DNA of 64,000 nt from positions 947 to 64,946 of the forward strand of contig CAVWAA010000027.1 in NCBI GenBank assembly GCA_963752805.1, written 5' to 3'. A program made the position numbers and the translations under genes. Shown here in pieces: positions 1 to 64,000 of this stretch (position 1 is its first letter; every line of letters starts with the position of its first letter). The notes beneath the pieces are model-generated. The model worked only from the letters and a program-made list of their open reading frames with translations. It was not told where the DNA came from and made no database searches. The DNA is from Candidatus Binataceae bacterium. Its GTDB lineage: Bacteria; Desulfobacterota; Binatia; Binatales; Binataceae.

Positions 1-174
1 TCAGTCACGCTGGTTGTGTGTCTTGCCGCGCGCAAGAACGACTCACAAGCGATCTATACGATGCGTTTTTAGGTAGTCGGCGGGGTAAATTCAACTGCCG
101 GGCGCACAAGCCAGCGCCCTTTGCCGGTCCGAGTCACTCATTGCAGCCAGGTGGGCCTATTATTTGAATAACCG

Positions 175-1146
175 TCAGTGCTTCATTTTCTTCAGCTCTT
201 CGGTCATCTCGGGCACTGCCTTGAACAAATCGGCGACGAGGCCGAAGTCGGCGACGCTGAAGATAGGCGCCTCTTCATCCTTGTTTATCGCGACAATAGT
301 CTTCGAATCCTTCATCCCGGCCAGATGCTGAATCGCACCGGAAATTCCCACAGCCACGTATAGCTCCGGCGCAACGACCTTACCCGTCTGACCGACCTGA
401 AGATCATTGGGAACAAACCCAGCGTCTACCGCGGCACGGCTAGCACCCATCGCGGCGCCGAGTTCGTCGACCAGCGGCTCGAGCACGGTCTTGAAGTTAT
501 CTCCGGAACGAAGCCCACGCCCACCCGAAACGACGATCTTCGCTTCTGTGAGCTGCGGCCGATCGCTCTTGATTTCATTGAAGCCGACGAATTCCATCTT
601 GAGACTCGCCGGGTCGATTTCGGCTTGCATTTTCTCAACCGGCGCTGTTTCTCCGCTCAAAACCGCAGCATCAAATGCAGTGCCGCGCACGGTTACGACG
701 TGGATCGGCCCCTGCAACTCGATCGTCGCCAACACGTTGCCAGCGTACATCGGCCGCACCAGGCTGCCGTCGTCATTAATCGCAATGACGTCCGACGCCA
801 TCGGGGCCTCGAGACGGGCGGCAACGCGCGGCATCAGGTCTTTGCTCATCGCGGTCGCGGTCGCCATTACGGCTTCGGCGCCGATCTTTTTCACCACGGT
901 TGCAACCGCCTGAGCCGCCGCGTCAGCCAACGGAGTCGTCAGGCGCGGGTCTTCAAGCCCAATCACCTTGCTCACACCATATTTGGCCAGCTCGCCGATC
1001 ACATTGTCGACTTTGTCCCCCATGGCGACAACGACGCAGTGGGCGCCGCGTTTCCGTGCCATCTCCCGACCAGCGTTGATTCCAACCAGCGTGGTTTTCG
1101 GAACATGTCCATTCCGATGTTCAGCAATAACCAGTACATCACCCAT
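175..1146 (-). CDS. etfA: electron transfer flavoprotein subunit alpha
   Basis: 323-aa ORF with C-terminal FAD-binding block ELYVAVGISGAIQHLAGMKDSKTIVAINKDEEAPIF typical of EtfA/FixB; directly downstream of etfB on the same strand. Confidence 0.92.
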   Translation of the reverse strand: MGDVLVIAEHRNGHVPKTTLVGINAGREMARKRGAHCVVVAMGDKVDNVIGELAKYGVSKVIGLEDPRLTTPLADAAAQAVATVVKKIGAEAVMATATAMSKDLMPRVAARLEAPMASDVIAINDDGSLVRPMYAGNVLATIELQGPIHVVTVRGTAFDAAVLSGETAPVEKMQAEIDPASLKMEFVGFNEIKSDRPQLTEAKIVVSGGRGLRSGDNFKTVLEPLVDELGAAMGASRAAVDAGFVPNDLQVGQTGKVVAPELYVAVGISGAIQHLAGMKDSKTIVAINKDEEAPIFSVADFGLVADLFKAVPEMTEELKKMKH

Positions 1147-1291
1147 TTATTTCACCGATGTCTCAAGTAACGCCGCGGAGCCTCCGCCGGTAAGGGTTGT
1201 CACCGCTCGCCCGGGGGGTTTTGCCGCGCAATGGCGGCGCCAGGCGTTAACCGCGCGGCCTGGAAGTATGAAGTATGATGTTTTCGCTGCT

Positions 1292-2041
1292 TCAAATCAC
1301 CTTGGCATCTGTATGCAGTGCTTGCACCAATTCCTGGACCGAACCCAGTTTTCGGCCCGCTTGCCGCTTTTCGGGCGCCTTCATGATCCTGATTTTGACC
1401 TTGGGCGTTAGATCGACGCCGAGGCTATCGGCCGGGACCTCGGTCAGCGGTTTTTTGCGTGCCTTCATGATGCCGGGGAGGGACGCGTAGCGCGGTTCGT
1501 TGAGGCGCAAGTCGGTGGTAATAACCGCAGGCAGGGGAAATGCCACAGTTTCCAGCCCACCATCGGCCTCACGCACCACCGTGCACCGGCTCCCGGCAAT
1601 GTCCACTTTTGAAGCAAAAGTAGCCTGCGGCCAATCCAGCAGCTCAGCCAACATCTGACCCACCTGGTTCGAATCGTCGTCAATCGCCTGCTTACCAATA
1701 ATAACCAGTTCGGGCTTCTCGTTGCCGACTATTTTCGCCATGATCCGCGCGATCGCGAAGGTGTCGAGTGGGCTGTCCGCTCGCACCAGGATTGCGCGAT
1801 CCGCTCCCATTGCCAGTCCGGTGCGCAACTGCTCCTGCCATGTCTGTTGGCCGACAGATAGCAGGACCACTTCGCCGGAACCTTGTTTCTCTTTAACTCG
1901 AAGCGCTTCTTCAAGGGCGATTTCATCGAACGGATTAATGACCCATTTAATGTTATCGGTGGCGATTCCAGAACCGTCAGGCAGGACGCGGATCGTCGTC
2001 GCCGGATCGGGAACGCGTTTGACAGGAACCAGGATTTTCAT
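1292..2041 (-). CDS. etfB: electron transfer flavoprotein subunit beta
   Basis: ORF 1292-2065; the canonical EtfB N-terminus MKILVPVKRVPD starts at the internal ATG at 2041; typical etfB-etfA order. Confidence 0.9.
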   Translation of the reverse strand: MKILVPVKRVPDPATTIRVLPDGSGIATDNIKWVINPFDEIALEEALRVKEKQGSGEVVLLSVGQQTWQEQLRTGLAMGADRAILVRADSPLDTFAIARIMAKIVGNEKPELVIIGKQAIDDDSNQVGQMLAELLDWPQATFASKVDIAGSRCTVVREADGGLETVAFPLPAVITTDLRLNEPRYASLPGIMKARKKPLTEVPADSLGVDLTPKVKIRIMKAPEKRQAGRKLGSVQELVQALHTDAKVI

Positions 2042-2165
2042 GTCGATCTCACTCCAGGCATTCACGAGCTACAAAGGACAAAGCGCCAATGACCGACTCA
2101 CCAACCGATGTTCGGGTCGCGGTTTGCGCGGGATACGTCGATTCTCTCGTGGTCGACTTTATCTA

Positions 2166-2948
2166 TTATTCATTGTATCCAAGGCGATAGGAAAGCTCTC
2201 GCCCGGCTTCGACGATCAACGGCGCGAGCTCGTGACTGATGCGATCGGCAGGAATTCTATAGCAGGGACCAGCAACTGCCAGCGAGCCGACGACAGAACG
2301 GGTATAGTCGCGGATCGGGACCGCAACTGATGCCACGTCCTCGAAGTACTCACCAGCGTCAACTGAATAACCGTCCCGGGCGACGCAATGAAGCTGTTCA
2401 AGCAGGGTCGTGCGGTCGATTATGGTCCGCGGGGTGAACCGTTCAAGAAGTTCAGGTAAAGAAGCCTGGAGTTGTTCTTCAGGATCGAACGCCAAGTGGG
2501 CTTTGCCAATCGCCGTGCAATGGAGTGGCAGCGTCTGACCGATGGGGGGAGTTATACGCACAATCCGATCGTCGGGTTCGGCGGCTTCCAGCGGAACCAC
2601 GCCAGCGCGGCGCGCGATGGCGACGAAAGCACTCTCGCGCGCTTTGCGAGCGATGTCAGCCAGAATGGGCCGCGCTTGTCGCACCAAACCCATGTGCTCG
2701 ATATAGCGGCGGCCCAAATGCAGGCATTTGATTCCCAGCCGGTAATTCTCGCTGGCACGGTTTTGTTCGATGTAACCGCGAGCTTCGAGAGTCGCGAGCA
2801 GGCGAAACACGTTATTTTTATGAAGTTTGAGCCGCTTGGAAAGTTCGGTGACGCCGAGTTCGTCGATGTCTCCAAAAAATTGTTCGAGAACGTCAAGCGA
2901 ATGCGCTACGGATTGAATAACATAGTTTGTCTTGTCCCGCCGCATCAT
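2166..2948 (-). CDS. IclR family transcriptional regulator
   Basis: 260 aa; N-terminal wHTH (SVAHSLDVLEQF...ELGVTELSKRLKLHKNNVFRLLATLEARGYI) plus C-terminal IclR effector-binding domain. Confidence 0.85.
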   Translation of the reverse strand: MMRRDKTNYVIQSVAHSLDVLEQFFGDIDELGVTELSKRLKLHKNNVFRLLATLEARGYIEQNRASENYRLGIKCLHLGRRYIEHMGLVRQARPILADIARKARESAFVAIARRAGVVPLEAAEPDDRIVRITPPIGQTLPLHCTAIGKAHLAFDPEEQLQASLPELLERFTPRTIIDRTTLLEQLHCVARDGYSVDAGEYFEDVASVAVPIRDYTRSVVGSLAVAGPCYRIPADRISHELAPLIVEAGRELSYRLGYNE

Positions 2949-3066
2949 CAGGTTTTATCTTCTCCAGACACGCAAGTTGCTGAAACAGGCCTCTTGCGAT
3001 TCTGGAAAGGTGTTTTAATTTAGGCCCTACCAAGGAATGATGTCAACGCCGCTCTAACCAGGTATC

Positions 3067-3754
3067 GTGCTGCAGGCGGCCCCGCGCAGGGCGGAATTAG
3101 CAAAAGTTGGAGCATACATTTTGGCAAACGTCTTGCCGCCAGAATTCAGCCGCCGGATGGATGAGTCCGACGACGAACTTTTTTACCAATATCCGCGCTT
3201 GCTTGTGCATATCGACGAGTACGCGATCGCCGATGTGGGCGAGATCTACGATCGTCTGCTGCCGAAGAAAGGCGAGATTCTCGACCTCATGAGTAGTTGG
3301 CGTTCTCATCTGCCGCAAGACCCTCGAACTGAAGCGGGTCGTTGGCCTGGGCTTGAATCGTGCCGAGATGGCGGATAATCCTGCGCTTACCGATATAGTG
3401 ATCCATAACGTCAACCGGCAGCCGCGACTCCCGCTTGACGATGCCTCTTTTGATGGCGCCGTGATGACCGTTTCTGTTCAGTACCTGACGCGTCCGATCG
3501 AGGTGTTTGCGGATGTCGGACGGCTGCTGAGGCCCCAGGGCCCATTCATCGTGACTTTCTCCAATCGGATGTTTCCGACCAAGGCGATTTCGCTTTGGCA
3601 GATGGCGAGCGAGCAGCAGCGGCCGGAAATCGTCAAACGCTACTTTGCTGAAGCGCGGACATTTGAGAATATCGAACTGATCGACCACAGCCGGCGCGCC
3701 GGCGTTCCATCGGACCCAATATGGGCGGTGGTCGGCTATAAAAAGACGCCGTAG
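3067..3754 (+). pseudogene. class I SAM-dependent methyltransferase (Methyltransf_11-like), split by one frameshift
   Basis: ORF 3067-3378 carries ...ILDLMSSWRSHLP. The downstream frame, open from 3293, reads ...KRVVGLGLNRAEMADNPALTD...SFDGAVMTVSVQYL. The two halves make one methyltransferase fold only if the frame shifts by 1 nt around 3293-3320. Confidence 0.7.
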
Positions 3755-3831
3755 TTAGAGCCGGCTCCGAACGGCAGGACTGAGAATCGACGCGCTATCA
3801 CGCGCAGCACAAGTTGCAAATTGCAAGTTGA

Positions 3832-4245
3832 ATGATAAAGCATCGCGGACTGAGACATCTGGCGCTCAACGTCAAAGACGTAGCGCATGCAGTCAATTTT
3901 TATCGGCGAGTGTTCGGAATGACGATCGTCTGGCAACCCGATACGGATAATGCGTACCTGAGTTCCGGTTGCGACAACCTCGCACTTCATCGAGGATCGG
4001 CGGGTGATCGCTCAGCACAATCGCTCGACCATCTTGGGTTTATCGTGTCCACGATCGATGAGTTGGAAGCGGGCTACCAATGGGCGCAGGAAAAACAGCT
4101 CGACATCGCGAGCCCGCTGCGACGCCATCGCGATGGCTCGGTTTCGTACTACCTCCGCGACCCCGATGGCAATGTGATCCAGGTACTGTACGAACCTTCA
4201 ATAAGTCCGCTTACCATTTACGACCACGCGCAGGCCGAGGATTAG
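3832..4245 (+). CDS. VOC family protein (glyoxalase/bleomycin-resistance/dioxygenase fold)
   Basis: 137 aa; LRHLALNVKDVAHAVNFYRRVFGM N-terminal VOC motif and ...LRDPDGNVIQV C-terminal motif. Confidence 0.8.
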   Translation: MIKHRGLRHLALNVKDVAHAVNFYRRVFGMTIVWQPDTDNAYLSSGCDNLALHRGSAGDRSAQSLDHLGFIVSTIDELEAGYQWAQEKQLDIASPLRRHRDGSVSYYLRDPDGNVIQVLYEPSISPLTIYDHAQAED

Positions 4246-4329
4246 TTTCAACCTTGTCTGCCCGTTCGATTGAGGCCGGACGAGGCCGAGTTTAAGCACT
4301 TGCCCCTTTACACAAGCGGAGCCCTCCCG

Positions 4330-5433
4330 ATGCTAAAAGATCGTGCCACGCCTGGCGGAACTGTTGAGTATGCGAGCCATTTCACCGATTATCGGGGCAA
4401 TTACCGTCCCATGTTCGGTCTTTCAGTTTCTTCGCTTGGAATCGGCACTTATCTGGGCGACGAAGATGCCGCCACCGACGCAGCCTACTCCCAGGCGATG
4501 CGAGCCGCCGTGCTAGGTGGAATTAATCTGGTCGATACTGCAGTAAATTATCGTTGCCAGCGAAGCGAGCGCGTGATCGGTAGGGTTATCGCGGAACTGG
4601 CCGGGAGCGGCCAGGTCAAGCGCGAGCAAATCGTGATTGCGACCAAAGGCGGCTATATCGCCTTCGATGGGGAGGTTCCGGCCGATCCGCGCGGCTGGTT
4701 CGAGGAAAATTTTCTCCAGCCGGGAATTGTCAAGCCGAATGAGGTCGTCCAAAGCTCGCACTGCATGACGCCGCGATATCTCGAAGCCATGCTCGACCTC
4801 AGCCGCTCGAATCTCGGCCTGGAAAGCGTCGACATCTATTACGTCCACAACCCGGAAACACAGCTCAATGCCGTGGGCCATGATGAGTTTCTCGCGCGCA
4901 TTCGGAAAGCTTTTGAGTTCCTGGAAAGTGCGGTTAAGGCAGAAAAAATCGCTTGCTACGGCACCGCAACCTGGAACGGTTTCCGTCTAAAGCCCAATGA
5001 ACGCGGTTATCTTTCATTGGCAGAATTAGTCAGCGCGGCGACTGAGGTCGGCGGGGCCGACCATCACTTCAGAATAATTCAGCTCCCGTACAATCTGGCA
5101 ATGACCGAAGCGCTGACATTGCGCAACCAGACTTTGCCCGGCGGCAACCAAGTGAGTCTGCTCGCTGCCGCCGACGCAATGGGTGTCGCAGTCTGTGCAA
5201 GCGCCTCGTTATTGCAGGGCCAATTGACCCGCAGCCTACCCGAGATATTGCAATCGGCTTTCCCTGGAATGGAATCGGATGCGCAGCGTTCGATTCAATT
5301 CGTCCGCTCAACTCCGGGCATCGGCGTAGCACTAGTTGGCATGAGTTCAACCGCCCATGTGGCGCATAATCTGGCGGCGCTAAAGCATCCGCCGGCGCCC
5401 GATGCATTGATGAAACTGTTTGCAGCCGACTGA
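4330..5433 (+). CDS. aldo/keto reductase
   Basis: ORF 4270-5433, likely ATG at 4330. AKR-type blocks: LGIGTYLG, GINLVDTAVNY, VIATKGG, VDIYYVHNPE. Confidence 0.85.
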   Translation: MLKDRATPGGTVEYASHFTDYRGNYRPMFGLSVSSLGIGTYLGDEDAATDAAYSQAMRAAVLGGINLVDTAVNYRCQRSERVIGRVIAELAGSGQVKREQIVIATKGGYIAFDGEVPADPRGWFEENFLQPGIVKPNEVVQSSHCMTPRYLEAMLDLSRSNLGLESVDIYYVHNPETQLNAVGHDEFLARIRKAFEFLESAVKAEKIACYGTATWNGFRLKPNERGYLSLAELVSAATEVGGADHHFRIIQLPYNLAMTEALTLRNQTLPGGNQVSLLAAADAMGVAVCASASLLQGQLTRSLPEILQSAFPGMESDAQRSIQFVRSTPGIGVALVGMSSTAHVAHNLAALKHPPAPDALMKLFAAD

Positions 5434-5534
5434 ACGGCTCATGAATCCTTAGCTTGAGGAGAGGCGAGAAGTCATTCCTCGGTGCGTATCGTCCGTTTTT
5501 CTGATTCCTTCCCTTTCCGAAAGGAGAATCTGGG

Positions 5535-6617
5535 CTAGAGTCTAGTCGGTTTGCGGCCAAGAAAGACCTGATGGAATGGGTTCTTGATCGGGAGCCGTTC
5601 CAGACTCGCGAAACCAGCTTCCGCCGCTAGATTCCTAGCCAGCTCCTCGCTGATTGCAGAACCCAGGCCTTCTCCACCCTGGGCAAGCGATACGGTCATG
5701 CAGTGCATTGTGCTCGCACCGTATAGAGTGCGCCCGACCGGACCAAGATTGTCTTCGAGCCGTGCGCCGACATCCGCTTCCGACCATAAAAATGCGCCGT
5801 CGCGTTTGAGCATTCGTTGAATTGCGGCCAAGGCGGCGCGTGGATGTGCCATGTCGTGGATGCAGTTGAAGGCCATCACGAGATCGAAGTGGTCTTGAAA
5901 CGGCACGCTCTCGGCGGCGATCTGCTCAAAGCCTATTCGACCGTTCAATCCGGCGCTGTCCGCTTTGTTCCGAGCGCGCTCGATAGAAGTGGGGTCGACG
6001 TCATAACCAAAGAAACGGGAGTTAGGGAAAGCTGCGGCCACCGGGATCAGACATTGGCCCGCTCCGCAGCCGACCTCGGCAGCTTCGGCCCCGGCAAGCA
6101 GCCGCTCATGAACATCTGGTACTGCGGGGATCCACTCACGAGCTACCCAGGTTTCGTAACCGACATGGAACAGCCGCTCGATGGCTTCGACTATCTCCGG
6201 GCCGAAATCGCTAAACGGAACGCCGCCGCCATTCTTGAATGACTCCATCAACGTAGGGATCTGCCGATAGCACGCAACCGCATATTGAAAAGCGCCAGCG
6301 GTGAAATAGGTAGTGTCTTCATTTGTCAAGACCGCGGCCTGTTCGGAGTTCATTCTGAAAGTTGCATCCTGCGGCGAGTATTCGACATAGCCGGCCGCAG
6401 CCATGGTGGCGCTCCATTCGCGCAAGTAACGTTCATTCAGGCCCGTGCGTTCCGCGAGCTGCCGGGTTGTAAAAGCGGTGCCACTGGCCATCGCCTTGAA
6501 AATTCCAAGCCGATCGCCGATGTAGGCTAAAGCGGCGGTCAGCGCCCCGCCAAAATCAACCCCGACCTGCCGTGCCAAGGCGGCGGCCTTTTTCCGATCA
6601 AGAGGTTCGTGCTCCAT
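5535..6617 (-). CDS. class I SAM-dependent methyltransferase with N-terminal winged-helix (Rv2258c-like)
   Basis: 360 aa; SAM motif I EVGCGAGQ, N-terminal wHTH-like TTRQLAERTGLNERYLREWSATMAAAGYV. Confidence 0.8.
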   Translation of the reverse strand: MEHEPLDRKKAAALARQVGVDFGGALTAALAYIGDRLGIFKAMASGTAFTTRQLAERTGLNERYLREWSATMAAAGYVEYSPQDATFRMNSEQAAVLTNEDTTYFTAGAFQYAVACYRQIPTLMESFKNGGGVPFSDFGPEIVEAIERLFHVGYETWVAREWIPAVPDVHERLLAGAEAAEVGCGAGQCLIPVAAAFPNSRFFGYDVDPTSIERARNKADSAGLNGRIGFEQIAAESVPFQDHFDLVMAFNCIHDMAHPRAALAAIQRMLKRDGAFLWSEADVGARLEDNLGPVGRTLYGASTMHCMTVSLAQGGEGLGSAISEELARNLAAEAGFASLERLPIKNPFHQVFLGRKPTRL

Positions 6618-6917
6618 GACTTATCCTTCAAATAACCCAGTAGATCATGCACTCGCCGCCGGCAAACCAGCAACCTTAACTGAACGCGGCCTAAACCTGA
6701 GACGCCCACAAGTTGACCGTGGCCACACCGCGCCAGAGATAACAGGCATTTGAATTTGAATTGGTAGTGCGATACTCAATTGCAATTGGATTCGCTAAGA
6801 AGTGAGCTGAACGACAGGATTTAAACTTTGCCGGTGGTTTAGGATTTTAGAGCTGCTGCTTAATCTTCGGCGCGTGAATAAAGCTCGACCTGCGCCGACT
6901 CCATTGGAGGTTACGAA

Positions 6918-8657
6918 ATGGCGGACATGGATATCCTGATTAAAGGCGGTACGGTCGTCGACGGCAGCCGCGTGCCAAGATATCGCGCCGATGTGTGGAT
7001 CAAGGATGGCAAAATCGCTCAGATCGGCGGCCGCGCGCACGGCTTTGCCAAGAAAACCATCGATGCGGACGGCCTCATCGTGGCTCCTGGTTTCGTCGAC
7101 CTGCACACGCACTACGACGCGCAGATTCGCTGGGACCCTTACTGCACAATTTCCGGGTGGCATGGTGTCACCTCGCTGGTGCTGGGTAATTGTGGATTCG
7201 GTTTTGCCCCGGTCAAGCCTGATTTCCGCGAACGTTCGATGCTGACGATGACCCGCACCGAGGCGATCCCGTACGCTGCGATGAAGGAAGGGATGACCTG
7301 GGATTGGGAGACGATTCCGCAATATCTCGCTTCGCTGGACCGCACCCCGAAGGGAGTGAACTGCATTCAGTACATGCCGACCGCATCGCTGATGACCTAC
7401 GTCATGGGTCTGGAAGCTGCAAAGACACGGGCGGCGAACGATCGGGAGCGGGCGGAGATGGCCCGGCTGCTTCATGAAGGCATGGATGCAGGCCTATGCG
7501 GCTTCTCGATTCAGCGCTTAGGGCCAGATTCGGTGCAGGCCGATTATGACGGCTCACCGATGGTAACGGATACCATGTGCGACGAGGACATCTTTAATCT
7601 CGCCCGGGTGCTGCGCGAGCGTGACGAAGGCTTCATGGAGATCACTCAGGCGACCGATCCCGCCGATAACAGCGCCGATCTCGCCTTTGTGAAAAAATTG
7701 GCAGGTGTCGCTATGCGGCCGATCCTCTTCCAAGCGGTCGCGCCCACCCGCAAAAACGCTGAAATCCATCGTCGCCTACTGCGCTGGATCGAGGGCTGCC
7801 GCGCCGAGGGTCTTCCGATCTTCGGCCAGGGCGCGTCCGTACGCAGCGGGTTCGCGTTTACCCTGGAGAATTGGAATCTCTACGACATGAGCCCGGCGTG
7901 GCGCGCGCTGACCACCGGCACGGTCGAGGAGAAGCTGGCGAAGATGAAAGATCCGGAGATGCGCAAGGCGGTCATCCGGGAGACAGATGAAGCCGACGCG
8001 AGAATCCGGGCGCTTCAGGCCGGCGTTGGCGGTAATCCGAAAAATTTGATCGTGCAATGGGTCGAGAACCACGAGGAACTCGAGAAGTACGTCGGCAGGT
8101 CGCTCGGCCAGATCGGCATGGAAGAGAACAAGCATCCGATTGATGTGATGCTCGACCTTTCCATCGCTACCAATTTGAAGGCCGAGTTCCTGGGTCCCAA
8201 CAAGGGATTCAACGCCGAGTTTATGGCCGAGATCTTCAACGCTTCACCCTTTACCTTCCCTGGTGTGTCCGACGGTGGAGCGCATACGAAGTTCTTCACC
8301 GGAGGGGCGTTCACGACCGATTTTCTGCGCTGGTTGGTGCGCGATGAGCAGAGAATCACCCTCGAAGAAGCGCACTATCGCATGTCAGCGCTGCCGGCTC
8401 ACGCCGCTGGCTTCCGCGACCGTGGAATGCTACGCGAGGGCCTGGCCGCCGACGTTGTTGTGTATGACCTGAAGGGTCTCGATATCGAGCCCGATTGGGT
8501 AGGTGAGATCGTTCACGATTTCCCGGGTGGCGAATGGCGCCGGGTACAGCACGCCAAGGGTTATCGCTCGATTATCGTCAACGGCGTGGAGACATTCGCT
8601 GAAGATAAGTGCACCGGTGCAACTCCGGGCAAGCTGCTGCGCCATGGGTACGCCTGA
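6918..8657 (+). CDS. N-acyl-D-amino-acid deacylase family amidohydrolase (D-aminoacylase-like)
   Basis: 579 aa; N-terminus ILIKGGTVVDGS...VWIKDGKIAQIG...DADGLIVAPGFVDLHTHYD is the characteristic D-aminoacylase/amidohydrolase start with the HxH metal motif. Confidence 0.85.
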   Translation: MADMDILIKGGTVVDGSRVPRYRADVWIKDGKIAQIGGRAHGFAKKTIDADGLIVAPGFVDLHTHYDAQIRWDPYCTISGWHGVTSLVLGNCGFGFAPVKPDFRERSMLTMTRTEAIPYAAMKEGMTWDWETIPQYLASLDRTPKGVNCIQYMPTASLMTYVMGLEAAKTRAANDRERAEMARLLHEGMDAGLCGFSIQRLGPDSVQADYDGSPMVTDTMCDEDIFNLARVLRERDEGFMEITQATDPADNSADLAFVKKLAGVAMRPILFQAVAPTRKNAEIHRRLLRWIEGCRAEGLPIFGQGASVRSGFAFTLENWNLYDMSPAWRALTTGTVEEKLAKMKDPEMRKAVIRETDEADARIRALQAGVGGNPKNLIVQWVENHEELEKYVGRSLGQIGMEENKHPIDVMLDLSIATNLKAEFLGPNKGFNAEFMAEIFNASPFTFPGVSDGGAHTKFFTGGAFTTDFLRWLVRDEQRITLEEAHYRMSALPAHAAGFRDRGMLREGLAADVVVYDLKGLDIEPDWVGEIVHDFPGGEWRRVQHAKGYRSIIVNGVETFAEDKCTGATPGKLLRHGYA

Positions 8658-8717
8658 GGCAGATAACAGGCTGAAGCGTGAGCCCTTCTGAGCAAGGGTT
8701 AACCGCTGAACAGAGAC

Positions 8718-8754
8718 CGCGACCGCACACCTTTTTCGGTGTGCGGTCGCGTTT
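8718..8754 (+). terminator. intrinsic terminator-like hairpin between convergent genes
   Basis: Perfect 14-bp stem CGCGACCGCACACC / GGTGTGCGGTCGCG, 6-nt loop TTTTTC, followed by TTTC; lies 60 nt after the 8657 stop and upstream of the 8897 stop of the minus-strand gene. Confidence 0.6.
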
Positions 8755-8896
8755 CGGCACGATAATTCCCCCCCGCGAACAATGCTTATCGGAAGTTGGG
8801 CATTACTCTTTTCGCGAACAATTATTTATATTGACGCAAAGCCCAACGCGGCCTGGGAACGTGATGTGCTGCGACAATGACGCCTCGCCTCGGCCT

Positions 8897-9730
8897 CTAT
8901 GCTCGCTCACTCAGCAAGTTGAGCCGCCGCGCTTCACGTTCCAGTTTATCGTAACCCGCCGTGCTTCCGGGGATCCATCGGGTCAGGCCTTCCAGGTCCA
9001 TAATCTGCTTCCACTTCGGATCGTTGTAATCCATGACCTGAATAGCCTTCGTGAAGCGTTCGGCCAAGGCAGCAGGAAGCTCCACTCGCGCGGTAAAGTT
9101 GCAATGGCTGTAACCGGGGCTGGTCCAACAAATCCGCAGGGTGCGTGGATCGATCGAGCCATTGGCTACGAAGGCATCCCAGGTAGCCTTGCCAATCGCG
9201 CCGGCGTCCGCCGAACCTTTCGTAACGGCACGGACCACGTCCTGCTCGCTCGTTCCCGTGTCGCCGTGCTTTCCGATGTCAGTTTCGAAACGCACCACTT
9301 TCAGATCCTTCTCCGGATCAAGACCCGCTTCGCGCAGAAAGTGGACGGGCAGGATCGCCGCATGAGACGAGTCGCGGCTGCCGAGTGCGAACCGCTTGCC
9401 TTTGAGATCGCTCAGCGAATGAATCGGCGCATCCGCCCGTCCAATGAACACAGTGGTAAAGCCCACGTCACTGTCGCGCATGCCTAACACGAGGCACTGT
9501 CCGCCGAGTCTCTCTTTGGCTTGTAGATAGGCGAGCGGTGTGTTCCAAGCGATATCGATATGGCCAGCCACCAGCGCATCGACCAGGGCGGGATAGCTTG
9601 AGTATAGGACATACTCGGTCCGCAGGCCTCGGTCATGGAGGTATGCGCGGATTCCTTCCCAAATCGTGAACACCTTGGGTGCGTAGGCAACCGCACCAAT
9701 TCTCAGCTCGATCTTTCGATTTGTCTTCAT
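8897..9730 (-). CDS. PhnD-like (phosphate/phosphonate ABC-type) substrate-binding protein, no obvious signal peptide
   Basis: 277 aa; LRIGAV...YPALVDALVAGHIDIAWNTPLAYLQA and later blocks resemble the PhnD/periplasmic-binding fold; the N-terminus MKTNRKIELRIG lacks a hydrophobic leader. Confidence 0.7.
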   Translation of the reverse strand: MKTNRKIELRIGAVAYAPKVFTIWEGIRAYLHDRGLRTEYVLYSSYPALVDALVAGHIDIAWNTPLAYLQAKERLGGQCLVLGMRDSDVGFTTVFIGRADAPIHSLSDLKGKRFALGSRDSSHAAILPVHFLREAGLDPEKDLKVVRFETDIGKHGDTGTSEQDVVRAVTKGSADAGAIGKATWDAFVANGSIDPRTLRICWTSPGYSHCNFTARVELPAALAERFTKAIQVMDYNDPKWKQIMDLEGLTRWIPGSTAGYDKLEREARRLNLLSERA

Positions 9731-9895
9731 GACGACCGTCTACATCAACAGCTTTTTTCAGGGACCGATTGTGCTGCGGGGCCGGCGAACGTTTCCTCAG
9801 CGCTCGTCGTCGGCTTTCGGCTCCAGCGAAGTGATAAGTCCGTCACGACCTCCAGCAACTCGCGCCGCGATGGCCACACACACGTTTGGGCCGAT

Positions 9896-11518
9896 CTAGT
9901 GGGCGCCCGCCGGAGCTTTGCCCGCGGGCCGGGGCAGCAGCACCGTGAGCAGGAGGGCAACGATCATCACACCGGTCAGCATTCGGTAGATGTTATTGAG
10001 TGAGATCATCGTAGCCTGGTTTTGCACCGCGCCGTACAGCATGGACAGCCCTTGCTTTTGTCCGGTAATGAGCTGGTTCATGTAATTGAACCGGGTTCCT
10101 CCCGGCATGTGGGCTTGTCCAAGGCTCATCTGCCAGGCATTGAAAACGGTTACGTGCTCGGACAGATGGCTTTGCTGAATTTGCTCTTTACGCACGAGGA
10201 TAGTGGTCAAGACCGAGGTACCAATCGAACCACCAATATTTCGAGTCATGGAATAGATGCTGGCGGCGTAGCCCATCTGCTCACGTGGAATCGAACTTAA
10301 CGCTGATGCCGATAAATTGGGAAAGACGAGACCCATTCCAACCCCTTGAAAAACAGTCGGCCACACGAAATTTGAAATCGCCATGTTAAGGTTCAGGCTG
10401 CCGAGTTGCCAGGTTGACACCGCAACCATCAAAAAACCGAACGCCACCAAGGGCCGGGTGTCGTAGCCACGGCGCGCGATTCCACCGAGCAGAAACATTG
10501 ATGCCATGACGCCTAATCCACGCGGCGCCATCGCCAGACCCGCCTTCCAGGCAGTATAACCGAGCAAATCCTGTAGAAAGACGGGGTTGAGAATCTGCAT
10601 GCCGTAGGCGCCGAAGGTCAGCATGATGAGCAGCAAAGTCGGGATCGCGAACTTTCGATTGGTCAGCAGCCGCACGTGAATAATTGGTTCAGGCGTGCGC
10701 CATTCATGGATGATCAGCGCCACAAAAGCCGTTGCCGCAATGATCGAAAAGTACCAGACCCAGGGAGTGGCGAACCAATCCGCACGCTCACCACGATCCA
10801 TCACGATCTCGCCCAAACCAAGCGCCAGCACCATGCAGAGGATTCCCAGCCAGTCGGCGCGCCCGCGGCCCTTGAGCTTGCGCAAGTAAGAGGGATCATG
10901 CACAAAAGCCGAGACCATAAAACCGGCTGCGATGCCGATTGGCACATTGATGTAAAAGTTCCAGCGCCAGTTGAAGTTATCGGTGATGTAGCCGCCGACC
11001 GTCGGCCCCATGATCGGCGCGACCATTAGACCCAGTCCCCACACTGCCATCGCGAGCGTCTGCTCGTTGGGTGGAAAGGTTTCCATCAGGATCGCCTGCG
11101 ACAGAGGTTGTAAGGCGGCACCGGCTATTCCTTGAAGAAAACGGAAAGCGACCATCTGGTCCAGCGTCTGCGCTGCGCCGCACAGCACCGATGAGATGAC
11201 GAAGGCCGTGATCGAAATTAAAAAGTAACGTTTGCGTCCAAACCGGCCCGCGATCCAGCCGGTGGTCGGAATCATAATTCCGGCGGCTACGAGATAAGTC
11301 GTCACCACCCAGGTAACCTCGTCAACCGTCGCCGAAAAACTACCTTGCATATGAGGCAGCGCGACATTCACAATCGAGCTATCGAGCACTTCGAGGATAG
11401 TGCATAGGATCACCGAGACCGCGACGATCCATTTGCGCGCTTCCTCGGCCGCGTGGGTGGTTGAGGCCGGCGGCTCGCCGAGCTTGGGCCTGACCTCGGC
11501 TTTAGGGCTGGCCTCCAT
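9896..11518 (-). CDS. DHA2 (EmrB/QacA) family MFS efflux transporter
   Basis: 540 aa, about 14 predicted TM segments; DSSIVNVALPHM and GRFGRKRYF motifs typical of EmrB/QacA-type MFS. Confidence 0.87.
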   Translation of the reverse strand: MEASPKAEVRPKLGEPPASTTHAAEEARKWIVAVSVILCTILEVLDSSIVNVALPHMQGSFSATVDEVTWVVTTYLVAAGIMIPTTGWIAGRFGRKRYFLISITAFVISSVLCGAAQTLDQMVAFRFLQGIAGAALQPLSQAILMETFPPNEQTLAMAVWGLGLMVAPIMGPTVGGYITDNFNWRWNFYINVPIGIAAGFMVSAFVHDPSYLRKLKGRGRADWLGILCMVLALGLGEIVMDRGERADWFATPWVWYFSIIAATAFVALIIHEWRTPEPIIHVRLLTNRKFAIPTLLLIMLTFGAYGMQILNPVFLQDLLGYTAWKAGLAMAPRGLGVMASMFLLGGIARRGYDTRPLVAFGFLMVAVSTWQLGSLNLNMAISNFVWPTVFQGVGMGLVFPNLSASALSSIPREQMGYAASIYSMTRNIGGSIGTSVLTTILVRKEQIQQSHLSEHVTVFNAWQMSLGQAHMPGGTRFNYMNQLITGQKQGLSMLYGAVQNQATMISLNNIYRMLTGVMIVALLLTVLLPRPAGKAPAGAH

Positions 11519-11699
11519 CCGGATACGGGGTGAGAGCGAAGAACTTACCGACCAAAGCGTAACATCGCTATTATACGAAGGAAACTACCATCCGCTTTGC
11601 ATCGCGGCACTTTCCGACGCAAACTATTATTGTCTGGGTGAATGTCGCCAGACGAAGAAAGTCGGGCCCAACAGTGCCATCCAATGTCCTGCGCGCGCC

Positions 11700-12506
11700 A
11701 TGACAACACCATCCAGCCGCCAACCATCGCTCGAGGACCAAAAGCGTGAAGCCGCGGTAGATAAGGCGCCGCGTCATCCGCGATCCCGCTCGACGCGGCG
11801 GCTTCCGGGCACAACCCGGCGGCTTACGCAGTCTGAAAACGCCAGCCTGGTATGGCGAATCATCGCGGGCCGCACTACGCCCGGGGAGGCGCACGGTCTG
11901 CTGAGAGCCTGGCGCGGCTGGGAACAGCTTGCGAAACTTTTATGGCCCGTCGGCGACATTCCGGGTGCTCCCTACGGGTTACTTTGCCTCCGAGTTCTGC
12001 CTTATCACGGTGAACGGGTGATTCTCCCGGATAAGACGGCGGTCGTGCCGGGCGCGATAATAGGCGAACTGCATTGCAATAACCGCGCTATCTTGGAGCT
12101 CGTCCGCCGGCGCGGCAATCCCTTTGCCGCGTTCAGGGAGGATTTGAAAAGCCTAGGGAATTGGACTCAGCACGACGGGATCGGCTGCCAGATCGAGGCG
12201 TTTTACGCGTGCACAATCCTGACGAGATTAGCAGACCGCCTCGGCTTCACTGTTCTGGAGAAGCCCGCCACCTTGCGCCGGCGACTGGAGAAGTTTTTCT
12301 TTAAAGGCCTGCTGCTGCTGTATAATCAGGAAGGACTAGCGCGTATTCAGCATGGCTGTACGGCCGATACGTATCCGGCTGATGTGTGGCTGTCTCGTCG
12401 TGAACTTCTCCGCCTTTATCATGATCGCACCAGAGCCCGCGCGGGGCATCGGCCAGACAATCTGGCGCGCGCGCTAGCCCGGCCCGCGTGCAGGCTTACT
12501 CCCTAA
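11700..12506 (+). CDS. hypothetical protein (possibly YkoP-like domain)
   Basis: ORF 11400-12506 overlaps the MFS gene, so the first plausible ATG is at 11700. The C-terminal 200 aa ([35 protein letters not shown]...) look like a conserved globular domain; the family name is recalled from memory only. Confidence 0.45.
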
Positions 12507-14948
12507 TGTGCTGCTTCAGCAGGTGGCCGCTCGCTTTCCGTCGGTGCTAGTAGCGAATCGGCTTTAACTCGCCGGCCGGCGCCATCAGCTCGCAGCACTT
12601 GCCTGAGCACATCATCGACGGTGTCGACGAAGATAATCTCCATTTCATTGCGAAGCTCGGCAGGGATGTCATCGAGATCGTGTTCATTGCGCCGCGGCAA
12701 CGCGACCGTATGAATGCCGGCGCGGCGGGCGGCGAGCACTTTTTCCTTGATGCCACCCACCGGCAGAACTTTGCCACGCAGTGTGATCTCGCCCGTCATC
12801 GCCACGTCCGAGCGGACCGGCCGGCCCGTCATCAGCGACGCTAACGACGCAGCGATAGTCACACCAGCGGAGGGTCCATCTTTGGGAATCGCGCCAGCAG
12901 GCACGTGCACATGGATATCGGATTTGTCGTAGAAGTCAGGCGCGATGCCTAGACCCTCGGCGCGAGTGCGAATATACGACAGCGCGGCCTGGGCCGATTC
13001 CTTCATCACGTCGCCGAGTGAACCCGTCAAGGTAAGCCCCTTTTTCCCACTCATCCGGGTGCTTTCAATAAAGATGATATCGCCACCGTTAGGCGTCCAT
13101 GCCAAGCCGGTCGCCACCCCGGGTTCGTTCGCCCGTTCCGCCACCTCGGAAAAATACTTGGGTGCCCCCAGGTAACGTTGCAGGAGGGCGAGCGTGATTC
13201 GTTCGGGCGGTGCTTCGCCCTCGGTAATGGAACGCGCGATCTTGCGGCAAATCCGGGCTATCTCCCGTTCGAGATTACGCACGCCCGCTTCGCGCGCATA
13301 ACTACGTATGATCTCCGCAACCGCTTCGTGGGTAAATTCAATCGGTTTGCCACTCAGGCCGTTTTCGGTGATCTGCTTCAGTCCCAAATGGCGGTCGACG
13401 ATATGAAGCTTTTCCTCTTCGGTGTAACCTGGCAGCTCCAGCATTTCCATACGATCGCGCAACGCATGTGGAATAGTATCGAGCATGTTGGCGGTGGTGA
13501 TAAACAATACCCGCGACAGATCGAAGGGCACGTCCAAATAATGATCGACGAAAGTACTGTTCTGCTCGGGGTCAAGCACTTCCAGCAGGGCCGAAGCCGG
13601 ATCGCCGCGGAAATCGGCGCCGAGCTTATCAACTTCGTCGAGAATAAATAGCGGATTATTTGAACCGGCGTTGCGCAGCCCTTGAATAATGCGTCCCGGC
13701 AGTGAGCCGATGTAGGTGCGGCGATGACCCCGGATTTCCGCTTCATCGCGGATGCCGCCGAGCGACAAGCGCACGAATTTGCGGCCCAGGGCACGCGCGA
13801 TCGAACGGCCCAGCGATGTTTTGCCGGTGCCTGGCGGTCCGACAAAGCACAAAATCGGGCCTTTGCTGTCGCGCTTGAGCTTGCGTACCGCCAGGAATTC
13901 GAGGATGCGTTCTTTGACCTTTTCGAGGTCATAGTGATCCTCGTCGAGCACCGCGCGCGCGTGTGTAATGTCGAGATTATCCTCGGTTGAGACACACCAG
14001 GGCAGGCTGACCAGCCAATCGAGATAAGTCCGTACGACGGTATGCTCCGCCGATTCCGGCGGAATCATTCGCAGGCGTTCCAACTCCTTGTCGGCCGCCT
14101 TGCGGGCCTCCTCAGGCATGCTGGCCGCCTCAATCTTCTTTTCGAGGTCGTCGATCTCTGCCGAACGGCCATCAGTTTCGCCGAGTTCTTTTTGAATCGC
14201 CTTGAGCTGCTGACGCAGGAAATACTCACGCTGGTTCTTGTTGAGTTCAGTCTGAACCTGCGATTGGATCTTATGACCCAATTCGAGCAATTCGATCTCG
14301 CGGCTGAGAATGACGATCAGCTTTTCGAGACGCTGGCGCACATCGAGCGTCGAGAGCAGATCCTGCAGTTCTTCAATTGCAATCTTGAGATAAGACGCAA
14401 CCAGGTCGCTAAGCCGTCCGGGTTCCCGAACCTGCATCGCCATCATCTGCAGCTCATCAGGCAAGTAGGGCACCAACGAAACGAATTTGGAAAACTGGCT
14501 GACAAGGTTGGCCTGAAGTGCGTCGACTTCGCGGTCCGCCAGCAGCGTCTCGGATAGACGGCTGACCTGCGCGACGAAATAAGGTTCACTGCTGCGTGAA
14601 TTGCTGAAGATCGATACGTGCGATGCCCTGCACCAGAACCCGAACGCTCTTGTCCGGGTACTTGAGCATTTTGAGAATCCGGACGGCAGTCCCGCGCTGA
14701 TAGAGCCCCTCGGCGGCCGGACTTTCCTCTTCCGGATTTTTTTGCGCCGCCAGCGCGATGAGCTGGGACTGGCCTACATCCTCGAGCAGCTTGAGCGAGG
14801 ATGGACGAGAGACCAAGAAAGGATGCGTTTGGTTGGGGAAAATAACGATGCCACGCAACGGTAGGAGCGGCAACGTCTGCGGAATTTCGACCTGCGTCAA
14901 ATCCTCTTCGGTTTCGAAGTGCTTCTCTTCCTGGCCTTTATCTGCCAT
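12503..14948 (-). pseudogene. lon: ATP-dependent Lon protease, interrupted by a single +1 frameshift at about 14588
   Basis: ORF 14586-14948 is the Lon N-domain start (LPLLPLRGIVIFP...) and ends FTQQ-TGA. The next frame reads on without a stop as [37 protein letters not shown] into ORF 12503-14476. That ORF carries Walker A GPPGTGKT, the sensor regions and the protease Ser motif DGPSAG. Confidence 0.88.
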
Positions 14949-15141
14949 AGCTTACCTGTACCACCCCGCTTGAACGGAAACCTTCCGGGGCAATGTCACG
15001 CGGGTCCCAGCGGACCAGCCGCCACTTTCCCGGCTCGAACGGTTTAACGTAGTATAGAACCCGAGGCTCCCGAATATCCTAACGCAAATATAAGCATGAT
15101 TCGCAACGTCGCCAGGGGCCTACCGCTGAGGTCGGTAGAGC

Positions 15142-15570
15142 TTGCCAAGTTATCGATTCGATAAACTTTTTACGCCGGCCGAGGCGAATGAGCTGATTCC
15201 AAGGCTCGAAGTGGCTATCCGCGAACTTCAGGCTAAGGCCGGCGAACTTCGGCGCCTTATCGCTGAACTGGTTGAGTTCGACCCGGCGGTTCGGCAGCTA
15301 GCGTTGCCAAAAATAGTTGAACGCTACCCGCAATTACGCGAATCAGCGGGCCAGCTGGCTCAAGCCGCAGAAAAGATAGAAGCCTATGGGTGCCTGCTCA
15401 AAGACATCGATCAGGGCCTGGTCGATTTCCCTTGGGAAATGGAAGAGGACCGGGTCAGCTTTCTCTGCTGGCAATTTGGCGAGCCGGCAGTGGTTGCCTG
15501 GCATCCAGTCGAAGCTGGTTTCGCACAGCGTCAGCCGCTCCCGGGCGCACCCAAACGCTATCTGAACTGA
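15142..15570 (+). CDS. DUF2203 domain-containing protein
   Basis: 142 aa; N-terminus FTPAEANELIPRLEVAIRELQ matches the remembered DUF2203 pattern. Confidence 0.65.
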   Translation: MPSYRFDKLFTPAEANELIPRLEVAIRELQAKAGELRRLIAELVEFDPAVRQLALPKIVERYPQLRESAGQLAQAAEKIEAYGCLLKDIDQGLVDFPWEMEEDRVSFLCWQFGEPAVVAWHPVEAGFAQRQPLPGAPKRYLN

Positions 15571-15627
15571 TGGAATTCACCTTTCTGACCGCCGCTCCTT
15601 TTCAGGTTCGGTTTTCGGCTTAGCAGA

Positions 15628-16095
15628 ATGACACTGACGCTGTTCATCTACCTGCTTTCACTGGTTTGTTGGCTAGGGGGAATGGTTTTCTTTTCAATTT
15701 TCAGCGCGCCGGTAATCTTCCGCGTGCTCACCCGCATCGACGCGGGCAAGGTGGTGAGCGGAATTTTCCCACGTTACTACCTGTTGGGTTACATTGCCGG
15801 TTCAATCGCCCTGGTGCTGGCGCTTTATTTTTGCGTGCTGCGGACCGGGCGGCTGTGGTGGATACTCAGCGCGGTAGCGCTAACGCTTGCGCTAGGATTG
15901 ACGGTTTACGCCGGCGCGGTGCTGCGCCCACGGATTGACGCGATTCATATGGTCGCTGAAGAACAAAATCCTGATGCCGCGCACAAGGCCGAATTTGATC
16001 GCCTGCACCGCTTATCAGTATCGCTCAATGGCGGTGTTATGGTGCTTAACCTGCTGGCGCTCCTCAGTACCGCAGCGGCGCTTTCACAACAATAG
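15628..16095 (+). CDS. DUF4149 domain-containing membrane protein
   Basis: 155 aa, 4 hydrophobic segments, LGGMVFFSIFSAPVIFRVL start typical of DUF4149. Confidence 0.65.
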   Translation: MTLTLFIYLLSLVCWLGGMVFFSIFSAPVIFRVLTRIDAGKVVSGIFPRYYLLGYIAGSIALVLALYFCVLRTGRLWWILSAVALTLALGLTVYAGAVLRPRIDAIHMVAEEQNPDAAHKAEFDRLHRLSVSLNGGVMVLNLLALLSTAAALSQQ

Positions 16096-16117
16096 AGGCG
16101 TGGCAGCAACGTCAAAA

Positions 16118-16882
16118 ATGTTCAACCGTGAATTTCGGGCGATCGTAGTCGACCTCTTCGACACACTGGTCAAATGGGAGCCTGAACGTCTGCCGCTAAT
16201 GGAAATAAATGGGCGCGCTATGCGTACCACCATGCCGTGGATATTTCCCAGACTGCAGCAACGCCTTGGCAGCGCCTTCGACCAGGACGGCTTTATCGAC
16301 ATTTATACCGCGGTGATCGGAGAAATCGAGCTGGAACGCGAACGCGACGGCATTGAAATTACTTGTTGGGAACGCTTTGTCCGCACCCTCGCGCGCATTA
16401 CCGCGGTCGCGCCCGATGAGGCGGAAACGTTTGCAGAGGAACTGACTCGAATACACATGAGTCAGGTGCGGGCGGTCACCGCGGCGCCGATGGAAAGAGT
16501 CGAGGCGATTCGCCTGCTCGCGCCTCATTACCGGCTTGGCCTGCTGTCTAATTTCGACGATGCGCAATGTGGCCGTGAGGTATTGGCCGACACCGGCGTC
16601 GCCGAATTATTCGAGGCCGTGATAATTTCCGCAGAGGTACGCTTGCGTAAACCTGACCCGCGGATCTTTCGCCAAATGCTCGCGATGCTTGACCTGGCGC
16701 CTCATGAAGTGCTGTACGTTGGCGATACGCCGCGTGACGACGTTTGGGGCGCTCACCAGGTTGGAATACCTACCGCCTGGATCAGCAAGGGAGCCGCCGC
16801 GCTGCCCGAAGGTATTCCACAGCCCCGATTTATAATTCAGGAACTTTCCGAATTGCCGCGAGTGCTCGGATTCTTTGGCTAG
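16118..16882 (+). CDS. HAD family hydrolase
   Basis: ORF 15935-16882 with ATG at 16118; HAD motif I IVVDLFDTLV, motif III/IV RKPDPRIF ... YVGDTPRDDVWGA. Confidence 0.8.
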   Translation: MFNREFRAIVVDLFDTLVKWEPERLPLMEINGRAMRTTMPWIFPRLQQRLGSAFDQDGFIDIYTAVIGEIELERERDGIEITCWERFVRTLARITAVAPDEAETFAEELTRIHMSQVRAVTAAPMERVEAIRLLAPHYRLGLLSNFDDAQCGREVLADTGVAELFEAVIISAEVRLRKPDPRIFRQMLAMLDLAPHEVLYVGDTPRDDVWGAHQVGIPTAWISKGAAALPEGIPQPRFIIQELSELPRVLGFFG

Positions 16883-17006
16883 ACGAGGTTAGGTCCGGCA
16901 ACCGATTTTGCCCGTGTGAAGCGAAAACGTGCTGGGCGAAGCAGGCTTCCAGCGAGCGTTTATAGTCAAAGCGGGCTCTGCTGCTTGCTGAACGAAATGA
17001 ACGAAG

Positions 17007-17483
17007 ATGAAGGCGGCTCGCAAATCAATTGCGATCGTCGGTGCTAGTGACGCCGCCATCACGGTTTGCGATCTTGCATACGCGGCGGGTATCGCGGTTG
17101 CCCGCCGTGGTGCAGTGCTAATCTGTGGCGGACGCGGCGGGGTAATGGCTGCCGCCGCCCGCGGGGCGCAATCTGCTGGCGGGCTGACCATCGGCATTCT
17201 GCCTGGATACGACCGCCGCGAGGCGAACGCGAGTATTGAGATCGCGATCGCGACCGGTATGGGCGAGGCACGCAATGCGATCGTCGTAGCGAGCGCCGAT
17301 TCGGTCGTCGCGCTTGAAGGCGAGGGCGGTACCCTTTCGGAGATTGGCCTCGCAATAAAACTCGGCCGTCCGGTGGTCGGATTACGGGCGTGGCAGCAAC
17401 TCGAAATGATCTCGCACGCCGCCGACCCGTTTGCCGCGGTTGACCTCGCACTTGAGCTCGCCGAGCGGCACGAGCGCGAGTAG
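17007..17483 (+). CDS. TIGR00725 family (LOG/SLOG-like) protein
   Basis: 158 aa; IAIVGASD...VLICGGRGGVMAAAARGA...GMGEARN...GGTLSE pattern of the LOG-like Rossmann family. Confidence 0.75.
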   Translation: MKAARKSIAIVGASDAAITVCDLAYAAGIAVARRGAVLICGGRGGVMAAAARGAQSAGGLTIGILPGYDRREANASIEIAIATGMGEARNAIVVASADSVVALEGEGGTLSEIGLAIKLGRPVVGLRAWQQLEMISHAADPFAAVDLALELAERHERE

Positions 17484-17540
17484 GCGGGTCGCAGCAGAGC
17501 CGAGCTAAGGGAGCGTGCGACCTGCGCATAGAGAAGATCA

Positions 17541-17954
17541 ATGGCCGACGTGTATCATCGGTTTCCCGCCTTGCGGCAATTAGTCGAAGGCCCATTCTCG
17601 GCACTACTTGGACTTACCGTGGATAGCGCAACGGAGGGGCAGGTGACCGTACGAATGCCGTTCCATGAGCGGCTGCTCAACTACGGCCCGCCCGACGTTC
17701 CCGTGCATGGCGGAGCGGTCGCGTCGCTGGCTGATTTCGCCGCCTGCGCCGCAGTATGGACACTGGCAGGGACGCAGCGGAGCGCGACCATCTCGCTAAC
17801 CGTGAATTACAGCTCGCCGGCGGTCCAAAGCGAATTGCTCGCTATTGCTACAGTTCGTCGCAGCGGTAAACGCGTAGCCAGCATTGCGGTCGAAATCCGC
17901 GACCGTCACCACGCACTAATCGCCGACGCCCTAGTTACGTACAAGATCGCCTGA
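17541..17954 (+). CDS. PaaI family hotdog-fold thioesterase
   Basis: 137 aa; LLGLTVDSATEGQVTVRMPF...VHGGAVASLAD motif. Confidence 0.8.
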   Translation: MADVYHRFPALRQLVEGPFSALLGLTVDSATEGQVTVRMPFHERLLNYGPPDVPVHGGAVASLADFAACAAVWTLAGTQRSATISLTVNYSSPAVQSELLAIATVRRSGKRVASIAVEIRDRHHALIADALVTYKIA

Positions 17955-18516
17955 ATCAACGATGCACTTAGACGAACACTCAACGCTGCGTGGACGCACG
18001 GCCGCGCTGCCAGCAATTTGACTCGACGCTGTATTAATGGCGGCGAATTTACGCTGCGGCCCTCGCGAAGATGAAAAAAGCCTTTGCTCATCGGAGCAGG
18101 TTAATGCCTCGATTAACGTGCGACCGGGAGAAGCTGGGCGAGAACGCGATTCTTCCAGACAATTAGCTGTGCTTGTTTGGATGCGGACGAAATCTGAAGA
18201 CCGTACTTTGCCCTTCCGGCCAAATGAGTAATCTACTCGCCTTCTATCCCATGCACCAAAGGGTGTAATCACTTCACCTTGCGCGGTGCTCTAGTTCGGC
18301 TCTTGCGAAGGGTAGCCGCAAAAGAGCGCTGGATGTTTCAAAAAGCGGCTTGGCATACGGGTTGCGGTTACCATCGGCGTGACTGTAAAGAAGTAGCGCT
18401 TTGGTGCGCTGCTCAACTTAAAATTATTTGCGACAGGCGCCCATCCCGTCAAGAAAAATGACTGGGGGTAGACTGGCAGTCACGTTGTCGCAGCAAAATT
18501 TCCCAGGAGGAGCATT

Positions 18517-18891
18517 ATGCGTTCGATCACACGATTCAGTACCTATTTGCTCGGAGCCGGTTTAGCATTGTCCGTGACAGCCTTTGCTCCAGCGGCGTTT
18601 GCCCAGGACTCCGGCACCAGCGGCTCGACTGCCGGGAGCTCAAGCAGCAGCATGGCGCCAAACAGTGCAGCGAGCCCCAACAGCGGTGCGGCGACCAATA
18701 ACAGCGGTGGGATGACTTCTCCTTCGGGGCCTGTCAGCGGCTCTGATAATTCCGCCACTAACCCCAATTCGGCTGCGAATCCCGCGACCTCCAGCGGCAG
18801 CGTGGGCTCGAGCGGCAGCATGGGCTCAAGCAGCACATCCCCGGGTTCCAGCAGCTCGACCAGCGGCGGTACCACCAACACCGCTCCGTGA
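18517..18891 (+). CDS. secreted low-complexity Ser/Gly/Asn/Thr-rich protein
   Basis: AGGAGG 7 nt upstream of the ATG; signal peptide ending AFA-QD; the remaining ~95 aa are S/G/N/T/P low-complexity. Confidence 0.6.
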   Translation: MRSITRFSTYLLGAGLALSVTAFAPAAFAQDSGTSGSTAGSSSSSMAPNSAASPNSGAATNNSGGMTSPSGPVSGSDNSATNPNSAANPATSSGSVGSSGSMGSSSTSPGSSSSTSGGTTNTAP

Positions 18892-19060
18892 CGATTGTCC
18901 GGACGAGAGCGTCGGGCGTGATCAGTTTAAGCACGGCGCTCTCGAGCTAGCCCGTCCTGCGCAGAATAAACCTCATCCTGAAGAGGGCTGACGCTGAAAA
19001 AAGACAAAAAACAAAACGGCCAACGATCCAGAGAGGAAATCAAGCGAATTAGTCAGGAAC

Positions 19061-19248
19061 TCGACCAAATTAAAGCCGAACTCGATCAGGCAAAGACACA
19101 GCTCGACCAACTGAAGAGAAAGCTCGAGCGGTTAACGAGCAAGAAACCCTGAGAGATGGACGAGCTTAGAGTCCATGCGGAGCGAGGGAAATTGTTCTGC
19201 CTATTTCCCTCGTCCTGATGGTTTCTTGGTCAGGGACTGCGCCTCGTG
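19061..19248. repeat. direct repeat copy R1 (~188 bp) bracketing the cyclase islet
   Basis: Aligns by eye to 27828-28013 with about 10 differences including two 1-nt gaps. Contains the 3' end of a coiled-coil ORF fragment (...ELDQAKTQLDQLKRKLERLTSKKP-stop) and conserved hairpins. Confidence 0.85.
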
Positions 19249-19262
19249 GGATACAACTCCAG

Positions 19263-20393
19263 CTACGCGGCTAAGTCGTCGAGTAAAGCCTTGGCATCTT
19301 TCAGGTCGGCGGTATCGAACCCTTCGGTAAACCAGTTATAGATGCTGACGAGCATGGTCCGCGCCTCGTCGCGATCGCCTCGTTCCCCCAACAGGCGGCC
19401 CAGACAAATTGCTGCGCGTAACTCGTGAGACTTAGCGTTTTGCTTGCGTGCGGCATCGATGGCCTTGCGAAAGAAGGTCTCGGCCTCAATTCCTGTTCGT
19501 GGAGAAGGGGTTTGCAACCCTAACCTCGACTCACCGGAAGTTTTTTCTGACTGAAGCACGAGTGTTCCTTTCAATCGATAAACCTCCGGCTCATAGAACC
19601 GCTCATCGGCGTGCTCTATCCAATCCAAGGCCTCCCATATGGCGTGCAGCGCTTCATCCGGATGACCCAATGCGCTGTGACCTTCAGCTATGAGACTCAG
19701 ATGATAGGGTCGGAAGGAGTCTGCTCCTGTAGCGCGGTACGCACTCAAACCCTCGAACATTTGCTTGATTCCATCGGCTTCTCCCTTCTGGGCCAGCGCC
19801 CAACCCTGCATTATCTTCCCCAAGGCAAGGAAGAACGGAAACCCCTGATCAGTGCACAGAGTGATACACGCGTCTGCCCGCCCTTGGACCGCCTCACTCT
19901 CGCGGCGCAATTGATGAACGATCGCGGCAAACGTCAAAGCCAATGCCAAACTGAGAGGATGAGACAGGTTTTCCGCCAAAGAGATTGCGTCGTACACGCT
20001 CTCCAAGGCCTGGTCCGGATAGCCCAGGGCCCAAAAAGCCAGCGCTTGAAAGCAGAAGCAGCACACCCCCGGATCGTCCCCGGAGATGGAAAAGGCGAGC
20101 GAGTGATATTTCCGATCGTAGAGAGCGATGCCCTGTTGCGCATGCTCCCGCGCGGCGGTCAGCTCACCGAGGTAGGCCAGGTTATACGCCAGCATATGAC
20201 GAGCCTGCAACAACAGCCCCGGGTCTTGTAAGTTTCGGGCTAGACTAAGGCCCTGCTCCGCCAGCTCACGCGCTCTGCGCAGCTTTGCTCGATGTACATA
20301 AAACGCCTGGAGGTCGCGCCAGTGGAGCGCGGCTGCTGCGCGGAGCGAGCAGGCGAGTCTGCGAGCTGCGTCAGGATTCTCAGTTGAGCTCAT
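19263..20393 (-). CDS. TPR-repeat protein, C-terminal-only remnant paralog of the cyclase/ATPase/TPR family
   Basis: Open 376-aa frame from ATG 20393. Aligns to the TPR half of the two neighbouring genes and ends with the family C-terminus IYNWFTEGFDTADLKDAKALLDDL. Lacks the zinc ribbon, cyclase and ATPase parts. Confidence 0.7.
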   Translation of the reverse strand: MSSTENPDAARRLACSLRAAAALHWRDLQAFYVHRAKLRRARELAEQGLSLARNLQDPGLLLQARHMLAYNLAYLGELTAAREHAQQGIALYDRKYHSLAFSISGDDPGVCCFCFQALAFWALGYPDQALESVYDAISLAENLSHPLSLALALTFAAIVHQLRRESEAVQGRADACITLCTDQGFPFFLALGKIMQGWALAQKGEADGIKQMFEGLSAYRATGADSFRPYHLSLIAEGHSALGHPDEALHAIWEALDWIEHADERFYEPEVYRLKGTLVLQSEKTSGESRLGLQTPSPRTGIEAETFFRKAIDAARKQNAKSHELRAAICLGRLLGERGDRDEARTMLVSIYNWFTEGFDTADLKDAKALLDDLAA

Positions 20394-23300
20394 CAATAAG
20401 AGCCTTGGCCTCTTTGAGATCGAGCGTGTCGAAGCCCTCGGTGAACCAGTTGTAGATTTCGGCAAGCATCGTCCGCGCCTCCTCGCGCCGGCCCCGAGAG
20501 TCGAGCAACCGCGCGAGGCTCATCGTTGCACGGAGCTCAAGCGATTTTGCGCCTTGCCGCCGCGCGACTTCGATTGCATCACCAAAGCATCGAGCAGCTT
20601 CTACTACCGTACTTTGGTCGTCGATCAGTAGAAGCTCACCTTTGAGCCTTCGCATTTCGGCTTCATTTATCCTGGTGCCGGTGCGCTGTACCAGTTCGAG
20701 TCCCGCACTCACCGCCTCGAGTCCCTCCCGTGGGCGGCCAGCTGCCAAATAAGCTTCCGCGATCCCTACAGACGTGAAATATGCGGGGTCGGCCCCAGCG
20801 GTTTTCATGTAAGTCTGGTATCGCAGCATTTCCGAGAGCCCCTCTTCGATCTGTCCCAACTGCGCCAGGGCCCTACCGTGGACGAAGACCGCTGGGTTGC
20901 CCATCAAAAAACCATGTTCGTGGCCCACCCTGACGGCTTCGTCGGAGTGCGAGGCGGCAGTCTTCGGATCTCTGAGCAGCAGGCTGAGGTGAGCAGAGAA
21001 GGATAGCGCCAAAGCCAAATCCCCAAGGGAGGCCGTTACTTCGCGGCCGATGGCCAACGATTTTCTGTTACTGGCCTGGGCGCGCTCCGGATAGCCCAAA
21101 AAACACAACGCAAAGCTATTAACCGCCCAAAACTCTATTGCCTCTAACGGCTTGGTCCCAACCGGAAGCTTGGAAACACGATTGAACTCCTCTAAAGCCG
21201 CGATGAAGTTCCCCTCAAATGTGAACGCAATTGCGAGCTCGCACCGCGCACGCGCGACCAATTCGGCATCGGCTGCCTGTATCGCGATTCCCTTAAGTTC
21301 CTCGAGCAGCGTGCGCGATTTTTGTGCGTCTCCTCCGACCTGATATGCGCGCGCGAGCGAGCGCACAATTTCGAAACGGCTGACGTCGTCGCCAGCCTTC
21401 TCGGAGACTTGGCGCGCTTGCTTTAGGATTTCGACAGCTGCCGAAGAACTGCCAATGTACGTCCGGCAGCGGGCCTGACTAAGCAGCAAAGCAAGCTCGG
21501 TTCGAGCTCGCTCCGGATCACCAGGTAGTGTCCGGAGTAAGTCGAGAGCGGCGGCGAGCTGACCTTCGGCTTCCGCATAGGCGGAACGATCCATCGCCTG
21601 CTGAGCGGCCAGCCGCAGGTAGTTCACCGCCTTCAGCGCGTTGGCGCTGCGACCATAATGATGCGCGAGGTCCGTCGAATGATCGGCGAGATTCGTAGCG
21701 AAAAGCGATTCGGCCGCCATCGCCGCGCGCTCATGCAGAAGCTTGCGGCGCTCGGCCAGGAGCGAGTTGTAGGCGACCTCCTGGGTGAGCGCGTGCTTGA
21801 AGATATACTCGATATCGCCGGAGGCCGGCTGCTCGTAGATGAACTCGCCCAGTTGCAGATCATTGAGCAAGCGGTCGAGTTCGTCATCCGATTTCGTCAC
21901 CACCGCTCCAATCAGCGACAGCGGGAATTCGCGGCCGATCACGGCGAGCGTTTGCAGCAAGCTCCTTCGCCATCGGCGGCAGGCGGTCGATGCGCGCGGC
22001 AAGAATCCCTTGCACCGTCGGCGGAATCTTGAGCGCATTCAGCGGCTTCGTCAGCTTCACCGCCCCGTTGCGTAGCAGCGCGCCATCGTCGAACAGCGCC
22101 TGGACAATTTCTTCCATGAAGAACGGGGTGCCTTCGGTCTCGTCGATGATCAGCCGCTTGAGCGGAATCATATCTTGCACGTCGCCCAACAGCGCCACGA
22201 GCATCTCGTCGGCTGCTTTCCTTGCCGAGCGGGTCGAGCCGCAATTGCGTGTAGTAAGTCTTGCTATTCCACTGATGTGAGTATTCCGGGCGATAATTGA
22301 CCAGCAGCAAAATCTTTGCGGTGCCGATCGAGTCGGCCAGCAGGTTCAGGAGCTCCTGGGTCTGCTCATCGATCCAGTGGAGGTCCTCGAAGATCACCAT
22401 CAGCGGCTGATTCAGAGACTCTCGCGCAGCAGGATCCGCTTGATCGCCTCCAGCATCCGCCTCTTCTTCAATTGCCCGTCCATCTGCGCCAGCGGGTCGT
22501 CGCCCTCGACGATGCCGTAGCAGACTGAAACAGATAAGGCAGCGTATCCTCCAGCGCCCGATCGAGGATAGTGATCTTGCCGGCAACTTTTTCGCGCCGA
22601 GTCCGCTCATCATCCTCGCTGCGCGATCTTGAAATAGCCATGCAGGAGATCGATTACCGGCAGATAGGCGCTGGCCTTGCCGTGCGAGATCGAAATGGTC
22701 TCCAGCACCATGCCAGCCCGATTGCGAGAGTCGCCTTGAACTCGAAGAACAGGCGCGACTTGCCGACCCCAGGTTCCGCCGTTGCCGCCACGATCTGCCC
22801 ATGCCCAGCCTTGGCTTGTTGGAGTGCGTGCTTAAGCGCCTCCATTTCACGCGCGCGGCCCACAAACTTGGTCAGACCCCGGCCGGCCGCCCGTTGCAAG
22901 CGCGTCCGCAAAGGTCCCAGCCCTAGCACCTCATACACGTTGACCGGCTCGCTCACACCCTTAAGGCGTGTTGGCCCGCGCGGCTTAAGCTGGAAATATC
23001 CTTCCACCAAACGGCTGGTGAACTCGGTGATTGCGATCGAGCCTGTCGGCGCAACCGCCTGCATCCGGGAGGCTAGATTAGCAGTGTGTCCGATCGGGCT
23101 ATACTCCGTGTGCCCGTCGGCAGTGGCCAATGTCCTTACCACTAGTTCACCGGTGTGGACACCAACCCGCGCCTCTAATGGAATGCCGCCATCGGCAATC
23201 AATTTCGCCGAGTAAGCCCTAATCGCATCCTGCAGCCGCAAGGCAGCATAAAGGGCCCGCTGCGGATGGTCTTCATGGGCCAGCGGCGCCCCGAACAAGG

Positions 23301-23748
23301 CAAAGATCCCATCGCCGGTTGACTGCACGAGGTAACCATCGTAACGGCCGACCGCTTCGCGCATGATCATCAGCGCGGGATCGATGATGGCGCGCGCTTG
23401 TTCCGGGTCGAGTTCCTCCATCAGCTCAGTCGAGCCCTTGAGGTCGGCAAACAGCGCGGTGACGGTCTTGCGCTCGCCGTCGACAACAGCAGGGCCTGTC
23501 CGCTCGGCTGAAATCACAACATCAGGCGTGTTTGAAGAGGAACTGGGTGACAGAGGGCTAGCGTTCCTGGCTAAGAGCGCCGTCCCGCAATCACCGCAAA
23601 AGCGTTGGCCCGGTGGATTCTCCGCGCCGCATTTCGGGCAGAGGTTGGTTAACGGCGCGCCGCAATCACCACAGAATTTCTTTCCGGCGGGGTTGTCGCT
23701 CCCACATTTCGAACAGCGCATGTCCCCAGTCAATTGCCTATCAGGCAT
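20380..23748 (-). pseudogene. double zinc ribbon / class III adenylate-guanylate cyclase / AAA(STAND-like) ATPase / TPR protein, copy A, at least 6 frameshifts
   Basis: Collinear fragments lie in different frames: CSKCGS..FCGDCG zinc ribbons, cyclase (ALFADLKGSTEL...VQSTGDGIFALFGAP), Walker A EPGVGKSRL, then ISISHGKASAYLPVIDLL, EKVAGKITILDRALEDTLPYL, GIVEGDDPLAQMDGQLKKRR, ESLNQPLMVIFEDLHWIDEQ...LVNYRPEY, ADEMLVALLGD...TEGTPFFMEEI, LLQTLAVIGREFPL...TPR...IYNWFTEGFDTLDLKEAKALIDELN. Frame switches near 22730, 22615, 22525, 22418, 22215 and 21960. Likely ATG at 23721. Confidence 0.82.
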
Positions 23749-23756
23749 TTTCTGAG

Positions 23757-23921
23757 AGTGGCACAGGCTTTAGCCTGTGATGCTCTTAATGAACCAACCA
23801 GGTATTCGGATTTCCATCGGTCGATCGGCTGGAAGCTGCCCGAGCCAGGATCTGAAGGTTGCTTACTGCGCATTCGTGCCATTCCAAACTAACAGAAACA
23901 CAGGCTAAAGCCTGTGCCACT
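23757..23921. repeat. MITE-like element: perfect 23-bp inverted repeats around a 119-bp ORF-free core
   Basis: 23757-23779 AGTGGCACAGGCTTTAGCCTGTG is the exact reverse complement of 23899-23921. Each arm is itself a 7-bp-stem hairpin (CACAGGC-nnnn-GCCTGTG). TGAG lies directly outside both arms. Confidence 0.55.
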
Positions 23922-23965
23922 TGAGAGCGGGCCTCTTCGCCGGGCTAGAGCGTCAAGGCTCTGGC

Positions 23966-26900
23966 TCATCGCACGGCCAGCTCGTCCAGCAGCGCCTTCC
24001 CCTCTTTCAAATCGGCGGTGTCAAACCCTTCGGTGAACCAGTTGTAGATCTCAGTAAGCATGGAGCGGGCTTCGTCATGACGGCCCTGCTTCATGAGCAG
24101 CCGCGCCAGGCTTATCGTTGCGCGCAATTCGAACGACCTCGCCTGCTGCCGGCGCGCAATTGCGATTGCGGAATTGAATGCGGCTTCGGCTTCGTTGAGA
24201 GCTCCTCCCGCGCATCACAATGAATTCGCCCTTGAGTCGATGGAGGTCCGACTCGAACAGCCCTGAGCCGCCTGCGGCAACTCCGGCTATCGCCCGCTCC
24301 ACGACCGCACCTCCTTCAGCAACCCGCCGCGCGTTTACGTATGCTCCGGCGGCGAGCCAGTCAGCCAGATGTTGATCCCAAGCTGCCTCAGCACCAGCAC
24401 GGATTGCCGTCAGCTTTTCGATTCCCTCATCAGCAGCTCCTTCCGCCACCATGATCTTTGCCAGCCTGCTCGTTCCAATAACGATACTCCAGCGGTTGCC
24501 GCCTTGGGTCGAGCGGTCAACCATCTCGTCCGCCTGGGCTCGCGCGCCGAGGTAGTCACGCAAGAAGTCGCAACGCATCGTCAGCAGATGGTGTATTCCA
24601 ATCGCATACGCAGTGAGGGGAAGTGATTGGCGCAGCAACTCAGCCAGACGCTCCGCGTGGCGCCGAGCTTGGTCTGGGTAACCTGAGATCCAGCAAACAG
24701 TAGCCAGAGGGCCGATGCAATTGGAGCAGGCCCAGAGCTATATTTAGGTCCGCAATTATTAAGTCCTGCGTCTGCTCGACTAATTCCCACCGCTCGTTCG
24801 AGATGCTCGCGAGCCGCAATATATTCCCCTTTTTCGGCGGCAAACAGCCCCGAAATAAAATTCCCACAGAAAATCTGAAACTCGTCGGCGACTCTCCTCC
24901 GCCAATTCCAATGCGCTCGCCGGGCAAACATTCCAGCTTTGTCCAATCGTTCGGACGATGAAGAAAAAGAATAAATGAACGAGCACCGAAGCAAGGAGTC
25001 GCGTATCACCCGTCTCTTCACAGAGTTCCCGTAGGCGCTCGGAGTTTAGTTAGAATCTCCAGCGTATGCGAGAGCGCGGCGGCTACCAACGGTGCCATCA
25101 GCGCCCTCCGGATGGCAAGTTCATGCGTATCACGAGCCTTGACCGGGGTCCAGTTTCTCCAGTAACTCAAGGGCGCTGTTAAGCTGCTCGATGGCTTCTT
25201 CGTAGAAGGACGCACTGCGGCCTGTTCGCCCGCTCGTCGCAGATATTCGATGGCCTTGACGGTATCGTTACTGCGGCGATAGTGATGCGCGAGGTCTTTA
25301 AAATAGTCGTCGAGGCGATCGGCGAACAACGACTCCATTGCTCGAGCGATCCGCTCATGCAACAGCTTGCGGTGTTCGATCAGTAGCGAGTTGTAGGCAA
25401 CCTCCTGGGTCAGTGCATGCTTGAAGATGTATTCGACATCCCTCGCCGCCGGCTGCTCATGGACGAATTCGGCGCTCTGCAGATGGGCGAGCGCGCCATC
25501 AAGTCGCGACTCTGAGCAACCTGCCACCTGCTGTGCCAGCCGCAAAGGAAACTCACGCCCGATGGCCGCAAGAGTTTGTAGCAGCTCTTTTTCTTCACGC
25601 GGCAGCCGATCGATGCGCGCAGCCAACATCCCCTGGACCGTAGTTGGAATGCTCTTCTGCGAAAATGGACGTGCCAGCTTCACCTGACCGTTGCCGTCAA
25701 CACGCCTTCTTCGAACAGCGCTTGAACGATCTCCTCGATAAAGAATGGATTGCCCTCGGTTCTCGCTGCGATCGTCTGCTTCACCGGCGCCAGCTCGGGC
25801 GCGTCACCGAGCAGAGCCGCGAGCATCTCGTCCGCACCTTCGGGACCGAGCGGGTCGAGCCGAAGCTGAGTATAGTAACTGCGGCCACCCCAGTCGTGCC
25901 GGTACTCGGGGCGATAATTCACCAGCAACAGCACGCGTGCGCTGGCGATGCAATCGCACAGCATGTCGAGCAGAGCCTTGAGTGTCGGCATCAATCCAGT
26001 GAAGGTCCTCGAAAATCACGATCAGTGGCTGATTCAGGCTCTCGCGCAACAGTACGCGTTTGATCGCATCATAAGTGCGGCGCCGCCTGAATCTGAGCGT
26101 CCATCTCTGCCAGTGAAGCATCGCTTTCAGCAATTCCAAGCAGCGCGTAAAGATAAGGCAGGGTATCTTCAAGGCTGCGGTCCAGAATTACTATCTTGCC
26201 CGCTACCTTTTCGCGTCGCTGGCGGGCGCCGTCTTCTGGAACGATCCGGAAGTAGTCGCGCAGCAACTCGGTAACCGGCAGATAGGTAGAGGCCTTGCCG
26301 TGCGAGATTGAGTAGGCTTCCAGCAACAGAGTGCCGGTTTGGGAAAGCGCCTTGAACTCATGAAAGAGCCGCGACTTGCCGACCCCCGGTTCGCCGACCG
26401 CGGCGACCATCTGCCCGTGACCCGCTACGCGCCATTTCGAGCGGCATGCTTCAATCTGTTTGAGCTCGGCCTCGCGACTGACGAACCTGGTGAGGCCGCG
26501 CCCCGCCGAGCGCTGAAAACGGGTGCGTAACGGGCCGAGGCTGAGCACTTCATAAGCATTGAGCGGCGTAGCAATACCCTTGAGGGTGACGTGCCCGAGG
26601 GGGCGCATCAGGAAATAGCCGTCAACGAGTCCCCGGGTATCCTCCGTCACGACAATCGAGCCCGAAGGCGCGATAGTCTGCATGCGCGACGCCAGGTTGG
26701 CCGTGTGACCGACCGGGCTATATTCGGAATGTCCCCCGCCGGTCAGGATCGACCTCATCACAACCTCCCCGGTGTTGGCGCCAATCCGCGCTTCGATCGG
26801 CGATCCACCGCGGGCGCGCAATCCGGCCGAGTAGCGCCGGAGTTCGTCCTGGAGACGAAGTGCGGCATAGACCGCGCGCTGAGGATGGTCCTCGTGTGCG

Positions 26901-27343
26901 ACCGGCGCGCCGAACAGAGCGAAAATACCGTCGCCCGTGGACTGAACGACGTATCCGTCGTAACGATGGACGGCTTCAATCATCAGCTTGAGGGCTGGAT
27001 CCACGATTGCCCGCGCCTGTTCGGGATCGAGGTCCTCCATCAGCTCGGTCGAGCCTTTGATGTCGGCGAACAGTGCGGTCACAGTCTTGCGCTCGCCATC
27101 GGCGACGGCGGAATTCGTCGCCTCGGCCGAGATCGCTATGTCAGCGGAGCCCAACGAGGACGTTGGCGACTGAGCGGTAGCACTAGTGGCCGCCAGTGCG
27201 GTGCCGCAATCGCCGCAGAAGCGTTTGCCCGGCGGATTCTCTGCGTCACATTTCGGACAACGGTTTGTTAACGGCGCGCCGCAATCACCGCAGAATTTCT
27301 TGGTGGCAGGGCTCTCGCTCCCGCATTTCGAGCAGCGCATCAA
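23966..27343 (-). pseudogene. double zinc ribbon / class III adenylate-guanylate cyclase / AAA(STAND-like) ATPase / TPR protein, copy C, at least 8 frame disruptions
   Basis: Same domain order as copy A. The N-terminal 424 aa are intact (ATG 27340; zinc ribbons, cyclase, Walker A GEPGVGKSRL). The rest is spread over ORFs 25804-26172, 25680-25994, 25018-25683, 24581-25021 and 24075-24638 in changing frames. The family C-terminus IYNWFTEGFDTADLKEGKALLDELAVR-stop (stop at 23966-23968) is readable only after a further shift near 24215. Confidence 0.8.
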
Positions 27344-27827
27344 TTCACCAATCGCGCGGAGATTCTCACCTCATTTATCACTCCGCCGGTAGCGCGACTA
27401 CTCCGGTGTGCGGCAGAGCCTAACCATACACCATGCCAGGAGTGGCCGTAGAACTGGCAGTTTGCTCATTTGCCTGTCCGGCTGACCGATTCGGACAGAT
27501 GAGCATCAATCCGGAATTCGGCCAATAGCGCCTTTGCTTGAAGACACTTTTCTGCCACTGGGCCGCGGACCGGCCTTTATCTAGCCCGCGAAGCGGGCGC
27601 CACGGTATTGGGGTTTAGATAGTTCGCCCGGTAGGGCGATCCTTAGGGGTAAGCCGGGTGGGCTGTGGTTTGAGCCGGCTAGGGGCGAAGCCCCTATTGA
27701 GGCGGGGGTTTGTGGTTGAGGAGTTAAAGGGATCAATAATATGCTGTTAAATCGTTAAGAGGTGTAAAAAGTGCTTATTATTTGCTCGATTTTAGCCATC
27801 CCCTGCGTGCGCCTCATAGCACGATAG

Positions 27828-28013
27828 TCGACCAATTGAAGCCGAGCTCGATCAGGCAAAGACACAGCTCGACCACCTGAAGAGAAAGCTCGAGCGGTTA
27901 ACGATCAAGAAACCCTGAGAGATGGACGAGCTTAGAGTCCATGGGAGCGAGGGAAATTGTTCTGCCTATTTCCCTCGTACTGGTGGTTTCTTGGTCAGGG
28001 AATGCGCCTCGTG
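27828..28013. repeat. direct repeat copy R2 (~186 bp) bracketing the cyclase islet
   Basis: See R1. Carries the same two hairpins (27922-27942 and 27948-27977) with identical stems and loops. Confidence 0.85.
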
Positions 28014-28106
28014 AGTGCGAACGTTGGCCACCGTATTTGGGTCTGCGCCCGCGAATTCTTGCTTTTGGTGATTGCCGCTTTTTAATGATTATCGGATGAT
28101 TGCGTA

Positions 28107-29804
28107 TCACTGGCGGGCGCGATTTACCAGTTCGCGGGCAGCCCGCAGGAACTTGTCGCTGCCATCATCGCCGCCGAGCATGCGGGCGATCTCAGCGGCG
28201 CGATCAGGGGGCTCGAGTTCGCTCACGTAACTGCGGGTCGAGCCTCGCCGTTCTTCTTTCTCAACGACGAAATGGCGATCGGCGAAAGCCGCGATTTGAG
28301 CAAGATGGGTCACACAGAGGATTTGATGAAAGCGGGCGAGCTGCTTGAGCTTGCGCCCGACGATCTCGGCCGCGGCCCCTCCGATTCCAGCATCGACCTC
28401 ATCGAATATCAGTGTGGCAACGCCTCGGCGCTGAGCCTCGAGCCGCTTCAGCCCCAGCATTACGCGCGACAACTCGCCACCTGAAGCTACGCGCTGAAGC
28501 GGGATGGGTGCCTGACCGAGGTTGGGCGCGAGATAGAACTCGATGGTATCGATGCCTAACGGACCGGTGGCGATTCCGTCCTGAGTAAAATCGCCGTCCA
28601 TTCCGGCGAGGCGGCCCAGACGCGCGTCGAACTCTGCATTGCGCATCCCCAGGGATTTGAGTTCCGCCTCCATTCGATGCTTCAGTTCGACCGCGTCACG
28701 TTCACGCCGGCTGCTAAGCCGCCGCGCGGCCTCGAACAGATGATCGAGCAAGCGGTGCATTTCGGCCTCGGCCGCGGCGCGGGTTTCGGTCGCGGCTTCG
28801 AGTTCCGCCATCTCGGCGCGCGAACGTGCGAGCGTTTCGAGCGCGCTTTCGATTGTGCCGCCGTACTTGCGCTTAAGCCGCGACAGTTCCTGCAATCGCG
28901 TCTCGATTTGTTCCAGCCGGAGCGGATCAGCCTCGATCCGTGCTGCATAAGCGGACAGCGTGCGGGCGGCTTCTTCAAGGTTGGCCTGCGCCGCCGAAAT
29001 CATTTCGAGTGCGCCATTAAGCACCGGATCAATCACGGCAGCCTCGGCCAACCGCGCTCGCGCCCGTGAGACGAGATCGACCGCAGCACCTTCCGCGCCA
29101 TAGAGCGCCTGCTCCGCAAGGCCAGCAGTCTCAGCCAGGCGAGTAGCATTGGCCAGTACAGTGCGTTCGGATGAGAGTTCGATGTCTTCTCCAACAATCA
29201 GCCTTGCGTTCTCGAGTTCCGAAACGCGGAAACGAGCAAGTTCGACGAGATCGCTGCGCTCGCGCTCGCGCCGTTCAAGTTCGGCCAGCCGGGCCCGGCT
29301 TTCTTTGGCATGTTGGTAAAGCTCACGATATGCGGCCAGTTCAGTTTCGAGTCCGGCGTGACGATCAAGAATCATCAAATGGTTTTCGCGCTGCAGCAAT
29401 GTCTGCTGCTCGTGCTGCCCATAAATTTGAACCAGTGCGGCCCCAAGCGGCGCCAGCGAATGCAAGGGCGCAAGATTCCCGTTGATCGAAACCCGTGAGC
29501 GGCCGGCCTCGGCGATTATGCGCCGGATTATCAGTTCGCGCCGGTTGTCGCGGTCGATCCACTCTGCGGCGCCGGCAATCGGGGCCTCGCCCTCGATTTC
29601 AAAGACACCTTCTACTATCGCCTCTCGTGCACCCATCCGAACGAGCTCTGGTGTCGCGCGACCACCCAGCAGCAGACCCAGCGCTGTCATGACAATAGTC
29701 TTGCCGGCGCCTGTTTCGCCTGAGAGAACATTAAGGCCGGCAGCGAAAGAGAGTGCCGCTTCCTCGATCACGGCAAAATTGCGAATACGCAGCTCCGTCA
29801 GCAT
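28107..29804 (-). CDS. recN: DNA repair protein RecN
   Basis: 565 aa; N-terminus MLTELRIRNFAVIEE...LSGETGAGKTIV (Walker A), long coiled coil, C-terminal ASGGELSRVMLGLK signature and LIFDEVDAGIGG Walker B. Confidence 0.93.
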   Translation of the reverse strand: MLTELRIRNFAVIEEAALSFAAGLNVLSGETGAGKTIVMTALGLLLGGRATPELVRMGAREAIVEGVFEIEGEAPIAGAAEWIDRDNRRELIIRRIIAEAGRSRVSINGNLAPLHSLAPLGAALVQIYGQHEQQTLLQRENHLMILDRHAGLETELAAYRELYQHAKESRARLAELERRERERSDLVELARFRVSELENARLIVGEDIELSSERTVLANATRLAETAGLAEQALYGAEGAAVDLVSRARARLAEAAVIDPVLNGALEMISAAQANLEEAARTLSAYAARIEADPLRLEQIETRLQELSRLKRKYGGTIESALETLARSRAEMAELEAATETRAAAEAEMHRLLDHLFEAARRLSSRRERDAVELKHRMEAELKSLGMRNAEFDARLGRLAGMDGDFTQDGIATGPLGIDTIEFYLAPNLGQAPIPLQRVASGGELSRVMLGLKRLEAQRRGVATLIFDEVDAGIGGAAAEIVGRKLKQLARFHQILCVTHLAQIAAFADRHFVVEKEERRGSTRSYVSELEPPDRAAEIARMLGGDDGSDKFLRAARELVNRARQ

Positions 29805-29810
29805 CGGCGC

Positions 29811-30683
29811 TCAGCCCCAGCGCAGCTTATCGCGCCAGATCTCGAAATAGGGATGGGCGGAGCGGACCAGCGCTACGACGTGTTTCCCACGCCGGACGTA
29901 TATGACGTCGCTTTGATCAAGATGGGCGGATTCCTGGCCGTCACACGTGAGTAATGCACCATGGTTGTCGCTCTTGATGCGCATCTCAAGTTCAAACGAA
30001 TCGGGCAGCACCACAGGGCGGTTACTGAGGGTATGGGGACAGATAGCCGCTAGTACGACCACTCGTAGGCTGGGAAAAACGATTGGACCCCCGGCGCTCA
30101 GTGCATGAGCCGTCGAGCCGGTTGGGGTTGCCACGATCAGCCCATCAGCGCGGTATGCGCAAAAGGGCTTGTGGTCGGCGACTACGTGCACATCGAGCAT
30201 CCGCCCAAACGCCCGTTTGACGATCACAACGTCGTTCAGCGCCCGAAAATGCTCCTCTTGTCCGCCTTGCTCGGGGGCACGCGCGACCACCGCCTCCAGC
30301 GTAATTCGGCGGTCAACTTCGTAATCGCCGTCAATTACCCGGGAAAGCGCATTGCGCGCTTCGTCTGTGGTTATTTCGGTGAGGAAACCGAGACCGCCGA
30401 GATTAATCCCGAGGATTGGCGTCTCGCGCTCACCCGTCATCCGCGCCGCGCCCAAAAATGTGCCATCGCCTCCAAGCACTACCACCAAGTCGGCCTCGCG
30501 TCCGAGTTGGGCCGGTTCCGCAGAACGCGCGCCAATGATCGGCGCGGTCAGGGGTTCGCTGAGCGCATCAAGGCCTCGCGATTTTATCCAGCCCGTGAGG
30601 TCAGTGGCGAGCGTGATTGCATGCTGCGGCCGATCCTGCCGCACCACCAGTCCGATCGAGCGAATAGGTTGTTTCTGGCTCAC
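29811..30683 (-). CDS. nadK: NAD(+) kinase
   Basis: 290 aa; GGDGTFLGAAR and NLGGLGFLTE motifs; conserved nadK-recN gene order. Confidence 0.92.
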   Translation of the reverse strand: MSQKQPIRSIGLVVRQDRPQHAITLATDLTGWIKSRGLDALSEPLTAPIIGARSAEPAQLGREADLVVVLGGDGTFLGAARMTGERETPILGINLGGLGFLTEITTDEARNALSRVIDGDYEVDRRITLEAVVARAPEQGGQEEHFRALNDVVIVKRAFGRMLDVHVVADHKPFCAYRADGLIVATPTGSTAHALSAGGPIVFPSLRVVVLAAICPHTLSNRPVVLPDSFELEMRIKSDNHGALLTCDGQESAHLDQSDVIYVRRGKHVVALVRSAHPYFEIWRDKLRWG

Positions 30684-30916
30684 CGCGTTTTTTCCATCAA
30701 TCTAGCACATGCCGCCGGCCATTTGGGGCAGGAGTTTCCGGCCCATTGACGTGCGCCCCTCTTTGTACACACCAAGCCTATTCGTGGCTCGGTGTTTGAC
30801 TGCCGCACAACCCGGCTGGTCAGCATGGCTTTTTCCGCTAGCGTAAATCATCGCGCGGCCTTAAAGCTCGCGACCACGTGAATTATAGAAGTGTGAGACA
30901 GCCTCTCACCAGCCGA

Positions 30917-31192
30917 TTATTCAGCAGTTTTTCTTAGGCTCAGACCGCAATTCTCGCAGCGATTGTTGAACAAACCGTACCAATAGGGAAGTTCCCGTTT
31001 CTGGCAGAAACCGTCACCGCAACGCGGGCAGCGCGTTGCGCCTACTCGTCCCGCAAACCACAAGCCCACCGCAAGCCACAATAACGTGAACGGCACGAAC
31101 ACGGTCTCGTCAGGTGAGAGCAGCAGGATGATCCATCCGCTCGGAATCAGACCCACCATCCAGGCGATAACCAGATGCTGCTTTCGCTTCAT
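30917..31192 (-). CDS. hypothetical small membrane protein with C-terminal CxxC...CxxC zinc-ribbon-like motif
   Basis: ORF 30917-31291; start at internal ATG 31192 (MKRKQHLVIAW...). Two hydrophobic segments, then CPRCGDGFC...CENCG. Confidence 0.4.
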   Translation of the reverse strand: MKRKQHLVIAWMVGLIPSGWIILLLSPDETVFVPFTLLWLAVGLWFAGRVGATRCPRCGDGFCQKRELPYWYGLFNNRCENCGLSLRKTAE

Positions 31193-31581
31193 CTTTAGCA
31201 ATTCCGTTCGCTCGTGCGGATTCGGCGGCAGCCACGAAGCATAAACTCGGCGAGGCATTGGAGAATATCTGCTGTTTGGATTTACCTGCAAACCATCTGA
31301 CGCCCTTCCTTCTCCAAAGCGGTTCCTTGCAGAGGGTTTCAGCGGTCAACCGACCGCTGAGCTGAGGAGGTGCGGCGGTCAGATTAGTCGCCTTTGTTTT
31401 GACATAGTTTTGGCGCATGGGCCAAAACCCCGCAAGGGAGGAACAGGAAGTGATGAGTCAAAGACTAAGCGGCAAGCCAGCAGTTACAAATATCGTCTCT
31501 GCTCGCTCTTCGCTTCGCCCGGAATGGGCTCATTTCTCAGAGTGCGACGGAACCGAACTGGCTAATTGATTACTATGGGGC

Positions 31582-31610
31582 TTGCATGATGCCGTACCGG
31601 ACTATATAAG
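31582..31610 (+). promoter_or_regulatory. candidate sigma70-type promoter of the NusG paralog
   Basis: TTGCAT (31582-31587), 17-nt spacer, TATAAG (31605-31610), 31 nt upstream of ATG 31642. Flanked by the 8-bp direct repeat GCTAATTG at 31561 and 31610. Confidence 0.35.
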
Positions 31611-31641
31611 CTAATTGGCTTGATACTCGCGCACGAAGGGC

Positions 31642-32142
31642 ATGAGAAATGACGTGGAGTGGTATCTAGTCCGCACTAAGTCGGGCAAGGAGCGCTGGGT
31701 GTCCGACCAACTTACGGCGATCCTGCCTGAGGTTTTTCTACCCATGCTTGAGGCGCGGGTCCCGCGTTGGGGCAGGCTGGCATGGTCGGTGATGCCGCTG
31801 TTTCCTTGTTATGTTTTTGCCCGATTCGATCTCCAGGCCCGTTATTTCGATGTCAAGTATATGCTCGGCGTGCAAGGCATCGTTTCTGCCGGCTGCGATC
31901 CGCTGACGGTACCGATGCTGGTAGTCGAGGAAATCAAAGAACGCGGCGTCAATGGAATCGTAAAGGTCCAACCTCGGGAATTTGACAACGGCGAGAGCGT
32001 TCGCGTCGTCAACGGGCCGTTTCGTGGCTTTGACGCGATCTTTGAGCGGTATCTTTCGGGTGCTGAGCGAGTCGCGATTCTGCTCAGCGCAGTCGAGGCA
32101 AACGGACTCCGAGTTGTGCTGCCATCATCGGCGCTCGTATAA
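31642..32142 (+). CDS. NusG-family specialised paralog (NGN + KOW) transcription antiterminator
   Basis: 166 aa; WYLVRTKSGKERW...LFPCYVFARF NGN-domain pattern and C-terminal KOW (GESVRVVNGPFRGFDAIFE). Confidence 0.8.
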   Translation: MRNDVEWYLVRTKSGKERWVSDQLTAILPEVFLPMLEARVPRWGRLAWSVMPLFPCYVFARFDLQARYFDVKYMLGVQGIVSAGCDPLTVPMLVVEEIKERGVNGIVKVQPREFDNGESVRVVNGPFRGFDAIFERYLSGAERVAILLSAVEANGLRVVLPSSALV

Positions 32143-32284
32143 CGACGAGCTCCACCCTGCTATCACGTTGGCCTGCCCGTTCACGCTGAACCGAGATCAG
32201 CGAGCGATAGGCACCCAAATCATTCCACTACTGATCTCGCATTGCCCGCGCGCTCTTCGTCGTAAAAAGGGTTCGGGTGTTGCC

Positions 32285-35200
32285 CTACGCTTGAAATTCG
32301 GCTTCCAGCCGTTCGATGTCGGCTGGCGAAAGGCTGAAATACTTCGCTTGCGGATTGTGGAAAACCAGCGCGCTGACTGAACTCTCCGGGTCCATCATGT
32401 AGCCTTCAGTGAGGCGTACTCCGAGGTCGTTCGACTCAATTTCGAGCAAGCGGAAAAGTTGAGACTGGTCTTCCAGGCGGGGACAGGCCGGGTATCCGAA
32501 CGAATAGCGCTTACCGTGATAATGGGCTTGGAAAAGGTCCTTCATCGTCAGCCCAGGCAAATCCCCGATCCCCCACATCTGGCGAATCCTCTGATGGAGC
32601 AGTTCGGCAAAGGCCTCAGCGCCTTCCAGTGCGAGCACTTGCAGGATATGCGAGCGTAGATATTCGCCACGGTCCTTCCATTCTTCAGCCAAAGCACGCA
32701 CACCCTCGCCGATCGTCGTCACGAACATCGCGAGGTAATCGGCGCGGAGCAATTGCGACGGTACCACGTAATCGGCAAGACAAAGCCCGGGCTCCTCGGA
32801 CTGTCGACCGAAAACGAATCGATCCAACTCATTTTTGCCGTCGGCTGAATAGATGATGACGGTGCGATCGCCGTCGGAGTTCACTCGAAAGAAGCGATAT
32901 GCGGCGCGCGCCCTAATATCGTTGCGCGCCAGCATCTGGTCCTCTACGCCCGCCACTGCATCACGCAGTTCCACGGCCTTCGGCTCGCCAGCCTCCAGCG
33001 CCTGCTGGAAATTGCGGAAACCCAGGTGCCGCGTGTACAGCATTACCGGGTTGATATAGCGGAAGATCTCATCAACGTTGTAATCGGGCAGGATATGCAG
33101 CCGCAGGTCAGGAGGCTCCGGAATCGGGCCTTCATAAAGGATCGGGCGCCCGCGTTGCATCGGCTTGGTTTTGCCATCGGAGGGTTTGGCCGCAGCATCG
33201 AGCAGGCGGCGGCTCTCAGCCTCCAATTCGCTCGCCAGGGCTTCGCGCCGTTGCGCATCCATAAGCTGGTTGGCGAGGTCGAGCCCGGCCATCGCGTCGT
33301 TGGCATAAGCCACGATGCCGTCGTACTGTGGCGCAATCTTCATCCGCGTGAAACGGGCAGACAGCGCAGCGCCGCCAACCAGTATCGGACAGCGGATTTG
33401 CGCCACCTTGAGGTCCTGCGCCGTCGCCACCATCATCTGCGCGGATTTGACCAGCAGGCCAGACAACCCAAGCGCATCCGGCTGGTGTTTATGGTAGGCG
33501 CTGATCAATTCTTCAGGGGGCACCTTGATGCCAAGATTTACGATCCGGTAGCCGTTGTTAGTGAGGATGATATCGACCAGGTTCTTACCGATATCGTGCA
33601 CGTCGCCTTTAACGGTCGCCAAAATGATACAGCCTTTGCCCAGTGTTTCGGATTTCTCCATCCGGGGCTCAAGGTAACCGACTGCTGCCTTCATCGCCTC
33701 GGCCGATTGCAAAACTTCGGCGACGATCATTTGATTGGCATTGAACAGGCGCCCAACTTCGTCCATCCCCTTCATCAGGGGCCCATTAATGATTTCGAGC
33801 GGTGCGCGCACCTTCAGGGCTTCGTCGAGATCTTCGACTAGACCGTCTTTGGAACCTTCGAGGATATGGAGCGCGAGACGTTGATCGAGAGGGAGTGATT
33901 TGCGTTCCTCGCGCGAAGGCTTGCTCTTCTTGCTGCGAAAATAAGCGGCGAATGCCGCAATCGGGTCCTCGCCGCGCCACCAAAGTAAATTCTCAGCCAG
34001 GCGCCGCTCTTCCTCCGGAATCGACACATAGCGCTCGAGTTTCTCCGAATTGACGATCGCGAGGTCGAGCCCCGCCTGCACGCAATGGTAAAGCATCACC
34101 GAGTTGAGCACCTCGCGCCCGGAGTCCGGCAGGCCGAAGGAGACGTTGGAAATTCCCAGCACGGTCTTGCAGCGCGGCAGCGCAGCTTTGATCATGCCTA
34201 TGCCTTCAATCGTCTCTACTGCCGAGCCGATATAGTTCCGGTCCCCGGTGCCGGCAGGAAATACCAACGGGTCAAAGATGATGTCCTCAGGCTCGACCCC
34301 GTATTTTTCGGTCAAGAGCTGGTAGGAACGCTGGGCAATCTGCAGCTTGCGCTGGCGGGTTATCGCCTGTGCCTGCTGTTTGTCTTCGTCGATGCACCCC
34401 ACCACCAGCGCGGCGCCGAAATGCCGCGCGAGGGGCACAACCTGCCGGAAGCGTTCCTCACCGTCTTCGAGGTTGATCGAGTTTATGATCGACTTGCCAG
34501 GCGTGCGCTGAAGCGATTCTTCCAGGACATGGGCGTCGGTCGTGTCAATCATCAGCGGCGCCTTGACCTTTTTCACCAGCGCGGCCATAAACGCCGTCAT
34601 ATCCGTGGTTTCGTTGCGGTCCGGGTCCTGCAGGCAAACGTCGAGTACATGCGCGCCGCGGCGCACTTGCAGACGGCCGACTTCAGCAGCCTCTTCGAAT
34701 TTGTTCTCAGCAATCAGGCGCTTGAACTTGCGGCTCCCTAGCACATTGGTTCGTTCACCGACTATCACCGGCCGCGTACTATCGTCGATAACGAGGGCTT
34801 CGATTCCGGATACCACGGAACGCCGAACCAGCGGAATCTTGCGCGCTGGCGCCCCGGCCGCGAGCTGAGCGAGGATCCGGATATGGGCAGGCGTGGTGCC
34901 ACAGCATCCCCCAATCAGGTTAACCCAGCCGGCTTCGACGAAGCGCCCGATTTTTCTCGCGAGTATCTCGGGCGTCTCGTTATAGTGTCCTTCCTCGTCG
35001 GGCAAACCCGCGTTGGGTACGCAGGCCACCGGGAACCGCGCCAGACTCGACAATGTCCGCAGATGGTCGGTCATAAAATCGGGGCCAGTGGCGCAGTTAA
35101 GGCCGATCCACAACAGCGGTTGATGCTCGATCGATGTATAGAACGCCTCGACATCCTGGCCGGCGAGCAATGTCCCCATCGTCTCGATTGTGCCTGAGAC

Positions 35201-35788
35201 AGCCACACCTGCCGCCGCGCCGGTTCGTTCCAGAGCGCGCGCGATTCCATTGAGACCGGCTTTACAATTAAGCGTATCTTGCACCGTCTCCAGCAAAAGA
35301 AGATCGGCGCCGCCTTCGAGCAGGCCCTCCGCCTGTTCCTGATAGGCTGCAGCCAGTTGAGCGAAAGTGACGCCCCCGGTGACAGAGATACTCTTGGTGG
35401 TCGGCCCCATTGATCCCGCTACAAATCGCAACCGCGAACCGGTTGAGGCGGCGTCGGCCTCCACACGTGCCAACTGCGCGGCGATGCGATTCAATTCGCG
35501 AGCGTTATGTTGTAGACCGTATTCGGCCAGAACAGTCGAGCTTGCGCCGAAGGTGTTGGTTTCGATTATGTCGGCGCCGGCGGCCAGGAAACTGCGATGA
35601 AGTTCGCGAATCTTATCGGGCCGGGTGCGGACCAGGTTTTCGTTGCATCCGTCGAGTTGCGGACCGCCGAAATCGGCCGCGGTAAGATGCATCTCCTGAA
35701 TAGACGTGCCTGCGGCACCATCCAGCACCACGATGCGTTCCGAAAAGGCCTGCCGAAGCGCTTCGAGTCGGTTGCCATTCCTGACCAT
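32285..35788 (-). CDS. metH: cobalamin-dependent methionine synthase
   Basis: Intact 1167-aa ORF with Hcy-binding, pterin-binding, B12-binding (DVHDIGKN, the DxHxxG motif) and AdoMet-activation domains in MetH order. Confidence 0.95.
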   Translation of the reverse strand: MVRNGNRLEALRQAFSERIVVLDGAAGTSIQEMHLTAADFGGPQLDGCNENLVRTRPDKIRELHRSFLAAGADIIETNTFGASSTVLAEYGLQHNARELNRIAAQLARVEADAASTGSRLRFVAGSMGPTTKSISVTGGVTFAQLAAAYQEQAEGLLEGGADLLLLETVQDTLNCKAGLNGIARALERTGAAAGVAVSGTIETMGTLLAGQDVEAFYTSIEHQPLLWIGLNCATGPDFMTDHLRTLSSLARFPVACVPNAGLPDEEGHYNETPEILARKIGRFVEAGWVNLIGGCCGTTPAHIRILAQLAAGAPARKIPLVRRSVVSGIEALVIDDSTRPVIVGERTNVLGSRKFKRLIAENKFEEAAEVGRLQVRRGAHVLDVCLQDPDRNETTDMTAFMAALVKKVKAPLMIDTTDAHVLEESLQRTPGKSIINSINLEDGEERFRQVVPLARHFGAALVVGCIDEDKQQAQAITRQRKLQIAQRSYQLLTEKYGVEPEDIIFDPLVFPAGTGDRNYIGSAVETIEGIGMIKAALPRCKTVLGISNVSFGLPDSGREVLNSVMLYHCVQAGLDLAIVNSEKLERYVSIPEEERRLAENLLWWRGEDPIAAFAAYFRSKKSKPSREERKSLPLDQRLALHILEGSKDGLVEDLDEALKVRAPLEIINGPLMKGMDEVGRLFNANQMIVAEVLQSAEAMKAAVGYLEPRMEKSETLGKGCIILATVKGDVHDIGKNLVDIILTNNGYRIVNLGIKVPPEELISAYHKHQPDALGLSGLLVKSAQMMVATAQDLKVAQIRCPILVGGAALSARFTRMKIAPQYDGIVAYANDAMAGLDLANQLMDAQRREALASELEAESRRLLDAAAKPSDGKTKPMQRGRPILYEGPIPEPPDLRLHILPDYNVDEIFRYINPVMLYTRHLGFRNFQQALEAGEPKAVELRDAVAGVEDQMLARNDIRARAAYRFFRVNSDGDRTVIIYSADGKNELDRFVFGRQSEEPGLCLADYVVPSQLLRADYLAMFVTTIGEGVRALAEEWKDRGEYLRSHILQVLALEGAEAFAELLHQRIRQMWGIGDLPGLTMKDLFQAHYHGKRYSFGYPACPRLEDQSQLFRLLEIESNDLGVRLTEGYMMDPESSVSALVFHNPQAKYFSLSPADIERLEAEFQA

Positions 35789-36032
35789 TTTGATGATTCA
35801 AAGCCCCCGCTTGTACAGGCTAACCCACGATGCCGCGTGTCGCAATTTGATGGTGTGACAGCAAGTGACTCGCTCAACTCCCGGCACTGGGAGCATGCCT
35901 CCAGATGCCGTCTAACGCGTATCCGCTCGTCCGCGCCGAGTTCATCGCACAGATAAGGGATGCGAGGCGTGCGAACAATCACCCCCGTTAAGTGGTAATT
36001 CAAAGGTTGAGAGTGCGATAGGTGCAAAGCAG

Positions 36033-36058
36033 GGGCCGCTAGTCGGCCCTTTTTTATT
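36033..36058 (+). terminator. orphan intrinsic-terminator-like hairpin
   Basis: GGGCCG-CTAGT-CGGCCC followed by TTTTTTATT on the plus strand; no annotated plus-strand gene upstream of it. Confidence 0.45.
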
Positions 36059-36301
36059 GCTAACCGCGGTTTAGGACAATCTGCGGTCGGAACGTAGAGC
36101 TGCCGCGACGTAAACCAATCCAAGCTCGCCTTCGGAGCCTATTCCGTGGCCGAGATCGGAGGCTATCGGGCATACCGCAAATCGCATTGATGCGCTATAA
36201 GAAAGCGTACCAGAACCCCACAGTGGCTAGGCATTGTACCGTGAGAGTGGGGCCGGGTGCATGACCGGGCTCAAAAACGCGCGTTGGATCGATGCGAAAA
36301 A

Positions 36302-37246
36302 ATGGGCTTTTCAGCACAACTTGACAATTTCCGTTTTCCGCCAGAGCTACACACGGGAGTCTCAGGCAAGCGGGTTTTGATAACCGGCTCCGGCAAGGAA
36401 GGGGGGCTCGGCCAGGCCTTTGCATTGGCGGCGGGACTCAACGGGGCATCCGCGGTGGGCGTCCATTTCCATACCAGCTACGTCGACGGCTTCGATCTCG
36501 TCAAAGCTTTACGCGGCGCGGGCGTAAACGCCTTTCCAGTCCAGGCCGATGTTACCAATCTGGGCGATTTGTGGGCAACCCGCAGTTACGTCATTGAGCA
36601 GATGGGTGGGTTGCCGCCTAATCTACTGATCTGCAACTCGGGCCTGACGGAAAGGGGCTATTCGTTTGGCCGCGCGCTTCGCGAGATCCCAGACGAACCA
36701 CTGGCGATGCGGCGGGCACGAGTACGCCAGCACTTCATCGACAATCTGCGAGAATCGCGACTGGTGCTCGATACTAAAATCGACGGTTTCCTCGCCAGCA
36801 CGCATCTGTGGGCTGGCGAAGCGGTCTATCACCACGAACGACTGCAGCTCGTGTACGTCTCGTCGCGTCAGGCAATTGATCCCGGGGTATCCGTCCCAGG
36901 TTACGTCATCAGCAATTGGGGCGTGTTGCAGTTGCCCAAAGTGCTGGCTGTCAACCTTGGGCAAAATGCCGGACTGGTCTCGGCCTCGTGTATCCTGTTG
37001 CCGTTCGTCCGCACAGGTATGACCGACGAGTACGCAAATAATCCGAGAGTGTTCGGCCGCTGGCAGCCGCGGATGCTGGAGACCAATGAGGCTGCCGAGT
37101 CGTTCATGCGCCTACTGTCACGTCCTCAAGGCGAACTCGACCAAGGGATATTCGCGCTAATGGTGGAAGGTACTGCCGATAACGTTAGCATGACTTGGAA
37201 GAAAGTCAGCTTGGACATCCACGAGGAAAAACTTGATTGGAACTAA
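36302..37246 (+). CDS. SDR family oxidoreductase
   Basis: ORF 36257-37246 with ATG 36302; Rossmann motif VLITGSGKEGGLGQAFA; SDR-like length. Confidence 0.72.
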   Translation: MGFSAQLDNFRFPPELHTGVSGKRVLITGSGKEGGLGQAFALAAGLNGASAVGVHFHTSYVDGFDLVKALRGAGVNAFPVQADVTNLGDLWATRSYVIEQMGGLPPNLLICNSGLTERGYSFGRALREIPDEPLAMRRARVRQHFIDNLRESRLVLDTKIDGFLASTHLWAGEAVYHHERLQLVYVSSRQAIDPGVSVPGYVISNWGVLQLPKVLAVNLGQNAGLVSASCILLPFVRTGMTDEYANNPRVFGRWQPRMLETNEAAESFMRLLSRPQGELDQGIFALMVEGTADNVSMTWKKVSLDIHEEKLDWN

Positions 37247-37471
37247 ATCCGCGCTCGGCCACGGGCGCTCTTAACTACCCGTCCCGGTCAAATTCACCAC
37301 ATGAGGACTGTTGACGTTGAAATCTTTAATCGTGAGTGAGCCGTTTCGGTAAGCTCAATTGCCGTTGACCATAATAGCTTGACAATCAACGGGGCGACTT
37401 TCGGCTAGTTGTGCTAAGCGATGCGATCAATGAGCAAGCGTGCCAGCGAGGGAACTAACAAGGAGCAAGCG

Positions 37472-38656
37472 ATGTACTCATTGAAGGATAAGGCGTGCAT
37501 CGTCGGGGTGGGTGAGTCGGCGTTCAGCCGCGGCTCAGGCAAAACCGAACTGAGGCTGATGCTGGAAGCTTCGCTCGCCGCGATCAACGACGCGGGACTG
37601 AAGCCGCACGATATCGACGGCATCATCGGCCCGCCGCTGGGCGCCACCGCCGAACATTTTGCCGCCAATCTTGGGATCGAAGATTTGCGCTATGCGACCA
37701 CCGTGCACATGGGCGGTGCCAGCCCGGTGGTCGCGCTGCAAAGCGCCGCGCTTGCAGTTGCCTGTGGGATAGCCAACCACGTCCTGATTCCATGCGGATG
37801 GAACGGTTACTCGTCCAACCCGGTGCGCGGAGGCGGAGCGCGTGCGGAAACCGGCGAGCGGCCAATCCCGGCACCGAACCCGTTGGCCAATACGATTGGT
37901 GCCTATTATCTGCCTTACGGGGCGACCGTGCCGGCCCAGTTTTACGCGTGGCTGGCGACTCGCCACATGCAGATGTATGGCACACCGTTTGAGTCGATGG
38001 GTGCGATTGCGCTCGCCGAACGCAAGCACGCGCAGCTCAATGAGAAAGCGATGATGCGTGGACGGCCGCTTACAATGGACGACTATTTGGCAGCACGCTG
38101 GGTGTCCTATCCCTTTCGGCTGTATGATTGTTGTCTTGAGACCGACGCAGCCTGCGCGATTGTGATGAGCGCGGCGGAACGCGCGCGCGATTTGGCCAGG
38201 CCACCAGTCTACATCTCGGGCGTTGCGGAAGGACATCCCTATCCCGCTGATGACATCCCGGCGCGTCCTGACCCCTTTGTGATCGGACTTAGCTTCGCCG
38301 CGCCCAAAGCATTCGCGATGGCTGGGGTTACGCACAAAGACATCGATTTTATGGAAGTATATGACTGCTTCACTTACGTGGTAATGTTGCAAATTGAGGC
38401 GATGGGATTTTGCAAGCGCGGCGAGGTGAAGGATTTTGTGCGTGGCGGACGGCTCGAACTCGGCGGTGAACTGCCGCTCAATACCCACGGCGGCCTCCTT
38501 TCCGAAGCCCACGTCTGGGGCACCAATCATATCGTTGAAGCAGCCCGTCAGCTGCGCCACGAATGTGGAGCCCGCCAGGTTCAGGATGCTGAAGTTGGGC
38601 TGGTGACTGGCTGGGGCGATTTTGGTGACGGCGGGCTGGCAATCCTGAGGAGGTAA
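37472..38656 (+). CDS. thiolase-fold protein (SCP-x / lipid-transfer type acetyl-CoA acetyltransferase-like)
   Basis: AGGAG 6 nt upstream of ATG 37472; [10 protein letters not shown]-terminus and C-terminal [11 protein letters not shown] motif of SCP2-type thiolases. Confidence 0.85.
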
Positions 38657-38660
38657 GGCC

Positions 38661-39080
38661 GTGGCTGAAAGCAAATCGTACAAGCTGCCATTACCGCGCA
38701 CGGGTGGCATGGCGGCCGAGTTCTATCGTTTCTGCAAGCAGCACGAATTGCGTTTTCAGCGATGCACCGAATGCCAGGCTTGGCGTCATATCCCGCGCGA
38801 CATGTGCGCCAGATGCGGCTCATTAAAATGGGAATGGACGCGCTCAGCGGGTAAGGGCAAGGTCTTTTCATGGACCACTGCGACCCAACCGATGATGCCG
38901 CAATTCGCCGATCAAGTGCCGTATAGCCCCGTGATCGTTGAGCTCGATGAGGGGGTCCGCATGGTCACCTGGCTGACGGGCGTGAAGCCGGATGAGTTGA
39001 AGTTGGGCATGCCGGTCGAGGTCGCCTTCGATGACGTGACCCCGGAAGTCTCGTTGCCGAAATTCCGGTGCGCTGCTTAG
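38661..39080 (+). CDS. Zn-ribbon OB-fold protein (DUF35 family)
   Basis: 139 aa; CTECQAWRHIPRDMCARCGS rubredoxin-like ribbon then OB fold; canonical partner gene immediately after an SCP2-type thiolase. Confidence 0.85.
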   Translation: MAESKSYKLPLPRTGGMAAEFYRFCKQHELRFQRCTECQAWRHIPRDMCARCGSLKWEWTRSAGKGKVFSWTTATQPMMPQFADQVPYSPVIVELDEGVRMVTWLTGVKPDELKLGMPVEVAFDDVTPEVSLPKFRCAA

Positions 39081-39110
39081 GCCAGCGCCGCTCGATCAGG
39101 GACCAAGCAA

Positions 39111-39803
39111 ATGCCGATTAGGATGTATGATTTGGCTGGATCGGAGCTGAACCGTCGCTTCAGTCCCTACTGCTGGCGAACCAAGCTCGCGCTCAAGCAT
39201 AAGGGACTGGATTTCGATACAATTCCATGGCGATTCACTGACAAGTCCGCAATTGCACCTTACAATTCGCAACGCGTTCCAGTGATCGTCGACGACGGCC
39301 GCAGTGTGGCCGATTCCTGGGCGATCGCGAACTATCTCGAAAATACCTATCGCGATCGGCCGCCGCTGTTCGGCAGCAAACAGGAACGGGCGCTCGCGCG
39401 GTTCTACAATCAATGGACCGATGTGACGCTGCACGGTGCGATAGGACCGATCGTCATGAGCGATATTTTGCAGCATCTGGACCCGCGCGATCGAGATTAT
39501 TTCCGCACCAGCCGGGAAGCTCGCTTAGGAACTCCGCTCGAAACGCTCGCGACCCGCCGTGAGAGTTATCTTTCGACTCTTCAGCAGGTGCTGGAGCCGC
39601 TGCGGCAGACGCTGGCCGCGCAGCCCTACCTCGCGGGAGATACTCCTTTGTATCCCGATTTTATCGTTTTTGGGGCGTTTCAATGGGCGCGTTCAATCAG
39701 TAATGTTCGGCTCGTACAGCCGTCCGATCCGATCGACTCGTGGCGCCAGCGGTTGCTCGACGCGTTCGGCGGCTTCGCGCGTAGCACGCCCGGCTACTGG
39801 TAA
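39111..39803 (+). CDS. glutathione S-transferase family protein
   Basis: 230 aa; N-terminal thioredoxin-like SPYCWRTKLALKHKGL...VPVIVDDG and C-terminal helical domain. Confidence 0.82.
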   Translation: MPIRMYDLAGSELNRRFSPYCWRTKLALKHKGLDFDTIPWRFTDKSAIAPYNSQRVPVIVDDGRSVADSWAIANYLENTYRDRPPLFGSKQERALARFYNQWTDVTLHGAIGPIVMSDILQHLDPRDRDYFRTSREARLGTPLETLATRRESYLSTLQQVLEPLRQTLAAQPYLAGDTPLYPDFIVFGAFQWARSISNVRLVQPSDPIDSWRQRLLDAFGGFARSTPGYW

Positions 39804-40205
39804 GGACGGGACCCGCGAAACGTCCGCAGCTCATTTGCTGTGAAGCGCTCTTTTTAAAGGCGTTGCTCTCAACACCCGTCACTTGAGCGAGCGGGAAAAA
39901 TTGGAGAGCAATTGGATAAGGGTCGAGACGTTTCAACTGAGAAGTTCCGGCAGGCACTCCAGCGCTATCGGTCCTTTTTCGATCTCTGATCTATTTAGAT
40001 CGTCTGTTCTCCGTCTAGTCTGCTGATTGTAGCGATGGCTGTACGCTCCGCAGGCATGTCGATAGAACAAGGGACGCACTGTTCGGGCGCCCCTCTATTC
40101 CTGCTTAATAGGCTATTGACCGAAAACCAGAAAAGCTGAAGCGCGTGCACATGGGCCTTGCCCCCAATCCATGTCAAACAAATTCGAGGAAGGGGCTTAG
40201 CCCTC

Positions 40206-40418
40206 TTATTCGTAACGGAAGCCTATCTTGACGGCAACCTGGAATGTCGGTTTGCCGTCGGGGCTCACCGCGCCGCGAATCTGGCCGACTTCGAACCAAT
40301 CAATATTGCGAATCGTCTGTGCCGCCTTCTTCAATGCGTTACGCACCGCCTGATGAATGCTGTCATCTGATACGCCCACAACTTCGATAACCGGGTAGGT
40401 ATTGTCCGCCATCTTCAT
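40206..40418 (-). CDS. dodecin family flavin-binding protein
   Basis: 70 aa; YPVIEVVGVSDDSIHQAVRNALKKAAQTIRNIDWFEV...KIGFRYE matches the dodecin pattern (start at 40418 or 40412). Confidence 0.82.
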   Translation of the reverse strand: MKMADNTYPVIEVVGVSDDSIHQAVRNALKKAAQTIRNIDWFEVGQIRGAVSPDGKPTFQVAVKIGFRYE

Positions 40419-40485
40419 CTCCGCAATGACATGTTGTCAGACGACGAGCGTACTGCGTTCTCGAGGTGTCTTGCCAAATGCCCTA

Positions 40486-41007
40486 TCAATGGAAAGGCCG
40501 AAGGTAGTTCTTAAGCTTGTGGAGGTTGGTGCGGCCGGTCAACGGCGCTCTCGAACGCATGGATTCACGCAGCACGGCCATCTCAATGCCCATCGGTTCG
40601 GTCCCGAACGCCAAATCCCATAACGCAGAGGTTACACCGAAGCAGCGGTTCGGATAATGCTCGTGGTGAATCAGATGGCGCGAGCGTAGATAGTTTTCAG
40701 CAGATCCACGCGGGCGGCAGAAATGGATGCGGTAATGAATTGCCTCATATCCGGCAAAGCCCGCCACCGCACCGCTGAACAGTATTATCCACGGTGTCCA
40801 GCGAAACAGAACAGCCATGATCGTCCAGATTGCAGCAATCGGAATCCACGCCCGAATCGTGAAGACGGCATGAGCGTCGCGATGGTGCGCAGCATGGAGC
40901 CGCATCGCGAACGTGCGAAAGGTATGGCTGAGCCAGCCGTGAATAAGGTATTCCAGGAATGTCCATACGAACATACCAGCCGCGAACAAGGCGACCTCCT
41001 CAACCAT
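40486..41007 (-). CDS. fatty acid hydroxylase / sterol desaturase family membrane protein
   Basis: 173 aa with histidine boxes HAAHHRDAH, HYRIH and HLIHHEH between TM segments. Confidence 0.75.
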   Translation of the reverse strand: MVEEVALFAAGMFVWTFLEYLIHGWLSHTFRTFAMRLHAAHHRDAHAVFTIRAWIPIAAIWTIMAVLFRWTPWIILFSGAVAGFAGYEAIHYRIHFCRPRGSAENYLRSRHLIHHEHYPNRCFGVTSALWDLAFGTEPMGIEMAVLRESMRSRAPLTGRTNLHKLKNYLRPFH

Positions 41008-41331
41008 AATGTCATTTTATCTGAATCGCAGCGTGGAAGCCCGAATCGCTCGCTGTTCACGAACTGCCAGGAGCTTTCTGGCTGGCCGTGTAGCCCGCGG
41101 GAAGGTAAAGGCGGGCAGAATCTTCCGGCTCGCCCAAACGTTATTCATGAGAGGCCGCTTTTGTTGTAATCTCATTGGCAAGGATGCGTTACGTTTAGGG
41201 TGCGACTCGCCGGACATATGCTACGTAATGCGGACATTACGCTCGTATGAATTTCAATTCGTCAGGCGTCGTCTGAAAGAAGGAAATATCGCCGCGCTGG
41301 TTAATCCGCCGGTAATCTTCAGGAGGAATTC

Positions 41332-42927
41332 ATGGGCAAGACGGTCGCCGCTGTAACGGGCGGCGTGGTTTTGGGATTAGCGATAGCTTTTGCCAACGCG
41401 GGTGCTTTTCAGTTTCCGTGGGGCTCGGGGGACAATGGTTCCAAGCCCCAGGCCTCTTCTCAGAACCAGCCCCAGCCAAGCCACCAACCCGCCCCACCGA
41501 ATGCGCCCGAACCGAACGAACCTGCGGTTGCGTTGCCCTCATGGGCGCCGCTGGTCAAGCGAGTGATGCCAACGGTCGTGAATGTGGCTGTGGTGCAGGA
41601 AGTAAAGTCGTCCGGCTTTCCTTTTCCGGGCGACAGCGGCAGCGGTGATGACGAGGGGCAGGGCCCGGGGATGGGACCGCAAGGTCCTGGCGGGAACCCG
41701 TTTGGCCCCGGAAATCCGTTCGGTGGCGACCCGTTCGAGCAATTTCGCCATTTCTTCGGTCAGACGCCGCGCAATTACAAGGAACATGGACTCGGGTCAG
41801 GAGTTATCGTATCGCCCGACGGCTATATCCTGACGAATGACCACGTGGTGGGACATGCAGATGAAATCCACGTCACTTTGCTCGACAAGCGCGAATTCAC
41901 CGCCAAAGTCGTCGGTAAGGACCAAAAGACTGACTTGGCTTTGATAAAAATCGATACCAATCAGCATTTGCCCTACGCTGCGCTTGGAAATTCGACCAAA
42001 GCCGAAGTCGGCGACCCGGTGATGGCGATTGGCAGTCCCTTCGGCTTCAATCTCTCTGTGACATCGGGGATTATCAGCGCCAAAGGGCGCGCGCTCGGCG
42101 GCAACTACGATGACTTCATTCAGACTGACGCGTCGATCAATCCGGGCAATTCCGGTGGCCCGCTCTTCAACACCAGCGGCCAGGTGATCGCCGTCAACAC
42201 CGCTATTTACAGCAGCACCGGCGCCAACAACGGCATCGGCTTCGCCATTCCAATCAACTTGGCGAAGTCCGTCATGGAGCAATTGAAGGCGCACGGCAAA
42301 GTGGTGCGTGGCTGGCTTGGGGTCGAGATCCAGGAAGTTACGCCCGACCTCGCGAAATCGTTCGGGCTGTCAATGCCGAGCGGCGCGTTGGTAGCCGGGG
42401 TTGAGAGTGATGGTCCCGCTGCCAAAGCCGGAATCGAACGGGGCGACATTATCGCCAAATTCAACGGTGAAACCGTCCATGACGAGCATGAACTGCCGGA
42501 AATGGTCGCGGCGACGCCGATTGGTAAGCAGGTTCCGATCGAGGTAATCCGCAACGGCAAGCACGTAACGCTTGACGCGACCATTGCGGTTTTGAAAGAG
42601 CAACAGATTGCCAGTGCCGAAAATCCCGGTGAGGCAGGGGCGAGCTGGGGTTTGCAGGTGCGCGATCTGACGCCGGAACTCGCTCAGCAACTGGGGCTGC
42701 ATAACAGCAAAGGTGTGGTAGTCACTGGTGTCAAGCAGGATTCACCTGCCGCCGATGCCAATCTGCAGCAGGGTGATCAGATTCTCGAAATCAACCACAA
42801 GAGAATAAACAGCGCCGACGAATTCGCGACCTTGGCCCGCGACGCGCAGAAGAGCAAGTCGCAGGCATTACTGCTTGTCCAGCGCGGCAGCGCAACCTTG
42901 TATACGGTGATCAATCCGCAAGGTTGA
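41332..42927 (+). CDS. htrA: Do/DegP/HtrA family periplasmic serine endoprotease with two PDZ domains
   Basis: 531 aa; signal/anchor, catalytic TNDHV, DLALIK and GNSGGPL motifs, two PDZ repeats. Confidence 0.9.
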   Translation: MGKTVAAVTGGVVLGLAIAFANAGAFQFPWGSGDNGSKPQASSQNQPQPSHQPAPPNAPEPNEPAVALPSWAPLVKRVMPTVVNVAVVQEVKSSGFPFPGDSGSGDDEGQGPGMGPQGPGGNPFGPGNPFGGDPFEQFRHFFGQTPRNYKEHGLGSGVIVSPDGYILTNDHVVGHADEIHVTLLDKREFTAKVVGKDQKTDLALIKIDTNQHLPYAALGNSTKAEVGDPVMAIGSPFGFNLSVTSGIISAKGRALGGNYDDFIQTDASINPGNSGGPLFNTSGQVIAVNTAIYSSTGANNGIGFAIPINLAKSVMEQLKAHGKVVRGWLGVEIQEVTPDLAKSFGLSMPSGALVAGVESDGPAAKAGIERGDIIAKFNGETVHDEHELPEMVAATPIGKQVPIEVIRNGKHVTLDATIAVLKEQQIASAENPGEAGASWGLQVRDLTPELAQQLGLHNSKGVVVTGVKQDSPAADANLQQGDQILEINHKRINSADEFATLARDAQKSKSQALLLVQRGSATLYTVINPQG

Positions 42928-43068
42928 TTGCGAATGGTCACACGGCCGTTTCGCCGCGGGCAGAGGGCAGGTGTCCCTCTGCCCGCGGCGTTTTCAAGAG
43001 TCAACGCTGGGCTTTTGCCCCGTCCGCTTCGGCTTCGTTTATAACGCCATAACACGCAAAGCGGATAA

Positions 43069-44286
43069 ATGAGCCTGGTAGGCAAGTACGACGTTGTAAT
43101 CTCGGGTTCGGGACCGGCGGGACTGGCAACCGCACTTCACCTGCTGCAGATGCGGCCTCGCTTGGCGGGTCGCATTGTTGCGCTTGAACGAGCGCAGCAT
43201 CCGCGTCCTAAAGTCTGCGCCGGCGGTCTGATTCCGCGCACGATAGAGGCCTTGGGCGAGCTTGGAATATCTTTGGAAGTTCCATTCGTCACGGTATTTG
43301 GCGGCATCGCACGGACCGAGGGGGGCACGATTGATTTAACTCCATCGTGCGAGCCTCTCTGCACGGTCGTGCGGCGCAACGAGTTCGATGCGATGCTGGC
43401 TCGTCACGCGCGCGCAGCCGGACTGGAGATCATCGAGAAGAATCGGGTGCTGGGAGTCGAGCAGCGGGGCGAGGGGCTCAGAATCGCGACCGAGCGCGGA
43501 CTGCTCGATGCGCAGGTGCTCGTGGGCGCCGATGGCAGTGGAAGCCGGGTGCGGACTTCGCTGTTCGGGCGAACCAAGCACAACATTGGGCGGGCGCTAA
43601 TAGCGGAGGTGCCAGTCCTTCACGGTAGCGCTGAAGAATTCGTCCGACGCCTTTATCGGTTCGATTTCAATTGCGTCACCGCCGGTATCAATGGATATTG
43701 CTGGTCCTTTCCGTGTCTGATCGATGGGCAACCGCACCTCAATATGGGAATTTACGATCAAAATCCGTCTCATGCGGCGCCAGGAAGTTCGAAGGGCGAT
43801 TTGCTGGGGCAGTTACGTACGGCATTCCCGGAGATTGATTCATTTTCGGACTCAGATAAAAGGCTAGCGGTCAGAGCATTTCCGATCCGTTGGTATGACC
43901 CGCAGGATTGCTATGTGCGCGGGCGCACGATCCTCGCCGGCGATGCGGCCGGCGTTGACCCATTGATGGGAGAGGGAATTTCATGCGCATTCGAGCACGG
44001 CAAGCTCGCGGCAGATGCGCTCGCACGTTATTTGGACGGCGACTGCTCGGCACTTGAGGCGTACGGGGAAGAACTTCACCGCGGGTTGTTAGGACGCAAA
44101 CTCCGGCGCCTCGCCTTCGCCGCGCGGCGTTTCTACGGTGCTCATCACCGCTTTTATTTTCGTCTGGCCGGGTTCAGCGGCAGGCTACAACGGTTGAGCG
44201 TGGATTGGTATAACGGCGCGCGGCGCGTCGACGAGCTATCAATAGTACGAGCAATGATGAGGCTGCTGTTCTACGGGTCCGTTTAG
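43069..44286 (+). CDS. FAD-dependent oxidoreductase, geranylgeranyl reductase-like
   Basis: 405 aa; YDVVISGSGPAGLATA dinucleotide-binding motif and GDAAGVDPLMGEGI motif. Confidence 0.8.
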   Translation: MSLVGKYDVVISGSGPAGLATALHLLQMRPRLAGRIVALERAQHPRPKVCAGGLIPRTIEALGELGISLEVPFVTVFGGIARTEGGTIDLTPSCEPLCTVVRRNEFDAMLARHARAAGLEIIEKNRVLGVEQRGEGLRIATERGLLDAQVLVGADGSGSRVRTSLFGRTKHNIGRALIAEVPVLHGSAEEFVRRLYRFDFNCVTAGINGYCWSFPCLIDGQPHLNMGIYDQNPSHAAPGSSKGDLLGQLRTAFPEIDSFSDSDKRLAVRAFPIRWYDPQDCYVRGRTILAGDAAGVDPLMGEGISCAFEHGKLAADALARYLDGDCSALEAYGEELHRGLLGRKLRRLAFAARRFYGAHHRFYFRLAGFSGRLQRLSVDWYNGARRVDELSIVRAMMRLLFYGSV

Positions 44287-44581
44287 ACCGACCTCTACGC
44301 TGCCCAATCGGGTTTAGCAGTGGCAATCACCCATAACCGGCGGAAGCGGCGTCGAGCTTCAACCGGCCTGACCAGAATGCAGCAGCGAAAGCGCCCAGCT
44401 GCGGCATTCGGTGAAACGTACTCTGATTATCGCCGGGATTGCGCTCCTCGCCGCGTCGGTCTTGATCCGGCGGATACTGCGGCCGTTGCGCCAATCGCAG
44501 TATTCCCATGGCTGGCGAATCGTGCAACCCGCTAATCATGTCCCTCGCCCGCTGCCGCCATCCGTCTACCCCTCTGCGAGA

Positions 44582-44589
44582 GAAATTAG
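44582..44589. repeat. target-site duplication, left copy (GAAATTAG)
   Basis: Identical 8-mer directly outside both terminal inverted repeats (44582-44589 and 49457-49464). Confidence 0.8.
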
Positions 44590-44612
44590 GGTAATAATAT
44601 ACTTGACTGGAC
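44590..44612. repeat. left terminal inverted repeat (IRL)
   Basis: GGTAATAATATACTTGACTGGAC; exact reverse complement of 49434-49456. Confidence 0.88.
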
Positions 44613-44632
44613 CACGCGGCCAATGCTAGATT
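44603..44632 (+). promoter_or_regulatory. candidate IR-embedded promoter for the transposase
   Basis: TTGACT (44603-44608, inside IRL), 18-nt spacer, TAGATT (44627-44632); GTG 44633 / ATG 44639 follow immediately, so the transcript would be near-leaderless. Confidence 0.35.
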
Positions 44633-45594
44633 GTGGTCATGACGCCCACGACTCTTCAAGACGCAATCCGCTACTTCAGCGACTTCGATAACTCCCAGCG
44701 CGCCATGATTGACATGCGCTGGCCTGACGGCGTGGTGCGTTGCCCGACATGCAATTCCGACAAGGTTGTCTACTTGCCAAGTGGCCGCGTATGGCGATGC
44801 GCCACCAAGCACGCTCTGCGCAAGTTTTCGCTCAAGGTTGGAACCATCTTCGAGGATTCGCCAATCGGCCTGGATAAGTGGTTTACGGCGATGTGGCTGA
44901 TTGCGAACTGCAAAAATGGCATCAGCTCCTACGAGATTCATCGCGACATAGACGTTACTCAGAAAACTGCATGGTTCATGCTTCATCGGATTCGCCTGGC
45001 GTGGAACGCCGGCAGTATCGACAAGATGACCGGCGAAGTTGAAGCTGACGAAACTTTTATCGGTGGCCTCGCCCGTTTCATGCACAAAGACAAAAAGGCA
45101 AAGATCACGGGCACGGGCGGGGCCGGTAAAGTCGCGGTAATGGGCTTGCTCGAACGGCACGGCAAAGATGGCGTCAGCCGGGTCCGCGCCAAGGTCCTCC
45201 GCAATGTACGAGCAGAAAGCTTGCACAAAGAAATCCGTGAGAACGTTGAGGCCGGTAGCGAGATGTTCACGGATGCCTGGGTAGGTTACAAGCACATTGA
45301 CCGCGACTACATGCACAATGTCATCGACCATGCTGAGAAGTACGCGGAAGGCCGTGTCCATGTGAATGGGATCGAAAATTTCTGGTCGCTGCTCAGCGTG
45401 GCTTGAAAGGCACCTACGTTAGTGTCGAACCCTTCCATCTCTTCCGGTACGTGGACGAACAGGCTTTCCGATTCAACAACCGCAAAGATACGGATGGGCA
45501 ACGGTTCGCCGAAACGCTGTCATCGGTTACGGGCAAGCGGCTGACTTACAAGAGACTGACTGGCAAGGCTGAGCCCCAATTGACGCTCTTATAA
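44633..45594 (+). pseudogene. IS1595 family transposase (Zn-ribbon + DDE), one frameshift near 45395
   Basis: RWPDGVVRCPTCNS...RCATKHALRKFSLKVGTIFEDSPIGLDKWF...ISSYEIHRDIDVTQKTAWFMLHRIR, then the DDE part VEADETFIGG...TDAWVGY...NGIENFWSLL. The frame breaks at CTCAGCGTGGCTTGA (expected ...LLKRGLKGTYV...) and continues in ORF 45403-45594 (KGTYVSVEPFHLFRYVDEQAFRFNNR). Confidence 0.85.
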
Positions 45595-45635
45595 AACCGC
45601 GACAGGGACGGGGCGGGCGTGGTAAACTTTAAAGC

Positions 45636-45809
45636 GTGAAGCCTGAAGAGCACCACGCCAAGCCTGAAGATTTCTCGCCGTTCGACCGTTTCCGCGAATT
45701 CGCTCGGCGAATTATTGCCGTACCAAAAGCGGAGATAGATAAACAAGAAGCGGAATATCAACGGCAACGCGCATTGCGAAAGAAAGTCGCGCCCCCGAAG
45801 GGGCGCTAG
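45636..45809 (+). CDS. hypothetical small basic protein (57 aa, GTG start)
   Basis: Below the ORF-track length cut-off. VKPEEHHAKPEDFSPFDRFREFARRIIAVPKAEIDKQEAEYQRQRALRKKVAPPKGR; resembles small conserved hypotheticals I recall next to mobile/TA loci. Stop embedded in GC palindromes. Confidence 0.3.
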   Translation: MKPEEHHAKPEDFSPFDRFREFARRIIAVPKAEIDKQEAEYQRQRALRKKVAPPKGR

Positions 45810-45889
45810 CGCTATAGCGCGCCGACTGTTATAAAGCGAATCGACACTTAGACACCTGCCTTTCTCCCCGGCTTACGGGGCGGGTATTT

Positions 45890-45922
45890 CGCGCCGTCAG
45901 TGTTCACGACACTGACGGCGCG
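45890..45922 (-). terminator. strong hairpin immediately 3' of the 45928 stop
   Basis: Perfect 14-bp stem CGCGCCGTCAGTGT / ACACTGACGGCGCG with 5-nt loop; no clear U-tract on the minus strand and a modest T-rich tail on the plus strand. Confidence 0.45.
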
Positions 45923-45927
45923 AGTAT

Positions 45928-46647
45928 TTAGTTCTCTTCTGAATCTCCTAGCGCAATTTGTAAAATCTTAATCAGCTTTGAAAGTTCCTTTGGTTGCCAG
46001 TCATCAGGCAGCTGAATCCAGGCCAAACGTGTTGGACCTAGGGGCAACGGGATACGCGGCGATTTCGACTCCGATTCTGGTGCAGTATGGCGATTGAGTT
46101 CTGATTCTGATCGACGAGGAGATCCAAGTGTGTTCGGATCCAATGGGAATCCGGCCAGCGCAAGTGATATCGGGCCGTTTGCTCTGACTGTGTCATCATT
46201 GCTCTCAATCAGTCCCGCCTCTACGAGCATGTCAACGATGGGTTTCGTCGGTCCGGTCTGTTTGATGCCGCCCGCTATGGCGATCTCCCCTTTCAATAGG
46301 TCGAGCTTCATCGGCCCGCGTGCTCGAACCATCCCTAGGAAACCATTAAGCGCTGTGTTTGCACGTATGATTTCCTGAAGCGCTTCGCTCGTGAGTGCCG
46401 CATTGTCCATTGCGAACCCGGACGCCAACCGCAATCCTAGCGGGGTCAACTTATTTTCATTTTCCTGAACGATCCCAACTTCACGAAGGAAGTTATTGTT
46501 GGAACTTACGACAGGCCGTTGCAGTCCAGCTATCTCAGCAACTTTATCGACAGTCGGTTTGTCGATGTCCTGCACTTCTCCGTAAGCCCGGATGATCTGC
46601 TTCAATGTGGACCATGAAGACATTGGCATAGACAATCTGTTTGCCAT
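45928..46647 (-). CDS. hypothetical protein, N-terminal wHTH-like region (transposon cargo)
   Basis: ORF 45928-46746; candidate ATGs at 46647, 46629 and 46623. KPTVDKVAEIAGLQRPVVSSNNNFLREVGIV looks like a helix-turn-helix; no family recognised. Confidence 0.5.
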   Translation of the reverse strand: MANRLSMPMSSWSTLKQIIRAYGEVQDIDKPTVDKVAEIAGLQRPVVSSNNNFLREVGIVQENENKLTPLGLRLASGFAMDNAALTSEALQEIIRANTALNGFLGMVRARGPMKLDLLKGEIAIAGGIKQTGPTKPIVDMLVEAGLIESNDDTVRANGPISLALAGFPLDPNTLGSPRRSESELNRHTAPESESKSPRIPLPLGPTRLAWIQLPDDWQPKELSKLIKILQIALGDSEEN

Positions 46648-46825
46648 AAAACCGGGCTCCGTCAAATCTGTACAAATGCTCGCATTTGTGCGTAGAGAAA
46701 TCAAGGCTCTCCGTATAGTAGGCCCTAACACCACAATACCTAGCAACCATGTGTGGTTTATGCGATGTGGCGAATAGGTCTATGGCCATTTCGTATAGAT
46801 TGCATGGTGCATCCGTATACATATC

Positions 46826-46855
46826 TTGACATGGCAGGTTGCTGGTCCATACTAT
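46826..46855 (+). promoter_or_regulatory. candidate sigma70-type promoter facing the NYN gene
   Basis: TTGACA (46826-46831), 18-nt spacer, TACTAT (46850-46855), in an AT-rich stretch 170 nt upstream of ATG 47025. Confidence 0.3.
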
Positions 46856-47024
46856 TGGATGAACGGGCAAATCGAGCGACATCCGTAGCTCTTGACTAAG
46901 GCGGGTAAAGTCTTAGATTATGAAAACGCGATGTCCTACGGGATGCCGCCCTAACCCGCCCGGGGTCTGGTGATGAGCCACACGCCGGGCTTTTTATTGC
47001 CCATTTGCCGATGTTGGAGAGCCT

Positions 47025-47652
47025 ATGGCGGATCGGGCAGTCGTGTTCGTAGACGGAAATAATTGGTTCCACGGTTTAGAAGAGGCCGGAGTCCAGAGGA
47101 AGTTTGCGCTAGACTTCGCAAAGGTGAGCACAAAACTTTTGGGTCCGCGAGAATGGGTCGGAACCCGTTATTATGTTGGTCGGCTCAGCGTAACTTCGCC
47201 CAATTACGCCGATCAGCGAAAGCTGGAAGATTTTCTCTTAAAAACAGACCGTCGGATCAGCGTTCATTTTGGCCGCGTGGGACCCCGTCTTGTTGAAAAT
47301 GAAGCCGCCAGAGAGATCCTGGCTTACTTATATGGCCTCACTAGTAAAGATTGATCATCAAACGTTCCAAGGTTTGATCTCTATCGCAAAAAAACACGCA
47401 AAAACTTTGGTTTGGCACGAAAAGGCCGTGGATGTTCAACTGGCGGTGGATATGGTTGTGATGGCCACGCGCAAAGACTTTGATGCCGCCTACCTTCTCT
47501 CAGCGGATGGAGACTTCACTGGTGCAGTAGACTATGTCCGAAGTCTCGGCGGAAAAGTTTATGCTGCATCACCAATGCATGGAGCACAGCTCGCCAAGGC
47601 GGTTAATAAGTTCATTCCACTCGATTTAGCATGGTTTAGTAGCTGTTATTGA
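47025..47652 (+). pseudogene. NYN/LabA-like (PIN-related RNase fold) protein, split by one frameshift
   Basis: ORF 47025-47354 has the NYN N-terminal strand VVFVDGNNWFH. ORF 47269-47652 in another frame has the C-terminal half EKAVDVQLAVDMVVMA...YLLSADGDFTGAVDYVRSLGGKVY. Junction somewhere in 47300-47350. Confidence 0.75.
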
Positions 47653-47720
47653 TTTCCAGACTATCCGGTCTGGCGTGGGAACGGAGCACGCGCGGAAGTC
47701 GCGCCCAGAATGGACAGCGT

Positions 47721-49427
47721 TTAGGCTGATAACTCGCCCGCTTTCGCCGGGAGGATTGCCTCTGCGAGTCCCTTACATTTACTGGCGTTCTTGAACACAT
47801 TAGCAGGATAGGATCCTTTCGCTTGTTTTTCCTTTTCTCCGGTAGCCTTTGCTAGCATTTCTAGTGCGATCTGCGGGATCCCTTCTTTCATTTTGTCGAA
47901 CTCAGCCTGAGGTATTCTGTCATATTTATCCAACGCTCGAAAAACTAGATGAAGGATAAATCTGTTGCCATGCACAGCTATTAGCCGGTCTTTTCCCTCA
48001 AGGTTAGCTTGCTCTCTTAACATTTCACCAACCGTGCGATTACCTCAACAGATCGCCACAGTTTCAGAGCCGAGACAGAAGCATTGAAAAGTCTCTTGTA
48101 TGGAGCTTGTGTAATATCTTCGTACAGTAAACCGACTTCACGTTTAGCCTGTACGCATAAACTGGGATCCTCGTGAGCGCAGGCGAGTGCAACGACGGCA
48201 TCATCAAATGTGCAGCCTTCTTCAGGTAACGGCGGGCGATCTCCAGTTTTATATGCGTAGTTCTTTTCGCGCTCCAGAAGCAATTCTGTCTTTAGACGGT
48301 CTTGTTCTGGATCCTGCGCGGCAAAGTCTTTTTTCTCAATCCGATTCTGCGTGTTAGCCGCTCTTGTTAGTTCTCCAGCAAAAGTCGGCGGACACTTTTC
48401 GAGATCGATAATTCGTATCGCCACACGCGCCCGGTGAAAACCATTTGGTCCGCCGTCAATTGCCGATAGAATGCTGCCAACTGTCTGAGCGCCATTAACG
48501 ACGCTCGCCCCTTCGCACTCGAATACGCCGCTCTCGCGACTTGACCCACCCAATGGCTGTTTCGACAATTTATCGCACAGAATCGTAATGCCGTTTAAAA
48601 TACCAAAAGTTCTCAGGTGCGAATCGGGCCGTTTTTACAATTCCTTCATTAACATCCGTGCTGCCCTTGAAACCGCGAAGATTACGGGCATAGAGAGCCT
48701 GCCCAAACGCTCTCCACGTTTCGATATCTTGCAAATCCACCATGCCGTAGTACGCCGAATATGGTTCGGTGACTTTACCCCATTCGTGCAAAAGTACGGT
48801 TAGTTTAACTGACTCTCCAATTGCCTGACGTGCCACTACCGAATGGAGATCAGCTTGGCGAAACTGTTTGAAACTGATCAGTTCTGTTGGGTCATTTTGT
48901 TCCTCCAAAAACTCTTCTATGGGGCGCAACGCCTCCGACGACATTGCCTGTTCGCCTGTATAACCGATAATCAGTACGAATGTTGCTGATGAATCCGTCA
49001 GCGCAGCATCGATTTCCGGTTTTTTTTGCTTAAGTTTATCAAAGTGGTCGAGCTTGGCTTCTAGCAGATCCGTTACTCCCTGAAGGAATTTATGGACCTC
49101 GCCGACTCCAATGCTCCCCTTCCCGTTATGGATCCATTTTGATTGAACGAGATAGCAGACGCGGTCAGTGGCATCGAAATAGAACGCATCGATGCCATTG
49201 TCTTTGAATCCATCAACGACGGCCTTCGCCGCGATCTTGTCATCGACCTCAGCTAGTTCAGCGACCAGAAATGCAGCCAAGCTCCGCGTTAGGAAAAAAT
49301 TCTCCCGATCTTCTGGTTTCGGGGATCCAAGATCGCTTAGGTCAATCTGCCCTTCGAAGCGTTTCTGAAGAGCCGCTTTTATGTGGCCAATGTGCAAAAT
49401 CGCCATGACACAATTATAAGCATCCAC
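47721..49427 (-). pseudogene. AIPR (abortive infection phage resistance) family protein, two frameshifts
   Basis: Three collinear ORFs: 48570-49427, 48017-48568 and 47721-48023. N-domain GIDAFYFD...CYLVQSKW. At about 48595 ENFWYF is followed by a shifted NGITILCDK, with an extra base in a TTTT/AAA run. AIPR core VVNGAQTVGS...ANTQNRI. Second shift at about 48020. Confidence 0.78.
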
Positions 49428-49443
49428 CTATCAGTCCAGTCAA
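49413..49443 (-). promoter_or_regulatory. candidate IR-embedded promoter for the AIPR gene
   Basis: Minus strand: TTGACT (49443-49438, inside IRR), 19-nt spacer, TATAAT (49418-49413), ATG at 49406 only 6 nt downstream. Mirror image of the arrangement at IRL. Confidence 0.3.
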
Positions 49444-49456
49444 GTATATTATTACC
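49434..49456. repeat. right terminal inverted repeat (IRR)
   Basis: GTCCAGTCAAGTATATTATTACC; exact reverse complement of IRL. Confidence 0.88.
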
Positions 49457-49464
49457 GAAATTAG
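49457..49464. repeat. target-site duplication, right copy (GAAATTAG)
   Basis: Identical to 44582-44589. Confidence 0.8.
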
Positions 49465-49504
49465 GTGAGGGCGGCGACGCGAGCGAGGGTGCGGTTGAAC
49501 GAGC

Positions 49505-50050
49505 TTAAACGTCGAGCTCTATCACGCGGCGGTCACGCTGGCGGAAGTCCAGCACCTCGACGTAGGGCCGCATTGAAGGAATCGCGTCCATCCGCAGTTC
49601 GTCATCGACGCGGCTTGTGCCTTCGCCGGGATTCTTGCGGGTAATATTAACAAACTCGCACTCGTGGCCCAGCGCTACGGCGTAATGCCAGACGCCTTTT
49701 TCGATGAACGCGGCCTGTCCGGGCTCGACGAAAAATGCTGCCAACCGATCGTAGTCAATCTCGTATTTCTCGTGGCCGTCACCGCGGTTGCGCGGCGCCG
49801 GCGCGACTACCAACGCCATCGTGCCGCGCAGCGGAATGAAGGTTTGATTATAGGAGAAATGTGTCGCCATCATGCTGATCCGGCGCGGATTAACTGGCCG
49901 CTTGAGTCTCAGCAGTTCGAGCGCGACTCGTCCTTCGCCCGGTTCAACTTCCGGAAACAGCGGCTGTTTGTTTTCGAGCATATGGCCGTATGGGCGAAAA
50001 GCTTCCGCGGTAAGTGGTTGTACTTTGATCCCGACTACTCCATCTTCCAT
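49505..50050 (-). CDS. ureidoglycolate lyase-like cupin protein
   Basis: ORF 49505-50527 is over-extended; the conserved part starts at ATG 50050 (MEDGVVGIKVQPLTAEAFRPYGHML...), resembling Ureidogly_lyase family proteins. Confidence 0.65.
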   Translation of the reverse strand: MEDGVVGIKVQPLTAEAFRPYGHMLENKQPLFPEVEPGEGRVALELLRLKRPVNPRRISMMATHFSYNQTFIPLRGTMALVVAPAPRNRGDGHEKYEIDYDRLAAFFVEPGQAAFIEKGVWHYAVALGHECEFVNITRKNPGEGTSRVDDELRMDAIPSMRPYVEVLDFRQRDRRVIELDV

Positions 50051-50210
50051 AGCTGGCGCTCCCGCAAATTCATCGACGATACAGTAAAGGCTGTCGAATG
50101 TTTGGCAGAGCTTAGACGCGCCTGCAGAGATTTGACAAGCGAAACGGATCGTCCAATCGGCTTCAAAGCCTCTGCTGGTTATCCGCCCGGACCTGTATAA
50201 TTGCGGAATT

Positions 50211-51041
50211 ATGGCGTGGCTGCAGGTTGCTGACGAACTCGGTTTCAAAGTTGAGTTGGAGCGTAAGCCTGAGCGAGTGGTTTCTCTCGTGCCAAGCTGG
50301 ACCGAGACCTTGTTTGCCTTTGGCTTGAATGAACGAATCGTTGGCGTTACGCGCTTCTGCGTTGCGCCGCTTGAGACTGCTGCGGTTGCCAGGATTGGCG
50401 GCACCAAGAACCCGAATCTCAATACGATTGCCGAACTTGCGCCTGACCTGGTCATTGCGAATGCAGAAGAGAATCGGCGTGAGGACATCGAGCATTTGCG
50501 CAGCCTCGGCATCGCAGTATTCACCACCTACCCGCGCAAGATCGGCTCTGCCGTTGAATCGATAATGAGACTTGGCACCGTACTGGACTGCGAACCGCAG
50601 GCGAACGCGATGGCGCGCGGGATCGTCCGCGAGGTAAGCGCAATCGAGACGGAACTCGGGGCATGGGCGAAGCTGCGCTTTCGCGCCTTTTGTCCGATTT
50701 GGAAGAATCCCTGGATGAGCTTCAACGCGGACACTTACGCCCACGACGTACTGCGGATGCTGGGCTTCAACAACATTTTTGCTTCCGCCGGCGAACGTTA
50801 CCCACGTATGACAATTGACGAAGCGATTGCCTTGCGGCCGGATTTTGTGCTGCTGCCGGACGAGCCCTACGAATTTCGCGTGAAAGACGTCGAGGAGCTA
50901 AAGCCGCTACTGCCGCCGCCGCTGAGCCGGCGTGCGGTACTCATTAGTGGACGCGACCTTCATTGGTATGGCGCTCACATGCTCACCGGTCTGCGCACAC
51001 TGGCCGGATTACTGGCGCGAGTGCGCGCCTCCGCGCTGTAG
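50211..51041 (+). CDS. BtuF-like / helical-backbone metal-receptor substrate-binding protein (Peripla_BP_2 fold)
   Basis: 276 aa; RVVSLVPSWTETLFAFGL...IVGVT...PDLVIANAEENR pattern; no obvious signal peptide. Confidence 0.7.
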   Translation: MAWLQVADELGFKVELERKPERVVSLVPSWTETLFAFGLNERIVGVTRFCVAPLETAAVARIGGTKNPNLNTIAELAPDLVIANAEENRREDIEHLRSLGIAVFTTYPRKIGSAVESIMRLGTVLDCEPQANAMARGIVREVSAIETELGAWAKLRFRAFCPIWKNPWMSFNADTYAHDVLRMLGFNNIFASAGERYPRMTIDEAIALRPDFVLLPDEPYEFRVKDVEELKPLLPPPLSRRAVLISGRDLHWYGAHMLTGLRTLAGLLARVRASAL

Positions 51042-51164
51042 AGCGGTCAACGATTAGCGCACAGCCGCGCCGCGATATGAAGGATTTTCCCGCGTATCAG
51101 AGTTTGTGAGACTAAGGCTGAAAGCTGGCCGCGAGAACTAAAAAGTTAAACTACGGAGGAAACG

Positions 51165-52367
51165 ATGGCCGCATCAGCGCCCCTCAATGGAATAAAGATC
51201 CTGGATCTGACCAAGCTCGCGCCGGGGCCTCATTGCACGATGATCCTGGGCGACCTTGGCGCCGATATTATCAGGGTCGAAGAGCCTGGCGAGCCGACTG
51301 GTCGGCGAGCAGCGCAGGCCGGCACCGGTCAGGTGAAGGCGCCGCGCCCCAGCTATGCGCCGACCAACGCCGTAGCCCGCAATAAGCGCTCGATTGCTCT
51401 TAACCTTAAGAGCGAACCGGGGCGAGACATTTTTCTGCGGCTCGCGCGCGATGCGGATGTGGTAGTCGAAGAGTTTAGACCCGGTGTGGCGAAGCGGCTG
51501 GGAATTGATTACGAGCTGCTGTCGGGACTTAACCCGAAGTTGATTTATTGTGCCGTAACCGGTTTCGGGCAGACCGGCCCTTACCGCGACCTGGTCGGCC
51601 ACGACCTGAACTACATCGCTCAGGCAGGCGCGCTCGGCCTGATTGGCCGCAAAGGCCAGCTGCCGGCGATTCCGCTCAACCTGCTCGCCGATTACGCGGG
51701 CGGCGGGATGCATGCCGCAATCGGCGTGCTCGCCGCACTGGTCGCGCGCAATCAGACCGGCCGCGGCCAGTATGTCGATATCGCGATGCTCGACGGCGTG
51801 ATGTTGCTGTTGGCGCAGGCGCTGAGCACCTATTTCAGCAACCGCAAAGTGCCGGAGCGTGGTACGCAGCCCGGTGACGGCGGTGCCCCATTCTATAACA
51901 TGTATGAAACCAGCGACGGGAAAATCATCACGATCGCGTCGATGGAGCCGTGGTTCTATGCCAACCTATGCCGCGCATTGGATTGTGAGCAGTATATTGG
52001 CGGCCAATATGAGCGCGACAAATGGCCGGAGATGTTCGAGCATTTTGCCCGTACTTTCAAAACCAGGACCCGCGACGAGTGGTGGGATATCCTGACCCGT
52101 GCGGATATCTGTGTGGGCCGGATGCTGACGCTGGATGAACTCGAAAGTGATCCGCAGGTCCGCGCCCGCAATATGATTGTGGAAGTTGAAACCGGCTCCG
52201 GGGAAACCGTGAAGCAGGTCGGAGTTTCGGTCAAGTTGTCTGAGACGCCGGGCTCGATCCGGTCGCTTGCGCCAACACTGGGCCAGCATACAGACGCGAT
52301 CCTGGCGGACTTGGGGTATAGCCCGCAGGACGTCGCACGTTGGCGCGCCGACGGCGCGATTCGGTGA
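51165..52367 (+). CDS. CaiB/BaiF family III CoA-transferase
   Basis: 400 aa; PLNGIKILDLTKLAPGPHCTMILGDLGADIIRVE N-terminus and GHDLNY motif. Confidence 0.87.
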   Translation: MAASAPLNGIKILDLTKLAPGPHCTMILGDLGADIIRVEEPGEPTGRRAAQAGTGQVKAPRPSYAPTNAVARNKRSIALNLKSEPGRDIFLRLARDADVVVEEFRPGVAKRLGIDYELLSGLNPKLIYCAVTGFGQTGPYRDLVGHDLNYIAQAGALGLIGRKGQLPAIPLNLLADYAGGGMHAAIGVLAALVARNQTGRGQYVDIAMLDGVMLLLAQALSTYFSNRKVPERGTQPGDGGAPFYNMYETSDGKIITIASMEPWFYANLCRALDCEQYIGGQYERDKWPEMFEHFARTFKTRTRDEWWDILTRADICVGRMLTLDELESDPQVRARNMIVEVETGSGETVKQVGVSVKLSETPGSIRSLAPTLGQHTDAILADLGYSPQDVARWRADGAIR

Positions 52368-52372
52368 TCGCA

Positions 52373-53695
52373 ATGGCAGAATCAACCATGTTTATGAGGG
52401 CTCCGCATGAACCGCTCACGATCGAGCGAGCCGAGGGTCCATGGCTTTACACCAACGATGGCCGGAGGATTCTTGACGCAGGCGCGGGCGCCGTGGTGGT
52501 CAACATCGGACAGGGACGCGAGGAGTTGGCCCAGGTCGCGGCTGAAGAAGTGGCCCGGCTTAATTATATCGTGCCGGTCTGGTCATCAGCCGCACGTGAA
52601 CGCCTGACTGCGCGGCTCGCCCGCTGGATGCCGGCCGGACTAAATCGATTCTTTTTCACCAGCGGTGGTTCCGAGGCGGTAGAGGCGGCCTTGAAGTTCG
52701 CCATCATGTATCAAAAGGCAAAGGGGCGGCCGCAAAAACATAAGATTATCTCGCGCTGGTTTTCTTATCACGGCAACACCCTCGCCGCGCTTTCGGTGGG
52801 CGGCAACCTCGGGCGACGCGCCGATTATGAACATGTGCTGCTGCAATGGCCGCATATCGGGCCGCCATTCTGCTATCGATGCCCGTGGGGCAAGACCTAT
52901 CCGGGATGCGATATCGATTGCGCGACCGCACTTGAACAAGAAATTGTCAAGCACGGCGCCGATTCAATCGCCGCGTTTATTGCCGAACCGATGATGGGAG
53001 CGACCGGCGGCGCAGTTCCGCCGGTCAGAGAGTATTGGCCCAGGCTCGCGGAGATTTGCCGGCGCTATGAAATCCTGCTGATTGCGGACGAAGTCATGAC
53101 CGGCTTCGGCCGCACCGGCAAACGTTTTGCAGTCGAACATTGGAATTTAAAGCCCGACGTGCTGATCGGCGGCAAGGGGCTTACTGGCGGATATCTGCCG
53201 ATGGGCATGATCGCGGTCGATGAAAAACTGGTCGAAGAATGCGAGCAGGCTGGCGCCGATTTCATGTTCTATACCTACAGCGCTCATCCGCTGGCCTGCG
53301 CAATGGCTGATAGGGTGCTCGAAATCATGGAGCGCGAGCATCTGGTTGAACGCGCGGCCGAGCTTGGCGCACGGCTCGGAGCACAGTTGAAAGAGCAGTT
53401 GTCCGGTCACCCGATCATCGGCGACATCCGCGGCACCGGGCTTTTCTGGGGTATCGAAATTGTGCGTGACAAAGCCATGAAAGTCCCCTTTGCGCCAGAC
53501 TTGCGCATTACCAATCGGGTGATTGGCACGGCTTTGAAGCATGGACTCTTCGTTTATCCGACCAGCGGAATGGCCGGCAAGGAGGGCGGCGATGGTGTGA
53601 TGGTAACGCCGCCATTCGTGATTGGCCCGCCGGAGATTGATTATATCGTCCGGAAGCTGCGCACCGCTCTCGACGAGGTTCACGCGACTCTGTAG
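52373..53695 (+). CDS. class III (omega-type) pyridoxal-phosphate aminotransferase
   Basis: ORF 52340-53695 with ATG 52373; FFTSGGSEAVEAALK, LLIADEVMTGFGRTGK and the lysine region GKGLTGGYLP. Confidence 0.87.
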   Translation: MAESTMFMRAPHEPLTIERAEGPWLYTNDGRRILDAGAGAVVVNIGQGREELAQVAAEEVARLNYIVPVWSSAARERLTARLARWMPAGLNRFFFTSGGSEAVEAALKFAIMYQKAKGRPQKHKIISRWFSYHGNTLAALSVGGNLGRRADYEHVLLQWPHIGPPFCYRCPWGKTYPGCDIDCATALEQEIVKHGADSIAAFIAEPMMGATGGAVPPVREYWPRLAEICRRYEILLIADEVMTGFGRTGKRFAVEHWNLKPDVLIGGKGLTGGYLPMGMIAVDEKLVEECEQAGADFMFYTYSAHPLACAMADRVLEIMEREHLVERAAELGARLGAQLKEQLSGHPIIGDIRGTGLFWGIEIVRDKAMKVPFAPDLRITNRVIGTALKHGLFVYPTSGMAGKEGGDGVMVTPPFVIGPPEIDYIVRKLRTALDEVHATL

Positions 53696-53835
53696 CGATC
53701 ATCATTCAACGAGCTTGCCAGAACTCTCCGTTCCCTGTCTTCCTCAAGGGCGAGCCCGCAGCCTCGAACAAGCCGCCGTTTCGGCGGTAAGATAAAAAGC
53801 GCCGTTGAATTACCGGCCAAGTGGAGGCGTTGCAG

Positions 53836-54708
53836 ATGGCGGATATAATCGGACCCACTTCGCACTTCTATTATTCGCAGCGCCTGAAGCTGCACTATGT
53901 CGATTGGGGCAATCCCGACAAACCGCTGGCGATCCTGCTTCATGGCGGCCGTGACCATTGCCGTAGCTGGGACTTCGTCGCCCTGGACTTGCGTGAGCAC
54001 TTCCATGTGGTGGCGCCTGACTTGCGCGGCCACGGTGATTCCGATTGGTCGATTGGCGGCAGCTACTCTATCACTGACCACGTGCTCGACCTGGGCCAAT
54101 TGATGAATGCGCTGGAACCGCATGCTCCGGTCGTTTTGGTCGGCCATTCGCTAGGTGCAGGGGCGGTGCTGCAGCGCGCCGGGGTTTTTCCCGAGGCGGT
54201 GCGGGCGGTCGTTGCGATCGAAGGGCTCGGGCCGCCGGGGGCGATGATCCGCGAAACTCCCGCACATGAGCGGATGCAGCATTGGGTGATCGACATGCTG
54301 GCGTTGGCGCAGCGCAGGCCGCGCGAATACCCGTCGCTGGAGGCAGCGATGGCGCGCATGCACGAGGCCAACCCCCATCTGACGCCTCAACTCCAGCGTC
54401 ATCTAACGATTTACGGCGTGCGGCGCAACGAAAACGGCACTTATTCCTGGAAATACGACAACTACAGCCGGGCGACTTCGCCTTACCTGTTCAATCTAAA
54501 GGACGCGATGGAGATCTGGTCGCGGATTCGATGCCCAGTGCTGCTGGTGCGCGGTGACGCATCGTGGGCGGGCGATTGGGAGCGTGATGGGCGGTTGGAT
54601 GCGTTTCGAACCGCGGAACTTGCTACGCTCGCAAATGCCGGCCACTGGGTCCATCATGACCGGCTCGGCGAATTCCTGGGCGTGGTGCATCGGTTTCTGA
54701 ATCTGTGA
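53836..54708 (+). CDS. alpha/beta hydrolase
   Basis: HGGRDH oxyanion region, nucleophile elbow GHSLGA, C-terminal GHWVHHD. Confidence 0.8.
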   Translation: MADIIGPTSHFYYSQRLKLHYVDWGNPDKPLAILLHGGRDHCRSWDFVALDLREHFHVVAPDLRGHGDSDWSIGGSYSITDHVLDLGQLMNALEPHAPVVLVGHSLGAGAVLQRAGVFPEAVRAVVAIEGLGPPGAMIRETPAHERMQHWVIDMLALAQRRPREYPSLEAAMARMHEANPHLTPQLQRHLTIYGVRRNENGTYSWKYDNYSRATSPYLFNLKDAMEIWSRIRCPVLLVRGDASWAGDWERDGRLDAFRTAELATLANAGHWVHHDRLGEFLGVVHRFLNL

Positions 54709-56780
54709 ACTCAACACCGGGTCCCGCCGCGGCTGCCGCCAAAGCCGGACGGATGGTCCGCGAGCAGGCGCTTTCACTGCGGACCGACCAGGCCGAATAT
54801 CTCGAATTGGTGCTGTTGGCGGTGATGGCCGGTGTGCTGGCCGCTCTTGGCAATGTCGGCTTTCGCGAACTGATTGACCTCTGCCGGCTGATTTTCCTGA
54901 CGCTGGAATCGAGCGCGCTGGGGATTGGGAGCGGGCTAAGCCGCCTGCTACTTCCGATCGTGCTGCTGTCGGGTGGGGCAGCGATCGTCCTGCTTGATTA
55001 CTTTTTTCCCGGCGACGTGCTCGGTTACGGTTTCCCCAATTTCCTCGAGATGGTGAATCTCGGCAATGCGCGCATCCACCGGGCATGGATATTCGTCAAA
55101 GCGATGGGTGCCGCCCTGTCGCTCGGGTGCGGGGCGTCGGTTGGGCGCGAGGGGCCGATTGCGCAAATTGGCGGTGCGATCGGTTCGACCATCGCGCAAG
55201 CCCGGCGTTTATCAGCTATCCGCAGCAAAGTACTGGTAGCGGCCGGCGCCGGCGCCGGCATCGCGACCACCTTTAACGCCCCGATGGGCGGCATGATGTT
55301 CGCTCTCGAAATCGTGCTGCTGGGCGAAACCGAATTGGCCAATCTGATTCTCGTGCTGATCAGTACCTTCAGCGCCGTGGTCACTTCACGCGGGCTGTTC
55401 GGTGATATTGCCTTGTTCCGTCCAGCGCCGTTCGTAATCAAAAGCTACTGGGAGATGATCACGTATGCACTGATGGGCGCGTTATTGGGCGCGCTGGCGG
55501 CCGGATACATCCGGTTTTTTCACGCCACATCTGCATTTTTCCGCCGCCTCCAGGTGCATAAGTGGATCAAGCTTGAGGCAGGGCTTGGAATAGTCGGAGT
55601 GATCGCGATTGCGCTGCCGGGTAATTTATCGGACGGTTATCCAGTCATCGATCTGGCGTTCGCCGGAAAGCTTGGTGCGGTGATGCTGAGTTCGTTGGCC
55701 GCCGCGAAGTTTTTTGCCAGCGCGGTGTCGCTGGGATGCGGTGCGCCCGGCGGGATCTTTGGACCAACTTTTTTCATCGGCACCATGGCGGGCGGGGCGT
55801 TCCGGCAGTCGTGCAATTTCATCCTGCCAGGTCTCACCGGGCCGCGTGGCTCATATGCCTTGGTTGGGCTTGGGGCGTTCCTGGCTGGCGTCACCCATGC
55901 CCCGCTCACGGCCATATTGTTGCTGTTCGAGATGACGCGGCTGGATCCGGTGCTGGCGCTGCCGGCAATAATTTCGACGGTTACAGCGTTGATTGTCGCC
56001 CATGGCATCGAGCGCGAATCGATCGATACTTACAGCCTGGCGCGCGAGGGAAAGTCGCTCGAGATCGGCCGTGATCGCCGGATCCTTGCGCAATTACCGA
56101 TATCATCAGTGATCACCAGGGAAGTCCAGACGGTGCGCGCTAACGCGCCGGCCAATCAGGTTTTAGCCATTGCTGGCGATACTTCACAGTCGACTCTGCC
56201 TGTGCTCGATGATGACGGATGTCTGGCCGGGTTAATCGTGATGCGCGATCTGCTTTCGATGATGGCGGGCGGTGTAGAACTGGGACCGCTGGTCAATGCA
56301 TACGATTTGAGCCGCCAGAATCCGCCGGTGCTATCGGCCGAATCGAGCCTGGATCAGGCCACGCAGTTGATGGAGTACGAGGCGCTGGAAGAGTTGCCGG
56401 TGGTCGAGCACCTGGGCTTCAGCCATGGAAAGTTCGTGGGCCTGGTGACTCGCCGAAATGTTGTGCAGGCGCTCAATCGCGTGGCGGTGTCGCTGGCCGT
56501 CACTGGCACACGTGAACCGAACATTTTCTGGGCCGCCGGCTATCGCGTTGCACAACTAAGTGTGCCTGAAACCGCAAACGGCAAGACCTTGCGCCAACTC
56601 GATCCGCGTGCACGCTTCGGCGTGAGCGTTCTGGCGGTGCAGGGAGCTGCCGACCCGGAATCCGGCTTCACCACGATTGCGCCCGATCAGCCGCTCAGAC
56701 ATGGAGACTTGCTGATAGCGGCTGGACGGTCGGCCGATTTGCGCAACTTCCGTCGAGCCCTGGAAACCGCACCCGGCTGA
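54705..56780 (+). CDS. ClC family chloride channel with CBS pair and C-terminal TrkA-C/RCK_C domain
   Basis: 691 aa; selectivity motifs GREGP and GIFGP, two CBS repeats, C-terminal TrkA_C-like segment; GTG start overlaps the upstream stop by 4 nt. Confidence 0.85.
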   Translation: MNSTPGPAAAAAKAGRMVREQALSLRTDQAEYLELVLLAVMAGVLAALGNVGFRELIDLCRLIFLTLESSALGIGSGLSRLLLPIVLLSGGAAIVLLDYFFPGDVLGYGFPNFLEMVNLGNARIHRAWIFVKAMGAALSLGCGASVGREGPIAQIGGAIGSTIAQARRLSAIRSKVLVAAGAGAGIATTFNAPMGGMMFALEIVLLGETELANLILVLISTFSAVVTSRGLFGDIALFRPAPFVIKSYWEMITYALMGALLGALAAGYIRFFHATSAFFRRLQVHKWIKLEAGLGIVGVIAIALPGNLSDGYPVIDLAFAGKLGAVMLSSLAAAKFFASAVSLGCGAPGGIFGPTFFIGTMAGGAFRQSCNFILPGLTGPRGSYALVGLGAFLAGVTHAPLTAILLLFEMTRLDPVLALPAIISTVTALIVAHGIERESIDTYSLAREGKSLEIGRDRRILAQLPISSVITREVQTVRANAPANQVLAIAGDTSQSTLPVLDDDGCLAGLIVMRDLLSMMAGGVELGPLVNAYDLSRQNPPVLSAESSLDQATQLMEYEALEELPVVEHLGFSHGKFVGLVTRRNVVQALNRVAVSLAVTGTREPNIFWAAGYRVAQLSVPETANGKTLRQLDPRARFGVSVLAVQGAADPESGFTTIAPDQPLRHGDLLIAAGRSADLRNFRRALETAPG

Positions 56781-56909
56781 AGCGCCTCTTTAGTGCTCGT
56801 CATTGCTGACCTCGGCACTTGTCGCTGCTGCAAGCAATCGTTTGCCCGCGTTAGGAGAACGGGTCAATATCGAAGGCGTTTGCGCTCGTTACTCCAACGG
56901 AGACCGATC

Positions 56910-57446
56910 ATGGCGAAGCCCATTCGACGTATCGTAACCGGCCACAATCAAGCCGGAAAATCAATCATTCTGAGCGATGGACCAGCGCCCAACTCAGCCA
57001 GCCCGCCGGGCGTTCCCGATTTGGTGAACACCGTGCTGTGGGTTACCGACAGTTGCCCCGCGTCAAACCGCGGCAGCGAGGACGCCTCGCCCAGGGGCCG
57101 GCGGTTGGGGATCGAACCGCCCAGCCACGGCTCGGTTTTTCGCATTGTCGATTTCCCGCCCGACAAGGTGTTTGAAGGGGTCGACGTTCGCAAGATGATG
57201 GCGGAGGTCGGTGGCGCTCATGTCGTGGACCGAGGAAATCCACGCCATGCGATGTTCCACAAGACCAGCACGGTCGATTATGCCCTCGTACTGGAGGGTG
57301 AGGTCTGGGCGATGCTTGACGAAGGCGAAACCTTGATGCGCGCGGGTGATGTCCTGATTCAGCGCGGAACCAATCATTCGTGGTCCAACCGCAGCAGTGA
57401 GAATTGCCGAATCGCCTTTATCCTGCTCGACGCCGAGCCGGTTTAA
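56910..57446 (+). CDS. cupin domain-containing protein
   Basis: GGAG 8 nt upstream of ATG 56910; C-terminal beta-barrel motif DYALVLEGEVWAMLDEGE...AGDVLIQRGTNHSW. Confidence 0.7.
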   Translation: MAKPIRRIVTGHNQAGKSIILSDGPAPNSASPPGVPDLVNTVLWVTDSCPASNRGSEDASPRGRRLGIEPPSHGSVFRIVDFPPDKVFEGVDVRKMMAEVGGAHVVDRGNPRHAMFHKTSTVDYALVLEGEVWAMLDEGETLMRAGDVLIQRGTNHSWSNRSSENCRIAFILLDAEPV

Positions 57447-57574
57447 GCATCGCGGCAAAACGCCATGAGCCCCGCAAAATTGAGTATTTGGTGAAGGCAG
57501 ACGCTCAGCAGTTTTCTCGCGGTCAATCTTGGTGTAAAGGAACATTATAACCCCTGCGAGGTAATGTCCTGATT

Positions 57575-57940
57575 TTGGAGGCGCGAATGGCTGGCGACGA
57601 AGGCTCCCGGCGATTCGTTGTGCTTTGGTGGGTGCTCGCCTTTATGGCTGGCATTCCTACTGGAGTGCTGGCGGTTACTTTCTTTGGAGTGACCGATACG
57701 GTCTGGTGTTTGGCCGGCTTTGGCGTTCCGATCGCCGGGGTTATCGCCGCTCTTGAATGGTTTGGCCAGCGGCATCGCGGCGTACGAACCCCGCGCCATC
57801 AATGGCGTCGGCCGCCGCGGCCTAACGTTATGCCGGGCCGCAAAGCTACCAAAGGGCGGCCGCCGCTCGGGCGCGCTCAGCTGCACGCGATTACTGGCCG
57901 TAAGACTGCCGACCCGCCCTCATCGTCCTCTCCTTCCTAG
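57575..57940 (+). CDS. hypothetical small membrane protein
   Basis: Two clear hydrophobic helices then an Arg/Pro-rich tail; no family recognised; could be spurious in high-GC DNA. Confidence 0.3.
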   Translation: MEARMAGDEGSRRFVVLWWVLAFMAGIPTGVLAVTFFGVTDTVWCLAGFGVPIAGVIAALEWFGQRHRGVRTPRHQWRRPPRPNVMPGRKATKGRPPLGRAQLHAITGRKTADPPSSSSPS

Positions 57941-58060
57941 CCGGCCGGCCGGATTGAAGGTAAAGCTTAGCGCGAGCCACTCGCTATCTGCGGAGTTCGA
58001 CTCAGACTTTGACCGGGCTAAAGCGATCGCCCACACCTGAACAATCCGAAGGAGTACCCC

Positions 58061-59488
58061 ATGCTCGATATCTTGATCCGGGGAGGCGAGGTAGTCACTC
58101 CTCAGGGCACCTCCAATTGGAGCATCGGAATCAATGGCGAGCAGATCGTTTCCGTAGGCGTTAATGACCCGGCTGCCGAGGCGGGGCGCATAATCGATGC
58201 CTCGGGGAAGATCGTAGTACCGGGTGGTATCGAACCCCATGCGCATCTGGCAAGTCTGATCGGGATGCATCCGGCTGGGCGACTATTCACCCTGGGGCCC
58301 GAAGAGGATACCTACGGGATGGCGTTCGGCGGGGTCACCACGCATCTGGATTTCGTCTTCGTGCATCCCGCGACCGATATTCCGTCGGCTTTGAGCCGCA
58401 GGTTAGAGCGATGGAAGGACAAATCCTACGTGGACTACAGCTTTCATATTGCGCTCGGCGGGCCACTCCCGAACCATATTTTCGACCAGATGCCCGAGGC
58501 TATCCAGCAGGGTTTTCCCAGTTTTAAGGTCTTCACCAATGAGGTGCTGCCGCCGCATCCGAAGCGGCTGCCGTTCAAGCTGGATTTCGGACGAATCGGC
58601 TTGGCGATGGAACAAGCGGCGCGCCATGGGGGCATTATGGTCGTGCACGCCGAAGATGACGACATCGTTCAGTTCAACTACGAGCGGTTCAAGGAACAGG
58701 ACCTGCTCGACGGTGCAAATCTCCACCTGATTCACAGCAAGCTGTCGGAAAAGCTGGCGTTTACCCGCACGATCCAGCTCGCCGCCGCTACCGGTGCCGC
58801 GGCTTATTTTGTTCATACCTCAGCGCGGGAAGGGGTGGAGTCGGTGGTTGAAGCCCGTGGCCATAATTTGCCGATTTACGCCGAAACCCTGCACCATTAC
58901 GCTTGCTTCAACGCCGAAGACTATCGTAAGCCTCGTGGCTTCTGCTATCACACCTATCCTTCGCTCAAATATCCCGATGACAATAACGCGCTCTGGGAAG
59001 GTCTGGTTCGCGAGGGGTTATCCACTACCGCCACTGATGAATATCCAACTTCACTGGAAGTCAAACTCCGAGGCCGCAATATTGACGACGTTACCGGCGG
59101 CAATCTGGGGGCGGAGGCGCGGCTGGGCATCGTTTATACCGAAGGGGTGGTCAAGCGAGGAATGTCATTACAACGCTTCGCAGACATAACTTCGACTAAT
59201 GCCGCTCGTATTCTTGGGTTATATCCGCGCAAAGGCGTGATCGCACCTGGCAGCGATGCCGACCTGTGCCTGATTGATCCATCGTTTCAGAAAAAACTGA
59301 CGCGCGAGGACTTTCACGTCAGCGATTACAGTCCCTGGGAAGGATGGGAAGCATCCGGATGGCCGGTGATGACGCTTCTGCGTGGCAAGGTGGTGGTCGA
59401 GAACGGTAGAATGACCGGCCGGTTAGGGGACGGCAAACTCATCGCACGCAAAATTGACCCGGTCATCCTGCGCCGCCCAGCCAGTTGA
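58061..59488 (+). CDS. cyclic amidohydrolase (dihydropyrimidinase / D-hydantoinase family)
   Basis: 475 aa; ILIRGGEVVTP...VPGGIEPHAHL metal-binding start, FKVF (carboxylated-Lys region), VHAED. Confidence 0.85.
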   Translation: MLDILIRGGEVVTPQGTSNWSIGINGEQIVSVGVNDPAAEAGRIIDASGKIVVPGGIEPHAHLASLIGMHPAGRLFTLGPEEDTYGMAFGGVTTHLDFVFVHPATDIPSALSRRLERWKDKSYVDYSFHIALGGPLPNHIFDQMPEAIQQGFPSFKVFTNEVLPPHPKRLPFKLDFGRIGLAMEQAARHGGIMVVHAEDDDIVQFNYERFKEQDLLDGANLHLIHSKLSEKLAFTRTIQLAAATGAAAYFVHTSAREGVESVVEARGHNLPIYAETLHHYACFNAEDYRKPRGFCYHTYPSLKYPDDNNALWEGLVREGLSTTATDEYPTSLEVKLRGRNIDDVTGGNLGAEARLGIVYTEGVVKRGMSLQRFADITSTNAARILGLYPRKGVIAPGSDADLCLIDPSFQKKLTREDFHVSDYSPWEGWEASGWPVMTLLRGKVVVENGRMTGRLGDGKLIARKIDPVILRRPAS

Positions 59489-59556
59489 GCCCATTTTGCT
59501 GGGCTAGCGCCAGCCGCTATTATTTGCTCAACATTGGGCGGTAGGCGGCTAGTAGA

Positions 59557-60573
59557 ATGGCTAAAACAGCATTGCTAACCGGCGTCACGGGCCAGGACGG
59601 CTCTTATCTCGCCGAATTTCTGCTGAATAAGGGCTACGTTGTTCACGGTATCGTGCGGCGGAGCTCAAGCTTCGCTACGGGCCGCATTGACCACCTGCGG
59701 CACGGATATCGAAGCGGCGATCCCGGTCTGCAACTACATTATGGCGATCTGGGCGACGCCACTGGACTGCGCCGCATTATCGAACAGGTACGTCCCGATG
59801 AGGTCTACAACCTGGCGGCGCAGTCGCACGTGCGCATCTCCTTCGATCAGCCGGAATATACCGCCGATGTGGTTGGCCTCGGGGCCCTGCGGCTGCTGGA
59901 GGCGATTCGTGACCATAACGTGCGGCACAAGCGTTCGGTGCGTTATTACCAGGCTGGATCGTCGGAGATGTTTGGCCAGGCGGCGGAAATCCCACAGCGC
60001 GAAACCACGCCGTTCCATCCCCGCAGCCCTTACGCCTGTGCCAAATGCTATGCGCACTGGCAGACCGTCAACTACCGCGAAGCATATGGCCTCTTCGCCA
60101 CCAACGGGATTCTCTTCAATCACGAGTCGCCGCGGCGCGGCGAGAATTTCGTGACACGCAAAATCACGCGCAGCGCCACGCGCATCAAGGTCGGATTACA
60201 GAACAAGCTCTTGCTCGGCAACCGGGAGGCCCATCGCGACTGGGGCTTCGCCGGCGATTACGTCGAGGCGATGTGGCTGATGATGCAGCAGCCGCAGGCC
60301 GACGACTATGTCATCGCCACCGGCGAGCATCATTCGGTGCAGGAGTTTCTCGAACTCGCGTTCGAACATGTATCACTCGACTGGCGCAACTACGTCGAGG
60401 CTGACGAGCGTTACTTGAGGCCAGCCGAAGTCGACCTGCTGAAGGGCGATGCGAGCAAGGCGCGCCGAATTCTCGGTTGGCAACCAAAAGTCAACTTCTC
60501 TCAACTGGTCGGAATAATGGTCGATGCCGACCTGGAGCTGGCCGAACGCGAACTTCGCACCCGCGGCCGCTAG
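59557..60573 (+). CDS. gmd: GDP-mannose 4,6-dehydratase
   Basis: 338 aa; [43 protein letters not shown] and [16 protein letters not shown] are hallmark Gmd motifs. Confidence 0.92.
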
Positions 60574-60605
60574 CGCGTCGCGCAGTAGCCGAGTTCTGAA
60601 AACCG

Positions 60606-62264
60606 TCAGAAGTGCTGCGGGCTGAATCGGCCGGTCTTTTCGCAGATAGCGCGAATTCTCGCTGCGCGCTCGCACCTACGGGGATCGTTCATGCTCGTTT
60701 CGACCTCGAACGGCAACCGCCAGCTCCAATTCGCATCGCTGATGGTTCCGGGGAGATTGATTCGGGCATCGCAACCAAAAAGATCCTGGATCGGCGTCAC
60801 GACCAGGCGCGCCGGCGATGCGTACACCCACTCCAGAATGGCATCGAGCGCGGGCTCGTCGAGCGCGGGACCGGTGCAGTCCGCGTGAGTGGCGAAGCTC
60901 AGGGCTTCCATCAACCGCCTCCGCTCGGCCTCGCTGATCGTCGCCCACCATTCGACCAGTGTATCGGTGTCGTGCGTGCCGGTCGTCGCCAATGACACCA
61001 AGGGGTAATCCGCCGGATTAACGAAACGCACGTCAGCGCTTGCGTCAGAGGACTGGTGTTTTTCCCAGCGCATCACCTTGTAACCTGGGATTGCGAGTGC
61101 AGCCAGGGTGTCTCGCACGAACTGCGGAATCACGCCAAGGTCTTCGGCCACAATTTGCATTGGACCAGCCTCCTCAAGCACGATTCGCATAATTTCTTCG
61201 CCTTGGGCACGTTGCGCTGTTTCTGTCGCCGGCTCAAACTCGCCGCCAACTTCGTCACCAAGCCAATAGCCGTAAGTGCGATAGAGCCCGACTACGTGGT
61301 CGATGCGCAACACATCGTAAAGTTCACGGCCATGGCGGACGCGCATCCGCATGAAATCGAAATTGCAGGCGCGCATCCGCTCCCAATCGGGCATTGGCAG
61401 GCCCCAACGCTGGCCGACGGGCGAAAAGGCATCAGGCGGCGCGCCGACCGCACGGGTGAGGTCGAACAGTTCGCGATGCGCCCACACTTCCACGCTTTCG
61501 CGGCCGGGCGAGAAGGCAAGATCGCCGCCAAGGAGGACTCCCCAACGCCGCAGGTGATCGCGCATTCCCTGCCATTGCTGATGCGCAAGGAATTGCACGT
61601 ACTTAAGCATCGTGATGCGATCGGCCAGCAAGCGGGAAGCCTCTCTCAGGGCTTTTGATCGGTGGTTCCTTAGAGGCGGCGGCCAATCCTCCCATCCAGC
61701 TCCGTGGAACTTTTCTTTAAGCGCCCGGAAAAGCGCGTAATCGTCGAGCCAACCACGCTCCAGCTCGACAAACTCCGCGTATCGGTCACGCAATGCCCGA
61801 TCAGCGCCAGATTTGAAATATTGATAAGACCCGAGCAGCAGTTCGCCTTTGAGCGCTCTCAGCTTTAGTTGATCGACTGGATTGTCGTTACGCAACGCCG
61901 CCCGCGCCGCATCACAATCAGCCTGGGCGATGCCCGGCAGCAGGCTGAGCGAAAGATAGATCGGGTCAAGGGCGAATACACTGAGTGCGCTGTACGGACT
62001 GGTTTCGCCGGGTGCCACTTCGTCAATCGGCAAGAGCTGAAGTAACCGATGGCCCATCGCGAGTGCCATCTGCCCCATTGGAAGCAGTCCGCCGAATTCG
62101 CCGCGTCCGAAATCCTCGGACGAGCGGATCGAAAACAGCGGGATCAAAATCCCCGCACAACGAGCAATCATTATGCCTTCCCGCCCAGCATTCAGCTCTT
62201 TCGGCGGCACCTGCACCGTTACATCAAGCTGGTACAGACGCGGATGCCGATGGTGCCCGCTCAT
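60606..62264 (-). CDS. malQ: 4-alpha-glucanotransferase (amylomaltase)
   Basis: GILIPLFSIRS..., SPYSALSVFALDP, LRIDHVVGL, VAEDLGVIP and TGTHDTDT motifs of GH77; the true start may be the internal ATG at 62168. Confidence 0.87.
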   Translation of the reverse strand: MSGHHRHPRLYQLDVTVQVPPKELNAGREGIMIARCAGILIPLFSIRSSEDFGRGEFGGLLPMGQMALAMGHRLLQLLPIDEVAPGETSPYSALSVFALDPIYLSLSLLPGIAQADCDAARAALRNDNPVDQLKLRALKGELLLGSYQYFKSGADRALRDRYAEFVELERGWLDDYALFRALKEKFHGAGWEDWPPPLRNHRSKALREASRLLADRITMLKYVQFLAHQQWQGMRDHLRRWGVLLGGDLAFSPGRESVEVWAHRELFDLTRAVGAPPDAFSPVGQRWGLPMPDWERMRACNFDFMRMRVRHGRELYDVLRIDHVVGLYRTYGYWLGDEVGGEFEPATETAQRAQGEEIMRIVLEEAGPMQIVAEDLGVIPQFVRDTLAALAIPGYKVMRWEKHQSSDASADVRFVNPADYPLVSLATTGTHDTDTLVEWWATISEAERRRLMEALSFATHADCTGPALDEPALDAILEWVYASPARLVVTPIQDLFGCDARINLPGTISDANWSWRLPFEVETSMNDPRRCERAARIRAICEKTGRFSPQHF

Positions 62265-62306
62265 TAAGTAGCCTGGGCCAAACCTCCAGTCTTTCAGCCG
62301 AGGGGA

Positions 62307-62651
62307 TTACTTTTGCGTCTTGGCTTCTTTGAGCTGGCGCTTCCAATCGAGGCGTCGCGCCTCAGCACCTGCGGCCTCAGCTTCTTTTATCATGCCTTTT
62401 TTCTGGTAAAACATGCTGAGATTGGTGAAGGCGAGAATATCCTCTGGTTCCTGCTCAATATAACGCTTGGTTAACTTAATTGCTGCATCAAGGTCGCCTT
62501 TAGCCTGATAGCACATCGATAGTCCATGAACCGCGTCGGTGAATTTCGGATCGACTTCCAGCGCCTGCGTGTAAAGCGCGATCGCGTCGTCATATTTCTG
62601 GTCGGCGTACAGATCGATAGCTTCGTCGTAAAGCTCTTCCTTATCAGGCAT
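62307..62651 (-). CDS. small TPR-repeat protein
   Basis: ATG 62651; three TPR-like repeats (YDDAIALYTQALEVDP..., GDLDAAIKLTKRYIEQEP...). Confidence 0.7.
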   Translation of the reverse strand: MPDKEELYDEAIDLYADQKYDDAIALYTQALEVDPKFTDAVHGLSMCYQAKGDLDAAIKLTKRYIEQEPEDILAFTNLSMFYQKKGMIKEAEAAGAEARRLDWKRQLKEAKTQK

Positions 62652-62828
62652 AAAGGGCCTCCGCGGGAGCGAACTAAACTCAGATTGATGTCCCCTCTGA
62701 TCAGTCAACCTCAATAACTGAGGTTTGCCAAGCACCATCTAAGCCAGCGCATTTTTCTGCTGCCCTGTCTTTGCCCATCGAGATGGAATACCGACTCCGC
62801 TAAGATATAGTTTAACGCCTATACCTCT

Positions 62829-63131
62829 ATGCTAACGGAAGAAGAGATTTACGAAGTTCTCAGGGAATGCTACGACCCTGAGATTCCAGTTAATATCGTC
62901 GATTTGGGCTTGGTCTATGGTGTTGCGGTTGAGCACGCCACGGTCAACGTGCAGATGACGTTAACCGCGCCCGGATGTACCATGGGCTCAATGATCGCGA
63001 CCGAGGTTGAGGACAAGCTGCTGGGGCTGCCCGACTGCGAGCGCGCCAATGTGGAAATCGTCTGGGAACCGCCGTGGACGCCGCATCGAATGAGCGAGGC
63101 CGCGCGCAAGCAGCTTGGAATCGAAGATTAG
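62829..63131 (+). CDS. DUF59 / SufT-like metal-sulfur cluster assembly factor
   Basis: 100 aa; EVLRECYDPEIPVNIVDLGLVYGV...TLTAPGC motif. Confidence 0.8.
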   Translation: MLTEEEIYEVLRECYDPEIPVNIVDLGLVYGVAVEHATVNVQMTLTAPGCTMGSMIATEVEDKLLGLPDCERANVEIVWEPPWTPHRMSEAARKQLGIED

Positions 63132-63152
63132 CGGTGTCCTGGCGCCGAGGTT

Positions 63153-63531
63153 CTAGCCTTCGGATACTTGGGTACCCTGTGCTGAGACCATCATCCAGTG
63201 GTCTTGAGCTTCGACGTAGACGTGCGTGTAGCGGCTTTTGACGGTGACGGCAGTCTCCTCGAACCGCACCCGCATCTCGGTCCGCCCGATAACAATCGCG
63301 GTTGACCCGTAGCGGCGCACATGCTCATCAACAGGGGTAATTGACTCGAACTTGAGCTGGCCCGATCCAACCAGCTCCACAATCGCCGTTTTCGGTACCT
63401 TCCTGTCCTCTCATCACATCGATCAGGATGAAATCGTCGGCGAGCAGCCGGTTGAGTCCATCGCGGTTGCCATCGGTCAGCGCTTTGAAGAATTCTCGGT
63501 CCGCCGCGAGCGCACCTGATGTATCGCTCAT
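63153..63531 (-). pseudogene. DUF4440 / SnoaL-like (NTF2 fold) protein split by one frameshift near 63395
   Basis: N-half MSDTSGALAADREFFKALTDGNRDGLNRLLADDFILIDVMRGQE (ATG 63531) and C-half ...VPKTAIVELVGSGQLKFESITP...YTHVYVEAQDHWMMVSAQGTQVS lie in adjacent frames; junction at CAGGAAGGTACC. Confidence 0.7.
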
Positions 63532-63560
63532 GCTGATTTGGCTCTGCGATGCCGGGATAG

Positions 63561-64000
63561 TCAGGGATCGACCAATACCCCTGGGTTGAGAATTGCATTC
63601 GGATCGAACGCGCGTTTGGCCGCGGTGAGGGCGCGTGCGAAGCCCTCGGGCCGCTGCCGATCGTACCATCGCCGATGGTAGCGCCCGACCGCATGATGGT
63701 GCGTGATGGTGCCGCCGAGCCTGATCAATTCGTCCGAAACGGCCGCCTTAATCTCGTCCCATTGCTCTAGTTCTGAGCCGCGCCGCCCGGGTGCCAACAC
63801 CGTGTAGTAGGGCGCTGGCCCGTCGGGGTAAGCGTGCGTGAAGCGCACCGTCACCGTACCTGCGCCGCAGATTGTCGTGACCATCCGCCGCGCGGTCTCC
63901 ATCAGGCTGTTGTGAAAATTCTCAAACCGGTCCCACGTAATTGCGGTCTCGAACGTATCGCTTACCATTCCCATTGCGGCGACCGTATCCATCAGGTAGG
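63561..64000 (-). CDS. FAD-linked oxidase, C-terminal domain (partial, runs off the window)
   Basis: C-terminus ...GGTITHHHAVGRYHRRWY...FDPNAILNPGVLVDP-stop is typical of the FAD-oxidase_C / GlcD-ADPS family; the frame is open to the window edge. Confidence 0.75.
   Translation of the reverse strand, partial: YLMDTVAAMGMVSDTFETAITWDRFENFHNSLMETARRMVTTICGAGTVTVRFTHAYPDGPAPYYTVLAPGRRGSELEQWDEIKAAVSDELIRLGGTITHHHAVGRYHRRWYDRQRPEGFARALTAAKRAFDPNAILNPGVLVDP

Follow-up and report, generated by a model that had tools for sequence, protein, structure and literature searches.

Passenger-carrying IS1595 forms, entered in ISfinder as 'ISNwi1+', are 1.75-4.75 kb long. The ISNwi1 subgroup of the IS1595 family is said to be recognised by inverted repeat (IR) ends of the form ggnnatTAT and by a DDEK + ER4 signature. 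In ISEcp1 and ISCR one-ended capture, neighbouring genes that have no role in transposition are mobilised by one transposase. The transporter IS (tIS) concept, set out in the TnCentral preprint, describes elements with one transposase, IRs, a target duplication and passengers inside the IRs; according to the preprint, only the IS1595 and IS66 families contain such elements (10.1101/2021.05.26.445724). The AIPR protein family has been reported to be associated with restriction-modification systems (PMC3506569).

The window, the whole 64-kb stretch of DNA analysed here, very probably contains an IS1595-family tIS that was inserted with defence-type cargo. Elements of this kind are already catalogued as tIS, and the locus has the corresponding parts: one IS1595-type transposase with Zn-ribbon and DDE domains, IRs at both ends, an 8-bp duplication, and passengers between the IRs (an NYN gene, an AIPR gene and ORF239). 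At 4,867 bp from the left IR (IRL) to the right IR (IRR), it is slightly longer than the ISNwi1+ range. Like ISEcp1 and ISCR it relies on one transposase, but unlike them it has two bona fide identical IRs with the cargo between them and shows no sign of surrogate ends. Two traits set it apart from known tIS: cargo is present in every assessable member of its environmental clade, and next to the transposase comes a conserved 57-aa ORF. The features of the element are as follows.

44582-44589, no strand: target-site duplication GAAATTAG, left copy, 8 bp, abutting IRL
44590-44612, plus strand: IRL, 23 bp, GGTAATAATATACTTGACTGGAC, with an inward -35-like TTGACT at 44603-44608
44603-44632, plus strand: predicted transposase promoter, TTGACT-18 nt-TG-TAGATT, with the ATG 6 nt later
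44639-45594, plus strand: IS1595-family transposase (Zn-ribbon + DDE), split by a 1-nt deletion; 318 aa when one A is added
45636-45809, plus strand: sORF57, conserved small gene (57 aa) directly after the transposase, intact
45888-45924, no strand: perfect hairpin, 17-bp stem, terminator-like, between the convergent sORF57 and ORF239
45931-46647, minus strand: ORF239, intact uncharacterised protein with tandem winged-helix domains
46826-47005, plus strand: promoter-like TTGACA-18-TACTAT and a structured stretch of ~140 nt, upstream of the NYN gene
47025-47652, plus strand: NYN (LabA-like) nuclease gene, frameshifted near 47336; repaired product 208 aa
47721-49406, minus strand: AIPR/AbiU-type abortive-infection gene, broken twice; repaired product 561 aa
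49434-49456, minus strand: IRR, 23 bp, exact reverse complement of IRL
49457-49464, no strand: target-site duplication GAAATTAG, right copy, 8 bp, abutting IRR

Element ends and insertion site

Both the IRs and the target-site duplications are exact (23/23 and 8/8 positions), as the sequence-only reading had proposed. When up to three mismatches were allowed, the 64-kb window had no IR match other than the two ends, and none arose in 100 shuffles. The earlier claim that no second IR lies inside the element holds at this threshold, and the best internal look-alike needs 7 edits. A candidate IR remnant at 46813-46835 was rejected, since its match takes 7 edits, is not significant and is equalled in unrelated flank DNA at 49640. 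The interior, first described as AT-rich, has a GC content of 0.47-0.55 against 0.58-0.61 in the flanks, and steps down from ~0.54 in the backbone to ~0.48 in the AIPR gene.

The insertion is proven because the uninterrupted site, with a single GAAATTAG, exists in a near-identical strain. The empty site predicted from the window, ...CTCTGCGAGAGAAATTAGGTGAGGGCGG..., occurs verbatim on a contig of this 99.5%-identical strain (L086), which is 99.4-99.6% identical to window positions 37332-44590 and 49457-59044 and differs in the flanks by a dS of 0.0106. The element was thus inserted into an intergenic GAAATTAG site after the strain split from its L086 relative. The site had been called clean and intergenic, which is nearly right: the distance to the stop of the right-hand gene is 41 nt, but a hypothetical ORF of 66 codons (44411-44629) has had its stop codon changed by the insertion. 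The insertion host is a soil-type bacterium. Exact 21-mer IR searches of species-representative genomes turned up only four ends, solo or relic, and no further complete copy; viral contigs gave no match. An Rfam scan of 43000-51000 gave no match, and no tRNA or tmRNA was found near the element.

Transposase and family assignment

The transposase matches Pfam PF12760 (29 bits, cut-off 25.4) and PF12762 (88 bits, cut-off 27) and NCBIfam NF033547 (147.6 bits, cut-off 75). These matches bear out the earlier assignment of an IS1595-type Zn-ribbon/DDE transposase at the left end, although its frame is broken at ~45395. Once repaired, it is 96.9% identical to an intact 318-aa homologue (P0122) and joins more than 8,000 homologues with full lengths of 313-323 aa. 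None of the plasmid-borne IS1595 transposases in PLSDB exceeds 40% identity to it. The IRs and 8-bp duplication are those of the IS1595 family and are confirmed by the empty site. An autonomous copy needs an uninterrupted transposase frame, which this one lacks; that concerns the activity of the copy, not its family membership. Having a single transposase gene and no IR copies beyond the two ends, the locus is one element with genuine passenger DNA, as first read, and not a composite.

The window IR, GGTAATAAT, agrees with 8 of the 9 positions of the ISNwi1 pattern, and the IRs of three relatives (L031, L061 and L082), GGCAATTAT or GGTAATTAT, match that pattern exactly. The transposase carries IENFWSLLK (E-x6-K) and DEQAFR (E-x3-R). 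The IR start GGnnAT(T/A)AT, and the order D..D..E-x6-K then E-x3-R, agree with the features given for the ISNwi1 group, of which the element is a possible member. From what is known of the family, the Zn-ribbon/DDE transposase would bind both identical 23-bp IRs and move all the DNA between them, and would cut the target in a stagger 8 bp apart, giving the 8-bp duplication.

Backbone genes

The backbone of the element consists of the transposase and the conserved 57-aa ORF, with ORF239 added in the window sub-lineage. The right-hand part is variable cargo, in this copy an NYN nuclease (HEC-09-like) and an AbiU/AIPR protein. In at least 13 related loci, tblastn places sORF57 3' of the transposase gene; the small gene has a dN/dS of 0.05-0.06 and no Pfam, NCBIfam or PADLOC match. 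DNA similarity to a close relative (L087/L088) stops at 45929, just past the hairpin.

ORF239 has no match in Pfam, NCBIfam or PADLOC or by PDB sequence, and its 41 homologues, of ~240 aa, include none with a Pfam domain. Alignment shows a conserved C-terminal motif, IPLPLGPxRLAYIQLPxDW. The AlphaFold model has a mean pLDDT of 78.5, and its best PDB fold matches are weak, to SelB WH2-4 and MarR/MntR (E >= 0.03). In the related locus L092, an ORF239 homologue adjoins an IS1595 transposase and a small ORF. This locus shares IRL, transposase, small ORF and ORF239 homologue with the window at 72% DNA identity, and then differs until IRR.

Cargo genes

Domain and model matches mark the NYN and AIPR genes as candidate single-gene anti-phage defences. 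The two halves of the NYN gene match consecutive parts of Pfam NYN. As in HEC-09/LabA-like NYN proteins, the repaired 208-aa product spans the whole domain (Pfam NYN positions 1-145 of 145, 69 bits), and it matches PADLOC HEC-09 with 66 bits (E 6e-19, model of 203 positions). Unlike those proteins, the window gene is frameshifted and has a possible structured leader RNA upstream, with no known counterpart. This ~140-nt stretch ends in a hairpin and a T-run (MFE -57.2 kcal/mol, z = -3.6) and has no Rfam match; it may be a leader or a small RNA. HEC-09 itself is a candidate defence system only.

The repaired 561-aa AIPR protein aligns over 99% of its length with two intact proteins of 561 aa, P0125 (89% identity) and P0126 (87%). 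It matches Pfam AIPR (PF10592, 99.8 bits) and PADLOC AbiU (73.5 bits), carries the motifs NGITI and VNGAQT, and has thousands of homologues of ~555 aa that their sources name AIPR. The AIPR/AbiU domain and a length of ~550 aa are reached after conceptual repair, the gene having two frameshifts as assembled. Unlike the reported AIPR family, the gene is broken twice and is not linked to a restriction-modification system. Related AIPR genes occur without any IS end in L091 (84% DNA identity) and L090.

Predicted promoters

An inward -35 box in each IR may pair with a -10 of the terminal gene, the transposase on the left and AIPR on the right. Both terminal genes would then give leaderless mRNAs at whatever site the element lands. 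On the left, the position of the ATG 6 nt past the -10 implies a leaderless transposase mRNA, and the same promoter layout is repeated in most of 25 relatives. On the right, the TTGACT of IRR (49443-49438) is followed after 19 nt by TATAAT (49418-49413), and the AIPR ATG (49406) comes 6 nt later. The 19-nt spacer is suboptimal, and both promoters are predicted from consensus matches.

Relatives of the element

Passenger-bearing forms had been described as a minority, which does not hold in the clade of the window transposase. We checked the other copies for an IRR directly after the transposase and found a right end within 1.3 kb in 0 of 65 assessable relatives; relatives on viral contigs likewise have none within that distance. 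Those with both end cores (n = 34) span 1.97-5.64 kb, and those with an IR pair and a perfect 8-bp duplication (n = 25) span 1,978-5,650 bp. Cargo carriage is the rule in this clade. The IR core ATATACTTGAC is conserved across the relatives, and their target is palindromic and CTAATTAG-like. The cargo itself is diverse: 46 ORFs fall into 38 unrelated clusters, with families that include PIN, Mrr_cat, DUF3800, SLFN_AlbA_2, methyltransferase, pAgo and PD-T4-10. As to whether insertion avoids genes, 79% of the relatives' sites and 96% of control positions fall within open frames of 100 codons or more, a comparison that is too noisy on these GC-rich contigs to be read further.

Frame-breaking lesions

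Comparison with intact relatives located small frame-breaking indels in three genes. The transposase has a 1-nt deletion at ~45395 (CTCAAGCG to CTCAGCG, relative to L089/P0122) that splits its frame into 44639-45406 and 45403-45594. The NYN gene has one frameshift near 47336, and AIPR is broken by two deletions, of 2 nt near 48595 and of 1 nt near 48038. No other damage was found in these genes, and sORF57 and ORF239 are the only intact genes of the element as assembled. The copy as read is unable to move itself because its transposase is frameshifted; with its intact IRs, it could be moved in trans by a related intact transposase. Such a copy, broken in three genes, is unusual, since 72 of 73 more distant relatives keep an intact transposase frame. 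On both sides of each lesion dN/dS is 0.04-0.09, and the breaks are therefore either very recent or artefactual.

Alternative explanations

We favour a real and very recent inactivation over a local assembly error. Error is nonetheless not far short of an even prospect: the element would be fully functional, and its four lesions would be consensus errors of a long-read metagenome assembly, by one route through low local coverage if the insertion is present in just a fraction of the population. The mapped lesions are all 1-2-nt deletions, without a nonsense codon or larger damage, dN/dS stays at its low value past each break, the IRs and duplication are perfect, and intact versions of each gene are known at 87-98% identity. 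Related contigs have Flye-style 'contig_N' names that suggest long-read metagenome assemblies and include a 4.3-Mb single contig, and L086 has four single-base indels clustered within 16 nt. However, long intact ORFs run across the other 59 kb of the window, and all 9 indels that separate its flanks from L086 over 16.8 kb are intergenic, with 0 in coding sequence, so errors in the element would have to be at least 10 times as frequent as in the flanks. Two lesions (loss of AT; loss of G from AATGCGC) are not changes in homopolymer length. The close relative L087/L088, moreover, has a transposase with a nonsense codon and a frameshift pair; this damage is identical in two samples, and real decay therefore occurs in the sub-lineage.

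A different question is how the element came by its right-hand part. A short tIS made up of IRL, transposase, sORF57 and ORF239 could have lost or skipped its own right end, by fusion or read-through, and taken up the adjacent NYN-AIPR DNA via the IRR of a second, downstream element. The backbone shared with L092 is common only up to ORF239, GC falls stepwise from the backbone (~0.54) to the AIPR gene (~0.48), and the weak IR-like string at 46813-46835 sits at the backbone/cargo junction. We consider this history improbable, given that the string needs 7 edits and has an equally good match in the flank, that no internal IR copy exists at three or fewer mismatches, and that IRR, unlike surrogate ends, matches IRL at 23/23 positions. 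The whole element also made one clean 8-bp duplication, and therefore moved as one unit, whatever its history. A composite transposon or an assembly chimera is extremely improbable. Only the unusual length for an IS speaks for either, against one transposase gene and two IR copies in the 64 kb, an exact element-free site with one target copy in the 99.5%-identical strain, and a single-transposase-plus-cargo design common to the relatives; the IR count and the L086 empty site refute both.

Implications for IS1595 elements

As a single cargo-carrying tIS, the reading we prefer, the element leaves the known picture of IS1595 tIS elements unchanged, and the window copy may be dead. For at least one large IS1595 clade from the environment, carrying cargo is the norm and not the exception, which bears on the spread of small defence genes in soil bacteria. 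A broader and rather unlikely reading is that this environmental clade is an obligate gene-cassette shuttle, common among soil Acidobacteriota, Binatota and neighbouring groups. All members of the clade would carry swappable right-end cargo, often defence-like, expressed as a leaderless mRNA from the -35 box built into IRR. The elements would home to CTAATTAG-like palindromes, and the sORF57 protein may help to control transposition or to exchange cassettes. If true, these tIS would be a minimal vehicle, not appreciated before, for the spread of single-gene immune systems, and the window copy would represent a toxic cargo and a transposase quickly silenced in a new host. The locus itself is a clean, datable case of a minimal transposon bringing candidate anti-phage genes into a chromosome, with the filled and empty sites present in strains ~0.5% diverged.

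Boundaries and gene content of the element

The element is a 4,867-bp IS1595-family transposon with perfectly matching termini. The left inverted repeat (IRL; 44590-44612) is GGTAATAATATACTTGACTGGAC, and the right inverted repeat (IRR; 49434-49456) matches it perfectly as a reverse complement. An 8-bp duplication, GAAATTAG, adjoins both ends directly. Allowing up to 3 mismatches, no further repeat copies were found in the 64-kb window, and none in 100 shuffles. GC content is 0.47-0.55 within the element vs 0.58-0.61 in the flanks. The same neighbourhood is uninterrupted in a strain from a different sample (L086; ENA ERZ25039605 contig_74394, a 281-kb contig), whose sequence is 99.4-99.6% identical to the window flanks across 16.8 kb and reads ...CTCTGCGAGAGAAATTAGGTGAGGGCGG... 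at the empty site, with a single GAAATTAG. Because L086 retains this site, it is demonstrated directly, rather than deduced, that a 4,867-bp unit inserted here and duplicated 8 bp. The element is genuine, and its type, the transporter IS (tIS), is already known.

Features of the element (window coordinates)
44590-44612, IRL, left terminus
44639-45594, IS1595 transposase, Zn-ribbon/DDE; Pfam and NCBIfam scores over cut-offs
45636-45809, 57-codon ORF (sORF57)
45888-45924, hairpin with a perfect 17-bp stem
46647-45931, minus strand, ORF239
46826-47005, promoter-like site and structured stretch of ~140 nt
47025-47652, NYN-domain gene
49406-47721, minus strand, AIPR gene
49434-49456, IRR, right terminus

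The element has only one transposition gene, and no internal inverted repeat was found inside it. A sequence-only reading had drawn the limits of the element correctly, and the repeat search and gene content bear out its view of a single transposition gene with no internal repeat. The perfect repeat pair, the flanking duplication and the AT-richer interior are likewise all present, and the empty site that it predicted is found in L086. What it overlooked is that three genes, those for the transposase, AIPR and NYN proteins, are frame-broken relative to intact relatives.

The insertion also alters a hypothetical 66-codon ORF (44411-44629) with a signal-anchor-like N-terminus. In L086, where the site is empty, this ORF stops at the TGA that directly follows the target octamer; the insertion in the window replaces this stop and adds 12 codons, which reach into IRL.

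Cargo and accessory genes

The cargo is of a candidate defence type, as judged by family matches. Once repaired, the AIPR protein scores 99.8 bits against Pfam AIPR and 73.5 bits against PADLOC AbiU; AbiU1/AIPR is an abortive-infection family frequently linked with restriction-modification systems (PMC3506569). The AIPR gene is captured cargo, since it is also present in two other loci, L091 (84% DNA identity) and L090, with no IS end alongside. For the NYN gene, PADLOC gives a match to the candidate system HEC-09 (E 6e-19). Upstream of this gene, a promoter-like TTGACA-18-TACTAT is followed by ~140 nt with an unusually stable fold (MFE -57.2 kcal/mol, z = -3.6), which closes with a hairpin and TTTTTATT immediately before the NYN start. 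This stretch, a candidate RNA at 46862-47005, has no Rfam match and may act as a leader/attenuator or represent a small RNA linked to the NYN gene.

The family of ORF239 comprises just 41 proteins, each about 240 aa long and lacking any Pfam domain. For ORF239, AlphaFold predicts tandem winged-helix domains plus a small module at the C-terminus (mean pLDDT 78.5); the fold matches, to SelB WH2-4 and MarR/MntR, are only weak. Homologues of sORF57 lie right behind the transposase in at least 13 loci (L005, L009, L014, L015, L017, L018, L021, L023, L025, L029 and L087-L089). This small ORF of about 55 aa, with the motif FxRFxEFxRRIxxVPKxE, occurs in part of the IS clade. Its dN/dS of 0.05-0.06 identifies sORF57 as a real conserved gene. 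It falls into no assigned family, and it may represent an accessory gene of these elements that has gone unrecognised.

Three genes of the element are broken as assembled

Lesions were mapped by aligning the element's genes with intact relatives. The transposase lacks one A at about 45395 (CTCAAGCG becomes CTCAGCG), the AIPR gene is missing 2 nt near 48595 and a single nt near 48038, and the NYN gene shifts frame near 47336; ORF239 and sORF57 are unbroken. Conceptual repair yields a 318-aa transposase with 96.9% identity to an intact homologue (P0122), a 561-aa AIPR protein equal in length to two intact homologues and 89% and 87% identical to them (P0125 and P0126, respectively), and a 208-aa NYN protein covering the entire NYN model. 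Compared with the nearest intact relatives, dN/dS comes to 0.04-0.09 on either side of each lesion, which shows that purifying selection acted on the broken genes until very recently.

We lean towards real decay as the origin of these lesions. Long ORFs in the rest of the window are unbroken, the nine indels that separate the flanks from L086 all fall between genes, and two lesions involve no change in homopolymer length. We also counted for decay a close relative with a broken transposase, a 2.9-kb element with the duplication CTAATTAG (L087 5266-7523 and L088 3620-6503). Its transposase carries an in-frame TAA as well as two frameshifts that compensate each other, and since two different JGI samples contain this element in identical form, it is a genuinely pseudogenised copy. 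In favour of assembly error, the lesions are all just 1-2-nt deletions, related assemblies resemble long-read metagenome assemblies, and the transposase frame is open in 72 of 73 more distant relatives. On these grounds error is a serious contender, at somewhat under an even chance. The flanks differ from L086 at a dS of 0.0106, and given their non-coding indel density, four neutral indels could conceivably have arisen in 4.9 kb since the split.

Elsewhere, the window (37424-37439) and L086 (93-105) differ by four single-base indels in 16 nt in contigs otherwise 99.4% identical. The cluster surrounds a GATC-containing stretch and may stem from a basecalling artefact local to one assembly.

Target site and terminal layout

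The consensus of 26 duplications is the palindrome C-T-A-A-T-T-A-G; 24 of them begin with C (position 1) and 21 end with G (position 8). The window duplication fits the consensus at 6/8 positions. The target of the clade is CTAATTAG-like. The repeats share the consensus GGyAAyAATATACTTGAC. In nearly all elements, the TTGAC of the left repeat is followed by 17-18 nt, a -10-like hexamer, 5-7 nt and the transposase start codon, a spacing that points to a putative promoter embedded in the repeat and a leaderless transposase mRNA. The right end in the window mirrors this layout (TTGACT, 19 nt, TATAAT, 6 nt, AIPR ATG).

Six relatives (L006, L007, L011, L033, L058 and L059) have in common a subterminal motif, CGTGACAGGCCGG, 40-55 nt inside IRR, which is absent from the window element. 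It may serve as a second site for transposase binding or belong to a conserved cargo leader.

Cargo carriage across the clade

Homologues of the transposase number more than 8,000. We fetched 80 metagenome loci (54-68% identity) and 24 viral-contig loci. An inverted repeat pair with a perfect 8-bp duplication bounds 25 metagenome relatives (1,978-5,650 bp), and the repeat core alone places both ends in 34 (1,971-5,643 bp). Among 65 loci with enough sequence, none has its two ends within 1.3 kb of each other. Cargo carriage is the rule in this IS1595 clade. The cargo is diverse, with 46 ORFs falling into 38 unrelated clusters. Among the cargo families are DUF3800, PIN, Trypsin_2, Mrr_cat, NA-iREase1, SLFN_AlbA_2, DNA methyltransferase, PD-T4-10_B, PDC-S45 and a pAgo-like protein. 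In about 17 of the 25 elements, the terminal cargo gene is directed inward and starts within about 85 bp of IRR.

At 72% DNA identity, the window and a 2.9-kb relative (L092, duplication CTAATTCG) have IRL, the transposase, the small ORF and ORF239 or its homologue in common. After ORF239 the two diverge up to IRR, which marks the right end as the variable segment. The backbone of this sub-lineage is transposase, sORF57 and ORF239.

Relation to known elements

Passenger-carrying IS of such organisation have been named tIS (TnCentral preprint 10.1101/2021.05.26.445724; see also PMC7986276) and are said to be confined to two families, IS1595 and IS66 (TnCentral preprint 10.1101/2021.05.26.445724). 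Plasmid-borne IS1595 transposases are distant, the nearest being at most 40% identical to that of the window. Among the entries of ISfinder are the 'ISNwi1+' forms, which carry passengers, measure 1.75-4.75 kb and combine IR ends of the type ggnnatTAT with a DDEK+ER4 signature. As far as this description goes, the window repeats and motifs fit it. The present analysis adds the empty-site proof, the three broken genes, the candidate defence-type cargo, cargo carriage as a clade rule, the CTAATTAG-like target and the conserved small ORF, together with the promoter-in-repeat layout predicted from sequence. Should the clade be a general shuttle for single-gene defences, the element would matter more.

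Relatives from the tIS clade also occur on viral-classified IMG/VR contigs (L095-L118), with 49-63% transposase identity, lengths of 1.7-4.4 kb and perfect 8-bp duplications. Three IS1595-family transposase genes adjoin within 4.5 kb at L005 5310-9858, which suggests a local pile-up or nesting of related elements. In a Margulisiibacteriota MAG (L001 2244-2286), a 43-nt palindrome joins an IRL-like arm (3 mismatches) to a perfect IRR with a 3-nt overlap and nothing between; it is an 'empty' mini-element or a deletion relic. A solo repeat copy in a Vicinamibacterales MAG adjoins a tandem array of 7-nt units (GATAGCT/GATAGCC; L002 5800-5933).
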